Below are positions 1 to 64,000 of a stretch of 64,000 nt of DNA, piece after piece. The notes beneath the pieces are model-generated. The model was not told where the DNA came from. It searched no databases and saw only the letters and a program-made list of their open reading frames with translations. Made by a program: the position numbers and the translations under genes. The stretch comes from Mytilus edulis. Lineage: Eukaryota. Within the stretch, counting starts at the first letter, position 1; every line of letters begins with the position of its first letter. Location of the stretch: assembly GCF_963676685.1 (NCBI RefSeq), contig NC_092349.1:87420001-87484000 (forward strand), given 5' to 3'.

Positions 1-384
1 TCATCCATTCATTGATGTGACATAATATGTTAAAAGTATAGACCTTTCACAAAAGATACAAAAACCGATTCATGCGGGTATATTGAAAACCTACAAATTA
101 ATACGAATATAAATACGAAAAAGAGTTATAAAAAATAAAAGTCATGTTACTCTAATGTACATTTTATAATAATATCAATGACAATGTTTTTAACAAATAA
201 ATGTATATATTTATAGTATAAGCTAAGATGAATTTCATATATTTTAAAGTTGTACATGCATAAAGGTAAGACACACATTATCATATTTATGAATGAAACG
301 TTTAAATTGTACACAATATCTATTTACTTGTATTTATTATGTATAGTGTATATGATGTTCAATATATGTCTTGTTTCCATATAG

Positions 385-1626
385 GTATGAGCGGCGGAAT
401 GGGCGGAGGAATGGGAGGAGGAATGGCCGGTGGAATGGGCGGAACAATGGGAGGAATGGGAGGAGGAATGGGAGGAATGGGAATGGGAGGAGCAATGGGA
501 GGAATGGGAATGGGAGGAGCAATGGGAGGAATGGGAATGGGAGGCAAAAGTAAGTCATAGTTCATTCAAGATTTAATAAAGGAATAAATGCCTTTTTTTC
601 AGAGTATAAAGGACTTTTATGATATGTTTATGAGTGACGTGGTTCGGTTAAAAAAACAATAATATCCTTTGTAAAGTCTTATGATCCTTTATTTTGTCTG
701 TATATCTGTGTCACTGAATTGGCATGGCACCTTCATATATTTTTTTGGTTCAAATAAATGTTTTGTGTTTCTTGTTTAATTAAAAAATGAACGCGAAGTG
801 AAAATAAATATGTGAAACGTCGAAACAGTGTGTTTTATTATAGTATTTATCTTGTTTACGTTGTTAAGGAAAATTAGTTCCATCAACGGCGTCTACAAAT
901 TAATGACTTCCAGATCCTCTACAAAATACCCTTTCAATCAATCATATTGACGTATACTTTGATATGCATATCATATCAGAATAATGTTTTTAATAATGAA
1001 CTATTGAATTGCTTATATCAACATTATTTGAACTTTTTTGATGGTTACCTATTTGGCAATCATACAAAGTGTTTTTATAATTTTATATAGAATGTGTAAA
1101 TATTTATAATTCTTGTATCAACATAAAAGTCAATAAATTGATAAACATGTATTTTTTTAAATTGCAGGATATAGAAGATCTACTGGTATGTAGAACAGCA
1201 TTTATATTTATTTAGCAGACTATAATTATTTCTTAAAATGGCATTATTTTGTATCAGATGTATCAGATTCAAGTTTTATTATCCTCAGACACAAGCAGTA
1301 TATAAATGGTCAATATACATACATCAATACATAAATGAACAAATGATCTATACCTGTATACAGTACCTACAATATAATTATGAAAACACATTAGAGGTAT
1401 GACAATAGAAGCTAACACACTTTTAACAACCACGTGGTTATAGTAGTCAAAGATTGTTGAAAAATAAACAAGACAAGTATATTTTAGTCGTAGAGTTGAG
1501 TACTCCCGTAGTAAGCAAAAGTAAACATATACTAAAGTAGAAACAAAGTTGAAATTAATTTCCTTTTTGATGTTTACTCATGTGGACTTTTGTTTTCTTT
1601 CAGATTCTTATTCATATGATTACTGA
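385..1626 (+). CDS. Gly/Met-rich secreted protein A (abductin-like), 3' part only; exons 385-549, 1168-1185, 1604-1626
   Basis: All introns are GT-AG, phase 1. The spliced product reads GMSGGMGGGMGGGMAGG...GMGMGGK-RYRRST-DSYSYDY*. Exon layout matches gene B. AATAAA at 1679-1684. The signal-peptide exon must lie upstream of the window. Confidence 0.85.
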
Positions 1627-2020
1627 TCAACATCATAGACGTCGTATTAGTCCGAAACTAACCATTGTTGTACATTATAATAAATGTTTTTACATGTTTC
1701 TAAATTGTTTTCTTATGACGTTCACCCCTTATATGAATTACTTATTAGTCGATACAACATCTTTATTCATTGGTGGAAACATTGTCATTGGTTATTACTA
1801 ACTGTTCAGCAAATGCATCAAATTTTATCATGACACGGTTGGTGAATAAGGAACTAGTAAAAAATTTGTCGACAATATTCTTGGTTTCTTCATTGTAATA
1901 AGTATTTGATAATTGTTCATGAGGACATTGTCTATATAAATAAAGAATTTAAAAGAGAAAAAAAACCAACAGCATGATTTGATCTATAGCAATAAAGTTA
2001 AAGCAATCTTCACAAGCAGC

Positions 2021-2400
2021 AAAAGAGGGACGAAAATACCAAAGGGACAGTCAATCTCATAAATCTAAAACAAACTGACAACGCCATGGCTAAAAATGAA
2101 AAAGACAAACAAACAACAGCACACATGACACAACATACAAAACTAAAGAATAAACAACACGAACCCCACCAAAATCTAGGGGTGATCTCAGGTGCTACGG
2201 AAGGGTAAGCATATCCTGCTCCACATGTGGCACCCGTCGTGTTGCTTATATGATAACAAATCCGGTAAATAGTCTAATTCGGTAGGTAACATTCATGAAA
2301 GGGAAAGGGATTGTAGCTACAACGTAAGGAACATATCCGATAGCATTTGTGAAACGGTTATTCCATATCGGTCAACCAACTCGTGATGGCGTCCGTAATA
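2021..2400 (-). mobile_element. 3' fragment of a Penelope-like retroelement (family 1)
   Basis: AAAGAGGGACGAAA.ATACCAAAGGGACAGTC... is shared with ~12155-12410, ~36415-36482, ~39165-39380, ~52530-52773 and ~55943-56450. Confidence 0.7.
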
Positions 2401-2741
2401 TTTACTTACAATATCCACTGAATTACTTAATCTTAGTCTGGGACAGTCGTATAAAGAATATCGCTTTGTGTGGGCATGATTGTGACCACACAATTATCCC
2501 TTTCAACAGTGATACGGCAATCATACTTCAATTTAATTGAAATTTAATAATTCAAAATAGATGTTTGGGAAAATGCCATAGAAAAATGGCACAACAACAC
2601 AATAAAAACCAGGCGCTTTTTGGTAAATTCCTGGTCTCTTACTACTTGCCCATTACCATATTGTATAACTATCTCAGAATTGCGTTGATTCAATACAATC
2701 ACACCTTAAATGCAATTGCCAGTACATAATCAAAAGTAGCA

Positions 2742-2902
2742 GAAATACACATATTACGACAAAAACCTAACATGCGTTCATTATACATCACACGAAATAC
2801 ACATATTGCGCCACAAACCTAACATGCGTTCATTATACATCAAACGGAATACACATATTACGCCATAAACCTAACATGCATTCATTATACATCACACGAA
2901 AT
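2742..2902 (+). repeat. 52-bp tandem repeat x3
   Basis: Units start at 2742, 2794 and 2846. Confidence 0.85.
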
Positions 2903-4055
2903 GAAGAAACATACACCATATTTAGATCTAGATGAATTCATGTATCATATTTTACGACACATAAACCGTGACATAAATACTATGCTAGTCATGTTGTCGA
3001 TAACAACAATTTCTATAAATTTAGTGTAAATTCACATTGCGATAAGACGTGTCACGGTACTTGTCTATCCCAAATTCATGTATTTGGTTTTGATGTTATA
3101 TTTGTTTTTATCGTGGGATTTTGTCTGTTGCTTGGTCCGTTTCTGTGTGTGTTGCATTGTAGTGTTGTGTCGTTGTTCTCCCCTTATATTTAATGCGTTT
3201 CCCTCAGTTTTTGTTTGTTACCCCGATTTTGTTTTTTGTCCATGGATTTATGAGTTTGAACATCGGTATACTACTGTTGCCTTTATCTATATAATGCTCC
3301 ATATGTACAATGAGGAAAGTTTGTTTAGGAGCGTCTTTGTCAATATAAATCATTTTATCAAAACGTCTGAGAGAAAACAATAGCCATGGTATTAACATTG
3401 TTTAAAAAAATAACTGCAACGTTGATTAAAAATGGGCAAGTGCTTAAATGAAGGCAACAGTAGTTTACTGCTGTTCGAAATTCATAAATCGATTGAGAAA
3501 CAAATCCAGGTTACAAACTCAAACTGATGGAAACGCATCTAATATAAGAGAACTACGACACAACGGAAACGCGTCACGACACAGAAACGAACTTTAATAT
3601 AACAATGGCCATTTTCCTGAATTGGTACATGACATTTTAAGAAAAAAAATGGTGGGTTGAACCTGTCAATATCAAACTTTATCAATCAACACAACGAATG
3701 AACATGACTAAGGTGCAGATTGTTTTATCAAGTTAGCAAAATTTGATGCAGGAATGCGCATATTTAATATGAATTTCATTTAAAAGAACCAATTTTTAAG
3801 AATATAACTTATAAATATAAATATTTTTGCAACTATAGATTATTTTTGATTGTTTTCGATTTTTTTTTAATCGGCATTTTAAGGGGAGGTGCATTTTCTG
3901 AAGGAATCTACATTGCATTTTCCTATTTTGTATTTTAGCGGGAAAAAACATACCCTATCTTTTCTTTTGATATTCTGATTCTAATCGCAAAATGGTGTTT
4001 TTCTTGCATAATCCATACAAAATGTGTCATTTTATCACACAGTTTAATTGTTAAA

Positions 4056-4355
4056 CGATGATGACTGATGTACCCATATTTTGACTATTATATTTATTGT
4101 GTCTGTTTATTTAACGCATCAATGTAAAAATATCGGAAATTGATGAGACTGTCATTACAAAAGTGAGAGGGTTAGCGCTATAGAACCAGGTTTAATCCAC
4201 CATTTTCTACATTTGAAAATGCCTGTACCAAGTCAGGAATATGACAGTTCTTGTCCATTCGTTTTTGATGCGTTTTGTTATTTGACTTTGCCATGTGATT
4301 ATGGACTTTCCCAATTGATCTTCCTCTAAGTTCAGTATTTTTGTGATTTTACTTT
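4056..4355. mobile_element. Family 5 repeat
   Basis: GCCTGTACCAAGTCAGGAATATGACAGTT core. Copies at ~9180-9483, 48357-48620 and 53690-53915. Confidence 0.7.
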
Positions 4356-7300
4356 TCACAACCTGTAGCTTGAGAAAATGCGCGGTGACCTATCATTTTT
4401 ATTATATTTTTGAACATATATCAATAGATACTACGTTTTGGCAATCTATGAACAAATTTTATCATTTTTATTTTAGACTCCCATACCACCTTAAAACTTG
4501 ATTATTATCTCATTAACCATGTATGAAGGGTATGATTCAGTGAAATTGACAAAATTGAATGTGAAACTCAAACAGACATCGTGGATATAATAGTAAAAGT
4601 CACAAGTAAACATTCATCACAAATGACTAAAAATTTCAAACAAACATACAGATGTATATTTGTTGTTGAGATCATATCGACAAAGACGTCAATAACAATG
4701 GTTTTGTATTTGACAGTCCTTACCATATCATCCCACACCTTCCCTATGCAGTTCACACTCCGTACAATATTAAAACAATGATAAACAAAAACTTAAGCAC
4801 AAAGGTAACGAATGGAAACAACGTTAAAACAAAACCCTTTTGTATCCGAATCACTCATCAGTACTTACCTGCATCTATAATTGGTCGGGTTTTACCCATT
4901 GATGAAAGCTGTCAAAATAAAAACAACACGTTATAAAATACATTCGTCTACAGCAAATTTCGGGATTTATCGTCATTAGGAAAACGCAAAAACGAATATT
5001 TGACCGCCAAAGATTTACAAGAACTGTCATATTGACGAGTATCTTGAGTTTGTTTTAACTTTGTAATACTTGTGGAAGAAAATAACGTCTCCCTAGTTGA
5101 GATGCTTTATGGTCGTTAGATAAATAGATACGTAACAATAACGTTACGTTAATTATTACATACAAAAGTGTGCGCGGAAGTACGATAAACAATTACATAA
5201 CATAGCGTTCTAAAGTCGGTTGGCCTATATTCACGACTACTAGCTTTATACAAAAAAGACATACAAAATAAAAAAAAAAAAAACATCTATGGTCAAATTA
5301 GCCCGAGGGAATTGAAACCTAAGTTTTTTTTATAATTTTGACATTAAAAAACGGACAATTGTAGAAAGCTTTTTTCATAAATCATGTCATCGCCGAATAA
5401 CTGTCTATTAGTTTATGAGACATAAAGTCATTAGTAGTATATTGCAAATTAGTAGGCATAAATTGATTGGGAGAAAACAAATTCGGGTTACAAATTAAAA
5501 TAGAGAGAGACAAATCAATTTAACGACGCAAACACCATAACAATAGAAATACTGAAGTGGAACTAAAACAAACGCAATCGCATATAGAAGTGGGTAGTCC
5601 ACCTGGAGAGGTATCGACCCTTTCCTCAAGTAAAGTAAAAAGCATTTCATACTCCGAATGTGACATATAAATGTAGTTGCAAATGATGTCATTCGGACTT
5701 TAGTGGATAGCTGTTTCTGTGGCATTCATTCAACCATCCTTATTCTATATCATCAGCTATCAACAAAATACAAACAAAATACAAAAAATTTCAATTGCAT
5801 ACAGTTAACGTCAAAACGCATGTAGTTAAAAGAGACAAAACTATATATTGTAACGAAAACATAATCTTCACTTTTTGTCAATAAGGAAACACAATAGCAA
5901 TATCGAACATGATGTATGAATTCCGTGCATCCAATGATGTATAAATTCCTGACATTCAAAGGAGTATATAAAGGCAACAGTACTATGCCGTTGTTCGAAA
6001 GTCATAAATCGCCGCAGAGAAAACAAATCCTGGTTACAAACTAAAGGTCACATTTTAAAGAATATAATCTTGATGTAGATGTAACGATAATGATCCAGTA
6101 ACGTTGTATTAGACGTGTTATATACTAGACTCTGATCAGGTTGACAAAAGAATAGCCAACGTAGGTACAAGTATTGTGTCTTAGAGAGACGAATTCCTAC
6201 TATGTAAAAAATAACTCTGATTATAATAACATTTGTTTTGAAACTGACATTTCAATATGCTTGATTTCGGGATTGACAACATATTGGTTAAGTTTGGAGG
6301 ACGCATTTTTCAACAAACAATCGGCATTAAGTAAAAGAAGTTAGTAGTATCCTCAGACTTTACTTTTTGCTATATAGATTATGTTCTCTTAACAATTGAA
6401 AAGTTGGTGACTTTGTTGAACAAATCGATCTCATCGAACTTGAGAAAGAGGATACAAATAAGTCCGCCTCATATCTTACAACTAGAAATTGACAATGATG
6501 TCAGTTGAAAGCAAACCTTTAGAACCGAAAAGATAATTTCAGATTCCCAATTATGTTTTTTTTTTATGAATCATAATTCCAGGACATGCATACGGAGTAT
6601 GTATATCCCAGTTGGTGCGACATTCCTGGGAAAATGTATTCGACCCGTACATATGAATATAATCCCCATTCTATAATCACAAACAATTTAAAAGAAATTG
6701 ATCAACATGTTTAATGTTACACATAGACGTTCTAAGTTATATGGGAAATATTATATCTAGCTGAAAAGTTAGCTTAAAGGCTATTTAAAATTTCCTGATG
6801 TTTTGTCAGAGGGGGACACATATTCGCCGTTTTTAAACAACTATTTAAAACCCAATAACGTTGCTTTAAACAATATTTATCAAATCAATTTCATTTTAGA
6901 TGAATACCAGAAATTTAAAAGGTGAAGTGAAAAGAAGGGCAATCAGTCAAAGAAATACTAAGAAATACGTTTTTACACCACACAATCATACAACGGCGAA
7001 ATTGTGTCCCTGGCGAATATATGAACAGATAAATAGTATGCATAAGTTCATTTGCAAATAGTAATAGAGCTCGTTAAAAATCACAAATTTTATTTTATTT
7101 TCAAGTATATAAGTATATTTCACGAAATGTATCTATAAAGGGACGATCACATTTATTTTTTATTTTGTACAGACTACACACATTGTGCACAGTTAAAAAG
7201 CCCTAGGTCAACACTGTCAGATAAGTAAATTACACAAATTAAAGTGGGTAACTGATCCCGCTAAGATATTTGTCATCCGGCCCACCGCTAATATTATTTT

Positions 7301-7909
7301 AATTATATGATAAGACGGGGTTGCATTGTGTGTTAATATTTCAAAAGATCTAACCTTGATTATGTTGAAATGTCCTTCACTAATAATATTGAAAACGCAA
7401 GATAAAAAAAACACCAATGATATAAAGCTTGTTTTCAAGGTTGACAGGTTATTTGTTTTTATCTCCCCAAAATAATTTATATTGGCTTCGTTACACATAT
7501 TATGAGTTAATCGAATTTTAAATATTCACAACAGCATTGTCTATTATAATATTTAAAAAAAAAGTCTGTTATATGAACAAATATACACTAAAATTTAAAT
7601 TTTAATTGATGTATATTAGATCAAATCTTCAAATCACTTTTATGTTTTGATACGATTCTAACATTCAAAGTCAAATTTGTCAACCTCAGCGTCAAGTATA
7701 TACTATTTCGTAACACGTCTATTACAATCAAAGACCAACATAACATCAATCATACCGTGTAAAAAGAACTAGTTTGACATGTTAAAACATACAATAAAAT
7801 TAACAGGTACAAGTTATACATGATGACATAAAAATATTACTTATGTTTTAGCATGTTTATATTTTACAAGTTGTTAAAGTTGAATTCACTATTTCCTGTG
7901 CTAATTCCT

Positions 7910-7977
7910 TATAAAAGATGTTAAGTTTCTGAGTATGGTCACAATTTAACTTGTCCTCCCTACTGCTACAGGTATGT
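7910..7977 (+). promoter_or_regulatory. Putative TATA box and short non-coding exon 1 of gene B
   Basis: TATAAAA at 7910-7916 and donor CAG|GTATGT at 7971/7972. An acceptor TTTCAG ends at 9942, just before the ATG. Gene C has the same arrangement. Confidence 0.6.
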
Positions 7978-8356
7978 TGTTTGTACTTGCATTTAAGATC
8001 TAGATTTCAACAGTTAACTTTGGTGTATCATCCATTAGGTGACAATGTCCTTACTGTTTGGCTATAAATATTTGTCATTTTGGTCATATGACTGGTTGTT
8101 TACGGAATTTTAACATTCAATACATCCTAAGCTATCAAATATTTGGCCTTAAACGTTCATGATGAAAATAAACAAAAAACGAGTGCAATCATAAAAGTTA
8201 AAAGGGATAGACGTAAAAATCATTGTAACATATATTTTTTGTCTATCAATTCATTCGGTACATACCTTATGTGAATAAATAAATTGTGGAACCATATACG
8301 ATCAAAATGTAAATGATCAAATGATTGAACTCTTTTTGTTAACCAAATATATTAGA

Positions 8357-8757
8357 TTGTCGAAATGCGCATCAGGTGCAAGAAAATTGGTACCGTTTAT
8401 TTTTATTACTACCACTGGGTCGATGCCTCTGCTGGTGGACTATAAGTCCCCGAGGGTATCACCAGCCCAGTAGCCAGTACTTCGGTACTGGCATGAAAAT
8501 ACGGATTGTTTGTGTTATTAAAATTTGCTGTTACAAAATGATAGAAATTATTATAAATTAAGGAATGTATCTCCCTCGTGCAAAGCTCTGATTCCTTTCA
8601 CGGATTTGGCTATACTTTTTAGACTTTTTGGATTATAGCTCTTCATCTTTTATATAAGCTTTGGATTTCAAATATTTTGGCTACGAGCATCACTGAAGAG
8701 ACATGAATTGTCGAAATGCGCATCTGTTGCAAGAAAATTGGTACCGTTAATTTTATT
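8357..8757 (+). mobile_element. Non-LTR retrozyme-like unit (351-nt monomer) with terminal direct repeat
   Basis: TTGTCGAAATGCGCATC..TGCAAGAAAATTGGTACCGTT is repeated at 8357 and 8708. Predicted cleavage sites are after 8373 and after 8724. Confidence 0.7.
8685..8730 (+). ncRNA. Type I hammerhead ribozyme (minimal, Penelope/retrozyme type)
   Basis: Stem I GCATCA/TGTTGC (one mismatch), core CTGAAGA at 8693-8699, stem II GACA..TGTC, GAAA, short stem III AT-GCGC-AT and cleavage triplet ATC. Confidence 0.75.
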
Positions 8758-9951
8758 AACAATAAGCATGAATTAATACTTATTTGTCTCGTGAATGTGT
8801 GTTTATTTATATCGTGAATGTAAGTTGATTAAATTGCCCTTTAGACATTTGTTAAGCAGATATTAATTTTTGTTTAAACATTCTACAAGTTTTTTAAATG
8901 TATTATGTAAAATGTTGAGAAAAAAATGCAAAATAGTTATCAAAGGTACCAGAATTATAATTTAGTACGCCAGACGCGCGTTTCGTCTACGCGCGTTTCA
9001 TTAGTGACGCTCATATCAAAATTTTTACAGTTACTAAAATCTTATCTGAAACATATACCTGTTTTCAATTCCCTTGAAGCTAACATATTTACAGTGATAC
9101 TATATAATATACAATAACAAATAAAGTAAACAGACTTTTTTTTCGTATAAATGTTGCCTCAATTACTTAATAACTTTATGTTGACTGATGTACCTCTATT
9201 TATGATATTTTTATCTATTGTATCTGTTTGTTTTGTTAACGCATCATTGTCAAATTGTGGAATTAGATGTGACTGTCATACAAACGAGAGGTTAAGCTAG
9301 CTATAAAACGAGTTTTAATCCACATTTATTCTACATAAGAAAATACCTGTACCAAGTCAGAAATATGACACATTTTATCCATTCGTTTGATAAATTTGTA
9401 ATTGGGCTTTTGATTTTGCATTTTTGATTATGGTCATTTCTTTATATATTTCCTTGGAGTTTAGTATTTTTGTAATTTTACTTCAAACAACGTTACAGTT
9501 CACTTTTTCAGTCTTAAACTCCTCAAGATGAAATTAATTTCCTTATTAGAAATTCTTCTCATCATTAGTGCAATCTGAATATCATCCAATAAATTGAAAA
9601 AAAACCAAATTAATACGTGTCATCTGTAGTTATTTTTGGGTGAAATAATGGGTATTTAAAGTTTGTATCATACTGAGGTAAAGTTCATTTCTAAAATTGA
9701 TTTAGCAGTTAATAAACAGTGTTAATTTTACGCAAAAAACAAAAGTAACATCAAATGTACACTAACTTCAATAATTTTAGATTGTTTTGTCTTACTGAAA
9801 CAATAAAAAAGCTTGCTCAAAAACATAAAAGCCAAAACTAAAAGCACGTAACGGGTTAAAATAAATCATTTTCAATATCAGCAAACAATAAACAAAATAT
9901 AATTGAATTGCAAATAATGTTTTTTTAATTGTTTTATTTCAGTCTTTCATC

Positions 9952-12055
9952 ATGAATCCCATTCAGACCGTTGTCACATTTATTGTTGTCTTCGCCACAG
10001 TTAATGGTGCTGGTTATGGTAAAGGTGGCGGTATGGGAGGTGGTATGATGGGAGGCGGCATGGGAAGTGGTATGATGGGAGGAGAAATGGGTGGCGGTAT
10101 GGGCGGTATGATGGGTGGTGGTATGGGAGGTGGTATGATGAGTGGTGGCATGGGAGGCGGTATGGGTAAGATGATGGGCGGTGGTATGGGAGGAGGAATG
10201 GGCGGTGGTATGATGGGCGGTATGATGGGTGGTATGGGAGGTGGTATGGGTATGGGTAAGATGATGATGCCGATGCCAATGGAAATGCCAATGCCAATGC
10301 CAATGCCAATGCCGATGCCAATGCCAATGCCAATGCCAATGCCAATGGAAATGGCTATGCCTATGCCAATGCCAAAGATGGGAGGTGCAATGATGGCTGC
10401 TATGATGGGAGGTAATTAAAACGCATTTTATGTCTGACTTTCATGGATTATTATTACCTCTAATACAAAGATGTTATTTAATATAAGTGAACACATAATT
10501 AGCAATTATTACAAATGTGTCAAGGACTTGCTGGATTCTCCATTTCAATTTGTTCAAGCTAACTACATTTACGTTCTATTCTGTATAATTAATATATACT
10601 TATTTCCAGTTGATACAATATTCGAGAGCTTGTATTTCTTATCATGCTTTCCTTGATATAAATGTTTTCAAAAGAGAAAACTAAATGCCTGATTTAGGAC
10701 AAGACAATTAACAAAAATAAATGTACATGGCATATAGCAACCAAAAACAGGAATTGAGTAAAAGGCACCTGACATTGGAAAAACACATAAAAAATGGACT
10801 TGGGTTTAATTGTTTTGCAAAAATACATGTGTATATTCAAAATAATATTCAAAGTACAATGCATATCTCAAAATAGTCAAACATATTAAAATAGTTTTAA
10901 AAAACCCATATATATTGAATAAATAATACATGTTCTTATGCTAAGATTTAGTGTATTATTTCAATATATGTTTTGTATTCTTATAGGTATGGGCGGAGGA
11001 ATGGGTGGAGCTATGGGAGGTGGTATGGGAGGAATGGGCGGTGGTATGGGCGGAGGCATAGGAGGTGGCAAAAGTAAGTCATAGTCCATTGAAGATTCAA
11101 TTTGTTATAATGTACTATACGGTTATCGAATGTTCTATTTGTATCTGAACAATTGAATAGAAATGTCATATTAAGATTTCGTGACACTTGCTTTTTCTTT
11201 TGTGAATTATTTAAAGAATGATACTTCATTATTTGTTCTCATTTCATATGATTGTTTTTAATACTTTTCATATTAAGTTAAACATGTAGTACACATTAAA
11301 ATAAAGGCAACAGTAGTATACCGCTGTTCGAAAATGGACTGAGAGAAAACAAATCCAGATTACAAACTAAAAACCGAGGAAAACAATTGAAACAACGAAA
11401 CAAATCACTAAATCTCATGTGGTTACTTACACACACATTCATATTTCTAAGTATATTGGTATATTGATATATATTATTTTGCAGGATATAAAAGAGCCAC
11501 AGGTATTTATAACTCACATTTAATATAGTTATTATCTCTATTTGGAAACACCTATCGGAATTACGAGTCCTCAATGCTTTTCAACTTCGTACTTTATTTG
11601 ATTATCCGGGTGCGGGAATTTCTCGCTACATTGAAGACCTGTTGGTGACCCTCTGCTATTGTTTTTTATTTGGTCGGGTTGTTGTCTCTTTGACACATTC
11701 CCCATTTCCATTCTCAATTTTATTACTGCATGACAGTCATTGCTACAAATGTACCTGTCATCTCAATAAGTATCATGTATTGATTGATTGATGAAAGCCT
11801 AACAAAAGGTCATGTCACAACAAGAGCTAAATAAGAACACAAAATTTAGTTAATTTGTTATATTGCAGTCAATAGATAAAATCAATGTGAAGTTTTATTT
11901 CCTTCAAATTAGAAAAAAAGAAAGAAGAAAATAACAATAAATGATACACACTGCAATAGTTAATGTCAACATTTATATTTATATTTCCATTTCCATCTGA
12001 CGTTTACTTAATTTGGCTTTCTTTTCTTTCAGATTCTTATTCATACGACTATTGA
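9952..12055 (+). CDS. Gly/Met-rich secreted protein B (abductin-like, with Met-Pro block), 195 aa; coding exons 9952-10411, 10987-11073, 11485-11502, 12033-12055
   Basis: Hydrophobic signal MNPIQTVVTFIVVFATVNG, then AGYGKG, (GGM/GGGMM)n, (MP)n and C-terminus GGGK-RYKRAT-DSYSYDY*. Canonical phase-1 splice sites; 588 nt in frame; AATAAA at 12108-12113. Confidence 0.9.
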
Positions 12056-12154
12056 AAACCGTTATATGAGCAGTATTTGTCATAAACATTCCATCTTTGT
12101 CCTGTATAATAAATGTTTAAATCTGACTTGATTTGTTTTCTTATGATGATAGTT

Positions 12155-12410
12155 AAAAGAGAGACGAAAGATACCAAAGGGACAGTCAAACTCATAAATC
12201 TAAAACAAACTGACAACGCCATGGCTAAAAATGAAAACGACAAACAAATAACAGCACACATGACACAACATAGAAAACTAAAGAATAAACAACACGAAAC
12301 TCATATATCTAAAACAAACTGACAACGCCATGGCTAAAACTGAAAACGACAAACAAATAACAACACACTTGACACAACATAGAAAACTAAAGAATAAACA
12401 ACAAGGAAAC
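12155..12410 (-). mobile_element. Family 1 retroelement 3' fragment with internal tandem duplication (~110 bp)
   Basis: AAACTCATA.ATCTAAAACAAACTGACAACGCCATGG occurs twice. Confidence 0.7.
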
Positions 12411-14416
12411 TCATACTTAGATGTTTTATGTGTGTAAACATGGTCATGTACCGTCATCCATTACTTGACTGGACATGTATCGTGCATTAGCATGCCAATG
12501 TCTGTTCTTGATTTAGGAGTAATTCCAATTTTTGTCTTCAAGATTCTAGTTTTTTTCTAACCACTGTCCCAGGTTAGGGGAGGGTTGGGATCCCACTAAC
12601 ATGTTTAACCCCGCCACATAATGTATGTATATGTCTGTCATTTAGTGGTCATCGTTTGCTTATGTGTTACATATTTGTTTTTCGTTCATTTTTTATACAT
12701 AAATAAGGCAGTTAGTTTTCGCGTTTGAATTGTTTTACATTGTCATTTCGGGGCCTTTTATAGCTGACTATGCGGTATGGGCTTTGCTCATTGTTGAAGG
12801 CCGTACGATGACCTATAGTTGTTAATTTCTGTGTCATTTTGGTCTCTTGTGGAGAGTTGTGTCATTGACAATCATACCACATCTTCTTTTATGTATATAT
12901 AATAATAAGTTATTATCGTAATAAATAAACAATTTAAACAGAAAACCAACATCCTAATCTGAAATACAACAATATCCATAAATTGAGTAAGTCAGACGTC
13001 AACTAATGATCATAGAACTGGATCATAGTTTGGCAAAGGAGAATAAATCATATGATTTTGAATTTTCAACTCTCCTTTACAAGAATGAAACGGCTGTAAT
13101 GTTTTTGAACAACTTCATGTCTACAAATAAAAAAGATGTTTGGGTAAACGCCAGTAACAAAATGACATACAAACAACACAAAAAAAAAACCTGGTAAGGT
13201 TTTTTTGGTAAATCTACCGTAAAAAAAAAGGTGAGAACATTTCAAACTGAAAATACATTCATATTCCTCAAGTTAAAATGGTCAGGTGAAACACAAGAAT
13301 ATTGAATACACACAGACATTGCTCCTTTATAACAACAGATCCATTTCTGTCTAGCAACTTTCCAGCAGCTCTTATATAGAGAGGATATATTTCATATTCC
13401 TATCCGTGTGGGTTGCTGATCTCAAGGAAACTATTCACCTTAGATTTGAAAAGGTAAAATCTTCCCACCGAACATTTTACCGCCGCAATCAAGAGTTGGA
13501 TGACGACGGATTTTATCCAAACATCACAACCCCAAGACTGTCCTTCTTTTCGTCGAATGCGATTAACTGAATAAGTCTTATCAACGGGTTTGTACTTTCA
13601 CACACGAGCAGTACAAGAGGTGCCACAACTGGAGTAGGAGCTGGTATCCTTCCGGATCCCGTTCTACATTTTTTTTCATGTTGTGTTTTTTTTAATTGTT
13701 ATTCTTGATTCTTTTCGACTTATAAGTTTAAAAGAGGGCTGTCCCTTTGTTATCGTTGGTTATGACAACTTTATATCAAACTGAAATTAATTCCCTGATT
13801 CCTTAAAAGAATGTGTAACACATCTATTTACAGACATCAATTACAAAGTACTCCACAGCATGATAAACTAGAATACAGCGGCATTTTAGAGGACCGTAAC
13901 ATGCCTAATACTAAAGAAATTAAACAAAAAATAGAAAAGGCTAAGAGACGAGTGACTATTTAAATTTGTAATAACTACAATACTACCAGTAGTTTTACAA
14001 ATAAGACAACACCGTAAAAACTTCCTTTACCAACTAAACCGTCCTAAAACACTACGTATAGTACGTATCTTCTACGAATGTTAATTGCCTAATTTTCATA
14101 ATACAAAATGCCTAGATACTTAGATACCTAAGCAACAGACTGAAGAACAAGTCCCTTTATAACTGACTATGCGGTATGGGCTTTGCTCTTTGTTGAAGAC
14201 CGTACGGTGACCTATAGTTGTTAATGTCTGTGTCATTTGGTGTCTTGTGGAGAGTTGTCTCTTTGGCAATTATACCACATCTTCTTAATAAATAAAACCG
14301 TCCAGTCATAAAGGAACCACAAAGGACCAATCAAGTAAAACATACTGATGATGTTTTCACCACAAAACAATATATACATATAGATTGAAATACAAATTGA
14401 TTGTAAAAATATATTA

Positions 14417-14657
14417 CTGTGGATTTATTATTTTTGGTTTGAAACCAACTTTTGTGGATTTAGTGGATGCAGATGAACCTCGAAATTAAATATTAAACGA
14501 ATTTACTAAAGGCAAATATGCTGACTCCGGCAAAATCACGAAAACAAAAGATCCACGAACATTGGTGCCCACGAAAACAAAAGATCCACGAACATTGGTG
14601 CCCACGAAAATAAAGATCCACGAACATTGGTGCCCACGAAAATAAATGAATCCACAA
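14417..14657. mobile_element. TA-flanked MITE with an internal 33-bp tandem repeat (14537-14643)
   Basis: CTGTGGATTTATTATTTT / AAAATAAATGAATCCACAA termini and about 3 copies of CACGAAAACAAAAGATCCACGAACATTGGTGCC. Confidence 0.6.
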
Positions 14658-16962
14658 TAAATAATACAATGTATAAACAGCATACATGTTACTAAACTTA
14701 ACTGAAAAAAAGGAAAAGGGGTGACAAACTACTGACAGAGTTTCGGATGATTATGATGATAATGAAAACGAGATCCGTTTTGCCTGTATTGATATTATAC
14801 TTCGATGAATATTTGTATGTCTAATAAAACTTATATACTTGTTTGAAAACTTGCATATTTTTTTAATCATAAAGAGTTTTCGTTCAAATAACAAATAGTC
14901 CAAATTACAGCCTTCTGGGTGTTCATATATCGTGCACAGTTGTTTCAATTTTTTATTTCTGTTTAGTGAAAAGTAAAATATCAAAAATACCGAGCTACGA
15001 TGAAAATTCTAAACTGAAAGTCTCCCGTATCGTGCCAACAACTAGTGTTAGAAAAAATGTGTTTTTTTCTTTTCAAAAACCCTATTAGTGAATCAATATT
15101 AGTAACAAAATCTGCCATCCTAAATGATCTCACTGCAGTACCCTAACTGTATTGCTGCGTAATAGGTAATTTGTAAAGGTTATGCTAGCTTTTGAGGTAA
15201 ATGTCGACATGTTTGTGCTTTGAAATGAAAAATATTCTCTTCTATCATAAATTGGTGTATTAAGCTTCCTGTTCAAGATATAAAAATAAAGATCCAAGAA
15301 TATGCAGTGTTCACTGTAAGTATAAGATTAATTAATGTCAGGTTATTTTTTGATATATGTTCCCTGTATTAAAAGTAATCTTTTGAATGCATTCCATTTC
15401 TGAATAACGTATTTTAACCGTTACGCGATTAAAAAAGAGACTACGAAAAGCTTGATATTTCTATTCAAAATCAAAATAAATGAACTGAATTTAAGTATCT
15501 GATTTATTTTACGGACTTAGACAATAAAAAAACCCGTATCATTTAGTAAGCTATTAAAGGATACAGCAAACAATATACACAGATGACTCACTTTGGTTGA
15601 AAAACCTTAGAGGTTGCACTTTGTCAATACAACTGTTTCTCAAACCACTACTTTCTTGTGGCGATATATAATATTCACAGACATGTTAATTTGTTAACGT
15701 ACTGGTTCCAATAAATGATCTCTGTGTGTCATCTCAAAGAGACATCAATTGGAAATGTAATCAGTACAAAAACATGGTAGTGCATACATTTAAATTCTCA
15801 TGAGGTCAAAAAATGAAGGCAAGGGTAGTATAGAACTTTAGTATAAGTTTAAACTCGTAGAAGTTCAGGGCATGTACATGTTTAAAATATGCCACACAGC
15901 TCTATACTTTGACCTTTGAATAAAATAGTAATGCATATAAACTTTCCGTTCTGGGATATTAATTTTCACAAAACTTTATAATAAAAGTTTCACAGTTTTA
16001 GCCGAAAGGGAGTGGGAAATTGCATTGTGTATATCAACAGAATTGCAACCTACAAAGCGAATAACTACTTATAAAACATTAGGTTTATCCCTGAGTTACA
16101 ACTTTAGTGTAGAGGCTTTAATGCATAACTTTGTGTCGTATATCATATGCATAGAGTTGTGCGGTACACATGTTGTGATTTATAACCATTCCATATATAT
16201 ATTATATACGATAATAAAAAAACATAGCAGCTAATTTTAAATTCAACAGATGACACGAAAAAGGTGAACTTCTCATAGATACAGAATTGCTACTTTTGTA
16301 TTCCGTGGATAATATAATAGAAATATAGTTTTATAACTAATTGTAAGATATCATATTAAAACCTCTTGTGGAATTATTGCAAAATAAAGTTGAATCACAA
16401 TTTCTGCAATGTTTACCCATTGGTAAAAAGTTATCAAAGGTACCAGGATCATAATTCAATACGTCAAACGCGCGTCTCGTCTACATATGATTCAAAGTCA
16501 AAGAGCATTTAGGATCCAAAATTCCGAAACGTTGTGCCAAATACGGCTAAGGTAATCAATCATTTCAGCTGTTTGATAAGTCTTAAATAACGTTAAAAAA
16601 TAATGATAATTTCACCTATGTCAACGCCCTTTACCTCGTTCCTTGTTTATATGTTTTATTGAGTCTATATCTCTATCTTGTGTAGCGCTTAAGGATAACT
16701 CAAAGCACAATAGGGAGAAAATTAATTATTTAAATATTTCCGCGAAAATTGTCCTCAAATATTTAATACTTTTTAAGAAAGTAGCAAAACAACAACTGTT
16801 TTAGTTAGTGTCTATGTTTGTTAGCAATAGCCACATGAGTCAGTATACCTTGAAGTTTCTAAAACAATAGAATAACTCAATCTATACAATGCTACTACAA
16901 AATGTACAACATGTTGGTTTAAAAAAAAACATAATATGACTCAATCTATTCTATGGCTTTTC

Positions 16963-17480
16963 AAATTGAGAAAGGAAATGGGGAATGTGTCAAAGCGGCA
17001 ACAACCCGACCATAGAGCAGACAAAAGCCAAAGGTCAACAATTGGTCTTCAATGTAGCGAGAATTCCCGCACCTTCAGCTGGCCCCTAAAAATATGTATA
17101 CTAGTACAGTGATAATTGACGTCATACTAAACTCCGAATTATACACAAGAAACTAAAATTAAAAAGCATACAAGACTAACAAAGGCCAGAGGCTCCTGAC
17201 TTGAGACAGGCGCAAAATTGCAGCGGGGTTAAACATGTTTATAAGATCTCAACCCTCCCCTATACCTCTAGCCAATGTAGACAATTAAACGCATAACCAT
17301 ACGCACATAAAAATTCAGTTCAAGAGAAGTCCGAGTCCGATGTCAAAAGATGTAACAAAAGAAAATTAATAAAATGACAATAATACATAAATTACAACAG
17401 ACTACTAGCAGTTAACTGACATGCCAGCTCCAGACCTTAATTAAACTGAGAAGATTATGTCTTCATCATACATGTATGAA
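16963..17480. mobile_element. Dispersed repeat (family 4, AAATTGAGAA.GGAAATGGGGAATGTG end)
   Basis: Inverted copies lie at ~21477-21855 and ~11605-11722. Confidence 0.7.
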
Positions 17481-18678
17481 TAGAATATTTTGTTTGTTTT
17501 GTGTTTGTTTATAAAATGAATTCATTTACTATCTAATGACAATTTGTTGAACCAGAGGGACTAACAAATAAACTCATCATAGATACCGAGATTGGAATTG
17601 TTTATTTGCGCCATCCGCGCGTTTCGCCTACAAAATTACAGACTGATACAGTCTCCTGGTCCAAGATTATATATTCCGTAATGCATTTTGTTTTGATTTG
17701 AAGAAATTTTTTCTAAATGCTTATTGTATTAAGATAGTATAGAAATAGCAGTCTGTAATGTGTTCATCAAAAGACACATTTTGTTTGATTGTGTAAATGA
17801 TGACTTGTTTCACTTAGAAATATATAATAGCAATATAATAATCTTCAATCCATAACGATACAATATTGATATTATTTACATAATGGAGATGTGCAAGTGT
17901 ATATCTACTACAATTTGTTTTAATTGTCTGCTTGTTTGGTTAACATCTTTACTTCAAATCACCAGGATACTTAAAAAAGCAGCCCAGGACAGCTGACAGA
18001 GGGTTCCCTGCTTTTACTTTACATATACCAATTGCAACGGAAGAATACAAATGAATAAAAAATTACACACTTTCATATATATTCAATACATAAACCAGCA
18101 TCTGTTTTCAGTTAGTTAATGTATTCTACACACCTTGAAATCTTGCACCTTTATATTAAATTTTTAGTTTTAAATACAATAACAATAAAATAGTCTGTCT
18201 CTGAGTTATGATTGTGATTACATATACAACACAGCATAGGTTGCTAAGAGAGCTGACAAAATACAAATGGCAAAATATATAATTAGCCTTTGAAATGCCC
18301 TTCCACCCAAACCACACTCGTTTTTAAAACGAACTAAAATGACTGTTGTGGAAAACAAGAATTACATTCGAATGAGTATTATCTTTACTATGAAATACCT
18401 GGTGGAATGAACGGGTACAATTTATATAAAAACCTCTCAACAGAATATAAAAAACCCAAAAATAGTTAAAAGAAACAATGACAGACAAACGAACAATTCT
18501 TCGTATAGTTATTACATGTATAAACAAAAACGACTTTTAAATTTCTGACACATTTAATGGGATAAAACACCGTTTCCTTGTTTCGATTGGTCATTCCCAT
18601 TTACAAGGAACATCTTGTTATCTTCCTGTAGAAAACGACAGGATAACGATTATTGTGATTATTACAAAAATATCTTAC

Positions 18679-18762
18679 ACAATCTTAACGACTACTTCAT
18701 GTAATACTACAGTTATAAAGACAACCTTAACGACTAGTTCATGTAATACTACAGTTATAAAG
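18679..18762 (+). repeat. 42-bp tandem duplication upstream of the gene C TATA box
   Basis: ACAA(T/C)CTTAACGACTA(C/G)TTCATGTAATACTACAGTTATAAAG x2. Confidence 0.85.
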
Positions 18763-18924
18763 TCACATATAAGTTTAACCTTCAATCTTTAAGTTATAAA
18801 GTTGAATGAAAGTTTTACATATAACATGTAAGACATGACATAGAAAGTAATCAAAGACATTTTAACATTGTTAATCGTGTAACTTTTCTTTATTTTAAAT
18901 GTCTGTGTTTCCGAGTTATTTTAC

Positions 18925-19008
18925 TATATAAATGCCAAACTGACCATCGATCTTTACTCCACTATTTGCCGTCATTTCCCATCGGATCCACATCTAACAT
19001 AGGTATGT
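18925..19008 (+). promoter_or_regulatory. Putative TATA box and non-coding exon 1 of gene C
   Basis: TATATAAA at 18925-18932, donor TAG|GTATGT at 19002/19003, acceptor TTTCAG ending 19879 with the ATG at 19881. Confidence 0.6.
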
Positions 19009-19880
19009 AAAATAGATTCATAAAAAAATTGCAGAATAAAATGAGTATTAAATCTTTTTACTGTAGATTAGTGATCGATTTGTAGTTTTTCTATGTTCAC
19101 GAAATCAAAATCTCTTTTTTTTTAAACTAATACTAGTATAACTTGATAGTTTTTATAATCAGATTAAACAGATCCGGAGTATATTATTGTTTTAATGATA
19201 CATGATGGCTATTAATTTTCATTTCATTTAATTCTCCAATTTACCCAAAGGTTACACCTTCGTTATGCTTCGTTAAGCTAAAATGACATCATCCAATTTA
19301 AGCCGATTTAGTTTTGCTACTCATGATTTTTGTTTTTAGCAGAATTTTGGTCTTTATAACGTATGTGATCAGAGTTTTTTTTTCAAAAACATGCATATGT
19401 TGGCCACCAAATTCGGTATCATACCTCAGAAAGATTATATGTTGTGTAAAAACATCGATAAATCTAAAGGTCAACATTGCCTTCCACATATTTTTTTTTA
19501 ACTTTTTGTTTTTTATATAGAAGAACATACAAATATACAAAATTACGTTTACACGTGTAAAAAATCTCATGTACGCGTAAGTAAACCCCTTGTACTAATA
19601 AGAACAAATTTTTAAACTAATTGTGAACGTGTTTACAGAACATAACGTTTGGAAGGAAAATGGCCTAAGTATAGTGTCAGTTATATTTGAATAAACAAAG
19701 ACCTTTTCACTATTATTGATCGGTGTCCAAATAAAACAAAATATATAATATGTATGTAAGTTTCACTAACTGAATTTGGTCTGCGGGTATTTTCAACCTG
19801 AATAACAAGGAAAGAAATACAATGGTAAATATTAATGTTTAATGAATATAGCTTAATATATGCAGTCATTTCTTTTCAGA

Positions 19881-22292
19881 ATGAATCCTCTACAAACCGT
19901 TATTGCAGTCTTTGCCGTATGCTTTGTGGCAGTAAATGCCGCCGGATATGGTAGAGGAATGGGCGGAGGAATGGGCGGAGGAATGGGCGGCGGCATGGGT
20001 GGTATGATGGGAGGAGGAATGATGGGTGGTATGCCTGGGGGTATGATGGGAGGAATGCATCCTATGATGGGTGGCATGCCCGGTGGCATGATGGGTGGTA
20101 TGCCCGGTGGTATGATGGGTGGCATGCCAGGTGGGATGATGGGTGGCATGATGGGTGGAATGGGCAGCGGTATGATGGGTGGTAAGTTTTTTTAGTCTAA
20201 TTAAGTCAACTAGATTTAAAAAACTATACAAAAACAAAAACAAAAGGTTAACCTTGAAATCTGAAGATGGAAAATATCAAGAAAATAAATTTGTTGGTAC
20301 AAGCTTAAGTTTGTGAGAGGTATCAGTTGCCAAATAAGTGTGCACTCGTTGTTGAAACCGGACTGCATCTAGTAAATACAACTATTTTCGATGAAAAAAT
20401 GTTGATGCATGTATGACTACATTACTTTCTCTCTTAATTCAATTATGGTGTTTTTCAACATATGAGCATATTGTATATAGAAATCATTTTAAAAGGTATT
20501 TTAATTGTCTTAGGCAACAATTCAAAGCAAATAAAGTAACAAACATTATACAACGAGTTCTGTTGAAATTTGTTAATTTTAAAATTGTTTGGTCTCCAGT
20601 GGCACTGTTGAGCCTGGTGGTTTGTTAAAACATCTTAACCAGTTGTAAATATAATAATGCTTCATATATGGAACACCGTATCAACCCTTCACCAAAATCG
20701 GGCTCTATCAGAGTTTTAGCATCATACTGGTGTTCTGGGATGACACATATGTGATATTTAAAAAGTCGTATAATATTCTCTATTTATCAACATTGCAGGT
20801 ATGGGAGGTATGATGGGAGGAAAAAGACGTAAGTAAAAATTAGACTAATTTTATCATTTAAATAATTTCTTCATATAATATATCTGCATATTCTGCTTTA
20901 AAGAGGACATGAATAGATTTGCATGTCCGTCACACATGTGCTTCTTGATAACAATTATTAAAGTTAAGTTACATAAATGTTTTTGTTTTAATTATACCTC
21001 CGAAACCTTAATATCAAGTAATGGACTTGAAAGTAAAAGTCATTTTTTACTTTGATGGTTTTGACATATATTGTTTAGGAATAATCATCTTGTTTTTTTT
21101 GTTCGATCTTTAACATTCAAAGTAATAATTAGAGTATCACATCACATATTTTTTTCTTTGCAAGTTTGGACATAATAGATAAAGGCAAAAGTAGTATACT
21201 GCTGTTCAAAAGTCATAAATCGATTGAGAAAAAATAAATGATGTCTTAGATCATAGAATACAAATTTTTGATTACGATGATTTTGAAGTAAATTGTTCAA
21301 TAGTAAATTTTACGATTGAATGGTGCCGTATAGTTTTTATTTGATACTCATAGTATGCCACTTATAGTCACAAGTTCATTTGATCTCTTTTCTAATATTA
21401 CAGGTTATAGAAGAAATGCAGGTAAATTGTATTATAGTTTAAGCTAGTGTAGTAAAATAAACATGAAGGACATACTTCTCTTGAACTGAATTTTGATGTG
21501 CGTATTGTTATGCGTTTACTTTTCTGCACTGGCTAGAGGTATAGGGGGAGGGTTGAGATCTCACAAAAATGTTTAACCCCGCCGCATTTTTGCGCCTGCC
21601 TAAGTCAGGAGCCTCTGGCCTTTGTTAGTCTTGTATTATTTTAACTTTTAGTTTTGTGTGTACAATTTGGAGTTTAGTATAGCGTTCATTATCACTGAAC
21701 TAGTATATATTTGTTTAGGGGCCAGCTGAAGGACGCTTCTGGGTGCGGGAATTTCTCGTTGCATTGAAGACCTGTTGGTGACCTTCTTCTGTTGTCTGCT
21801 CTATGGTCGGGTTGTTGTCTCTTTGGCACATTCCCCATTTCCATTCTCAATTTTATACATATTTTTCCAATAAATACTGGCAAACTTTTATGTAAACCAA
21901 TCTTCTGGATTTCTCGCTCCACCGTGATAAGTTATATTCTCTCCTGAATATCAAGTAGTACACATGCAACAAATTAAATGTGGAGCCTTCATTTTAAAGC
22001 ATGTATTGTTACATAACAAGTCATGGCTAAGACACATCAAATTGTGTAGTGTGTGTTGTGGATTTTATATAAATACTGTCAGTTGTTTCTATGCATTATA
22101 CGGTTATATCATCAAATTACTTATTATACAAAATAGCATGAACTATATTCTATAAATTGTCTGCCACTTCAAATCAACTTTAAATTTATTAATCATGTGA
22201 CAATACCCTTGACTATCAAAAGAATTACAATTTTGTATGTACATTTGGTATACTCTTTAATTGCAGATTACAGCCAAGGATACGACTACTAG
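19881..22292 (+). CDS. Gly/Met-rich secreted protein C (abductin-like), 124 aa; coding exons 19881-20181, 20799-20828, 21404-21421, 22267-22292
   Basis: Signal MNPLQTVIAVFAVCFVAVNA, then AGYGRG, (GGMMGGMP)n repeats and C-terminus GGKR-RYRRNA-DYSQGYDY*. Phase-1 GT-AG introns; 375 nt in frame; AATAAA at 22316-22321. Confidence 0.9.
21477..21855. mobile_element. Family 4 repeat in an intron of gene C
   Basis: Reverse complement of ~16963-17325. Absent in the paralogous intron at ~51090. Confidence 0.75.
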
Positions 22293-23473
22293 TGCCTGGA
22301 TATGTCATCAATTTCAATAAACATTCAGAGAAAACTTACAGATCTTCTTTTTTTATAATTTGTTTTACAACACATGATGAAGCTCGAATTCTATGACTTT
22401 ACTCATTGACTCCCTGAATATATACAGTTTACAAGAGGTATAGACAAAAAAGTATTATGTTAAACTTCCAAAAGATTCCTATCCTTTGTCAACCGTTTCG
22501 AATGTCCCCACACTTAGAATTAGACTATAAGGTATAAATTGAAATAAAATAACAAAAAAATCAAACAATCGATATTATTTTTATTCAATCTTCCTGTCAA
22601 AACTTAAAAACTGTGTCAGTGATTGTATTTAGGTGTTCAGGGTGATGTTTTCTTTTCCTTTTTGGAAATTTATTGTCGATAATCTGCAGATATTTGATAA
22701 ATTTATTCTAAAATTTCTTAACCATTTCTGTGCGATGCGATTGAGCTTATCGTATCAACTTCTATACTTTAGACAGTAGTACGCTGCTGTTAAAAAGACG
22801 TAATCGATTAAAAAAAAAAATCAAATCCAGGTTACAAACTAAAACCGGTCGATGAAATGTTACTGTAACTATCGCAATCGAAAAACAATATTGAGATGTT
22901 TCTATCGCAGAGACAGGATATAACAACTACTTTTTGTAAAATAGGATATATTACGAAGGGAACAACCACCCCACAAATCAAAGAAATACAACAGAACTTT
23001 GATCAAAAGAAAAAGAAGACACACATCAACTCACAAGAAACTAAACTAAAATTCAACACAGGCCCTACAAACACAGAGTGAGTTCAGATGCCCCGGAAGA
23101 GCCAATTCACTAGTATATAAAATATTTACATTCGAAAAAAAGCAAATTATATTAAATGAAGTCATTGTATTTGTTAAACAGGAAACTAAATAGACAAGTG
23201 TTAATGTAATTATATAAATGGGAACAAATATATTCTAATGGATTATGGAACTTCGTTTTAGTCTACATTGATGACGAATATAACAATGCGGATAATGAAG
23301 AGAATTTTGATAATATGTATGCTGACATTGATGTAGATTTTAGGACGAGGTAGTATATATTAAACATCATTGCAGGAAATAAGGTCTACAAATAAAAGAT
23401 CAAAAAGATCACTGTTTGACTATCGAATCTTCAAATTCTATTAAAATAATAAAAAAAAAAAACATCTTTGCCT

Positions 23474-26400
23474 TCAAATGATTGTTTCATAGAACTTATT
23501 TGACTGCGCAATTGCATTATTATAATCGTAAACAGGTGTATATCCAAGTAATCTTCTGGCTTTATCGTTTGTTACATAAAAAGTGGTATTCAAATATGCT
23601 ATGCTTCCGAATGTGAAATGTGACAGTGGTAAATGACCATTTGTAAAGTATTTCAACAAAAATGTCACACAGGTTATTAAGAAAACCATAACAATAGCAA
23701 GCCAATACGGAATATACCATGACGAGGGCTTACTGCTAAAATGATCCAGGAACGGCTTAAGAACACCCGGAACAGTATCGGGCGGTGTATTATCTACGGA
23801 GAAAAAGTATTGACCGCCTAGTTTTGGATTCTTTGGTAATTTCTCCACTGCTTTTACAAACATCATTGCCACGTTCCCGACATAACTGTATTGTATTTTA
23901 GCTTTCATTTGTCCGACCAGTGGAAATGTTCTGCCTTTGAACGGTCGGACTGCTGCCGGGATATTACCATAATCCAATTCACCATACATCCCAAATGGAA
24001 GTAGGGCAAGTGTCTTCAACTGTTTTCCTGAAATAGAATCGTGATATAAATCAATAAATCTTATCAGCTAGCTTATAAGAGATAGGTGTAAAAAGGTTCA
24101 TTACGAGTAACTTTCTTAAACATTTCAAATCAAAGTCACCATAATGTTCAACCTTTGCATTGATATATTATTATGTAGCGTGCAATGCATAGCTGCTAAA
24201 TAGAAACATCTCAAAATCTTTTCACGTTTTGTTAGTTTACTGGTTGAGATTTAAAGTAGCAGGGTTGGGACATTTGAAAACTTGTTAAACCAAGCCACGT
24301 GTTCATGTGTCTCTCAAAAGGAAGGATTTTTAGTAGTAGGTGCCAAATTGTTTCGTTTAAGTTGAAGCAGAATGTGTTTTACCTTGTAGTTCGGAGTTTT
24401 TAATTTATTGATCATTTGCATAAGCCTTTGGACGATGTAGAGCTAGACGTGTTTTGGTTAATTTAGGGTGGCAGTTCCAGTGACCTAAATCCTTCAGCAT
24501 ATTATCTTTATCCATATTCCAAATAAGGTAAGGTTTCAAATAAAGGCAACAGTAGTATACCACTGTTCAAAACTCATAAATCCATGGACAAAAAACAAAA
24601 TCGGGGTAACAAACTAAAACTGAGGGAAACGCATTAAATATAAGAGGAGAACAACGACACAACATTAATATGTAACACACACAGAAACGGACTAAGCATT
24701 AGACAAAATCCTATGAGAATAACAAATATAACATCAAGACCAAATACATGAATTTTGGATAGATAAGTACCGTGACCCGTTTTATAGTAATGTGAATTTA
24801 CACTAAAAAATAAGAGGAAACAAACGACACAACGGAAACACAACGTTACAATGCAACACACACAGAAACAAACTATAATATAATAATGGCCATATTCCTG
24901 ACTTGGTACAGGACATTTTTAAAGGAAAAAATGGTGGATCGAACCAGGTTTTGTGGCAAACCTCCCTCTTTTATGGCCATGTGAAATATAACATAAAAAT
25001 GACAACACAATATTACAGGACTACAATATAAATAAATAGAAGAACACAATTGACAAAGAAACACACGAATAATAGCTAACAAAAGACAACAAGTTTAAAA
25101 TTTTTAATACGCCAGAAGTGCATTTTGTCCACAAAAGACTTACTAGTGACGCCCAGATACAAAAGTTTGAAAGCCGAAACAAGTACAAAGTTGAACAGCA
25201 TCGAGGACCAAAAGGTGAAAACAGTTGTGCCAAAAACGGCCAGGGTTTTCTGTTAGGTTCCAGAACATCCCTCTTATTTAGAATAATTTATACTTTTGCA
25301 AACAGTGAATTTTATAAAATGACTATACAAAAGACGTACATCATAAAACTGAAGTATTAACTAATTTATACAGGAAAAATGCAAAACATTCGAATAAGTT
25401 TAAACTCAACGCCAAGTGACGTCATATTAGAAATTGTAAAAAATGACCAATTAATGACGTCACATTTGAACATACATTCTGAGTTTTTGAAATGAAAAAA
25501 TGTATAGAAATTGTTATCATCTACAAAAAGCCTTGTTTATGATTCCTTATGTAGTTACTCACTCATACATGTCATGAGATTAATACATGAAAACACAACA
25601 GCTGTCACTAGTGGAGCAAATGATGGTAGTATGTATCACGCATTGTGGTTCAAATTGCCCGATGGTTATTTCTTTTTGTGAAATTTTATGTTGTATGGTC
25701 ATTTTGTACTTTTTGCATTGTATTATCTGTTTTAATTTTGAACCGTCTTTACTGATAATTTCCAACTGATTCATGAGACTGGCATTCAAGTGAGTGGCTT
25801 CTCTAGCTATAAAACCAGTTTTAATCCACTATTTTGTACACAGAAAAATGCCTGTTCCAAAATAGGAATATGACAGTTTTTTTCAATTCGTGTGACGTTT
25901 ATGATCTTTTAATTTTGCCATTTGTTATTTTACTTTTTCGTAGTTCATGTCGAGTAAAATATTCCGAAGTGATGATGACGCTGCAAGCGATACTCCAATC
26001 GTGACAGTTGACACCTTTGATAACTATTGACAAATATATCAATGGGAATGAAGACAAAATACTGATACCACTATTTGAAAATCATGTCGAGAATTATTTT
26101 TCTATAATTACCATTGTGTAAATAAGAATTGTTTGCCGATAGAACCATATTCTGTGCTTCAGTTTTAGTTTTCGCATATTCTCCAAAACATAATTTAGAT
26201 GGAGTTTTTATGGTAGTTTCTGTTGCTGCTCTCGCTTCGTCGCCACCAAAATATATTGAAGCTGATCCACAGTAAATTAAATATGGAACGTTTTCTCTCC
26301 GACAAGCACTTAATACAGTTTCTGTTCCTAAAATAAACACATTTATCTAAATATCTTACGGAGACGTATTACATGAATTTGGGAACATTAAGTTTAAAAT

Positions 26401-29400
26401 ACATACATTAATATTTTGCTTAAAGTAATATATTGGGTAGACATTTCGTTTTTCATGATTCTGGAAAGTTGCTGGAAACTTCATTCAGGAAAATATGTTA
26501 ATTTCAATCAAATGCTTAATAGATAGTCACATTCAGTTATCACTGTAAATATTTAATAGACATATTCTTCGCTTTCTTTCAAAGGAAATTTTAAGAAATA
26601 TAGAAGTATTTGCTAGATAATGTTCACGTTTAGAAAGCAGTTTTCTACCCTTGCCCGGTATCTGTATTATTTAATCTGCGTCAATTTACAACGAATTCTG
26701 TCCAAAGCGGTCATATGACCCGTTTTAAATATGAACTCGGTCGTGTGCCTCTCGAATAAAAAAAAAAAAACCGTTGTGTATAGTTGGATCATCTCTTTTT
26801 CTTTTCGATGAATAAAACCTTAGACAGCAACCAACTTTCACATTTGCTAGACATGTCCCCGTTTTAATACTGTGGTCATTCTTTATCGGTAGGATATTGT
26901 ATGAATTCAATACTTTTATCAGTATTGATTCAGTAGGTATGATTATCAATGAAATAGTGAAGATGTCATTTAACGAGCGCACAATTGGTTATAGTTCAAA
27001 ATTAGAAAATTGGCTCTTATACATATTTTACTGTTTTTTTTTAACATTGCGGCTTTCAGAAGTAGATATAGGTATACAGCGATTCTTCAAGACAACTTGA
27101 CTCATGTATTCAATATTTTATGATTAGGTTTTTTTCATATATTTCTTATCCCAGGCATAGATTACCGTAGCTGTATTTGGCACAACCTTATTTTGAATTT
27201 TGGATAATCAACTTTATACTTGTTTGACTTTTTACCTTTTTTGATCGGAGCGACACTGATAATTATTATGTAGACGAAACTCGCGTCTGGCGTATTTAAT
27301 AAACTCATCATAGATACCAGGATTATTTGTTTTTATGTTTATTCAAATTATACACCTTTGATAACTCATTAATCGATATTGTTTCTTAATTTACAAATGA
27401 AATTTTCGGGTATTTTTTTTATTTCCACCGTTCAAGTGTGAAATTCGTTTATTTCCTCCCCCATTTACACTTTTGAGGCACAGAACTAGCGTAATGTATA
27501 ACATCTACAACAAAATTCAGAAAAAGGCAGAATAAGTTGCTGCCTTTAACTTGCAATATGAGTTTTTAAGCAACGGGGTAAAGGTTTCTTCCTGACAGTG
27601 TTAAAAATCCAACAAATAGTTGTTTATAAGATTTTGGAACGGTTATGACCCAAGATCATTACCTTTTATAGTTGCTTGACCTGTCCCTGTAAAAATCCAA
27701 GGTATTTTGTTTGTCAACTGTTTATAGTATAACTTCATGCATTTTATCATTATTGTTTATTTAGGTCATTATCAATGAAAATAGTAAAGATGTCAACGAC
27801 CTGGAAATTAAGATACAGATTTGTTAGTCTCCTTTCCTGTCCATAAGATGATTCATCCGTTTTCGTGCTTGCTGAACACTTAATAAGAATTATAGGACAA
27901 ATTAAAAAGAAAACAAACAGAGATTACCAGTTTGACATTCATTATTCGAATCATAACTGATACAGTTAATTATAGATTTACAATATAAAAAAGAAGATAT
28001 GGTATGATTGCCAATGAGACAACTGTTCACAAGAGACCAAACAGACATTAACAACTATAGGTCACCGCAACAAGAAATTTCCAAAGTGCAATTGTTGTAT
28101 AACATTTAGAATATTAATCAAATGGTTTAAACATTCGTCAAACATGAAGTTTGTTTTTTGATATTTTCTAAATGAAATTTCAAATATGATAAAACTAATT
28201 CAGCCTCTTTTTACATGTGATTATTATTTATTTTTTTACAGAAACAAACGTTCCTATATAAAATGTTTACCCTACTGAGAAATATAGATTCCATAACTGC
28301 AACAAGTGTTTTACGATATTTCTCCACTCGAGACAGTTAAATTTTAATATTTAAAGCGCGAGGCTTGCCGAGCTTTTTAAGTAATTAAAATCTAACTGTT
28401 GAGAGTGGAGAAATATCGTAATACACGAGTTACAGTGGTGGAATCTGTTTCTCTTATGCCTTTTATCCTTCCTTTTCAAAGATTTGAGGAAAGTTGTGTA
28501 CTTTTGATGTGACGTCATCAGTCATGGTCGCCTTTTTTCATGACGTCACAATTAGAAAATTCAGAAGAAAACTAGAAAATTTAACGTCACAATCAAATTT
28601 CAACCAATCATTAGCCGAGAACAGATTTTTCACTGGTGAGGAGAAATATATTTCTCACACCGGTCAGGAAATGTTAAAGTAGCACAAATATTAGAGAATA
28701 CATTATATTCTGCGGTTATTGTCTAATTAGAAAAACTTAACAACACAAACACACATTGAAATAAAATTGAAATCTACATATTGTCTTCATCAAAGAAGAG
28801 GTATACATAATAAAGGCGACGGAAATAAACATAAAAAAATCAATGATTACGGCCAACGATCAAAACAAAACCAGACAATAACAATGCCTAAATGACAAAA
28901 ACGGGAGAAAGAAAAATTAAGTGAAGACAACCGCTGACGAGCGCCAAGACTTGCGGCAAGGAAAATGATTATATGGTGATGTTAAAATCTGTTGGTCTTT
29001 GCTTAATCTTCCCTACTCCTTAAATATTGGTCAATTGCTGAAGAAAATGTACAACTTAAATGACAATTCAGAAATATTTCTAAACGCTTTGGAACCGATA
29101 ATATGATATCAAGACTTTACGATATTTGTTAAATATAAGTTAAGTAACACAACATCAGTTAAACAATTTCTTATTACTTAATAGCCTTGTCAATATTATT
29201 ATTTAATGCCCATGTGACACCATGTATGTATGTTTCACCTTCAATCAATTACCACCTGCATTAATAACTTTGGTTAATTTCACGTTTAAAGAATAGGTTG
29301 ATCATTACCAATACTGACTTCAGAGTTGAAATATACATATACCTTTTACGTTCACTTCTTGTAATACTTTCTTGTCAGGGAAATTAGAATAATCTATTTT

Positions 29401-32400
29401 GGAAGCAATATGTAGAACAATATCGGTCCCACGACATGCCTCGTTGACTAACTTGTTATCCGTTATACTTCCAGAATATATACGCAATGGTTTGCTTGAC
29501 TGGAAGTCTGAAAAAATCAATAAAAGTAACAAACAAATAAGTAATAAACGAAACAGAATAAGAACAATATTTTGAATGCAAAATACATTAACGCTTTTTT
29601 CCTGAAGGTGATACAGAAAATGCGCTTGGGGATGGCCCTTATAGAGTTGGCCCTTTTAAGGTGGTACCTAACACTACAGGGAGATAACTCTGTAAAATCA
29701 GCTAAACGTTTTAATTACGTTGTGTTGTTAAGGGAATATTAAACTTCTCAATGATCAAAATAAGTGTTTGTCAAACTGCTATATAACCAGTGTAATTTTT
29801 CTGATAAAACGGTTGGTTCAAATTTTTTGAAATTTTTATATCTTTGTCAAAGGGTCAAAGTAAATACTTTGTCAAAATTTTAAGAAAATTAAACGAGCCA
29901 AATTAATTTTAGTTAAAGTGTTGGGTACCACTTTAATGAGTAGACGTTTGTCTAATCCTTTAATGAGTAGACGTTTGTCTAATCCTTTAATGAGTATACG
30001 TTTGTCTAATCCTTTCCTTGGGAATGGTGTAATGGTAGAGTTGGCCCTTTTAATGAGTAGACGTTTGTCTAATCCTTTAATGATGTTATGATATTGTAAT
30101 TATTATGTTTATTTATGTTGGCCTAATTTGTGTTGTATGGCCTGATAGTTGTTTACCAAATAATCTTATAACTGTGCAGTTTAGGAATCACTGGAACAAT
30201 CACAGAATGATTGGAACTTTCTAGAATGATCCTTATAAAAGATGCGTAATTTAAACTTCTACGTTATTCCAGAAACTTCCGTTGTAACTTTCCAGGATTT
30301 TCCACAATGTTCCATTATAGAGTGTTCTAGAATTTTCCATGACAACACTATATATACAGACACTAAAGTTAAACTCTCATAATTAAACTTGGACATAGAC
30401 ATTGATAGACATTAGTATTCACAGCATTTGGATTGACACTTTTATTCTACAAACAACATCATACTGGATTGTGACATTAGTAGTGAACGTAATATTCAAA
30501 TTGGATTCCGAAAGATTTCCGGATACAGATAAAGATAACTGATTGGACTCATATTTTGACAGTTAAGTTAACAGTAATATTTGTGTAATACCTTTTGTAA
30601 ACTTTTGTATATTAAATATTGTTAAATTTTATTATTGATTTGTGTCTTTTGTTGGCTACAATTTAAAGGCGAATTCTGTCCGTAACAGAAATTGGGGGCT
30701 CGTCCTGGGATCTTAAAAATATTTTATTCAAAATTTGTTTAGTATTTGTAGTATAACTAGCCAACAAAATTCTACAAAATGGCATTTGATGCTGGTAAAT
30801 TTTTGAAAACGCCAGACCTGGAGAGTTTTGATAATTTAAAGAAAGAGGAATTAGTGTTGCTTGCTAAACAACTGAAATTAGTTTTTAAAGTATCTATGAG
30901 AAAACAAGTTATAAAAAATTTGGTTATAGACAAATTAGTTGAATCAGAAATTTTAGGTGAAGAGGCTCTTGATCTTAAGGTCGAAAATGTTGACGCCTTT
31001 AAATTAAAACAGCTTGAATTAGAACATACACTTAAATTAAAAGAACTTGAAATGAGGGAAAGGCTAGAGATGGAAAAAATGAAAATTGAAATTGGCAAAG
31101 AGGAAAATAACACTAAAGTCCAGTCGAAATCAGATTATTTTGATGCAGCAAAAAATATACGTTTGGTTCCGAAATTTTGTGAAAAAACAGTTGATAAATA
31201 TTTTCCACAGTTTGAGAAAATTGCAAATAATTTGAAATGGCCGAAATTATATTGGACTACGATGCTGCAAAGTGTTTTTGAGGGTAAGGCCGCTGAAATT
31301 TATTCCGCACTTCCATCAGAAAAAAGTTCTGATTATGATATGGTAAAACAGGAAGTTTTGAAAGCTTATGAACTAGTACCAGAAGCATATAGACAGAAAT
31401 TTAGATCTTATAAAAAGTTTGATTCACAAACATATGTGGAATTTGCTCGGGAAAAAGAAGATCTATTTGATAAATGGCTTACGTCAAAGAAAACAGATAA
31501 CAATTTTGATAACCTAAGACAATTGATGTTATTAGAAGAGTTCAAACAATGTGTTCATTTAGACTTAAAAACACATTTAGACGACAAAACTGTTGAGTCA
31601 ATACATGATGCAGCTGTTATTTCAGATAATTATACTCTTTCACATAAAAGAAGTTTCAAGGGTCAAAATGTTAATACTTCCAGTGGAAATTACAAAAATC
31701 AAAGTACTGAGCATACTGATAGTAAGCCTGTTCCACAGAATAAGAGTCAGTCCAGTTATAATATGTCTAGTCCAAAATTTGATACTTTTGAGAAGAAGTC
31801 ACTGACTTGTGCTTATTGTAAGAAGATTGGTCACCTGATGGCTGATTGTTTTAGACTCCAGCAGAAGAATGAACGAGATAATAAGCCGAAGACCAGTGCT
31901 TGTACGACACCTTATATTACCAGTACATTGGAATGCCCTGCGCGTCAGGCTTTTAAGTCCAGTTTTTGTGATTACATGGAGGAATACAAACCCTTTATGT
32001 CTGATGGGTTTGTTTCTATTGTTGATGATACCACTCTTCAGCCTATTAAGATTTTACGGGACACTGGAGCTTCTCAGACTTTATTGTTAGAAGGTGTGTT
32101 GCCTTTGTCCGAGAATACTTCTGTTGGTGCCTCCGTTTTGTTACAAGGTGTAGAGTTAGGTTGTATAGATGTTCCTCTCCATCGTATTTATCTGAAGTCA
32201 GATTTGATAACTGGACCAGTTGTTGTAGGTGTTCGTCCTAATCTCCCTGTTGAGGGTGTTACCTTATTGCTAGGAAATGATCTAGCTAGGAACAAAGTGG
32301 TTGCTGAACCAATTGTTACCAGTGAACCGGTGGTGGATGTTAAATCACCTGAAGATGATGCTGAATTGTATCCAGCTTGTGTTGTTACTAGGGCGATGGC

Positions 32401-35400
32401 TAGAAAACAACAAAATGAGAATTTGCAAGAAGACAAGTTTGATTACATGGACCTTTCTGACACTTTTATAGCTGATATTGAAGATCCTGGTAACTCAGAA
32501 AAGGCTATTATAAAACCACCTAGTGTTAACAAAAATGTTATTATGCCATGGCCAGATGTAAACAGCCATTCATGAGACCGAAATAATTTACTCGAAGAAC
32601 AACATAAAGACCCTGAGGTTCTTCAGCTCAGCCAGAGGGCTCAACCACAGGAGGAAGCAGACAAAGTGGCCGAATGCTATTACCATCAGGACAGTATTTT
32701 AATGAGGAAGTGGAGGCCTCCTGATGCTACCCCAGAGGAGGAATGGAGAGTGCTATACCAAGTGGTGGTGCCTAAAGTTTATAGACAAGAAATTATTGGT
32801 CTTGCCCATGACACCCCCTTGGCTGGACACTTAGGTATAAGGAAGACTTGCCTTAAGATCTTGCAGCATTTTTACTGGCCTAAACTTAGAAATGATGTTG
32901 CAGAATACTGCAAATCATGTCATATATGCCAGGTTGTTGGTAAACCTAACCAGAAAATACCACCAGCACCACTTCTGCCTATTCCAGCCTTTGACGAACC
33001 TTTCAGCAGAGTTCTAATTGACTGTGTTGGACCTTTACCAAAGACCAAGACTGGAAATGCATATTTATTGACAATCATGTGTACATCTACCCGCTTTCCT
33101 GAAGCTATTCCGCTCAGAAATATCAAGACACCTACTATCGTCAAAGCTTTGATCAAATTTTTCACATTAGTAGGACTTCCTCAGTCTATACAGTCCGACC
33201 AGGGATCAAATTTCATGTCAGGTTTATTTCAGCAAGTCGTATACCAGTTAGGGATTGCTCAGTACAGATCAAGTGCTTATCATCCAGAATCTCAAGGTGC
33301 CTTAGAACGTTTTCATCAAACATTGAAGAACATGATTAGAACTTTTTGTCTTCAATTTGACAGAGACTGGGATGATGGAGTTCACTTTCTACTTTTTGCG
33401 GTTCGAGAGGCTGTTCAAGAATCCCTTGGATTTAGTCCCTTTGAGTTGGTATTTGGTCATACTGTAAGGGGACCGTTAAATTGATTAAGGAAAAGTGGCT
33501 TACTGAACATACTGACTTGAATCTTTTAGACTATGTATCTAGATTTAAAGAAAAATTGTATACTGCTTGTCAAATTGCTCAGAAAAATTTAAAAAATGTA
33601 CAGAACAAGATGAAAATATGGTATGATAAAGATGCCAGGGACAGAGTTTTTGAGCCTGGTGATAGCGTACTTGTATTTCTGCCTGTCCCTGGACATCCTT
33701 TACAGGCTAAATATTGTGGTCCTTATACAATAGAGAGTAAAATTAATGATTTGAATTATATTGTAAAAACTCCAGGTCGGCGCAAACAAAATAGAGTGTG
33801 TCATATTAATATGTTAAAACCATATTTTGAGCGTACTAATGAATTTGAGAGTAAACCAGTTGCCACTTTAGGCATGGTTAAATTTGAGAACAATCATGAC
33901 AAACCAGATGTAATTGAACCACCTTTTAGTTCTAAAACTATGGAAGAGACAGTTAGATTGAAAAATTCTGAAATTTTATCAAATTTAGACTCAAAACTTG
34001 CACATCTGTCTTTTGATCGTAGAGAAGAAATAAAAACTTTGGTATTTTCTTTTAAAAATCTTTTTCCAGATGTGCCAAACAAAACCACTGCTGTTTGTCA
34101 TGATGTTGATGTAGGAGATGCTTCTCCAATTAAGCAACATCCTTATCGGCTTAATCCACTCAAACTTGAAGCTATGAGAAAAGAAATTAAATATATGCTT
34201 GACAATGATATTATTGAGCCGAGTAACAGTGAATGGAGCTCTCCTTGTCTCCTTGTGCCAAAACCAGATAAAACCTTTCGTTTCGTGACTGATTTCAGAA
34301 AAGTAAATTCAGTCTCAAAATCTGATTGCTATCCGATTCCAAGGATAGACGATTGTATTGACAACATTGGTCAAGCAAAATTTGTAAGCAAATTTGATTT
34401 GTTGAAAGGTTATTGGCAAGTTCCACTGACACAGAGAGCTCGTGAAATATCAGCTTTTGTTACACCAGATGGCTTATTTCAATATACTGTAATGCCATTT
34501 GGCATGAAAAGTGCTCCAGCTACATTTCAAAGAATGATCAATAATGTTATAAAAGATTTAGACTGTTGTTATGCTTATATTGATGATCTTATTGTATGTA
34601 GTGATAGCTGGGAACAGCATTTAACACATTTGTATGATACTTTTGATAGATTGTCACATTCAAATTTGACTGTTAATCTTGGTAAAAGTGAATTTTGTCA
34701 GGCCACTGTTGATTATTTAGGGGATACAGTTGGCCAAGGTCAAGTAAAACCTATTATGGCTAAAGTGGAAGCTATTTCCAAATTTCCACCTCCTACAAAT
34801 AGAAAACAACTTATGAGATATTTAGGCATGATAGGATTTTACAGGAAATTCTGTTCAAATTTTGCTACTGTTGTTCAACCATTGACTCATCTTTTACGAA
34901 AAGATTCTAAATTTATCTGGAGTGAAAATTGTCAAAAAGCTTTTGAAAATAGCAAATCACTTTTAATTAATAGTCCAGTTCTGATTACTCCAGACTTTGA
35001 AAAACAATTTAAACTTGCCGTTGATGCAAGCGATGTAGGAATAGGAGCTGTTTTATATCAAGAGACAGATGATAATGTTGAAAAACCTATATCATATTTT
35101 TCTAAGAAATTAGATAAACATCAGAAAAATTATTCAACTATTGAAAAAGAGTGTTTTGCAATGTTGTCAGCACTTCAACATTTTGATGTATATTTGAATC
35201 CCACTGTATATCCTATTCTTGTTTATACTGATCATAATCCTCTCACCTTCATGCATAAAATGAGAAACAAGAATCAGAGGTTGACTAGGTGGAGTTTATT
35301 GTTACAGGAATATGATGTAATTGTAAAACATATTAAGGGTAAAGATAATGTAATAGCTGATGCTTTATCTAGAGCTTATTAAATCACTTTGTATATATTA

Positions 35401-36883
35401 TGTATTTTTGTTCAGATTATTCATGATAAGTTTTTGTTACACTAAAACTTCTTTTAAGGGGGGAGGTGTTATGATATTGTAATTATTATGTTTATTTATG
35501 TTGGCCTAATTTGTGTTGTATGGCCTGATAGTTGTTTACCAAATAATCTTATAACTGTGCAGTTTAGGAATCACTGGAACAATCACAGAATGATTGGAAC
35601 TTTCTAGAATGATCCTTATAAAAGATGCGTAATTTAAACTTCTACGTTATTCCAGAAACTTCCGTTGTAACTTTCCAGGATTTTCCACAATGTTCCATTA
35701 TAGAGTGTTCTAGAATTTTCCATGACAACACTATATATACAGACACTAAAGTTAAACTCTCATAATTAAACTTGGACATAGACATTGATAGACATTAGTA
35801 TTCACAGCATTTGGATTGACATTATTATTCTACAAACAACATCATACTGGATTGTGACATTAGTAGTGAACGTAATATTCAAATTGGATTCCGAAAGATT
35901 TCCGGATACAGATAAAGATAACTGATTGGACTCATATTTTGACAGTTAAGTTAACAGTAATATTTGTGTAATACCTTTTGTAAACTTTTGTATATTAAAT
36001 ATTGTTAAATTTTATTATTGATTTGTGTCTTTTGTTGGCTACAATTTAAAGGCGATTTCTGGCCGTAACAATGAGTAGACGTTTGTCTAATCCTTTAATG
36101 AGTATACGTTTGTCTAATCCTTTAATGAGTAGACGTTTGTCTAATCCTTTAATGAGTAGACGTTTGTCTAATCCTTTAATGAGTTATACGTTTGTCTAAT
36201 CCTTTAATGAGTATACGTTTGTCTAATCCTTTAATGAGTATACGTTTGTCTAATCCTTTCGGTCAAGTTTTCCTTTTCATGGTTGTCTAATGTTAAGAAG
36301 CTGTTGGACTTTTAAAGTTTCTAGTTTAAGATTTAAGTTAAGACCTAAACATATCATGTGAATCCTAATCAATCTTTATACACATATATTGAAACCAGGT
36401 ATAATCGATATTAAAGAAGAGGGAAGAAAGATACCAGAGGGACAGTCAAACTCATAAATCGAAAATAAACTGACAACGCCATGATATGAATCGTCCTTAT
36501 TTTATATCTTTTAGTACATGAATGCTAATTTTGTAGAGTGTAAAAGAGGCGAAAGATATTGAAAAGACATTCAAAAGTTTTCAAGCGTAAGAATTGTATT
36601 TTACTATATAGGACATGCAAACTATATAGCCTGTGTAAGATAAATGTACTAGTCACATTAGAACTCAAAAGGATAAAAGAACAGGATACTATATTTGAAA
36701 AAAATACACAATAGGCAAAATTTATAAATATTTTGTAAGTCACCTACCTAGTTTTTGTTCGTACGGCACCATATCCAATACCCGAATTTCACGAACATTT
36801 TCTGCATATATCTGCAAGTGTTTTACAACATGTTGACCAAGGAATCCACTTCCCCCTGTTACCAAGACAACAAATTTCTTCAT
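23474..36883 (-). CDS. 3-beta-hydroxysteroid dehydrogenase/isomerase-family extended SDR, 356 aa; exons 36883-36748, 29507-29343, 26327-26112, 24027-23474
   Basis: Rossmann motif VLVTGGSGFLG, VLHIAS, EVNVKGT, catalytic YAKTK (YxxxK), YVGNVA, a C-terminal hydrophobic segment and KARRLLGY. Exon lengths 136+165+216+554=1071 nt in frame with GT-AG introns. Confidence 0.9.
24541..25400 (-). mobile_element. Dispersed repeat (family 2, TAAAGGCAACAGTAGTATAC end) with a degenerate hammerhead at ~25108-25154
   Basis: Shorter copies lie at ~3010-3287, 3447-3665, 5970-6045, 11303-11400, 21180 and 37225-37307. Confidence 0.65.
27248..27294 (+). ncRNA. Degenerate hammerhead ribozyme in a dispersed repeat
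   Basis: GAGCGACA CTGATAA ...TAGAC GAAAC TCGC GTC TGGCGTA; the core and stem II are damaged. Confidence 0.45.
28285..28700 (+). mobile_element. Non-autonomous element with a long internal hairpin (class uncertain)
   Basis: Arms TTACGATATTTCTCCACTC / GAGTGGAGAAATATCGTAA around GCGAGGCTTGCCGAGC. Absent in the paralog at ~57115. A related inverted copy lies at ~62740-63180. Confidence 0.65.
29660..29932. mobile_element. MITE with TTAA target duplication (Kolobok/piggyBac-type)
   Basis: TIRs GGTGGTACCTAACACT / AGTGTTGGGTACCACT, with TTAA at 29656-29659 and 29933-29936. Absent from the paralog at ~59412. Confidence 0.8.
29936..30083 (+). repeat. 27-bp minisatellite, left part
   Basis: Unit ATGAGTAGACGTTTGTCTAATCCTTTA, about 4 copies with one interruption. 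Confidence 0.85.
30084..30687 (+). repeat. 5' LTR
   Basis: TGTTATG...GTAACA; near-identical to 35467-36070. Confidence 0.95.
30693..30705 (+). promoter_or_regulatory. Primer-binding site complementary to tRNA-Pro
   Basis: TGGGGGCTCGTCC lies 5 nt after the 5' LTR and matches the start of the known tRNA-Pro PBS (TGGGGGCTCGTCCGGGAT). Confidence 0.8.
30779..32575 (+). CDS. gag: Retrotransposon Gag (SCAN-like capsid region, CCHC knuckle) and aspartic protease; ends at a premature TGA
   Basis: LKAYELVPEAYRQKFR, CAYCKKIGHLMADC and LRDTGA motifs. The same frame resumes after the stop. Confidence 0.88.
   Translation: MAFDAGKFLKTPDLESFDNLKKEELVLLAKQLKLVFKVSMRKQVIKNLVIDKLVESEILGEEALDLKVENVDAFKLKQLELEHTLKLKELEMRERLEMEKMKIEIGKEENNTKVQSKSDYFDAAKNIRLVPKFCEKTVDKYFPQFEKIANNLKWPKLYWTTMLQSVFEGKAAEIYSALPSEKSSDYDMVKQEVLKAYELVPEAYRQKFRSYKKFDSQTYVEFAREKEDLFDKWLTSKKTDNNFDNLRQLMLLEEFKQCVHLDLKTHLDDKTVESIHDAAVISDNYTLSHKRSFKGQNVNTSSGNYKNQSTEHTDSKPVPQNKSQSSYNMSSPKFDTFEKKSLTCAYCKKIGHLMADCFRLQQKNERDNKPKTSACTTPYITSTLECPARQAFKSSFCDYMEEYKPFMSDGFVSIVDDTTLQPIKILRDTGASQTLLLEGVLPLSENTSVGASVLLQGVELGCIDVPLHRIYLKSDLITGPVVVGVRPNLPVEGVTLLLGNDLARNKVVAEPIVTSEPVVDVKSPEDDAELYPACVVTRAMARKQQNENLQEDKFDYMDLSDTFIADIEDPGNSEKAIIKPPSVNKNVIMPWPDVNSHS
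32666..33484 (+). CDS. pol: Retrotransposon integrase (HHCC and DDE core)
   Basis: AHDTPLAGHLG...CKSCHIC, IDCVGPLP, SDQGSNF and ERFHQTLK motifs. Frameshift at ~33478-33480. Confidence 0.88.
   Translation: MAECYYHQDSILMRKWRPPDATPEEEWRVLYQVVVPKVYRQEIIGLAHDTPLAGHLGIRKTCLKILQHFYWPKLRNDVAEYCKSCHICQVVGKPNQKIPPAPLLPIPAFDEPFSRVLIDCVGPLPKTKTGNAYLLTIMCTSTRFPEAIPLRNIKTPTIVKALIKFFTLVGLPQSIQSDQGSNFMSGLFQQVVYQLGIAQYRSSAYHPESQGALERFHQTLKNMIRTFCLQFDRDWDDGVHFLLFAVREAVQESLGFSPFELVFGHTVRGPLN
33481..35382 (+). CDS. pol: Integrase C-terminus, reverse transcriptase and RNase H
   Basis: GPY motif (YCGPY), DFRKVN, MPFGMKSAPATFQR, YAYIDD, VDASDVGIGAVL, TDHNPL and ADALSR motifs. Confidence 0.9.
   Translation: MIKEKWLTEHTDLNLLDYVSRFKEKLYTACQIAQKNLKNVQNKMKIWYDKDARDRVFEPGDSVLVFLPVPGHPLQAKYCGPYTIESKINDLNYIVKTPGRRKQNRVCHINMLKPYFERTNEFESKPVATLGMVKFENNHDKPDVIEPPFSSKTMEETVRLKNSEILSNLDSKLAHLSFDRREEIKTLVFSFKNLFPDVPNKTTAVCHDVDVGDASPIKQHPYRLNPLKLEAMRKEIKYMLDNDIIEPSNSEWSSPCLLVPKPDKTFRFVTDFRKVNSVSKSDCYPIPRIDDCIDNIGQAKFVSKFDLLKGYWQVPLTQRAREISAFVTPDGLFQYTVMPFGMKSAPATFQRMINNVIKDLDCCYAYIDDLIVCSDSWEQHLTHLYDTFDRLSHSNLTVNLGKSEFCQATVDYLGDTVGQGQVKPIMAKVEAISKFPPPTNRKQLMRYLGMIGFYRKFCSNFATVVQPLTHLLRKDSKFIWSENCQKAFENSKSLLINSPVLITPDFEKQFKLAVDASDVGIGAVLYQETDDNVEKPISYFSKKLDKHQKNYSTIEKECFAMLSALQHFDVYLNPTVYPILVYTDHNPLTFMHKMRNKNQRLTRWSLLLQEYDVIVKHIKGKDNVIADALSRAY
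35467..36070 (+). repeat. 3' LTR
   Basis: Preceded by the polypurine tract AAGGGGGGAGG at 35456-35466. Confidence 0.95.
36071..36259 (+). repeat. 27-bp minisatellite, right part
   Basis: About 7 copies of the same unit, split from the left part by the LTR element. Confidence 0.9.
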
Positions 36884-39800
36884 ATCTTTTTCTGTAGAAA
36901 TAAGTTTTGTTTATTTGTAAATTGAGAGAGGGGGATACCAAAAGCGATAATAAATATAACAAGTAGTGGTAATATATTACAAGGAATATGTAGAACCACG
37001 GTTTTTTTCAGGGATTGTATAATATCCCGGTTTTCATGGGATTATGCATAGTCACTAATTTCATAAGATATTATATTTGAGCACTGTTCTTATATACTAA
37101 CTTAAAAAAAATGATAAATATCTTAAAAAAGCGTCGATATGATTTTAGGAGTTTCCAATAATACAAACATCATTTAACAAACTATCCTTTCAAGCGTAAA
37201 TGTGAAGTTTTCATGTGTTCCATGTAGATTTAGTTTGTAACCCGGATTTGCTTTTTTATCAATCGATTGATGAATTTCGAACAGCGGTATACTACTGTTG
37301 CCTTTATATACAGTGATTGTGCCAGATAAAGATGCAACTTTTAGTGTTAAAAAATAAATGTTCATGAAACAATATCTCTGGCTTACAATTTTACGATATA
37401 ATTACAAATGTTAGAATAACACTATTACAAAATTTTTCAAACCAACTTGCTTTGCAAAAGGAAAAAATCACCAAAATACGAGCGTTTTATTCATCTCGCA
37501 TCACGCGATTGTCAAAAATGCGAATGTGCATCGACATCAACAAAGTTAAAACAAAATCGCTATAGTAAAGTGTGTTCAAAGAATATATGAATATATAAAT
37601 GGAAACATGCAGAAGGGACTGCATCGGTATACAACAAGAATTTGTACATAACTAGATATTTTTACCGATAAAATTATCTTTAAGTATAAGTATGGGAATG
37701 TTTTAAGTGTATTATTTATGAAATAAAATTTATGTTCAGAGGGATTTTATAAAGTCTAAAGGTACATGTAGCAAAATAATATTCTCAAATAAAGACAACG
37801 TTGGAAGATTTTCATTGAAATTTATTATTTGGAATACCAAACGTATGATAGACCAAAACACATTTTAAGGGAAAGTTTCTATTTATATGACAAATATTTC
37901 GGTACTAATAGTGTTGGTTATTGCAAGCGCACTCCATTTTCGCATCCTTATACTATGCATTATCATGACGTAAAAACATCATTAAATGTAACGGTTTCAG
38001 TAAATCTTTTTTTGTAAATATTGTCTCACAACGTTTTAAGAACAGACATAAAAGTTCAAAGTTCTGCAACACTTATCATAAAGAAAAAACTAATGTCGTG
38101 CCCTAACCTTTCAAGAATTAAAACGTGTATGAAATAAATGCAATTCATCATACATTCCAGGATTGTAATTTTATACGCTCGATGTATTTTTTTCTGTACA
38201 AGACTTATTAGTGACGCTCAAATCAATATTTTCTTCAGGCAAAATAAAGTACGAAATTGCTGAAGTTAATTTCCAATTTTGTTTTATACATCAAGCTTGA
38301 TTAATTTCATTCCTCTGTTATAAGTGACTTTGTTATCCTCTCAGCTTCTTACGTTCATTTAACCTGAAATCTGCAAATCAATTTTTATTCACAATAGCGC
38401 TATGATAAATGCAATATACTTTAAATACGATCTTTGAGCATTTATGGAGGAATCTTTTAACAATTAATGTTCAAATACTAAAGTTGAAAAACTCAATGTC
38501 TCTTTACAATTTAATGAGACAAAAACAAAAACCAAAAAATATTTTAGCTTTAAGTTGCGCTTTGTAATTTTAAATTTAATAAAACTAGAATACATGTTTA
38601 TAATAAACCGTGCATCCGACACGCTGTTTCAGTTAACATTCATTGCAGTTCAGAACCAAACGTTTGGGTAAAATCATATGGATAACTTCTTTTTTTTTTA
38701 GAAAAAATCTTACATTTTCCAATTCAAACAAAGACCACAGTTGTTCTTTTTGGTTTGTGGTCAATACTAATTTACAACATTTAAGAAAACGTACCAGCTT
38801 ACTTTTGTCCTTTATGCTTAATTCGTATGCAACTCACCCGCTTCGAATGTTGTTAATGAGATGAATAAACTAATTGTGTATCATCAAATATCAAAGGTTT
38901 GCTAATCTTCAATTTTAACATAATCAGATTACATTATTATAGTCCAGACTTTATAGGCTAGACACAATGCACACTAACCGGTCAACTTTGTTCTGTACAC
39001 ACATAAGCAATACAGATAGATAAATTTGGTTACGAACTTGTCCAAAATTTGATTGCTTTTTGCGAACCGTCTGCAAAATTAAGATATATGTTTAATCAGT
39101 TTAGTTTGTAGATTTAAAGGTGAAATATATCCATGAATTTTATCCCACGAAGTACAGTGTTACAAAAAGGGGGAAAAATACCAGATGAACATTTAAACTT
39201 ATAAGTAGAAAATAAACTTACAACGCCATGGCTAAAAGAATAAAATGATTTACAGAAAAACAATAGCACAAAAACACAACATAGAAAACTAAAGAATTAT
39301 TAAGCAACACGAACCCTGTCAAAAACTTGGGGTGATATGAGGTGCTCCGAAAGGGTACGCAGATTAGGCTTCACTTGTAGAAACGCTTCTTATATTTTGC
39401 ACCTTCAAAATGTTTTTGGAAAGAAGACCAATTATTTCATTATTACAAAACAATTGTTGTTTTGATTCGGCAAATTTACTTCTGATTTATTAAAAACCCA
39501 AACAGCCAGAATATAGTAAACATAAAAATATATTACGATTATTTTATCTCTGGAAGCTGATACCAGACGTCTGCTGACAATGCGCATGAAGAGCAGTAGG
39601 TTCTCTATCAAAATTTGATAAGCAGTCAGATCGTTGATACAAAATTATTTAAAATATCAGAACTAATTATAAGGCTCCATTTTTAATCAGATCGTTTAAT
39701 GTGTCTTGTTTAACCAGTCCTTACATGTTAATTATCTATACCCAAAATTCGATCGCATGTGAAACTGTCATACACGTTGGAGGTTGGGCTAGCTGTAAAA

Positions 39801-40259
39801 ATAAGGTCGTTTGCTTTTGACAGTTACAAGATATGAGTGTGTTGAGTGAATCTTTTTACGAGTAACGACATTTGCAGTACAAAATGTAGAATCGTTGAAT
39901 TTAAACGCAAACATAATCCCAATATCAAAATTATATCAAAGTGAATTTTAAAATGTATCTTTTGATCAGCAATTAGTAAAATCACAAAAATACTGAACTC
40001 AGAGAAAATTTCCGGAAACCAATACTTCAAAGTCATTATTGCTAGATGATATATATATTATTTCATTGCTGATAATTTTATAACTTAGCTGTTAGATTAT
40101 AAAACTAAAGTTGATTTAATATACTGATGCTTACCAGAAAACAACCCTGGATTGCTGGTATTAACAAACAGGGACTCTTCACTGGTATGCTGAACTAGTG
40201 AGGTATATTGTTCACAATAGAAAGTGCAATTTGTTGAATAAAAATTAAAAAAAAAAGAT

Positions 40260-42222
40260 CTCAGAGGAAAATCCAATCGGAAAGTCCATAATCACATGCC
40301 AAAATCAAATGACAAATATAAAAAAGAAGATATGGTATGATTTCCAATGAGACAACTGCCCACAAGAGACCAAAATGACACAGACATTAACAACTATATG
40401 TCACCGTACGGCCTTCAACAAAGTGCAAAGCCCATACCGCATAGTCAACTATAAAAGGCCCCGATAAGACAATGTAAAACAATTCAAACGAGAAAAGTAA
40501 CGGCCTTATTTATATAAAAAATGAACGAAAAACAAATATGTAACACATAAAAAACCGACTACCACTTAATAACAGGCTCCTTACTTGGGACAGGCACATA
40601 CATAAATAATGTGGCGGGGTTAAACATGTTAGCGGAATCCCAACCCTCCCCTAACCTGCGACAGTGGTATAACAGTAAAACACATCAGAAACGAATGGAC
40701 AAGAACTGTCATATTCCTGACTTGGTACACATTTTCAAATGTAGAAAATGGTGGATTAAACCTGGTTTTATAGGCTAAACCTCTCCCTTTGTTGACAGTG
40801 TCATCAAATTCCGTTGAATTTACAATGATGCGTGAACTAAACTGACATAATAAATAAAATAATCAAAATACGGGTACAGCAGTCATCATCGTGTAAATTT
40901 TTAAAAGGAACAATTTAACAGAACACAAAAACATCTATCTAAAAACACATTAATTGATTCGCATGTCTGACGTCAGAAAATTTTCTACGTCACATAAATT
41001 TGTCGTTCAATGTATATACAAACAATTTTAAAATTCCACATGGGTAATTTTAGCATACAGGGTTAAAAAATCAAAAGTTTGAAAGAACTAATTTCATAAA
41101 TGACCGAGATTTAAAATAGTCCAAAAAGTTATACAGAATTTATAAGAATCGACATATAGTTCATTCTACTAGTACTACGTGTTGAACCATTTTTGACGTT
41201 TGTGGTTCAAGGTATTTTCTAATTCACAATAGAAATATATCATAATGTATAAAAAAGAAGATGGGGTATGATTGCCAATGAGACAACTATCCACAAAAGA
41301 CCCAAATGACAAAGACATTAACAACTATAGGTCACCGTACGGCCTTCAACAATGTGCAAAGCCCATACCGCATAGTCAGCTATAAAAGGCCCCGATAAGA
41401 CAATGTAAAACAATTCAAACGAGAAAACTAACGGCCTTATTTATGTAAAAATAAAAATAAATAAAAAAAAAAAAAAATGAACGAAAAACAAATATGTAAC
41501 ACATAAACAAACGACAACCACTGAATTACAGGCTCCTGACTTGGGACAGGCACATAGATAAATAATGTGGTGGTGGTTAAACATGTTAGCGGGATCCCAA
41601 CCTCCCCCTAACCTGGGACAGTGGTATAACAGTACAACATAAGAACGAACTATAAAAATCAGTTGAAAAAGGCTTAACTCATCAGATGGACAAAAATACA
41701 AATGGACGTGGCCCGGTACTTACAATAGAACAATATCATACTGACGGGATCTATTAAAATACAGAGTCACGTTATAAAAACCAAAGAAACACAAAAAGTC
41801 GCATATACAAAACACACCAGCAAAACATGAAAGATTATACAAACACATTGACGGGATGTTTTAGTACCGAGGCACGTTAAATGGATATCACATAAAACAA
41901 TCCAACAGTAAAAGTAATATTAATAATAGAACAAAGACAAATAAAAGAACAAAACACGTTGTTAAGATGATTAACAGCATTAGTACGCATAATCTATACA
42001 CCAAGACCATCATGTATTTGTGAAGTTGATACAGAATATTTATCGACAAGGTCTTGGTACCTTCATATGAAAGTTTTTCGAAAAAGGACGAGACTTTCTT
42101 TGACATACCCCTGGTTTATCAACTTTCTACTAAGACACTGATGACATTTTACAAAGTCTGAGTAGGAGCTGCAAGCTCTTGAATATCGAATAAGTTGGGA
42201 TATATATATCCCATATGCAACT
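40260..42222 (-). mobile_element. Nested retroelements: a Penelope-like element with RT remnant, interrupted by two copies of another repeat (~40318-40678 and ~41248-41720)
   Basis: The minus strand at ~42110-42220 resembles AYGIYISQLIRYSRACSSYSDFVK...SRKLINQG. Both inserts begin AAAAAGAAGAT.TGGTATGATT. Confidence 0.65.
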
Positions 42223-43496
42223 GTCACCCTTACCGATCACATGCTGAGTTATTCATCAATATATTTGTTTTAAATCGGGTCCTATAACCAGTCTGGTTGT
42301 ATTTAAACCTTGTTAACATTTTTGTGATATGTGTGTAGTTTTCATGGTTCATGCGTTGCTTTTAAATATATTCTAGTGCTACAAACGTTTAAATAGGTCA
42401 TAAATAAAGTTACATTCAGCAATTTATTTTCAGGACAGGAACAACCACAGTCAATTTCCTGGTTTTGGAAACGCGCATTGACATGGATATGAACCGTTGA
42501 TCAAGACACATCAAAAGTATCAGGCCTATAGTTCACAAACAATATCCATTAAGTAATGTTCTCACCAGTGTCGACCGACCTGTTAACTCACACATGTACT
42601 ATACGCAAAACATGGAACGTGAGATACGAACGATTATGTCTTCATCATATGAATATCAAGCACAATCCCTCAAGTTTGGGGTTTAGTATTATAGACTCAT
42701 AAAATATATGAGAAGAATATAACCCGTGCATGCCAACAACTTGTTTTAGAATAAATGTGTTTAATTCCGACGCAATGAACGTATAAGAAAATCAATACCA
42801 AAGTCAAAATATGCAATATTTAATGACCTGACAACATCATCGTAACTATATTCCTTCTTAATAAGTCTGTTCAAAGGTTGTGTTAGCTTTTGAAGTGAAT
42901 ACCTTTGTGCTTTGTAAAGAATATTTCCATTAAAGATTGAATGTGAAATACGTGAACTTATAAGATGTCTGCATGTTGAGTTATATGTACGAATGATTAT
43001 GTGGATTTTATAAGAAAGAAGTAAAATCTGGCGTCCAGAATATGAACCAGCACACAATAAATTAAATTGTTTGAAAATGATAAAACTGTTCGGATTAAGG
43101 TGTCAAACGCTATTTGTCATCAATCACCCGAAAAAATAAAACAAAAGATAGAGTAGATCAGACCAGAGTGTGACGTTTATCTTAATAGTAGAATTGGGCT
43201 GAATTTTTTTTTATAAATGTTCTTAAAGTAATGAATATATTAGAGAAGTTCTCGCTCGGACAAACACTGTATAATCTAGTATAGACCTGAAGCACGGGGA
43301 GGCATTCTTCTGGTAATCGTTGAAGGTTGAATTGTGACATATACTTGTTATTTTACATGGTCCCTGATGGAGAGTTGTCTCATTGACCTTCGTACGACAT
43401 CTTTTTATTTTTCTATACATACAAAAAAAAAAAATACTTTAAATATATACATCTTAAAACCATGTATTTAATTTATAACATATTTATCTTTCTCTT

Positions 43497-43766
43497 TTAT
43501 CCAGACTTAAACAACAGTATTGCAACTTGTCCCATATAAAAATAAATGAAATGTTTGCTTTCATGTGTAACATAGCTTCCAAAATTTCTGCCAACGATAC
43601 AGTGCCATGTTGGGTTATATTTCTTGTCAAAATCCTTTTTGATGAATGCAGCGATGTCTTTTTCAATGTTAAACTTTTCCAATGCCTGAGTAGAAGATTC
43701 GACAGCATCTTGTTGCATATCTTCAGACATGTCAGCATTCTTAATAACAGCTTTTCTTTCAGTCAT
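43497..43766 (-). CDS. DYNLL: Dynein light chain LC8 (DYNLL1/2 family), 89 aa, single coding exon
   Basis: [18 protein letters not shown]...[20 protein letters not shown]...LLFKSG. A splice acceptor lies just upstream of the ATG (exon starts 43774). Confidence 0.95.
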
Positions 43767-45796
43767 GATGTTAGCTGAAGTAAATAAAAAACAACAGTCT
43801 ATATCAAGTAAATCTTAAGACAAACATAAAGTTAGATCGGATACATCCGATATAGTCAAATGCTACGGTTAGATAATTTAAACGTAATATTTCTTTCTTT
43901 CATTTTATTATTTAAAATTACTATGTTTAAACCATAAAATTTTGAATATAGATTATGTAACATCTCAATTAAAACAAATTTACTGTTTGAAGATAGATAT
44001 ATGCTTGAGTAGCGTAACCATGTAGCATGACTTACATTGTATCGTTATTGCTTGGAAGCAAAACATTGATGATAATTAAACATGCTCGTGTGTTCCTTAA
44101 ACACATATTCAGCTGCTCGATTGTCATTGGAAAGTTTTAAATTTATATCATTTCCTATTTCAAAATCATAGATTCTATCGTTGGCATTGAGTGTGATGCG
44201 ATACGTGTTGTTAAGAGTTAGCTATATTCAAATTTGAAACTCAAGGTAAACCAAGCTACTCCCCCCCCCAGACAAACTTATACAGGTTTTGATGTCATGA
44301 CAATTATTGCGCATGATTTGATAATAGTAAATAAAAATAATGAAACGATTTAGATTAAATGTGCGTCTGAAGCACTTCGGATCTACAGGAACGCTAAAAA
44401 CCAAAATGGCGTTGAAAGGAAAGTGTTAGTTCTTGAATATGTTAAGGATAGTCGCACCTCTTTTTTTAAGAAATATTTGTTATCTTCTGGTTTTATCCAT
44501 GTAGTGTTATTCAAAAATTTACCCACTAACCCCTTCTTTTCTTTTCATAATTTGATAACATATAGATATACTATAAAGGCCATATTTGAAAATCTTATTA
44601 AATCCCTGTTATTTTTCATACTTTTTGACCAAAATAAGTGCCAATGTGTAATGTATGAAAAATCTTGAGAGAATCATTTCCAGCCATATTTTTAATAGCT
44701 TATATCTTGAAAAGAAGCTCCTTTTTAAGCCTTTGTAGTTCCATTATTTATTTACATTCAATTTATAACAGTCTCTTTTAAAAACTTGTTATTTTGAACC
44801 AGAGTAGAAAGCATTTTTAAGAGGAACTCATCAAAAGTGACAAACTAAGAATAGCCAAATCCATTTAGGGTCAACGTTGCTGTCTGAGGAAAAAAGGAGC
44901 TTTAAAAAAAAAGAAAATATAATGGGAATAATTTATATGTGTACAGAATCCCTGACTTGTGAGCGGATGATTGGAATGACAATGACGGTAAGATAGTATT
45001 TGTATAAAACAGTTAAACGTAACACAAATGTTGAATTATAAACGGAAATATATCAAAACTAATTACATGAATGCAGATTTACATGGTTTACTTTTTCAAT
45101 CATTTGAACCAAATATATTTACAGGTTAATTCATACACTTGTTTCACGAATGCTGACATTTTAGAAAATATAAATCAAAAACAAATTTATTGAATTTTTG
45201 TGATAATATGCATGAAATACCTGTCACCTAGCACACACGTTACATGTACTTACAGTCGTTTAACTATCAGTACTCTTTTATTATATTTTATCAGTGTTTC
45301 ACCTGTAACAGAAAACAGTATAGAATGACATATCATAAAATTAGTATGCACCGTATAATCTATATACACATATTCAAATATGTTCAATAATGTCACTATG
45401 TCTTACCCGCAAAAGTCCTTGCACATGCACTGTATGTATGTATGTATATGTTGTTTGTATTGTTAATACTTTTCATATTGATTTTAATACTATTTCACGG
45501 TCTTGCATATTGCTATCGTGGTTTTTACTGGTAGACGTTACAAAATTATCTTGGATTAGTTTATCATCCCAGCATTCATTAGTAACGGATATATAGCTAT
45601 CTGTATACTTACAATTTGACGCTTTGAAGTATGAAACACATAAAATTTAATATCAACTTTAACTATTATAATTAGTTTTAAAGTTATGAACTAAAGAAAT
45701 CTGACTAAAAATGTTGAAAGATATCATGTAAAAGCATTTATAAAATAGATAATAGTTTCGAGTATGGCCGTCGAAGAGCTATTGACATTATAACAA

Positions 45797-46381
45797 AAAG
45801 GAGTAGGTTCAGTAAGACCCCCTTTTGGCCCCAAAATACAACAGTTTTATAAAATTGTGAAATCGTAATCTTTTAGCTATTTATTGGAAAGTAGAATGCT
45901 CCTGCTACATAACTATAGGCTGTTTCTGACAATACAATGTACATATAACGGATACTAGCATCATTAAGTCATGCTAAATTACTGAAATCTTCACAATTTT
46001 ATCATTTAAGTTAAATTTTAGACGGTTTCCGTCTTAAATGAAAGTGGCCGCATTCGTGTTCATTGATAATATTGAAATGTAAGTTGAAGTTGATGATAAT
46101 ACATAACATATATAAAGTTTGAGGATAAACACGGATGCGGCCACTTTCATTTTTGACAAAAACCATCTGAAAAGTGAGTTTTTGTCGGCATATTTGATAG
46201 ATTTTTCATATTTAAGCTTGAATCGGAGCGTTTTTAATGACTAAACCAGTTAAAATATTTCTCAAACATTACTCAAATTAATTGAAATAGACCCTTAAGT
46301 GTTAAAAAAGTGTCCAAAATCTATCGTTAGACGAACCTGAAATTTGAGGCCAAAATCTGCCCTTACCGGACCTACTCCTTT
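45797..46381. mobile_element. MITE with terminal and internal inverted repeats
   Basis: AAAGGAGTAGGTTCAGTAAG / CTTACCGGACCTACTCCTTT. Internal IR AAATGAAAGTGGCCGCATTCGTGTT (~46036) / AACACGGATGCGGCCACTTTCATTT (~46128). Confidence 0.7.
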
Positions 46382-47120
46382 GCAGCATTTTCATGTTTTT
46401 GTCAGAAATTCTAAATTGTGTAAGATGTATCGGATAACTGTCCATGGTAGTTAACATTACTCACTGTGATGTGATTATAATAAAGATCTGGTATAATCCT
46501 TCATACAATATGCTTGAAAACTGAAATAGATTGTTGCAATATCAATATAGGTTCCTGACTCTGTTAACAAGGCAAATTGTATGCAATAGTTTAACGGAAT
46601 TACAGTAATACATCTTAGTACGTTTTCAATCGTCTTCATTTTTCGCTTCATTGGGCTTGTTCACGTTATCATATGCAATAAAGGGAGGAGAAGACACTTA
46701 AGAGATATTTAAACTAGTTGATTGAACATTATCTGACAATGTCATTGTAAGAAAAATGACCAAATTGATAATCAATATCACGCATTCCACATCATGGAAA
46801 ACTAAAGACTGAGTAACACATAAACCTCTATGATTTGACTGTCCCTCTGGTATCTTTCGTCCCTCTTTTGCTTAATACTTTGATATTTTAAAAACCGTTT
46901 ATTACTTACATACATTGTTGGTTTTGTTTATAGTTAAAAGCCGTACCTGTTGTTGTTTACTTCGAAGGGTATTTGGTGAATAGTTGTTGATAAATGTCAC
47001 ATTGACAGTGGTACCAGTATACTTAAAGATACAGCCATTGTCTACAGTATCATAGCCGTTGTTTAAAGTTTAACAAACCACCTGTGTTTTGTCCATGCTC
47101 AAAATTTGTCATGAAGATAT

Positions 47121-47239
47121 CAGGAGTCGATTTCAAAAAGAAACTTACGACTAAGATTGATCGTAAGTACATGTATACTCCTTTGTTCATGACTTAAGAC
47201 CAATCTTAGTCCTAAGTTTTTTTGTGAAATCTACTCCTG
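47121..47239. mobile_element. Fold-back MITE (~120 bp hairpin)
   Basis: Imperfect arms of ~48 bp, CAGGAGTCGATTTCA... / ...TGAAATCTACTCCTG. Confidence 0.65.
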
Positions 47240-47459
47240 GTATTTTAAAGATGTTGACACAGGTGCGTCATAAAATATGTAAGAAGCCAGTAGTATTTTT
47301 CAATTTCATATAACGCTAACTAAAAGTATCACACAGACAAATTCTGCTTCAATGAGTATATATCTTGCAATTAGTTCTTCTATGATACATTCCAACAATT
47401 AAATGTACACTTTTGTCAATACCACTAGGCGTTCAGTAAATTCAAAAATGGGTTTTAAC

Positions 47460-48760
47460 GATTTTTAATGGATGGATATGTGGTTTATTGATAGAATAAT
47501 TTTTGCTAAGATGATGTGATGGTTAAAGCCAAAATTATTCTCTTTCACAACATAAACGGACGTTTTGGCAATATAGTTTATCGACAGGTTGTAGGTTTTT
47601 CTTTGGGTACCAATTGTGTCCCTTATCAGACTTATTCCTATCCGGTAATCTATCTCAGTTGTTTATAACCAAACCTATTAAAGAATCGCTTAAAGTCAAC
47701 TTATTGGTAAATTTAACACATATAACTGGTATCTTGTGAATTTTTTTTGTCAGTTAAATAATTAAGAAATCTCTAAAAATAGTGATGAAATTTACTCAAA
47801 GGTTCTTATTTTAAATTCATCTAATATGAAAGTCTTTTCCTATATTTAGATATTTGTGTGTTGCACCAGCCACTCTACACAAAAGTATACGACAAAAGGG
47901 GTGTTTTTCTTTCTCTTTTATTTCTATGTCGCATTTATGAGCATTATTTTTTCTGGTCTGTGCACCCGTTCGTTCGTTCGCTCGTCCGTCCGTCCGTCCG
48001 TACGTCCGTTTGTCCCGCTTCAGGTTACAGTTTTTGGTCGAGGTATTTTGTGGTAAAGTTGAAGTCCAATCAAATGGATGGGGCAACCGTGTACTGGGGA
48101 CGCATTCTTGTTTTTCCTGTTTTGGACGACGATGTTGCTTCAGCACTTTCTTATGGAGTTAATAACATGTATAAATCCAAACTCGTTCGCTTTACACATT
48201 TCTGTAGTGCCGTTTCGAATTTCAATGAGCGTAATCTTTATTTTATAAGTAATTTATTAAGTCAGGGATTTCATTAACACAAATTACAAAAATACTTTAC
48301 TAAATTCTTCTATAGTTACAAAGATTTGCTTTGCAGGTTTGACTGTACCTGTAGAAAAAAGTAAAATCACAAAAATACTGAACTCAGAGGAAAATCAATT
48401 CAGAAAGTCCATAACCACATGGCAAAATCAAATAACAAAACGCATCAAAAACGAATGGACAAGAACTGTCATATTCCTGACTTGGTACAGGCATTTTCAA
48501 ATGTAGAAAATGGTGGATTGAACCTGGTTTTATAGCTAGCTAAACCTCTCACTTGTATGACAGTTGCATCAAATTCCATTATATTGCCACCGATGCGCGA
48601 ACAAAACAAACAGACACAACATATTTCAAACAGATTAGCTCATCCTAACTTTTATTGTGAAGCTGTTAACCGAGAGCGCAAAATGTTGATACAATCCGAA
48701 TAAACTTATGTATCTTATAAACTTATTGTACAAGGTTACCAATTCATCAATATGTTCCTT
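47460..48760 (+). pseudogene. Highly decayed Penelope-like reverse transcriptase fragment
   Basis: Remnants resembling GTNC.P..DLFL (~47605-47640) and SYGV..SQLVRF (~48150-48195). Interrupted by inserts at ~47920 and ~48357-48620. Confidence 0.45.
47920..48112 (+). mobile_element. Short element with (CGTC/CGTT)n microsatellite, HINE/Helentron-like
   Basis: Tetranucleotide array at ~47966-48010, a GC-rich 3' end and a CTTGTTTT terminus. It interrupts a decayed RT fragment. Confidence 0.5.
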
Positions 48761-50300
48761 TTAATAATTTTACGGTAAGTAATATTTTACTGAATTAATT
48801 CCAAATATATGAATACCTAAGTAGCCCATTCATATACTATATTTTCAATTATATCATTTTGTAAATACTTTCTAGCTTTTTATCATTCATATATTGTAGT
48901 TTTCCTGATCTGAAATTCTTTTTTTTATTTTGGATATTATGGTCATGCATAATGACGTTTTTATTTAGTTATGAATAGGTGCGCCCAGTTTTTATTGGTG
49001 GAGGAAGCAGGAGTGGCCGAAAAAACCCACTGACCTTAGATAGGAAAACTGACTATCCTATTCAACTATATATATAGCTAAGATTGGAGTCGAGTGAGTT
49101 AACAAACTTTCCAAACTTTCCAAAGAAAGTGGCGAAATAAAACAGGTCTTAAATGTAAATTATTTCGGTAATTCATACTCTAAATACTAAACAGTTAAAT
49201 CATGTTATCCCGTATATTAAGTTCCATCAGCCACTTATTAGCATTTGCAATTACAGGTAACCAATATATTTCTTTTAAAATACACATTGTATTTACCTTT
49301 GCCATTAGTAATAAACATGATAGATCGGTTCAAAATCTATATTTTCCTCGGATGGGTAGGTTTCAATCCTATGTAATCTCAATAAATATGAAATAAGTAT
49401 GAAATGATTTTCATCCATATCAAAACTGTTATGTGTGACGACATAAAAGGAATGTATTTACATTATTATAAAAAAACATTATTCATTCGTGATGGATATC
49501 AATAGCAGTAATTATGTTTGTAATTTTATTTTATATACTATTTACATCGTTTATTCTGGTCGGCGTTTGCTTGCATGTTTTTTTCTTTTTGTTTTTTTCT
49601 GAGATTTTTTCTTTCTTCCGAAATGAAAATCAAGAAATCACGTATCAATTAATCAAGACTAAAAAAGGTAAAGGCAAGCTATGTTCGTGATTGGTACATT
49701 TACACGAGTAATGATTTAAATGACAGAACTAGCTATAGAGTTTCCCTGATTTTGGAAGTATGAAATAATACACCTAAAAGAAATATGAAATCACAAAATT
49801 GCATGAATTCGTTATCACAATATTTTCCTATGATTGTTTTTTTTCTGATTTTACCAAAATGATGCTTAAATCTTAGGTATCCAGTTACACCAGACAGCAC
49901 CGTGTGTTAATGTATGTTTTTTTTGAAGAAGATGGAACCGTTTTCTATTGATAGCAGTTTGATTAATTTATATCTTTGTTACTTTTGTTGTTAATCAAAT
50001 GTTGCTGTAATTTGTCACAAGAGAATATTGAATACAAAGGAAAAAAAGAAGAATAAGCATATGAACAGTATATGACGAGCTATGTTGACTGGATGATTAT
50101 CTCCAGCTTTTCATTTGCCACCGATCATGCTATTTATCCTGTTCAATGTCTTTTTTGTATTTGTTATTTTTTCGCTTTTCCACTCAAGCTGCACTCATGA
50201 GCCTGGTGGTTCAACAAAATATCTGCATCGGTTGTAAATATAATAAAGTTTCAACCCTTCAACAAAATTCTATAATATTATCTATTTATCAACGTTACAG

Positions 50301-51937
50301 GGATGGGAGGCATGATGGGAGGAAAAAGACGTAAGTACAAATCAGATTTATATTTATTTTATCAAATAATATTTCGACATACAATATGTGCATACCTCGC
50401 TTTTAATAGGAAATTAATATAGATGCGCATGTCGTCACGAATTTGTTTCTTGATGATAATTAGAGTTAAGTTTAATAAATGTTTTTGTTTAAATTTTAAC
50501 ACATTGTCACGAAACTCTAAAAACCTACCTCCGAAACCTTAACATCAAGTAATGGACTTCAAAGTAAAAACCACTTTCTACTATGATGGTTTTGACATAT
50601 ATAGTTCAGGAATAACCATCTTGTTTTTTTTATTCGATCTTTTCAAATTCCGATTTATAGTTTAAGTATTACATTACACAATTTTTCATTTCAAGTTTGG
50701 ACAAAACAAATGAAGGCAAACGTAGTATACTGCTGTATAAAAGTCATACATTGATTGATAAAAATACAAATAATGTCATAGATCATAGAATACAGCAAAC
50801 CCCGAAACAGTGGTAACATCTGGCTACGCTTCTTTACACCCGAACGATAACGCTGTATGGAGTTTGAGAATACAGATCCATTTCAATTACAATGATTTTG
50901 AAATACTTCGTTCAATAGTAAATTTCACTACTGAATGGTACTGGTATAGCTTTTATTTGATAGTCATATAGTATGTCACTTATAGTCAAACGTTCATTCG
51001 ATCTCTTTTCTAATATTACAGGTCATAGAAGAAATGCAGGTAAATTGAATTATAATTTAGGCTTGTGTAGTAACAAACACATGAATGACATATATATTTT
51101 TCCAATAAATACCGGCAAACTTTTGAATGGAACCATCTTCTGGCTTTCTTGCTCCACCCGTTACGTGATAAGTTATATTCTCTCCTGAGTATCAATTAGT
51201 ACACATTCAACAAATTGAATGTGGAACCTTTATCTTAAAGCATGTATTGTTACATAACAAGTCATGGCTAAGATACTATAATTGTGTCGTGTGTTGTGGA
51301 CTTCATATAAATACTGTCAGTTGTTTCTATGCATTAAACGATAATATAAACAAATCCGTTAGTGAACAAAAAGCATGAACTATATTCTTTAAAAATGTCT
51401 GACACTGTTAATGAACTTTTTCAACTGATTTTTATAGTTTGTTCTTATGTTATACTGTTATACCACTATCCCAGGTTAGGGGGAGGGTTGGGATCCCGCT
51501 AACATGTTTAACCCCGCCACATAATTTATGTATGTGCCTGTCCCAAGTCAGGAGCCTGTAATTCAGTGGTTGTCGTTTGTTTATGTGTTACATATTTGTT
51601 TTTCGTTCATTTTGTTTTACCTAAATAAGGCCTTTAGTTTTCTCGTTTGAATTGTTTTACATTGTCTTATCGGGGCATATTATAGCTAACTATGCGGAAT
51701 GGTCTTTGCTCATTGTTGAAGGCCGTACAGTGACATATAGTTGTTAATGTCTGTGTCATTTTTGGTCTTTTGTGTATAGTTGTCTCATTGGCAATCATAC
51801 CACATCTTTTTTTTTATATTTGAATTGATTAATCATGTGATAATTACTTATCCTAACATAACTAAAGAATTTTAATTTTGTATGTACATTTTGTGTTCTC
51901 TTTCATTGCAGATTACAGCCAAGGATACGACTACTAG
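50301..51937 (+). pseudogene. Orphan duplicate (D) of the last three exons of gene C: 50301-50330, 51022-51039, 51912-51937
   Basis: Reads GMGGMMGGKR-RHRRNA-DYSQGYDY* with intact splice sites and polyA signal. Homology to gene C starts only at ~50190 (equivalent to ~20600), and no signal/Gly-Met exon is seen upstream. Confidence 0.7.
51417..51820. mobile_element. Family 3 repeat in an intron of copy D
   Basis: Reverse complement of ~41250-41670. Further copies at ~12561-12890, 14160-14290 and 27985-28070. Confidence 0.75.
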
Positions 51938-52529
51938 TTCCTGGATATGTCATCAATTTCAATAAACATTCAGAAAACTAACAGGTCTTCTTTTAATTCT
52001 TTGATAAAATATAATGCAGTTCCAAGTTTACATATTGTAATGATGCCTTAGTGTGAGAAGCAGACAGGAGGAAGTGACAAATACTATGTTGAACTAACAA
52101 AAGTCCCTTCCTGCCTGTCACTCGTTTAGACTGTTTTCGCATTAATTTTACAATATTTTTTGAAAGAAAAATAAACCCAAATAATTAAAAACCAAGCATT
52201 ACTATTTGAATAATATCGTATAGTCATGTCAAAGCTTGGAAACTGTGTCAGTGATTGCAATAAGTTCCATATTAGTGTTTTTTTTGTATTCTAGAAATTT
52301 AGTATCGCTAAACTCATCATAAAGCAGGCCACGATAACATGTCTGAACCATTTCCTTGGATGCGATTCAGAGACCAGTAATTCAACTTTAAAAAAAGTCA
52401 ATGTATGTATACTGAGGAAAACCTTTACTGAATGCATGATGACATAGAAAGAAAAATACCTGTATAACCTATGCATAATTGCAAAGAAGCATTACAAAAA
52501 TACCAAATTCCGATGAAAATTCAAACCGG

Positions 52530-52773
52530 ATTTGAAATCACATAAGCAACACGACGGGTGACACATGTGGAGCAGGATCTGCTTACCCTTCCGGAGCACC
52601 TGAGATCGCCCCTAGTTTTTGGTGGGGTTCGTGTTGTTTATTCTTTAGTTTTCTATGTTGTGTCATGTGTACTATTGTTTTTCTGTTTGTCTTTTTCATT
52701 TTTAGCCATGGCGTTGTCAGTTTGTTTTAGATTTATGAGTTTGACGGTCCCTTTGGTATCTTTCGTCCCTCTT
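52530..52773 (+). mobile_element. Family 1 retroelement 3' fragment
   Basis: Reverse complement of 2021-2260. Confidence 0.75.
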
Positions 52774-55700
52774 TTAAACAACATTGAAGGAAATAAGAAA
52801 TACAAAGATTAAAGAAAAAAGTGACTATTGAATTTTCTAAAAATAAAAATTGTTGAAAATGATTGCCTTCAAATGATTGTTTCATAGAACTTATTTGAAT
52901 GCGCAATTGCATTATTATAATCGTAAACGGGCATATATCCAAGTAATCTTCTGGCTTTATCGTTTGTTACATAAAATGTGGTATTCAAATATGCTATGCT
53001 TCCGAATGTGAAATGGGAGAGTGGTAAGTGACCATTTGTAAAGTATTTCAACAAAAATGTCAAACAGGTTATTAGGAAAACCATAACAATAGCAAGCCAA
53101 TACAGAATATACCATGACGAGGGCTTACTGCTAAATGATCCAGAAAAGGCTTAAAAACACCCGGAACAGTATCAGGCGGTGTGTCATCTACGGAGAAGAA
53201 ATATTGACCGCCTAATTTCGGATACTTTAGAAGTTTCTCCACTGCTTTTACAAACATCATTGCCACGTTCCCAACATAACTGTATTGTATTTTAGCTATC
53301 ATTTGACCGACTAGTGGACATGTTCTGCCTTTGAACGGTCGAACTGCTGCCGGAATATTACCATTATCTAGTTCACCATACATTTCAAATGGGAGAAGGG
53401 CAAGTGTCTTCAATCGTTTCCTGAAATAGAATCGTGATATATAAAGCATTAAAACTAATCAGTTAGCTAGTACACAATTCGTGTGATTGACGTACTTTAC
53501 GAGTAACTACCAAGAGATTAAAACATTAAAAACACAAAGGCTGTCACTAGTGGAGGATATTATTTATCACACATTCAAATTGCCCGATCATCCCTTTTTT
53601 TTTGTAATCTTTTATTTTGTACGGTTATTTAGTACTTTTTCATTGTATTATCAGTTTTCTTTTCAAATCATAGTTCCTGATAATTTCCATCTTCTTATCT
53701 TTGATGCGACTGTCATTCAAAAAAGAAGCTTGGCTAGCCATAACACTAGTTTTGATTAACCGGTTACTACATCAGAAAGTGCCTGATCCAAGATAAGAAT
53801 ATGACAGTTGTTATCGATTGGTTGATGTGTTTGAGTTTTTGATTTCGCCGTTAGATGAGGGACTTTCAGTTTTACATTTTCTTCGGAATTCAGTATTTTT
53901 GTATGTTTACTTTTCCTTTGTACTTGAGTAAAAGTTTCCGAAGTGTTGATGACGCTTCAAGTGATACTTTCTTTGTAACAGGTGATAGACATATCAATTG
54001 GAATGAAGAGAAAATACTGACACCATAGTGTTGAAAGTCTTATCTATAATTACTTTTCTATAATTACCATTGTGTAAATAAGAATCATTTGCCGATAGAA
54101 CCATATTCTGTGCTTCTGTTTTTGTTTTCGCATATTCCCCAAAACATAATTTAGATGGAGTTTTAATGGTGGTCTCTGTTGCTGCTCTCGCTTCGTCCCC
54201 ACCGAAATATATAGAAGCTGATCCACAGTAAATTAAATTTGGAACGTTTTCTCTCCGACAAGCATTCAATACAGTTTCTGTTCCTAAAAATACACTATTG
54301 TAAAGATATCTTACGGAGACGTATCACATGAATTTGTGAATATTTAGTTTAAAATACATCCACTAATATGTTATTTGCTTTTAGTATCATTATTACTGGG
54401 TAGACAATGCGTTTTGCATTATTCTTGAAACTTGCTGAAAAAACTTCATTCAAGCAAAAGAAAAAAAACCTGTTTATCTCAATCAATTGTTCAATATATA
54501 GTCACATTTAGTTATCACTGTAAATAATTTTATGGAGCAAGTTTCTTTTTCTTTCGAATGAAATTTTAGGAAATATAAAAGTATTTGTTTAGAATATGAA
54601 CTGGTTCGTACGCCTTTTGGAGCAATAAAAGCGTTGTGTATAGTTGGATAGTACCCTTTTATTTTCGATGACTAAAACCTAAGACCACAATCACCTTTCA
54701 CATTTGCTAGACATGTCCCCGTTTTAATACTGTGGTCATTGTTTATCGGTAGGATTTCGTATGAATTGAATACTTTTATCAGTATTGATTCAGTAGGTAT
54801 GATTATCAATAAAATAGTAAAGATGTCATTTAATGAAGACACAATTGGTTATAGCTCAAGATTAGGAAATTGCTTCATTACATTAATTTGCTGTCTTTTT
54901 GCGTTGGAGCTTACAGAAGTTAGTATCGGTATTATGATCATAGAAAAAATGCACCTTATTGTTTTACATCAAATTTGGGATCTTAATTTAATATTCTATA
55001 TCATTATACCTCAGTTATCATTTTCTATATAAAATAAGTACATGATATTTCGACTATTTTTCAATTTGCAAGCGATTAACTATTTGACCTGTCTAAGAAA
55101 GTATTGGACCTCGATGAAACTATCTGACTGCAAACGTCATTATATATGAGTTTTTTGCTACTTTTAAGGTTAATTCGTGAAATTGAAATGAATCCAGCAA
55201 ATAGTTGTTTATCAGTCAGGGGAATTACTTAAACAGGTAACTTTTAGAATTACCTATACGAGTTGAAAACGGGGCTTTTCTTTAATATTACTTATAACAT
55301 AAGTAATGTTTCCAAATATATGTCCAATTAAACAGATTTTACTACCTTTAATAAATATTCACAGTCATCTGGTTATTTTTCCATTGAAATATAAAATTTA
55401 ATCCTTCTGAATCACTAATTGCCTATCTGACTTACTTATCTTTCATATCGACGCTTCAGGGTCAAAGGTTATTCTCTTGGGACTATTAAAATATCATTTT
55501 CCTTGAAAATCGTGAAAGTAGAAAGATATAAATAGATGGAAACTTGTGATTTAATTAAGACTTTTAATTAGGAGTTATTTATGATTTGTAACCTTAAACA
55601 ATTACATATGTACCTTAAATAAGCGTCATTACTAATTCTTTCAAAGATGTATAAAATGAATTATTTAAGTAATATTATTGTCATTATATTTAAAGTAACA

Positions 55701-55942
55701 CTTTATTTCTTCACTCCTCTGAAATTTAATAAAGTCTAAATTTTATGATATAAAATGATTTAAAAATTTACGACAACGACATTTAGTCCAGTCTTTTCTT
55801 GAAATTGAAAATAACTCTATTGAGTTATTTTATAATTTTTAAAAACAAAAATCACCTAATAATATAATTAATAACTTGTTTAAGTATTGCTCCTGACTGT
55901 TTATAACATTTTTCAACGGTTATAACCCAAGACCATCACTTT

Positions 55943-56450
55943 AAAAAAAAGAGGGACGAAAGATACCAAAGGGACAGTCAAACTCATAGATCGAAAATAA
56001 ACTGACAACGCCATGGCTAAAAATAAAAAAGACAAACAGACAAACAATAGTACACATGACACAACATAGAAAACTAAAGAATAAGCAACATAAACCCCAC
56101 CAAAAGCTAGGGGCGATCTCAGGTGCTCCAGAAGGGTAAGCAGATCCTGCTCCACATTTGGCACCCGTTGTGTTGCTTATGTGATAAAAAATCCGGTAAA
56201 AAGTCTAATTCGGTAGGTCACACTCATGAAAGGGAAGGGGATTGTAGTTACGACGTAAGGAACATATCCGATATCATTTGTGAAACGGTTATTCCATAAC
56301 GGTTAACCAACTCGTGTTTACAAAGGGATGATTTCAACTTCACCATTTGGAACTCTTGGTTTTATAGCTTCCCTGTGAGCAGCAACCCTCTATCAGGAAA
56401 ATCATGATAGGAAATGTAAGCACGGAAATATCGTATCAATTGGGACATAT
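55943..56450 (-). mobile_element. 3' fragment of a Penelope-like retroelement (family 1) with RT C-terminal remnant
   Basis: The minus strand encodes a decayed GLLLTGKL.NQEFQMVKLKSSL. Absent from the paralog at ~27665. Confidence 0.7.
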
Positions 56451-56456
56451 GTACTT

Positions 56457-56517
56457 GATTGTAACAGGGACAGGTCAAGCAATTTTAACAGTTGCTTGAC
56501 CTGTCCCTGTTACAATC
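56457..56517. repeat. Perfect 26-bp inverted repeat with a 9-nt loop
   Basis: GATTGTAACAGGGACAGGTCAAGCAA / TTGCTTGACCTGTCCCTGTTACAATC. Confidence 0.9.
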
Positions 56518-57418
56518 CAAGGCATTTTGTTTATCTTTAGTGTATAGTACAAACTTATTCATTTGATTACTATTGTTTGTCGAGGTCATTATCAATGAAA
56601 ATAGTGAAGATGTCAACGCCCCCTTTGGTTTTACTTGTAAATAAGAAATTACTTAACAGGTTTGTCAACCTCCTTTCTTATCTTTAGGGTGATACAACCA
56701 TTTTCTTGATTAATGTGGACATTATAAGAATTATAGAACAAATTAAAAAGAAAACAAACAGAGTTTACCAGTTTGACATAAATAATTTAAATTATAACAG
56801 TAAATTGAAGTTTTACAATTCCAGTTTATCATATCTATTACAGTTGTTAACAGATATTTCTTCCAAAAATAATCTATGATCATAAATATTCAAACGTTGT
56901 TAACAAGATTTTTCCAAAGTTCGATTTGTTGTATACCATTTAGAATATTAGTCGAATGCTTTAAACTTTCGTGAAAAATAAAGTTTTTTTGTTGTTATTT
57001 TCTTAATAAAATCTTAAATATGATAATACTTATTAAGTCTTTTTTTACATCTGATTATGAAATATTTTTTTCAGGAACAAACGTTCCTATCTGAAACATT
57101 CAGCCTACTGAAAATCCATTGTGTTATTCGGTTATTGTCTAATTAAAAAACTCAACGACACAAATACACATTGAAATAAAATAAAAATCTATATATAGTC
57201 TTCAACTAGGAACAAGTGTAATATATAATTAAAGCGATGAAAGTAAAAAAATAAATTCAAAGAAAACGACCAAAGATCTAGTACAGAAAAAACTAATTCC
57301 CTGAATGACAAAAACGGGATAAACAAAAGTCAAGTAAAGACAACCCCTGGCGAGCGTCATTACATGGGGCAGGTACATGATAATGTGGCGACGTTATAAT
57401 CTGTTGTTCTTTGCTAAA

Positions 57419-58782
57419 CCCTTACCGAAAAAATCAGCCTCCTGCAAATAGTTGCTGCAGGTCTGCTGCGAACTTGCTGCAGACTTGCAGCGAACACAGA
57501 GTCTGAGTTTGCAGCGTGTTTGCTGCAAATACGCTGCAGGTCTGCTGCAAACAATTTACCATGCAAATGAGTGTTTGCTGCAGACCTGCTGCAAACATTT
57601 ATATGCAAATGAGTGTTTGCGGCAGACCTGCTGCAAACATTTTTATGCAAATTAATCTTTCTCCTTCATGTTTGCAGCAGACCTGCTGCGTGTTTGCTGC
57701 AGACCTGCTGCAAACATTTTTATGCAAATTAATCTTTCTCCTGCGTGTTTGCAGCAGACCTGCTGCGTGTTTGCTGCAGACCTGCTGCAAACATTTATAT
57801 TCAAATTAATTTTTCTCCTGCGTGTTTGCTGCAAACTTGCAGGAACTACATAAATGATTATACAATATTAACCAATTAAGTCATGTTGTGTATACACATA
57901 ACATTATCTTTATTACACAGTAAATTCTGAAAAGTTTGGTTACATACATACATACAATAATTCGAATAATTTATCATTTGCATAATTATCATAGCAAAGG
58001 TTTATTCCTTTAAAAAATAATTTGAAGATTTCTTGTTGTTCAAGTATGTGCTAAAATGAATTGCATGCATATCTAAAATACAAAAAAAGGTTTATTTGAA
58101 ATTAATTTTGTGCATATATACTGCTTTTTAATTTATATTTTGTGCATATATACTGCTTTTAAATTTTTGAATTATAACAACACAATATTTTAAAATAATT
58201 TATCATCTCCAAACATTCTTGAGTGTACTGTATAGTTGTTACATGTTTGAAAATGTTTTTCAAAACTTCATGCAGGTATATTCAGGGGACGAATTTCATA
58301 TATTTACACGTCTATGAAGAATCAATACTTACAACAAATGTCTTTGAAAACTTTTCTTTTAATTTCCAACCTAAAATACTTCCTGAATACTAATACATTG
58401 TATGATAACATGACTCAAACACCTTGAACATTTTCAAATTTCAAATCTGTATCTTCCAGGAAGTTACCAATGGGCATGCTCATTCGTTTTATGTAATTCT
58501 TGCAATGCTCTTGCAAACATATAGAATTGTCAAAGATTCCTGCAATCTAGCTGCGAACATCTCTTAAATTCTAGAGTTTCCTGCAATCTTACAGCAAACA
58601 TAAAAGTTTCTGCAAACTTGCCGCAAGCTTGCAGCAAAAAGCTGCAATGTTTGCAGGAGGTTCGCAGCTAGCTGCAAACTTCTGCAAACATTATTCAAAG
58701 GGTTCCTGCAAGCTTTTTGTTTGCAGCAGACCTGCAGCAAGTATGCTGCAGACCTGCTGCAAACATTTCAGTTCTGTAAGGG
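57419..58782. mobile_element. Non-autonomous DNA transposon (EnSpm/CMC-like), 1364 bp
   Basis: TIR CCCTTAC(C/A)GAA, many subterminal GCTGCAGACCTGCTGCAAAC repeats, and a 2-bp TSD AA. Absent from the paralogous site at ~29005. Confidence 0.8.
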
Positions 58783-61700
58783 AATCTACCCTACCCCTTG
58801 AATATCGGTCAGTTGAAGAAGAAAATGTACAAATAACAATTCAGAAAAGTCTCTTAACTCTTTGAAACCGGTAATAAGATGACAAGACTTTACGTTATTT
58901 GTTAAATACAAATTGAGAAACGTCAATTATGTTTATCAATTCCTTTTTACTTTATATTTATCATATTGTTATTATTTAATGCACCTATACCACCATATTT
59001 ATTTTTTTGTATCACTTAATCAATGACGAATTCCCTTATTAACTTAGGCTGGTTTCTCGTTTTAGGAATATTGTTGATCCTTACAATACTGATTTCAGAG
59101 TTGAAATAATCATATACCTTTTATGTTCACCTCTTGTGATACTTTTTTGTCGGGGAAATTGGAATAATCTATTTTGGAAGCAATATGTAGAACAATATCA
59201 GTCCCACGACATACCTCTCCGACTAACTTGTTATCCGTTATACTTCCAGAAAAGATACGCAAGGGTTTGCTTGCCTGGAAGTCTGAAAAATCAATAAAAG
59301 TAGAAAACTAGGAAGTATTAAACGAAGTATGATAAGAAAGATTGTAATAAATACGAAATACATTTAAGCTATTTTTGACTGAAGTAGAGGATCTCATTGT
59401 AGAGCTACCCTTTAATGTGTAAACGTCTGTCTCATTCATTGGATGATGTTTTCCTTTCACATTTTTCTATGTTATAATTTTTTACCTTTTCTAGTTTAAG
59501 ATTTAGACCTTAACCTAACATGCGAATCGTAATAAAACCTTGAAAATCGTCTGCGATTATGCATATATATTCAGACCAGGTATTATCGAACATTATTGTA
59601 CTTATGTGTTAACTATAAATCGCCCTTAAAAGAATGAACTAAATTAAGTTCAAATGTTCTCATGACATGGTCAATTCTGCCAACTTTTCAATATCTTATA
59701 TCTTTTAATATATGTATGAGAATTTGGTAAAGCGTAAAAGAGGCGAAACATATCAAAGGGAAGTTTAAAATTCCTTAGGCGTAAAAAAAATGTATTTTAC
59801 TATATTGAACATGCTAGCTATATAACCTGTAGTACGCCAAAGGAACAAATGATCTGGAGGTTATAGTTGACAAAAAATTACATAATAAGAAAGATGAATA
59901 TTTGTCAGCCACCTACCTATTTTTTGTTCGTAAGACACCATATCCAATACCCGAATTTCACGAACATTTTCAGCATAGATCTGCAAGTGTTTTACAACAT
60001 GTTGACCAAGGAATCCACTTCCTCCTGTTACCAAAACAACAAATTTCTTCATCCTTTCCTTTTCTGTAAAAATATGTTTCTTTTCTCTGTAGAAATATGT
60101 TTTGTTAATTTGTAAATTGAGCGGGAAGGGTGTCAATATCGATAATATATATAATTGTAGCGTTAATATGTTACAAGGAATATATAGAATCCTGTTTTTT
60201 TCAGGGATTGTGAAATATCCCAGTTTTTCCGTGATTATGTATAGTCTCTAATTTTATAAGAGATTATATATAATCACTGATCTTATATAGTGACTAAAAA
60301 TTTTTGATAATTATTTTACAAATTCGCTGGTATGATTTTAGGTCTTATCAATACATTAATACAACCACCATTTGACCAAATATCATTTCAAAGTGTAAAT
60401 GAAGTTTTCACTCCGTATCCATTTGTGAAATCCTTATTGTAAGTTTGCAGTGATATGGTATTCAAATGTGTTCAACCCCGGTACTTCATAAACAAATAGG
60501 TAGTTACTATTACGATTGAACGTACCATCATTTCCATTGATAGTGGTAATGGTAACTAAACATGTATTGTTTGCCAAAAACTGGCAGCACACGAATATTC
60601 ATGTTCTGAATGTTAATGCACGGTGCATATGAGTAATTTATAGTAAACAAAAAAAATGTTTTGTTTGTTTAATATTTCATGACAAAATATATGTGTCTAA
60701 GAAATTAAAACAAAGAGAGCTTACACAACTATCTGAACAATGAGGCAGAACGTATTAGGCAAAATTTGGATATTGACTGGTATGCTTTTATACTGATTCC
60801 GCATGTTGACCGAGTAAAGGATACCACAAAAATATATTGGTCATCATTAAATATAAAAAGGATATTTAATATCGTGTCTACTAAACATGGAATTTAGCTT
60901 GGACCCTGCACAAGGATTAATTCGAGATGGCTGATTCAGTTTGTTTGGCAACTTCCGATTATTTATTTTAGTCTTTATTCTCTTCGATGTGCAGTTTTGT
61001 CAGATTTACAATCTGAAGGACATGTTTTTTATATATAAATGTGAATGGTGTAGCCAAAAGCGGTGTGAATCAAAAAGATAATCATGCAGAAAAGCGTTTT
61101 GATGTTTAGGCTTGTAAAGAGGTGTTATATGAGTTTATATTATACATTTATTAGCTTTTCTATATTAAAAAAATTATTCCCTAATTCCAGTTATTAGTTA
61201 TAATATCTGACATTTGTTCTAGTGATGATACATCATGAAAAAATATTTGTTCTAGTTGTGCATAATGAAATGAGTATATTGAATCCCTTAATGAACCAGA
61301 TATTATACATACTTTTTGAAAAGTTCAGAAAATATCTTTACACCCTAGTAATTCAAAATTACTGATACCTGGTAACATACATGTAAAGACATATTCATAA
61401 GCTAACATTCTTTCAGAGAAAGTTCTCAAACGAAAATTTGAGAAATGAAAATATAGTTTTTAAGTTAAATTGAAAACTTTCGCTATTAATATTTCACAAT
61501 GATTGTGCCAGACAAGGATGAAACTTTTCGTGTTTAAAAAATTAAATGATCATGAAACGATATCTCTGATATATAATTCGACGAAATGATTACAAATGTT
61601 AAATTAACACTGAAACAAAATAATTCAAACCAATTAACTTTGCGAGAGTTTTTGTTTTATCTCGTAATTTGCGAGTGAAAATAAACGCGAATATTCACGT

Positions 61701-62279
61701 TTTGAATGCGCCTCAAGATCAACAAAGTTAGAAAATCGCTAAAGTAGAGTTGGTTAAAGTATATACAGAAAGAGGGGAAATGCGCTAAGTGACCCTTTTG
61801 GTATACAAAATTTAGGTAAAAAAAATTAAAAAACTTAAACTTAAAAATAATCGTTAAGTATGAGAAAGTTTAAAGCGTCATATTTTTGAAATATGATGAA
61901 TGTTTATAGAGATTGTATATATTCTAAAGGTTGCGACATTCTATTGAAATTCTATTAAGACATCGTTGGCAGATTCTCACTGATATTTATCATTCAGGAA
62001 AAAACAAGCTCATGTTAGCTCAATTACATTTTACGGGAAAGTTCCTGTTTATTAAGACAAACATTGTGGTACATTTATATTGTTGGTTATTGCAAGCTAA
62101 AACTATGCATTTTCGTGACATCAAGACATTATTAAATGTGATGTAATGGGTAAAAACAAACTCGTTCAAATTTCATTAAAAAGTTAGGCAAACTAAGGCT
62201 AGTATCTCACCCGGACCTTTCAAGAATTAATTCAACGTGTATGAATTAAATAATCATAGATATCAGTATTACAATTTGG

Positions 62280-62325
62280 TACGCCAGACGCGCATTCGTC
62301 TATACAAGACTCATAAGTGACGCTC
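62280..62325 (-). ncRNA. Degenerate hammerhead ribozyme in a dispersed repeat
   Basis: Reverse complement GAGCGTCA CTTATGA GTCT..AGAC GAAT GCGC GTC TGGCGT; the core is mutated. Confidence 0.45.
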
Positions 62326-62739
62326 GAATCAATGTTGTTAAAGGCAAAATAAAGTACTGAGGTAAATTTCTCATTTATCTTGTTATACAAAACGCTTTAT
62401 TTATTTCATTTGTACTGTTCTATGTGACTATGATTTATGTTGAATATCGGCTAAAAAGGAGTAGAATCATGTCTTGGCATCAACGGGACAACTATTTTTT
62501 TGCCAAATTATTTTTATTCAAAATCGTGTTATAATAAATAAAAATGTACTCGATGCGATCTATCAGCATTTATGGATGAACCTTTGGAATGATTAACGTT
62601 CAAATCCTAAAGTTGAAATAGACCAATTAGGAAAAAAATAGGAACACTATATAATTTAATGGGACTTAAAAAATTGCCAAAACTATTTAAGTATAAACTT
62701 GCGCTCTGTAGTTTCAAGTTTGATTGTTTTCATAACAAA

Positions 62740-63180
62740 ATTTCTCTAATTCTTACTCGATTTATCCTTTACCCGATCTGTTGATTATTTTTAATTAATC
62801 AACGTGTGGTTTATTTGATCTCAGTTCTTCATTGGTCAAAATTCGATTATGACGTCAAACTTTCTTGCCTTCTTCTAAATTTCCAATTGTGACGGCATGA
62901 AAAAAAGGCGACCATGCTTGATGACATCACATAGAAAGAACACATCTTGTTGCAGTTCATTTCAAAAGAAAGAATAAGTTTGCCCGCATATTGTTTAAAA
63001 ATCATTAGAGAAACAGATTCCTTAACTAAATCTTGTGTAATACGATCTTTATCCATTCCCGATAATTAAATTATAAATATTTAAAACGCTCGGTGGGCCT
63101 CGCGTTTTAAATTTGAAAAATTTAACTGTCTCGAGTCGATAAATATCGTATCACACTCGATACAGTGGTAGATTATATGT
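62740..63180 (-). mobile_element. Diverged inverted copy of the 28285-28700 element
   Basis: Shares AAAAAAGGCGACCATG..TGATGACATCACA, AGAGAAACAGATTCC and TTTAACTGTCTCGAGT. Confidence 0.6.
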
Positions 63181-64000
63181 ATCAATTATAAATATAATAA
63201 ATGTTTATAATAAACAATGCATCCGACACGCAGTTTCCAATCCATCCTCACGGAAGATCAGAACCATACGTTTGAGAAACATTATATGGATAACTAGTCT
63301 TGAAGCTCCAGAGGCAAAAGGGGATCGGCAACAATAGAAAGGATGGTCTAACTCATTTTGTGTTATGGGAGGTGCAAAGTTTTTGTGATGGTGTATGGCC
63401 TGGTCCATTCTGATAAATATTTAAAAAAAAAAATGAATAAAAACAATAACGATAATAATGTCCTTTCTTTCAACAGAATAACATATATAGTCCAAAGACT
63501 TGTTGACGTATAAGACTAGATTATTTATACCTGTATTAAATCCATCTTTCAACATACACCACCAAACGTGCTAACATGTGTACAAAATTATTAAGTACGC
63601 AAACTTAAGGTCACTGACCAACTAAATGTAAATTGGTTCGAAACTCCATTCACACTAACCATATCTACACAGTCACATGAATGCATTGAAATAAATTTAA
63701 TATAAAAAAAAAGATAGGTAGGCGATTTTTAATTAATTTCACTCTATTATACAATAATTGTTTTACAGGTTTAAGAAAATTAACACTGTTGTTGGAAAGG
63801 GTATTGCTTTTGACAGTAATTAAAGAGAAGTGTGCGGAGGGAATCCTTTTATGAGTAACGACATTTGCAATACAAAATGTAGCTTTGTTGAATTTCAACG
63901 CATACATAAACCGAATTTTAAAATTAAATCAAACTGAATTTTAGAATGTATCAGTTTCTGTTCACCCTTAACGATCACCTGAGGTACTAATCCGTAGATT

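Follow-up and report, generated by a model that had tools for sequence, protein, structure and literature searches.

A tandem cluster of genes for secreted Gly/Met-rich proteins with abductin-like architecture in Mytilus edulis: candidates for mussel hinge-ligament proteins

To our knowledge, hinge-ligament proteins are known in very few bivalves: scallops have abductin, and the pearl oyster has LMP, TIMP and LICP. A stretch of 64,000 nucleotides from Mytilus edulis (NC_092349.1, positions 87,420,001 to 87,484,000; hereafter the window) raises the question of whether a cluster of repeat-rich genes encodes such proteins in a mussel. The original prediction described three same-strand genes with a common exon architecture, and all the features it described were found. 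Window positions 385-22292 contain the 3' half of gene A, laid out like that of B and C (exons 385-549, 1168-1185 and 1604-1626), and then B and C complete. The intact genes number four rather than three, because gene Z and the 5' half of gene A sit just upstream of the window; together with one broken copy, fragment D, they form a tandem cluster on the plus strand. Gene A has five coding exons rather than four. The features are listed below in window coordinates, negative positions lying upstream of the window.

Window -15852 to -13771 (L007:4148-6229), plus strand: gene Z, intact, upstream of the window
Window -1942 to -1060 (L008:8058-8940), plus strand: gene A coding exon 1, upstream of the window
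Window -538 to -92 (L008:9462-9908), plus strand: gene A coding exon 2, upstream of the window
385 to 549, plus strand: gene A coding exon 3, GGMGMGGAM Gly/Met repeats ending ..GGK; AG acceptor, GT donor, phase 1 on both sides; TRF repeat periods 12/27/39
1168 to 1185, plus strand: gene A 18-nt micro-exon, (K)RYRRST, furin-type R-X-R-R; AG/GT ends, a conservation island among paralogs
1604 to 1626, plus strand: gene A final coding exon, DSYSYDY and stop; AATAAA at 1679-1684
9943 to 10411, plus strand: gene B coding exon 1, ATG at 9952; signal peptide, AGYGKG, GGGM/GGMM repeats, (MP)n block, KMGGAMMAAMMG
10987 to 11073, plus strand: gene B coding exon 2, GGGM repeats ending GGGK
11485 to 11502, plus strand: gene B micro-exon, (K)RYKRAT, furin-type R-X-K-R; conserved among paralogs
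12033 to 12055, plus strand: gene B final coding exon, DSYSYDY and stop; AATAAA at 12108-12113
18913 to 19002, plus strand: gene C non-coding 5' exon, donor GT at 19003, from a spliced contig
19880 to 20181, plus strand: gene C coding exon 1, ATG at 19881; signal peptide, AGYGRG, GGGM and then MPGGMMGG repeats
20799 to 20828, plus strand: gene C 30-nt exon, (G)MGGMMGGKR
21404 to 21421, plus strand: gene C micro-exon, (R)YRRNA, furin-type R-Y-R-R; conserved among paralogs
22267 to 22292, plus strand: gene C final coding exon, DYSQGYDY and stop (ending at 22292); AATAAA at 22316-22321
50301 to 51937, plus strand: fragment D, a duplicate of gene C that lacks the 5' part and has exons 2-4 only (50301-50330, 51022-51039, 51912-51937)

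The introns of all genes are canonical GT-AG and every one is in phase 1, and AATAAA lies 23-52 nt downstream of each stop. The 5' end of the non-coding exon of gene C is uncertain: contigs extend back to 18721, and TATATAAA occurs at 18925-18932. Fragment D encodes ..MGGMMGGKR RHRRNA DYSQGYDY*, its homology to gene C begins within C intron 1 (20594 aligns to 50183), and no exon 1 or leader was found within 28 kb upstream. It is clearly a dead copy.

Several lines of evidence bear on whether the other four are real genes. Similarity among the paralogs is confined to exons, the introns having diverged past detection. Every repeat period is divisible by 3 (12-117 nt for the coding repeats), and a single gene can spell the GGGM peptide unit in as many as 13 different DNA versions; the protein sequence of the Gly/Met domains is conserved among paralogs although the DNA has changed synonymously, and the three differences between the tail exons of Z, A and B are all synonymous. 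The micro-exon pattern gave 4 matches against 0.01 expected, and the two tail-exon patterns occur only in these five places in the 1.37-Gb genome, which yielded no further family members elsewhere. A spliced transcript exists for gene C: contig record 18 of run X4 joins 18913-18999 straight to 19877-20184, the splice from the 5'UTR to exon 1. Record 10 of run X2 also stops at 18999 and continues with 30 letters that are not intron, and X2 contigs end exactly at exon ends of gene C. The contig runs cover gene C at low depth, with some pieces unspliced, and the raw RNA-seq run X21 (unlabelled tissue, ~6 % of the run read) showed zero depth on this gene. In other samples, C-like open reading frames (P0001-P0004, P0049-P0056) with 2-8 copies of MPGGMMGG end at the donor of C coding exon 1. 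The notion that the open frames arose by chance in simple repeats of the GGN-ATG type, or belong to decaying pseudogenes, draws on the low complexity of the sequence, on the dead copy D and on the one run without reads on gene C. We reject it as barely credible, since leader, splice sites, phases, micro-exons and poly(A) signals are kept in the four intact copies, the tail exons have changed only synonymously and a spliced contig was found. The predicted same-strand multigene family of secreted, low-complexity Gly/Met proteins is borne out, with four intact genes.

The products of Z, A, B and C are 124 to 511 residues long and contain, over the whole product, 38-47 % Gly and 26-30 % Met, with 4.8-8.2 % Pro; their Gly/Met domains (100-480 residues) make up more than 90 % of each. 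As had been proposed for B and C, a signal peptide, AGYG[KR]G and a long Gly/Met repeat domain are all present: B begins with MNPIQTVVTFIVVFATVNG followed by AGYGKG, and C with MNPLQTVIAVFAVCFVAVNA followed by AGYGRG, before GGGM/GGMM/GGMP repeats in both. The leaders, MNPIQTVVTFI(A/V)VF(V/A)TVNG and that of C, are hydrophobic and end in VNG or VNA, with small residues at -3/-1, and they identify a predicted signal peptide of ~19-20 residues on each intact product. The repeat units across the family are GGGM, GGMM, MPGGMMGG and GGMGMGGAM, and Met-Pro blocks (KMMMPMPMPMP..MPK) occur in Z, A and B. Phe is absent except in the leader and in the FPYGG start of A, and there is no Cys in Z, A or B and one in C. 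Tyr is limited to the chain ends, as expected, with a single residue just past the leader (22/23) and the others in the last ~14 residues, so that the tails hold 3-4 of each protein's 4-5 Tyr. An AF2 model of the B product shows a helix only at residues 3-19, in the leader, and coil in the remainder (pTM 0.19). Overall, the products are best explained as secreted, intrinsically disordered Gly/Met-rich structural proteins.

The C-terminal end is more elaborate than predicted. The repeats end in GGK-RY[KR]R in B and GGKR-RYRR in C, and an acidic Tyr tail comes next. The 18-nt micro-exon encodes a furin-type site, R-X-[KR]-R, which stands right before the tail in each of the five copies, and the last micro-exon encodes an acidic Tyr peptide that ends in YDY in every copy: [AS]TDSYSYDY in Z, A and B (9 residues) and NADYSQGYDY in C and D (10 residues). 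The uncleaved chain ends ..RYRRATDSYSYDY. The motif GGK(R)RY, previously taken as the chain end, is present, and the YDY peptide that follows RY[KR]R had been missed; because the furin-type site precedes this peptide, GGK(R)RY would become the terminus only once the chain has been processed.

Database searches offered little help in naming the family. A phmmer search against 1.84 billion representatives returned only compositional matches and one unnamed C-like open reading frame, and homology to abductin was not detected, a negative weakened by the low-complexity and bias filters. Word-indexed searches of protein libraries found no named relative, including among named shell proteins; these libraries held no annotated protein for the cluster genes, and no mussel ligament protein sequence was found in the libraries or literature searched. 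The absence of annotated proteins fits the idea that such genes escape gene predictors, and standard annotation is likely to do so because the micro-exons are 18-30 nt long and the coding sequence is of low complexity.

Our best guess, with a probability of roughly 50 %, is that these proteins serve as matrix (elastomer) proteins in the hinge ligament of the mussel, as abductin does in scallops. Among mussel materials, none but bivalve ligament protein is known to combine high Gly with high Met (Kahler et al. 1976; Kikuchi and Tamiya 1981). Resemblances to two Pinctada ligament components, the Met/Pro/Lys-rich LMP and the YDY-ending LICP, also point to the ligament. In such a mechanism, the signal peptide, evident from the sequence, brings the chain into the secretory pathway, and the GGGM/GGMM/GGMP repeats would make the chain flexible and prone to polyproline II, so that it stores energy entropically; in Z, A and B, (MP)n blocks and Lys at the block borders (GKMM) interrupt the repeats. 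PPII is populated by GGM repeats and by abductin peptides (PMC12571646). To be tied into a network, the chain could use its one N-terminal Tyr, its C-terminal Tyr residue or residues and possibly Lys or Met. A furin-type convertase probably cuts R-X-[KR]-R, which, with trimming of basic residues, would leave a chain ending ..GGKRY and free the acidic Tyr peptide of 9-10 residues; this peptide could bind ligament aragonite, as LICP does.

The site of use and the processing step are where other explanations compete. It is unlikely that the proteins, in the manner of shematrins or KRMPs, build the framework of a different material secreted by the mantle (nacre, prismatic layer, myostracum or periostracum). 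Shematrins and KRMPs of the Pinctada prismatic layer share the signal peptide, the Gly-rich repeats and a basic-plus-Tyr motif, with the C-terminal signature RnKmY (PMC3896809); theirs reads RKKKY or RRKY and that of the mussel K-R-Y-[KR]-R, and cleaved, trimmed mussel chains would end ..GGKRY. In Pinctada, moreover, every shell layer has insoluble proteins with Met-rich regions, so that these are shared by nacre, prism and ligament (PMC7591529). However, the shematrin and KRMP repeats are GnY without Met, whereas the mussel repeats are free of Tyr in products with 26-30 % Met; their chains stop at the basic-Tyr motif, whereas 9-10 residues follow it here; and the libraries searched gave no match to named shell proteins.

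It is decidedly unlikely that the same structural proteins keep their C-terminal module uncleaved, the basic motif and acidic Tyr tail serving as a cross-linking and anchoring end. This would agree with the concentration of 4 Tyr in about 14 C-terminal residues, with the proposal that the end Tyr of abductin are cross-link sites (PMC9999432, PMC13052691) and with tails that lack the N-terminal Gln of LICP, but all five copies, those of the divergent C/D type among them, keep R-X-[KR]-R and differ in the next residues (AT/ST/NA), a pattern expected of a processing site. The signal peptide, the furin-type site and the conserved terminal peptide in each product might even suggest that a small hormone-like or antimicrobial peptide is the sole functional product and the Gly/Met region a spacer. 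This is very improbable given the length of the Gly/Met domains, their protein-level conservation and their share of the product, and given a single peptide copy per precursor with no amidation signal.

Returning to the ligament reading, the cluster supplies concrete candidates for mussel ligament proteins. It also provides four natural Gly/Met elastomer variants with differing repeat grammars and optional Met-Pro blocks, useful in biomaterial design, suggests a joint delivery route for an elastic matrix and a crystal-shaping peptide, and exemplifies genes that standard annotation is likely to overlook. A speculative extension, itself unlikely, is that one precursor yields two materials, an abductin-like Gly/Met elastomer with LMP-like Met-Pro blocks and a convertase-freed, LICP-like aragonite-binding peptide. 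Scallop abductin and Pinctada LMP and LICP, each described separately, would then go back to a single ancestral ligament gene of pteriomorphs, whose modules remain together in mussels.

A close design among known proteins is that of abductin, the hinge-ligament elastomer of Argopecten irradians (Cao, Wang and Bayley 1997, as presented in PMC9999432 and PMC13052691), which has a leader, Gly/Met repeats and terminal Tyr. Abductin is likewise a small secreted bivalve protein: a Tyr lies just past its leader of ~19 residues, its repetitive domain is disordered and rich in Gly and Met, Lys is scarce, and Tyr occurs at the chain ends only. The general design that had been proposed, a secreted low-complexity Gly/Met chain with Tyr at its ends, holds, and the abductin-like architecture is real. 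Unlike abductin, the mussel repeats have no Phe and the abductin decapeptide GGFGGMGGGX is absent; Met is two to three times higher (26-30 % rather than about 12 %), Pro is 5-8 % rather than about 1 %, Z, A and B having (MP)n blocks, and Gly is 38-47 % rather than near 58-60 % (reference values for Gly and Pro from PMC9999432). Abductin has two conserved Cys in its Ala-rich N-terminal part that are missing here, and the mussel family adds the furin-type site and the acidic YDY tail. The likeness appears to be one of architecture, and membership of the abductin family is unsupported, given the missing Phe decapeptide, the higher Met and Pro and the undetected homology.

LMP, the major insoluble ligament protein of Pinctada fucata, is Met/Pro/Lys-rich (PMC7591529 supplement). 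It is almost free of Gly, consists of MMMKPD hexapeptides and has the C-terminus ..PTPYNLYQG, with neither a basic site nor a YDY tail, but it is also secreted, extremely Met-rich and of low complexity, and its Met-Pro/Lys elements MMPMMPP and MMMKPD (PMC7591529) resemble the Met-Pro blocks of Z, A and B. LICP, the ligament intracrystalline peptide of the same oyster, is pQPDHEGTYDY, with Tyr8, Tyr10 and acidic residues, these near positions 3/5, as its functional residues (PMC13080008). When the mature peptides alone are compared, an N-terminal Gln (pyroGlu) is absent from the mussel tails, where A, S or N follows the basic site, and the 9-residue tails of Z, A and B have just YDY in common with LICP when the C-termini are aligned; any match beyond YDY is weak for a 9-10-mer. 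Nevertheless, all are short acidic peptides with a YDY end, those of the mussel at the extreme C-terminus after a basic processing-type site in all copies, and the C tail NADYSQGYDY has the same 10 residues in length as LICP and shares D3, Y8, D9 and Y10 with it.

The Gly/Met-rich genes lie in an AT-rich window of about 31 % G+C (G000:C6:87420001-87484000 in a 1.37-Gb assembly). A six-frame scan of the window placed Gly/Met-rich stretches on the plus strand only, at 366-557, 10003-10299, 10968-11072 and 19938-20192. Gene models were built by reading the DNA and locating splice sites, and the search for further members of the cluster extended 60 kb upstream of the window and 20 kb past its downstream end. 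The original prediction of same-strand tandem genes A, B and C at 385-22292 was exact at both ends: the exons of A inside the window begin at 385, and the C stop ends at 22292. The tandem cluster is confirmed and extends further, with a fourth intact gene (Z) and the 5′ exons of A upstream and a truncated C-like copy (D) downstream.

Members of the Gly/Met gene cluster (negative positions lie upstream of the window)
-15852 to -13771 (L007:4148-6229, upstream flank), plus strand: gene Z, intact, 263 aa
-1942 to -1060 and -538 to -92 (L008:8058-8940 and 9462-9908, upstream flank), plus strand: first two coding exons of gene A, from the upstream scan
385-549, 1168-1185 and 1604-1626, plus strand: gene A exons inside the window, from splice-site reading
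9952-10411, 10987-11073, 11485-11502 and 12033-12055, plus strand: gene B coding exons, from splice-site reading
19881-20181, 20799-20828, 21404-21421 and 22267-22292, plus strand: gene C coding exons, from splice-site reading
50301-51937, plus strand: fragment D, exons 2-4 of a C-like copy

The two upstream exons bring gene A to five coding exons and a product of 511 aa. All introns of the four intact genes are AG/GT and in phase 1, and AATAAA lies 23-52 nt past the stop in each copy. Intergenic tandem repeats were also seen 3′ of genes A and B, at 2742-2902 (52 nt x 3.1) and 12188-12415 (109 nt x 2.1). When both tail-exon patterns and the first exons of B and C were used as queries, no family member was found genome-wide beyond these loci. 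The sole outside match, a weak one on C13 of the same genome, was rejected as a GGGL-repeat secreted protein. This locus (L011:4838-5254; G000:C13:31358838-31359254, minus strand) encodes a small protein in which (GGGL)n precedes an Arg/Pro-rich region and the C-terminal end is hydrophobic; it is unrelated to the Gly/Met family.

Composition of the predicted products (tallied exon by exon, split codons added)
Gene Z product: 263 aa; Gly 46.8 %, Met 30.0 %, Pro 7.2 %
Gene A product: 511 aa; Gly 39.9 %, Met 28.8 %, Pro 6.5 %
Gene B product: 195 aa; Gly 37.9 %, Met 29.7 %, Pro 8.2 %
Gene C product: 124 aa; Gly 38.7 %, Met 25.8 %, Pro 4.8 %

Every product begins with a hydrophobic leader, MNPIQTVVTFI..VNG or MNPLQTVIAVFAVCFVAVNA, followed by the motif AGYG[KR]G (FPYGGG in A) and then by GGGM/GGMM repeats. 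Z, A and B contain (MP)n blocks with Lys at their borders (GKMMMPMP..MPKMGG); gene A carries four 39-residue units, MEVEMKP[AT]PAAGN[KR]M(GGGM)n, with a period of 117 nt, and the repeat of gene C is MPGGMMGG. The proposed restriction of Tyr to the chain ends was borne out, one residue following the leader and the others being confined to the last ~14 residues. For the first exon of B, AF2 predicted a helix in the leader alone and coil in the remainder (pTM 0.19).

The C-terminal module is encoded by an 18-nt micro-exon and a last exon of 23-26 nt. The micro-exon forms an island of identity inside introns that are otherwise unalignable between paralogs. In 5/5 copies R-X-[KR]-R, the consensus of furin-type convertases, stands directly before the tail.

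C-terminal module in each copy
Z: basic site K-RYRR, tail ATDSYSYDY
A: basic site K-RYRR, tail STDSYSYDY
B: basic site K-RYKR, tail ATDSYSYDY
C: basic site KR-RYRR, tail NADYSQGYDY
D: basic site KR-RHRR, tail NADYSQGYDY

Similarity between paralogs is limited to the exons (67-85 % DNA identity). Between the tail exons of Z, A and B there are three differences, none of which changes the encoded protein. The periods of the tandem repeats are all multiples of three. As many as 13 DNA versions of GGGM occur in a single gene, so what is maintained in the repeats is the protein sequence, and they are no DNA microsatellite. ORFs P0001-P0004 and P0049-P0056, from ENA/JGI contigs of another organism and none of them named by the source, are C-like first exons with the same donor end. 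They differ mainly in carrying 2 to 8 MPGGMMGG units, so the repeat number varies; judged from these sequences, the range indicates either repeat-number polymorphism or species differences. Z, A, B and C form a genuine, apparently unannotated family of secreted Gly/Met proteins.

The original prediction had counted an absence of spliced transcripts against itself; a spliced 5′ junction of gene C is present in a contig of sequencing run X4 (organism C), which joins 18913-18999 directly to 19877-20184. The contig thus links a non-coding 5′ exon by splicing to the exon where the coding sequence of gene C starts, and the canonical splice signals GT (19003) and AG (19878-19879) match its junction within a 3-nt ambiguity. 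In run X2 (organism B), contigs end at 18999 and 20180, each with 30 additional letters that do not come from the intron, which is what a de Bruijn graph branching between spliced and unspliced forms gives; unspliced pieces are also present in X2 and X1. The X4 and X2 contigs therefore establish splicing of the 5′ intron of gene C, at low contig depths of about 5-33. For the three 3′ introns, the contig ends are consistent with splicing and no more. In the roughly 6 % read of raw RNA-seq run X21, depth on gene C was zero; because the tissue of this run is unspecified, this is no evidence against expression.

Most mapped reads derive from a dispersed repeat present in two copies (16963-17590 and 21175-21857) and are uninformative on gene C. 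The copies are 85 % alike and in opposite orientation, one upstream of gene C and the other within its third intron. Read depth on the repeat is very high in all RNA-like runs, so some copy in the genome is transcribed. The third intron of gene B also contains a related stretch (11605-11723).

Homology between C and D starts within the first intron of C, where 20594 aligns to 50183, and sequence scans of the 28 kb upstream of D found no leader exon; D is a dead fragment. The underlying segmental duplication (20594-24019 and 50183-53449) carries the 3′ half of gene C and, from a 3-beta-HSD-like gene on the minus strand (Pfam PF01073), the last exon, whose open frame is 181 aa in the first copy and 125 aa in the second. 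Paralogous 3-beta-HSD/NAD-epimerase-like exons, at least five of them and lying on both strands, form an array in which the Gly/Met cluster is embedded.

Exons of the 3-beta-HSD/NAD-epimerase-like array (both strands; motif LKTLAILPLP.YGELDY..)
-49335 to -26035: loci L003-L006 of the upstream flank
23474-24019, minus strand: last exon, first copy of the duplication
53072-53449, minus strand: last exon, second copy of the duplication
59861-60136: N-terminal GGSGFLG exon

Between gene C and D lies a retrotransposon-like element (30779-35382, plus strand) with open frames of 598, 272 and 633 aa and gag-like, integrase-like and reverse-transcriptase-like sequence. A search of the entire window against Rfam 15 returned nothing at the gathering score, and in 8200-8900 relaxing the limit to E <= 1 also brought no match.

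Searches for relatives, like the folding, were run exclusively on single exons. HMMER against 1.84 billion representatives returned no abductin and no named relative, and word-indexed protein searches likewise returned no named relative. The leader region alone (residues 1-40) gave nothing at E <= 10, no Pfam family matched, the ESM Atlas yielded no relative (best score 0.77), and the exon-1 ORFs had no exact entry in the protein collection queried. The phmmer matches P0005-P0048 were dismissed on reading as bacterial or otherwise compositional, and the sole return of a metagenome-contig search for related loci, L012, is an unrelated (MPGQ)n protein.

The abductin-type reading stands in part: the family is secreted, Gly/Met-rich and abductin-like in overall design, and at most a putative member of the abductin family; the homology searches were negative. 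The abductin precursor is 136 aa long; its leader has 19 residues, its N-terminus holds two Cys and two Tyr, and its repeats are GGFGGMGGGX, with Gly at ~58 %, Pro at ~1 %, 14 Met, 3 Lys and Tyr at the ends (PMC9999432, PMC13052691). Set against these published features, the mussel proteins have the overall design in common with abductin but depart from it in the GGFGGMGGGX decapeptide, Pro, the Gly level and Cys. On paper, they could work like abductin; polyproline-II conformations are found in GGM repeats as well as in abductin peptides (PMC12571646), which fits a flexible-chain mechanism. We put the probability of a ligament-matrix function at about 0.5, the main rival being that the proteins form another mantle-secreted material. 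The Pinctada ligament peptide LICP is pQPDHEGTYDY, in which Tyr8, Tyr10 and acidic residues are important for aragonite binding (PMC13080008). The tails described here share its YDY end, and that of gene C also its length of 10 and D3, but they lack its N-terminal Gln. The Pinctada ligament protein LMP is rich in Met, Pro, Lys and Asp without Gly and resembles only the MP blocks, and shematrins and KRMPs have a basic-Tyr signature in common with the mussel proteins but are GnY proteins.

Follow-up and report, generated by a model that had tools for sequence, protein, structure and literature searches.

Two described ligament components offer the closest comparisons for the genes considered here. 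Abductin is the rubber protein of the scallop hinge ligament (Cao, Wang & Bayley 1997, reviewed in PMC9999432 and PMC13052691). Its cross-links are unknown, and have been speculated to involve tyrosines at the extremities of the chain and Lys-Met sulfilimine bonds (PMC9999432, PMC13052691). The second component is LICP, the ligament intracrystalline peptide of Pinctada fucata, of sequence pQPDHEGTYDY. Its functional residues on aragonite are D3, E5, D9, Y8 and Y10; the planar binding conformation and the elongated form of the aragonite depend on Y8, Y10, D3 and D9 among them (PMC13080008).

A third group comprises extracellular matrix precursors with C-terminal propeptides that are processed by furin or other proprotein convertases. 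These start with a signal peptide, carry R-X-[K/R]-R where the chain is flexible, and end in a short piece that would be lost during secretion. When such a site is exposed in a flexible secreted chain, with basic residues at P5/P6, it is usually a convertase substrate. LICP itself probably lies at the C-terminus of a precursor. The mussel genes described below share the layout of these matrix precursors, but their site is carried on an 18-nt exon of its own and the predicted piece is only 9-10 residues long.

Abductin-like genes in tandem

The window, that is the whole stretch of 64,000 nucleotides of Mytilus edulis DNA that was analysed, holds four members of a tandem family of five genes (Z, A, B, C and the truncated D), an array spanning 68 kb. 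Gene Z, the fifth copy, is located 13.8 kb upstream, outside the window. All the features mapped in the window lie on the + strand.

Gene A enters the window with its penultimate Gly/Met-rich coding exon (385-549, ending GGC AAA A|gtaagt, phase 1); its earlier exons are upstream of the window, in L002. In gene B, a putative core promoter, with TATAAAAG at 7910-7917, and a 5'-UTR exon occupy 7910-7971, a GT donor following position 7971. In the first coding exon (9943-10411), the ATG is at 9952, 9 nt past the acceptor; the frame then runs through a signal-peptide-like N-terminus, GYGK, Gly/Met repeats and a Met-Pro block to an end in phase 1. The second Gly/Met exon (10987-11073) ends GGC AAA A|gtaagt. 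The promoter and 5'-UTR block of gene B is 75-81% conserved in genes Z and A, and the three genes have in common TATAAAAG, the 5'-UTR exon and its GT donor. Because these elements are conserved, Z, A and B look like active genes. In gene C, a signal-peptide-like N-terminus is combined with GYGR and MPGGMMGG repeats in the first coding exon (19880-20181, ATG at 19881, ending in phase 1), and a 30-nt exon (20799-20828) encoding (G)MGGMMGGKR ends AGA C|gtaagt. Copy D is a 5'-truncated duplicate whose homology to C begins at 50183. Its 30-nt Gly/Met exon (50301-50330) differs from that of C by two changes, both synonymous, and neither an ATG nor a Gly/Met first exon was found in the sequence upstream of it.

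A six-frame scan revealed MGGG/MMGG repeat exons in Z, A, B and C. Judged by inspection, the N-termini of Z, B and C are signal-peptide-like: MNP(I/L)Q, a hydrophobic stretch and VN(G/A), with a small residue at −1, precede AGYG(K/R), while gene A has FPYGGG. The likeness to abductin therein lies in the N-terminal signal sequence with a Tyr just past it, in the long Gly/Met-rich low-complexity domain with scattered Lys and few charged residues, and in the restriction of Tyr to the ends. However, the mussel repeats are devoid of Phe and the abductin consensus GGFGGMGGGX is absent; the mussel genes contain Met-Pro blocks (PMPMPM), whereas abductin has about 1% Pro; and they carry a C-terminal module that is extra relative to abductin. 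The family appears to encode secreted, abductin-like Met/Gly-rich elastomer precursors.

An 18-nt exon and a tyrosine-rich tail

The original prediction was that every copy contains an 18-nt phase-1 micro-exon encoding a furin-type site, followed by a short acidic tail. All four micro-exons of the window were recovered at the predicted positions, each exactly 18 nt long: 1168-1185 in gene A, (A)GA TAT AGA AGA TCT ACT G or RYRRST, with acceptor ttgcag and donor gtatgt; 11485-11502 in gene B (RYKRAT); 21404-21421 in gene C, (C)GT TAT AGA AGA AAT GCA G or RYRRNA; and 51022-51039 in copy D (RHRRNA), where the TAT of C is CAT, the only difference between the two. Each is preceded by a pyrimidine-rich tract that closes with CAG, and is followed by GTA. 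Since the upstream Gly/Met exon ends on the first base of a codon (GGC AAA A|gt or AAA AGA C|gt), the micro-exon is phase 1-1.

The terminal coding segment is found at 1604-1626 in gene A, (G)AT...TAC TGA or DSYSYDY-stop, with AATAAA at 1679-1684, 52 nt past the stop; at 12033-12055 in gene B, again DSYSYDY-stop, with AATAAA at 12108-12113, also 52 nt past the stop; and at 22267-22292 in gene C, DYSQGYDY-stop, with AATAAA at 22316-22321, 23 nt past the stop. That of copy D (51912-51937, AATAAA at 51961-51966) is identical to that of C. In gene Z, the micro-exon (RYRRAT) maps at L001:5602-5619 and the tail (DSYSYDY*) at L001:6207-6229. Translation across the junctions gives GGK-RYRRST-DSYSYDY* for A, GGK-RYKRAT-DSYSYDY* for B, GGKR-RYRRNA-DYSQGYDY* for C and GGKR-RHRRNA-DYSQGYDY* for D. 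The five copies are alike in their AG/GT borders, 18-nt length, 1-1 phase, open frame to the stop, and an AATAAA located 52 or 23 nt beyond it.

The convertase consensus was present throughout, as RYRR in Z, A and C, RYKR in B and RHRR in D, with extra Lys/Arg at P5/P6 (K-R-Y-R-R or K-R-R-Y-R-R), and no second R-X-[K/R]-R occurs anywhere in these proteins. The proposed two-part architecture, a Gly/Met body and a tail after the motif, likewise holds in the sequence. Arg, Tyr and Asp are nearly restricted to the module and near-absent from the Gly/Met/Pro body (Arg count 0 in Z and 0 in the coding exons of gene B), and Tyr outside the module is found only in the N-terminal GYG.

It had also been noted that skipping of the micro-exon would keep the frame, and this is so in all five copies, yielding GGK-N-SYSYDY* or GGKR-H-YSQGYDY*. 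The 18-nt, phase 1-1 exon could therefore be a regulated cassette, mostly skipped or tissue-limited, with splicing toggling between a cleavable precursor and a fixed Tyr-rich tail. We consider this improbable. As every intron in these genes is of phase 1, in-frame skipping is a consequence of the general gene architecture and not a special feature of this exon. Moreover, the exon is constrained at the protein level (module pN/pS about 0.05-0.1), which shows that its translation is frequent enough for selection to act on it.

Extent and constraint of the module

In a pattern search of the whole 1.37-Gb genome, the module (18-nt exon plus tail) was confined to the 68-kb tandem array. A 26-nt degenerate micro-exon pattern had 5 matches, 4 of them in the window, against 0 for the reversed control, so its occurrence in the array is far beyond chance. 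The tail pattern had 31 genome matches versus 41 for its control, and the only clustered ones were the five copies, at C6:87.406-87.472 Mb.

The small exons might nevertheless be unused, their similarity being a relic of duplication while the real transcripts end elsewhere. The libraries searched contained no transcript or protein record of them: in the protein libraries, no spliced or annotated family member was present, the matches being genomic read-through ORFs and unrelated low-complexity proteins. Copy D, without its first exon, would also suit a relic. Divergence among the copies points the other way and makes this explanation highly unlikely. Between paralogues, introns 2 and 3 are similar only at the level of shuffled sequence, the C-D pair excepted, whereas in the exons length, reading frame, splice sites and amino acids are all maintained, as is the AATAAA at a fixed distance; among these paralogues of one genome, identity is 56-94% for the micro-exon and 87-100% for the tail. 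Synonymous sites of the module are near saturation in Z, A and B while amino acids are kept (pS 0.38-0.64 versus pN 0.03-0.06), with 6 synonymous changes over 8 sites in the trio against 2 non-synonymous changes over 31 sites (Fisher p = 2e-4). Even in copy D, exons differ from those of C at 3 of 73 nt, a lower rate than the 15-23% seen where the introns align (binomial p 4e-4 to 3e-3). Small exons kept between introns at the shuffle level, with pS far above pN, indicate that the 18-nt and terminal exons very probably code for protein and that purifying selection acts on them.

Constraint is uneven along the motif. The P4 Arg is common to all copies although its codon is AGA (split A|GA) in Z, A and B and CGT (split C|GT) in C and D. 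P1 Arg is invariant, P2 is R or K, and P3, P1' and P2' vary, as would be expected if a convertase recognised the site.

Possible cleavage or retention, and the predicted peptide

The genome has 38 matches over cut-off to the convertase P-domain PF01483 (P_proprotein), and the setting of the motif, judged from its sequence, is a Gly-rich, presumably disordered chain behind a signal-like N-terminus. We tentatively propose, with a little less than half of our confidence, that the micro-exon and terminal exon form a C-terminal processing module of an elastomer precursor, from which cleavage would free a YDY peptide. The micro-exon would place a canonical convertase site at the end of the flexible Gly/Met chain, and the last exon would contribute an acidic peptide of 9-10 residues, rich in Tyr and with Y-D-Y at its end. 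In the likeliest course of events, the precursor would enter the secretory pathway, a furin-type convertase would cut after R-X-[K/R]-R, and carboxypeptidase trimming would then leave an elastomer ending in ...GGKRY. The trimmed chain would have a Tyr beside Lys/Arg at both ends (xGYGK/R... and ...GGKRY), suited to terminal cross-linking. The freed A/S-TDSYSYDY or NADYSQGYDY could act as an LICP-like binder of aragonite faces, or as a propeptide delaying assembly. Along this path, we infer inclusion in mRNA, secretion, cleavage, trimming, peptide function and expression in the ligament.

Cleavage could also be of the neuroendocrine type, with PC1/3- or PC2-like enzymes cutting at K-R or R-R, and G-K-R leading to an amidated Gly-rich chain plus small fragments. 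G-G-K-R does precede the motif in all copies, and convertase genes are numerous in the genome. We regard this as very improbable all the same, as the body, a long structural chain of low complexity, does not resemble peptide-hormone precursors, and the conserved four-residue spacing of R-X-[K/R]-R is better explained by furin-type recognition than by simple dibasic sites.

A weightier alternative, somewhat unlikely in our estimation, is that the module is translated and, instead of being cut off, serves the mature protein as a cross-linking or adhesive terminus. Its tyrosines (possibly as DOPA or methylene-bis-tyrosine) beside Lys/Arg would link chains end to end or anchor them to mineral, and pairing between molecules may occur through the adjacent KRYRR (basic) and DSYSYDY (acidic) blocks. 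Such a Tyr/Lys/Arg module accounts for most of the same data. Tyr is found only at the protein extremities (N-terminal GYGK/R and C-terminal module), which is where abductin cross-links have been speculated to form, together with Lys-Met sulfilimine bonds (PMC9999432, PMC13052691); purifying selection across the whole tail suits a retained functional end, and the invariance of the tail fits equally well. On the other hand, the exposed site with its basic P5/P6 would usually be cut. Further, copy D has His in place of the single Tyr of the basic block, while the three Arg/Lys positions stay basic in every copy. That Asp and Ser are conserved along with Tyr suggests more than a cross-link donor.

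Returning to release of the peptide, the original prediction compared it with the pearl-oyster ligament peptide, and the likeness is real: length, acidity, D3 and Y-D-Y agree, though pyroGlu and Glu5 do not. After a cut behind RR, the predicted product of C and D is the 10-mer NADYSQGYDY, with D3, Y8, D9 and Y10 in register with LICP, a comparison chosen after the fact and made against the only known ligament peptide; that of Z, A and B is the 9-mer A/S-TDSYSYDY, with D3 and the terminal Y-D-Y. Both are, like LICP, short (9-10 residues versus 10), acidic and Tyr-rich, with Asp3 and an identical C-terminal Y-D-Y bearing a free carboxylate. However, the N-terminal Gln/pyroGlu of LICP is replaced by a predicted Asn, Ala or Ser; Glu5, part of the D3-E5-D9 carboxylate array, is replaced by Ser (C and D) or Tyr (Z, A and B); and the mussel peptides carry extra Tyr/Ser. 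No closer LICP-like coding string was found in the genome at up to 3 mismatches. LMP, the Pinctada framework protein with MMMKPD repeats, lacks the LICP sequence and does not resemble the mussel genes.

A broader possibility, which we judge unlikely, is that one precursor, cut by a convertase, yields both a Gly/Met rubber with Tyr/Lys ends for cross-linking and, in a fixed 1:1 ratio, an LICP-type peptide that would bind aragonite faces and shape the nanofibres, that LICP-type peptides are generally C-terminal propeptides of ligament elastomers, and that the 18-nt cassette could switch this coupling on or off. If this were true, a single precursor would supply both halves of the ligament composite.

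Organisation of the array and of its 3′ module

The window spans positions 87,420,001-87,484,000 on contig C6 of the 1.37-Gb assembly, in which genome-search matches were spread over 14 large contigs, and is AT-rich (G+C approximately 31%). Elastomer gene copies A to D are oriented head-to-tail, and in a six-frame scan of the window the coding exons gave Met/Gly-rich translations of low complexity. A fifth copy, gene Z, is found 13.8 kb upstream of the window and has four coding exons, as in the family; its micro-exon (RYRRAT) is at L001:5602-5619 and its tail (DSYSYDY, then stop) at L001:6207-6229, L001 and L002 being separately numbered stretches upstream of the window. The two large upstream exons of gene A are situated in L002.

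The original observation, that the genes end with an 18-nt micro-exon and a last exon coding for a Y-D-Y terminus, was correct in every detail, and the same structure was read at each named place. The Gly/Met exon ends after the first base of a codon (GGC AAA A/gtaagt in A and B, AAA AGA C/gtaagt in C and D, the slash marking the splice site). In all four in-window copies the micro-exon is 18 nt long, preceded by a pyrimidine-rich tract ending with CAG and followed by GTA, and the last exon starts with AT and carries seven or eight codons before the stop. Translation across the junctions, each ending at a stop, gives GGK - RYRRST - DSYSYDY for A, GGK - RYKRAT - DSYSYDY for B, GGKR - RYRRNA - DYSQGYDY for C and GGKR - RHRRNA - DYSQGYDY for D. 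As had also been proposed, the micro-exon can be skipped in frame (phase 1-1): the translated junction is then GGK-N-SYSYDY or GGKR-H-YSQGYDY, with the stop kept. Regulated skipping is one way to read the module, which we rank below the retention of the module on the mature protein, discussed further on.

By genome-wide pattern search, the module was found in this array only. A degenerate micro-exon pattern including the splice sites gave five matches genome-wide, four of them in the window, and none with the reversed control. For the last-exon pattern, 31 matches were obtained in the whole genome versus 41 for the control, and the only clustered ones were five, all within C6 87,406,204-87,471,937. 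Matches to gene C exon 1 on contigs C2 and C8 were rejected as family members, being GGATGGAT-type microsatellites and not genes.

Copy D does not qualify as a complete gene, its first exon being missing. Its homology to C begins only at 50183, and neither an ATG nor a Gly/Met first exon was found upstream of this point, so that D is a 5′-truncated duplicate. The region compared was 50183-51994 versus 20594-22351.

Other elements were noted in the window. Between gene C and copy D lies an LTR retroelement (30084-35766), whose two 300-nt direct repeats are 100% identical, indicating a recent insertion. Its open reading frames encode, in order, a SCAN-like gag domain, an integrase (H2C2 + rve) and RT/RNase H, which places the integrase upstream of RT. 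The minus strand at 23474-24019 holds an open frame of 181 aa with a match to the 3-beta-hydroxysteroid dehydrogenase/isomerase family (PF01073, E=1.4e-9, profile positions 171-261). It probably represents a single exon of some gene, or else a fragment. The 5′ intron of gene B contains a direct repeat of 53 nt, with copies at 8356-8408 and 8707-8758 that are 92% identical. For a hammerhead retrozyme in this intron (8357-8757), Rfam gave no match window-wide at gathering scores, and none in 8000-9200 at E<=1.

Conservation of the small exons

Among the paralogues of this one genome, and for all pairs except C-D, introns 2 and 3 aligned at the level of shuffled sequences (for instance 0.34 versus 0.34, and 0.52 versus 0.51), with intron lengths of 241-872 nt, whereas the micro-exon kept a constant 18 nt with 56-83% identity and the tail was 87-96% identical. 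In the multiple alignment, this forms a sharp island of identity whose edges are the splice sites.

Codon analysis of the micro-exon plus tail, for pairs within Z, A and B, gave pS values of 0.38-0.64 and pN values of 0.03-0.06. In this trio, 6 of approximately 8 synonymous sites were variable, versus 2 of approximately 31 non-synonymous ones (Fisher p=2e-4). The first Arg codon is AGA, split A/GA by the intron, in Z, A and B, and CGT, split C/GT, in C and D; the use of different codons indicates that the residue is conserved, and not the DNA. The distance from the stop to the next AATAAA is 52 nt in both A and B; in C and D it is 23 nt. Between D and C, the three exons differ at 3 of 73 nt, versus 15-23% in the aligned introns (binomial p 4e-4 to 3e-3). 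The explanation is either gene conversion or continued use of the D exons, possibly together with a different upstream exon.

Upstream, a block of 240-345 nt is common to Z, A and B, with 75-81% identity, 1.5-2.9 kb before the ATG (L001:1240-1570 for Z, L002:6110-6530 for A, window 7617-7971 for B). It includes an invariant TATAAAAG, a short presumptive 5′-UTR exon and a GT donor, and a splice acceptor is located 9 nt before each of the three ATGs. No counterpart of the block was found for gene C; the two subfamilies may thus be driven by different promoters.

Taken together, the intron/exon contrast, the codon analysis, the Arg codons, the AATAAA signals, the promoter block and copy D make it very probable that the small exons are translated in the frame of the junction translations. 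That they are simply unused is contradicted by the selection data, and we place this possibility too below retention of the module.

A predicted convertase site

Within the micro-exon, the Arg residues at P4 and P1 are invariant and P2 is Arg or Lys; substitutions occur at P3 (Tyr/His), P1′ (Ala/Ser/Asn) and P2′ (Thr/Ala). As read from the sequence, this pattern is the one expected at an R-X-[K/R]-R convertase site and not what a Tyr cross-link site would show. P5/P6 are also Lys/Arg. The Gly/Met/Pro body is almost devoid of Arg, Tyr and Asp, with no Arg at all in the coding exons of Z and B, and no second R-X-[K/R]-R was found in the translations of the family proteins. The only Tyr of each first exon is in a GYG right after the signal-like peptide.

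In secretory proteins, exposed R-X-[K/R]-R motifs are cutting sites for furin-type enzymes, and carboxypeptidases then remove the basic residues. From this known action we infer two products: a cut at the micro-exon site would free a peptide of 9-10 residues, and after trimming the elastomer would end with ...GGKRY (or ...GGKRRY). Neuroendocrine-type dibasic processing followed by amidation would be another use of the basic residues, which we rate lower than retention. A profile search for the convertase P-domain (PF01483) gave 38 matches in the genome. Among them are several tight clusters on C3 (e.g. 90769-560406, 15.27-15.81 Mb and 33.6-34.0 Mb), C2 (67.46-67.78 Mb) and C10, pointing to tandem expansion of a convertase-like family.

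Chief among the alternatives is retention: the module would stay attached to the mature protein and serve as a cross-linking or adhesive terminus made up of Tyr, Lys and Arg. This agrees with Tyr being placed at both termini and with selection acting on the tail as a whole; we consider it possible, though less likely than cleavage. Of the two-part precursor originally proposed, the architecture, a convertase site followed by a peptide resembling a known ligament peptide, is real and under selection; the cleavage and the function stand as hypotheses. The cleaved precursor is the reading we favour, at somewhat less than even odds.

Resemblance to ligament proteins

The Pinctada fucata ligament intracrystalline peptide, LICP, is pQPDHEGTYDY, and mutagenesis has shown that D3, E5, D9, Y8 and Y10 matter for planar aragonite binding and for elongated crystals (PMC13080008). 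The suggested analogy with this short acidic peptide is borne out as a sequence resemblance. The 10-mer predicted after RR in C and D has D3, Y8, D9 and Y10 in register, and the 9-mer predicted for Z, A and B has D3 and the terminal Y-D-Y, but the pyroGlu and Glu5 of LICP are missing from the mussel peptides. A back-translated LICP string, searched with up to 3 mismatches, had no match in this genome, which therefore holds no closer LICP-like coding string. No description of the LICP precursor or of its genetic origin was found in the accessible literature; the Pinctada framework protein LMP consists of MMMKPD repeats and does not contain the LICP sequence.

Abductin, the rubber protein of the scallop hinge ligament, is secreted, Gly/Met-rich and carries Tyr at its extremities; its cross-links are not known, Tyr-derived links and Lys-Met sulfilimine bonds being the candidates (PMC9999432; PMC13052691). 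The mussel proteins share this general layout, but lack the Phe-containing decapeptide of abductin and have additional Met-Pro blocks. The mussel genes combine an abductin-like elastomer and an LICP-like peptide, both resembling known kinds.

Relatives were sought in protein libraries with exons queried singly and junctions translated as short stretches only. Gene B exon 1 had three matches, each of them either a genomic read-through ORF or an unrelated Gly/Met protein; gene A exon 1 and the signal-peptide region alone had none. HMMER over 1.84 billion representatives returned 22 weak low-complexity matches, none with the YDY end. The tail pattern had no match in a scan of genome contigs for orthologues, and nothing relevant was found for the tail and repeat motif strings in the open literature. 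Three of the proteins matched (P0001, P0002 and P0004) are read-through ORFs on ENA/JGI metagenome contigs of approximately 3 kb, in which MPGGMMGG repeats follow a signal peptide that resembles the one of gene C at about 60%. These ORFs probably represent a first exon of the orthologous gene in another mussel whose DNA was in the metagenome samples. A metagenome scan with P0001 gave one locus, which was unrelated.

Bivalve hinge ligaments are protein-aragonite composites. To our knowledge, how their elastic matrix and mineral nanofibres are produced in register is not understood. A conserved convertase site that separates an elastomer from an LICP-like peptide predicts specific peptide masses in the ligament mineral, a matrix protein ending with ...GGKRY, and splice junctions. 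Should these predictions fail, the module would still mark the place where a mussel rubber protein is probably cross-linked at its end. If they hold, a single gene product would couple matrix secretion to the control of crystal habit, and the result would provide sequence rules for biomimetic elastomer-mineral materials.
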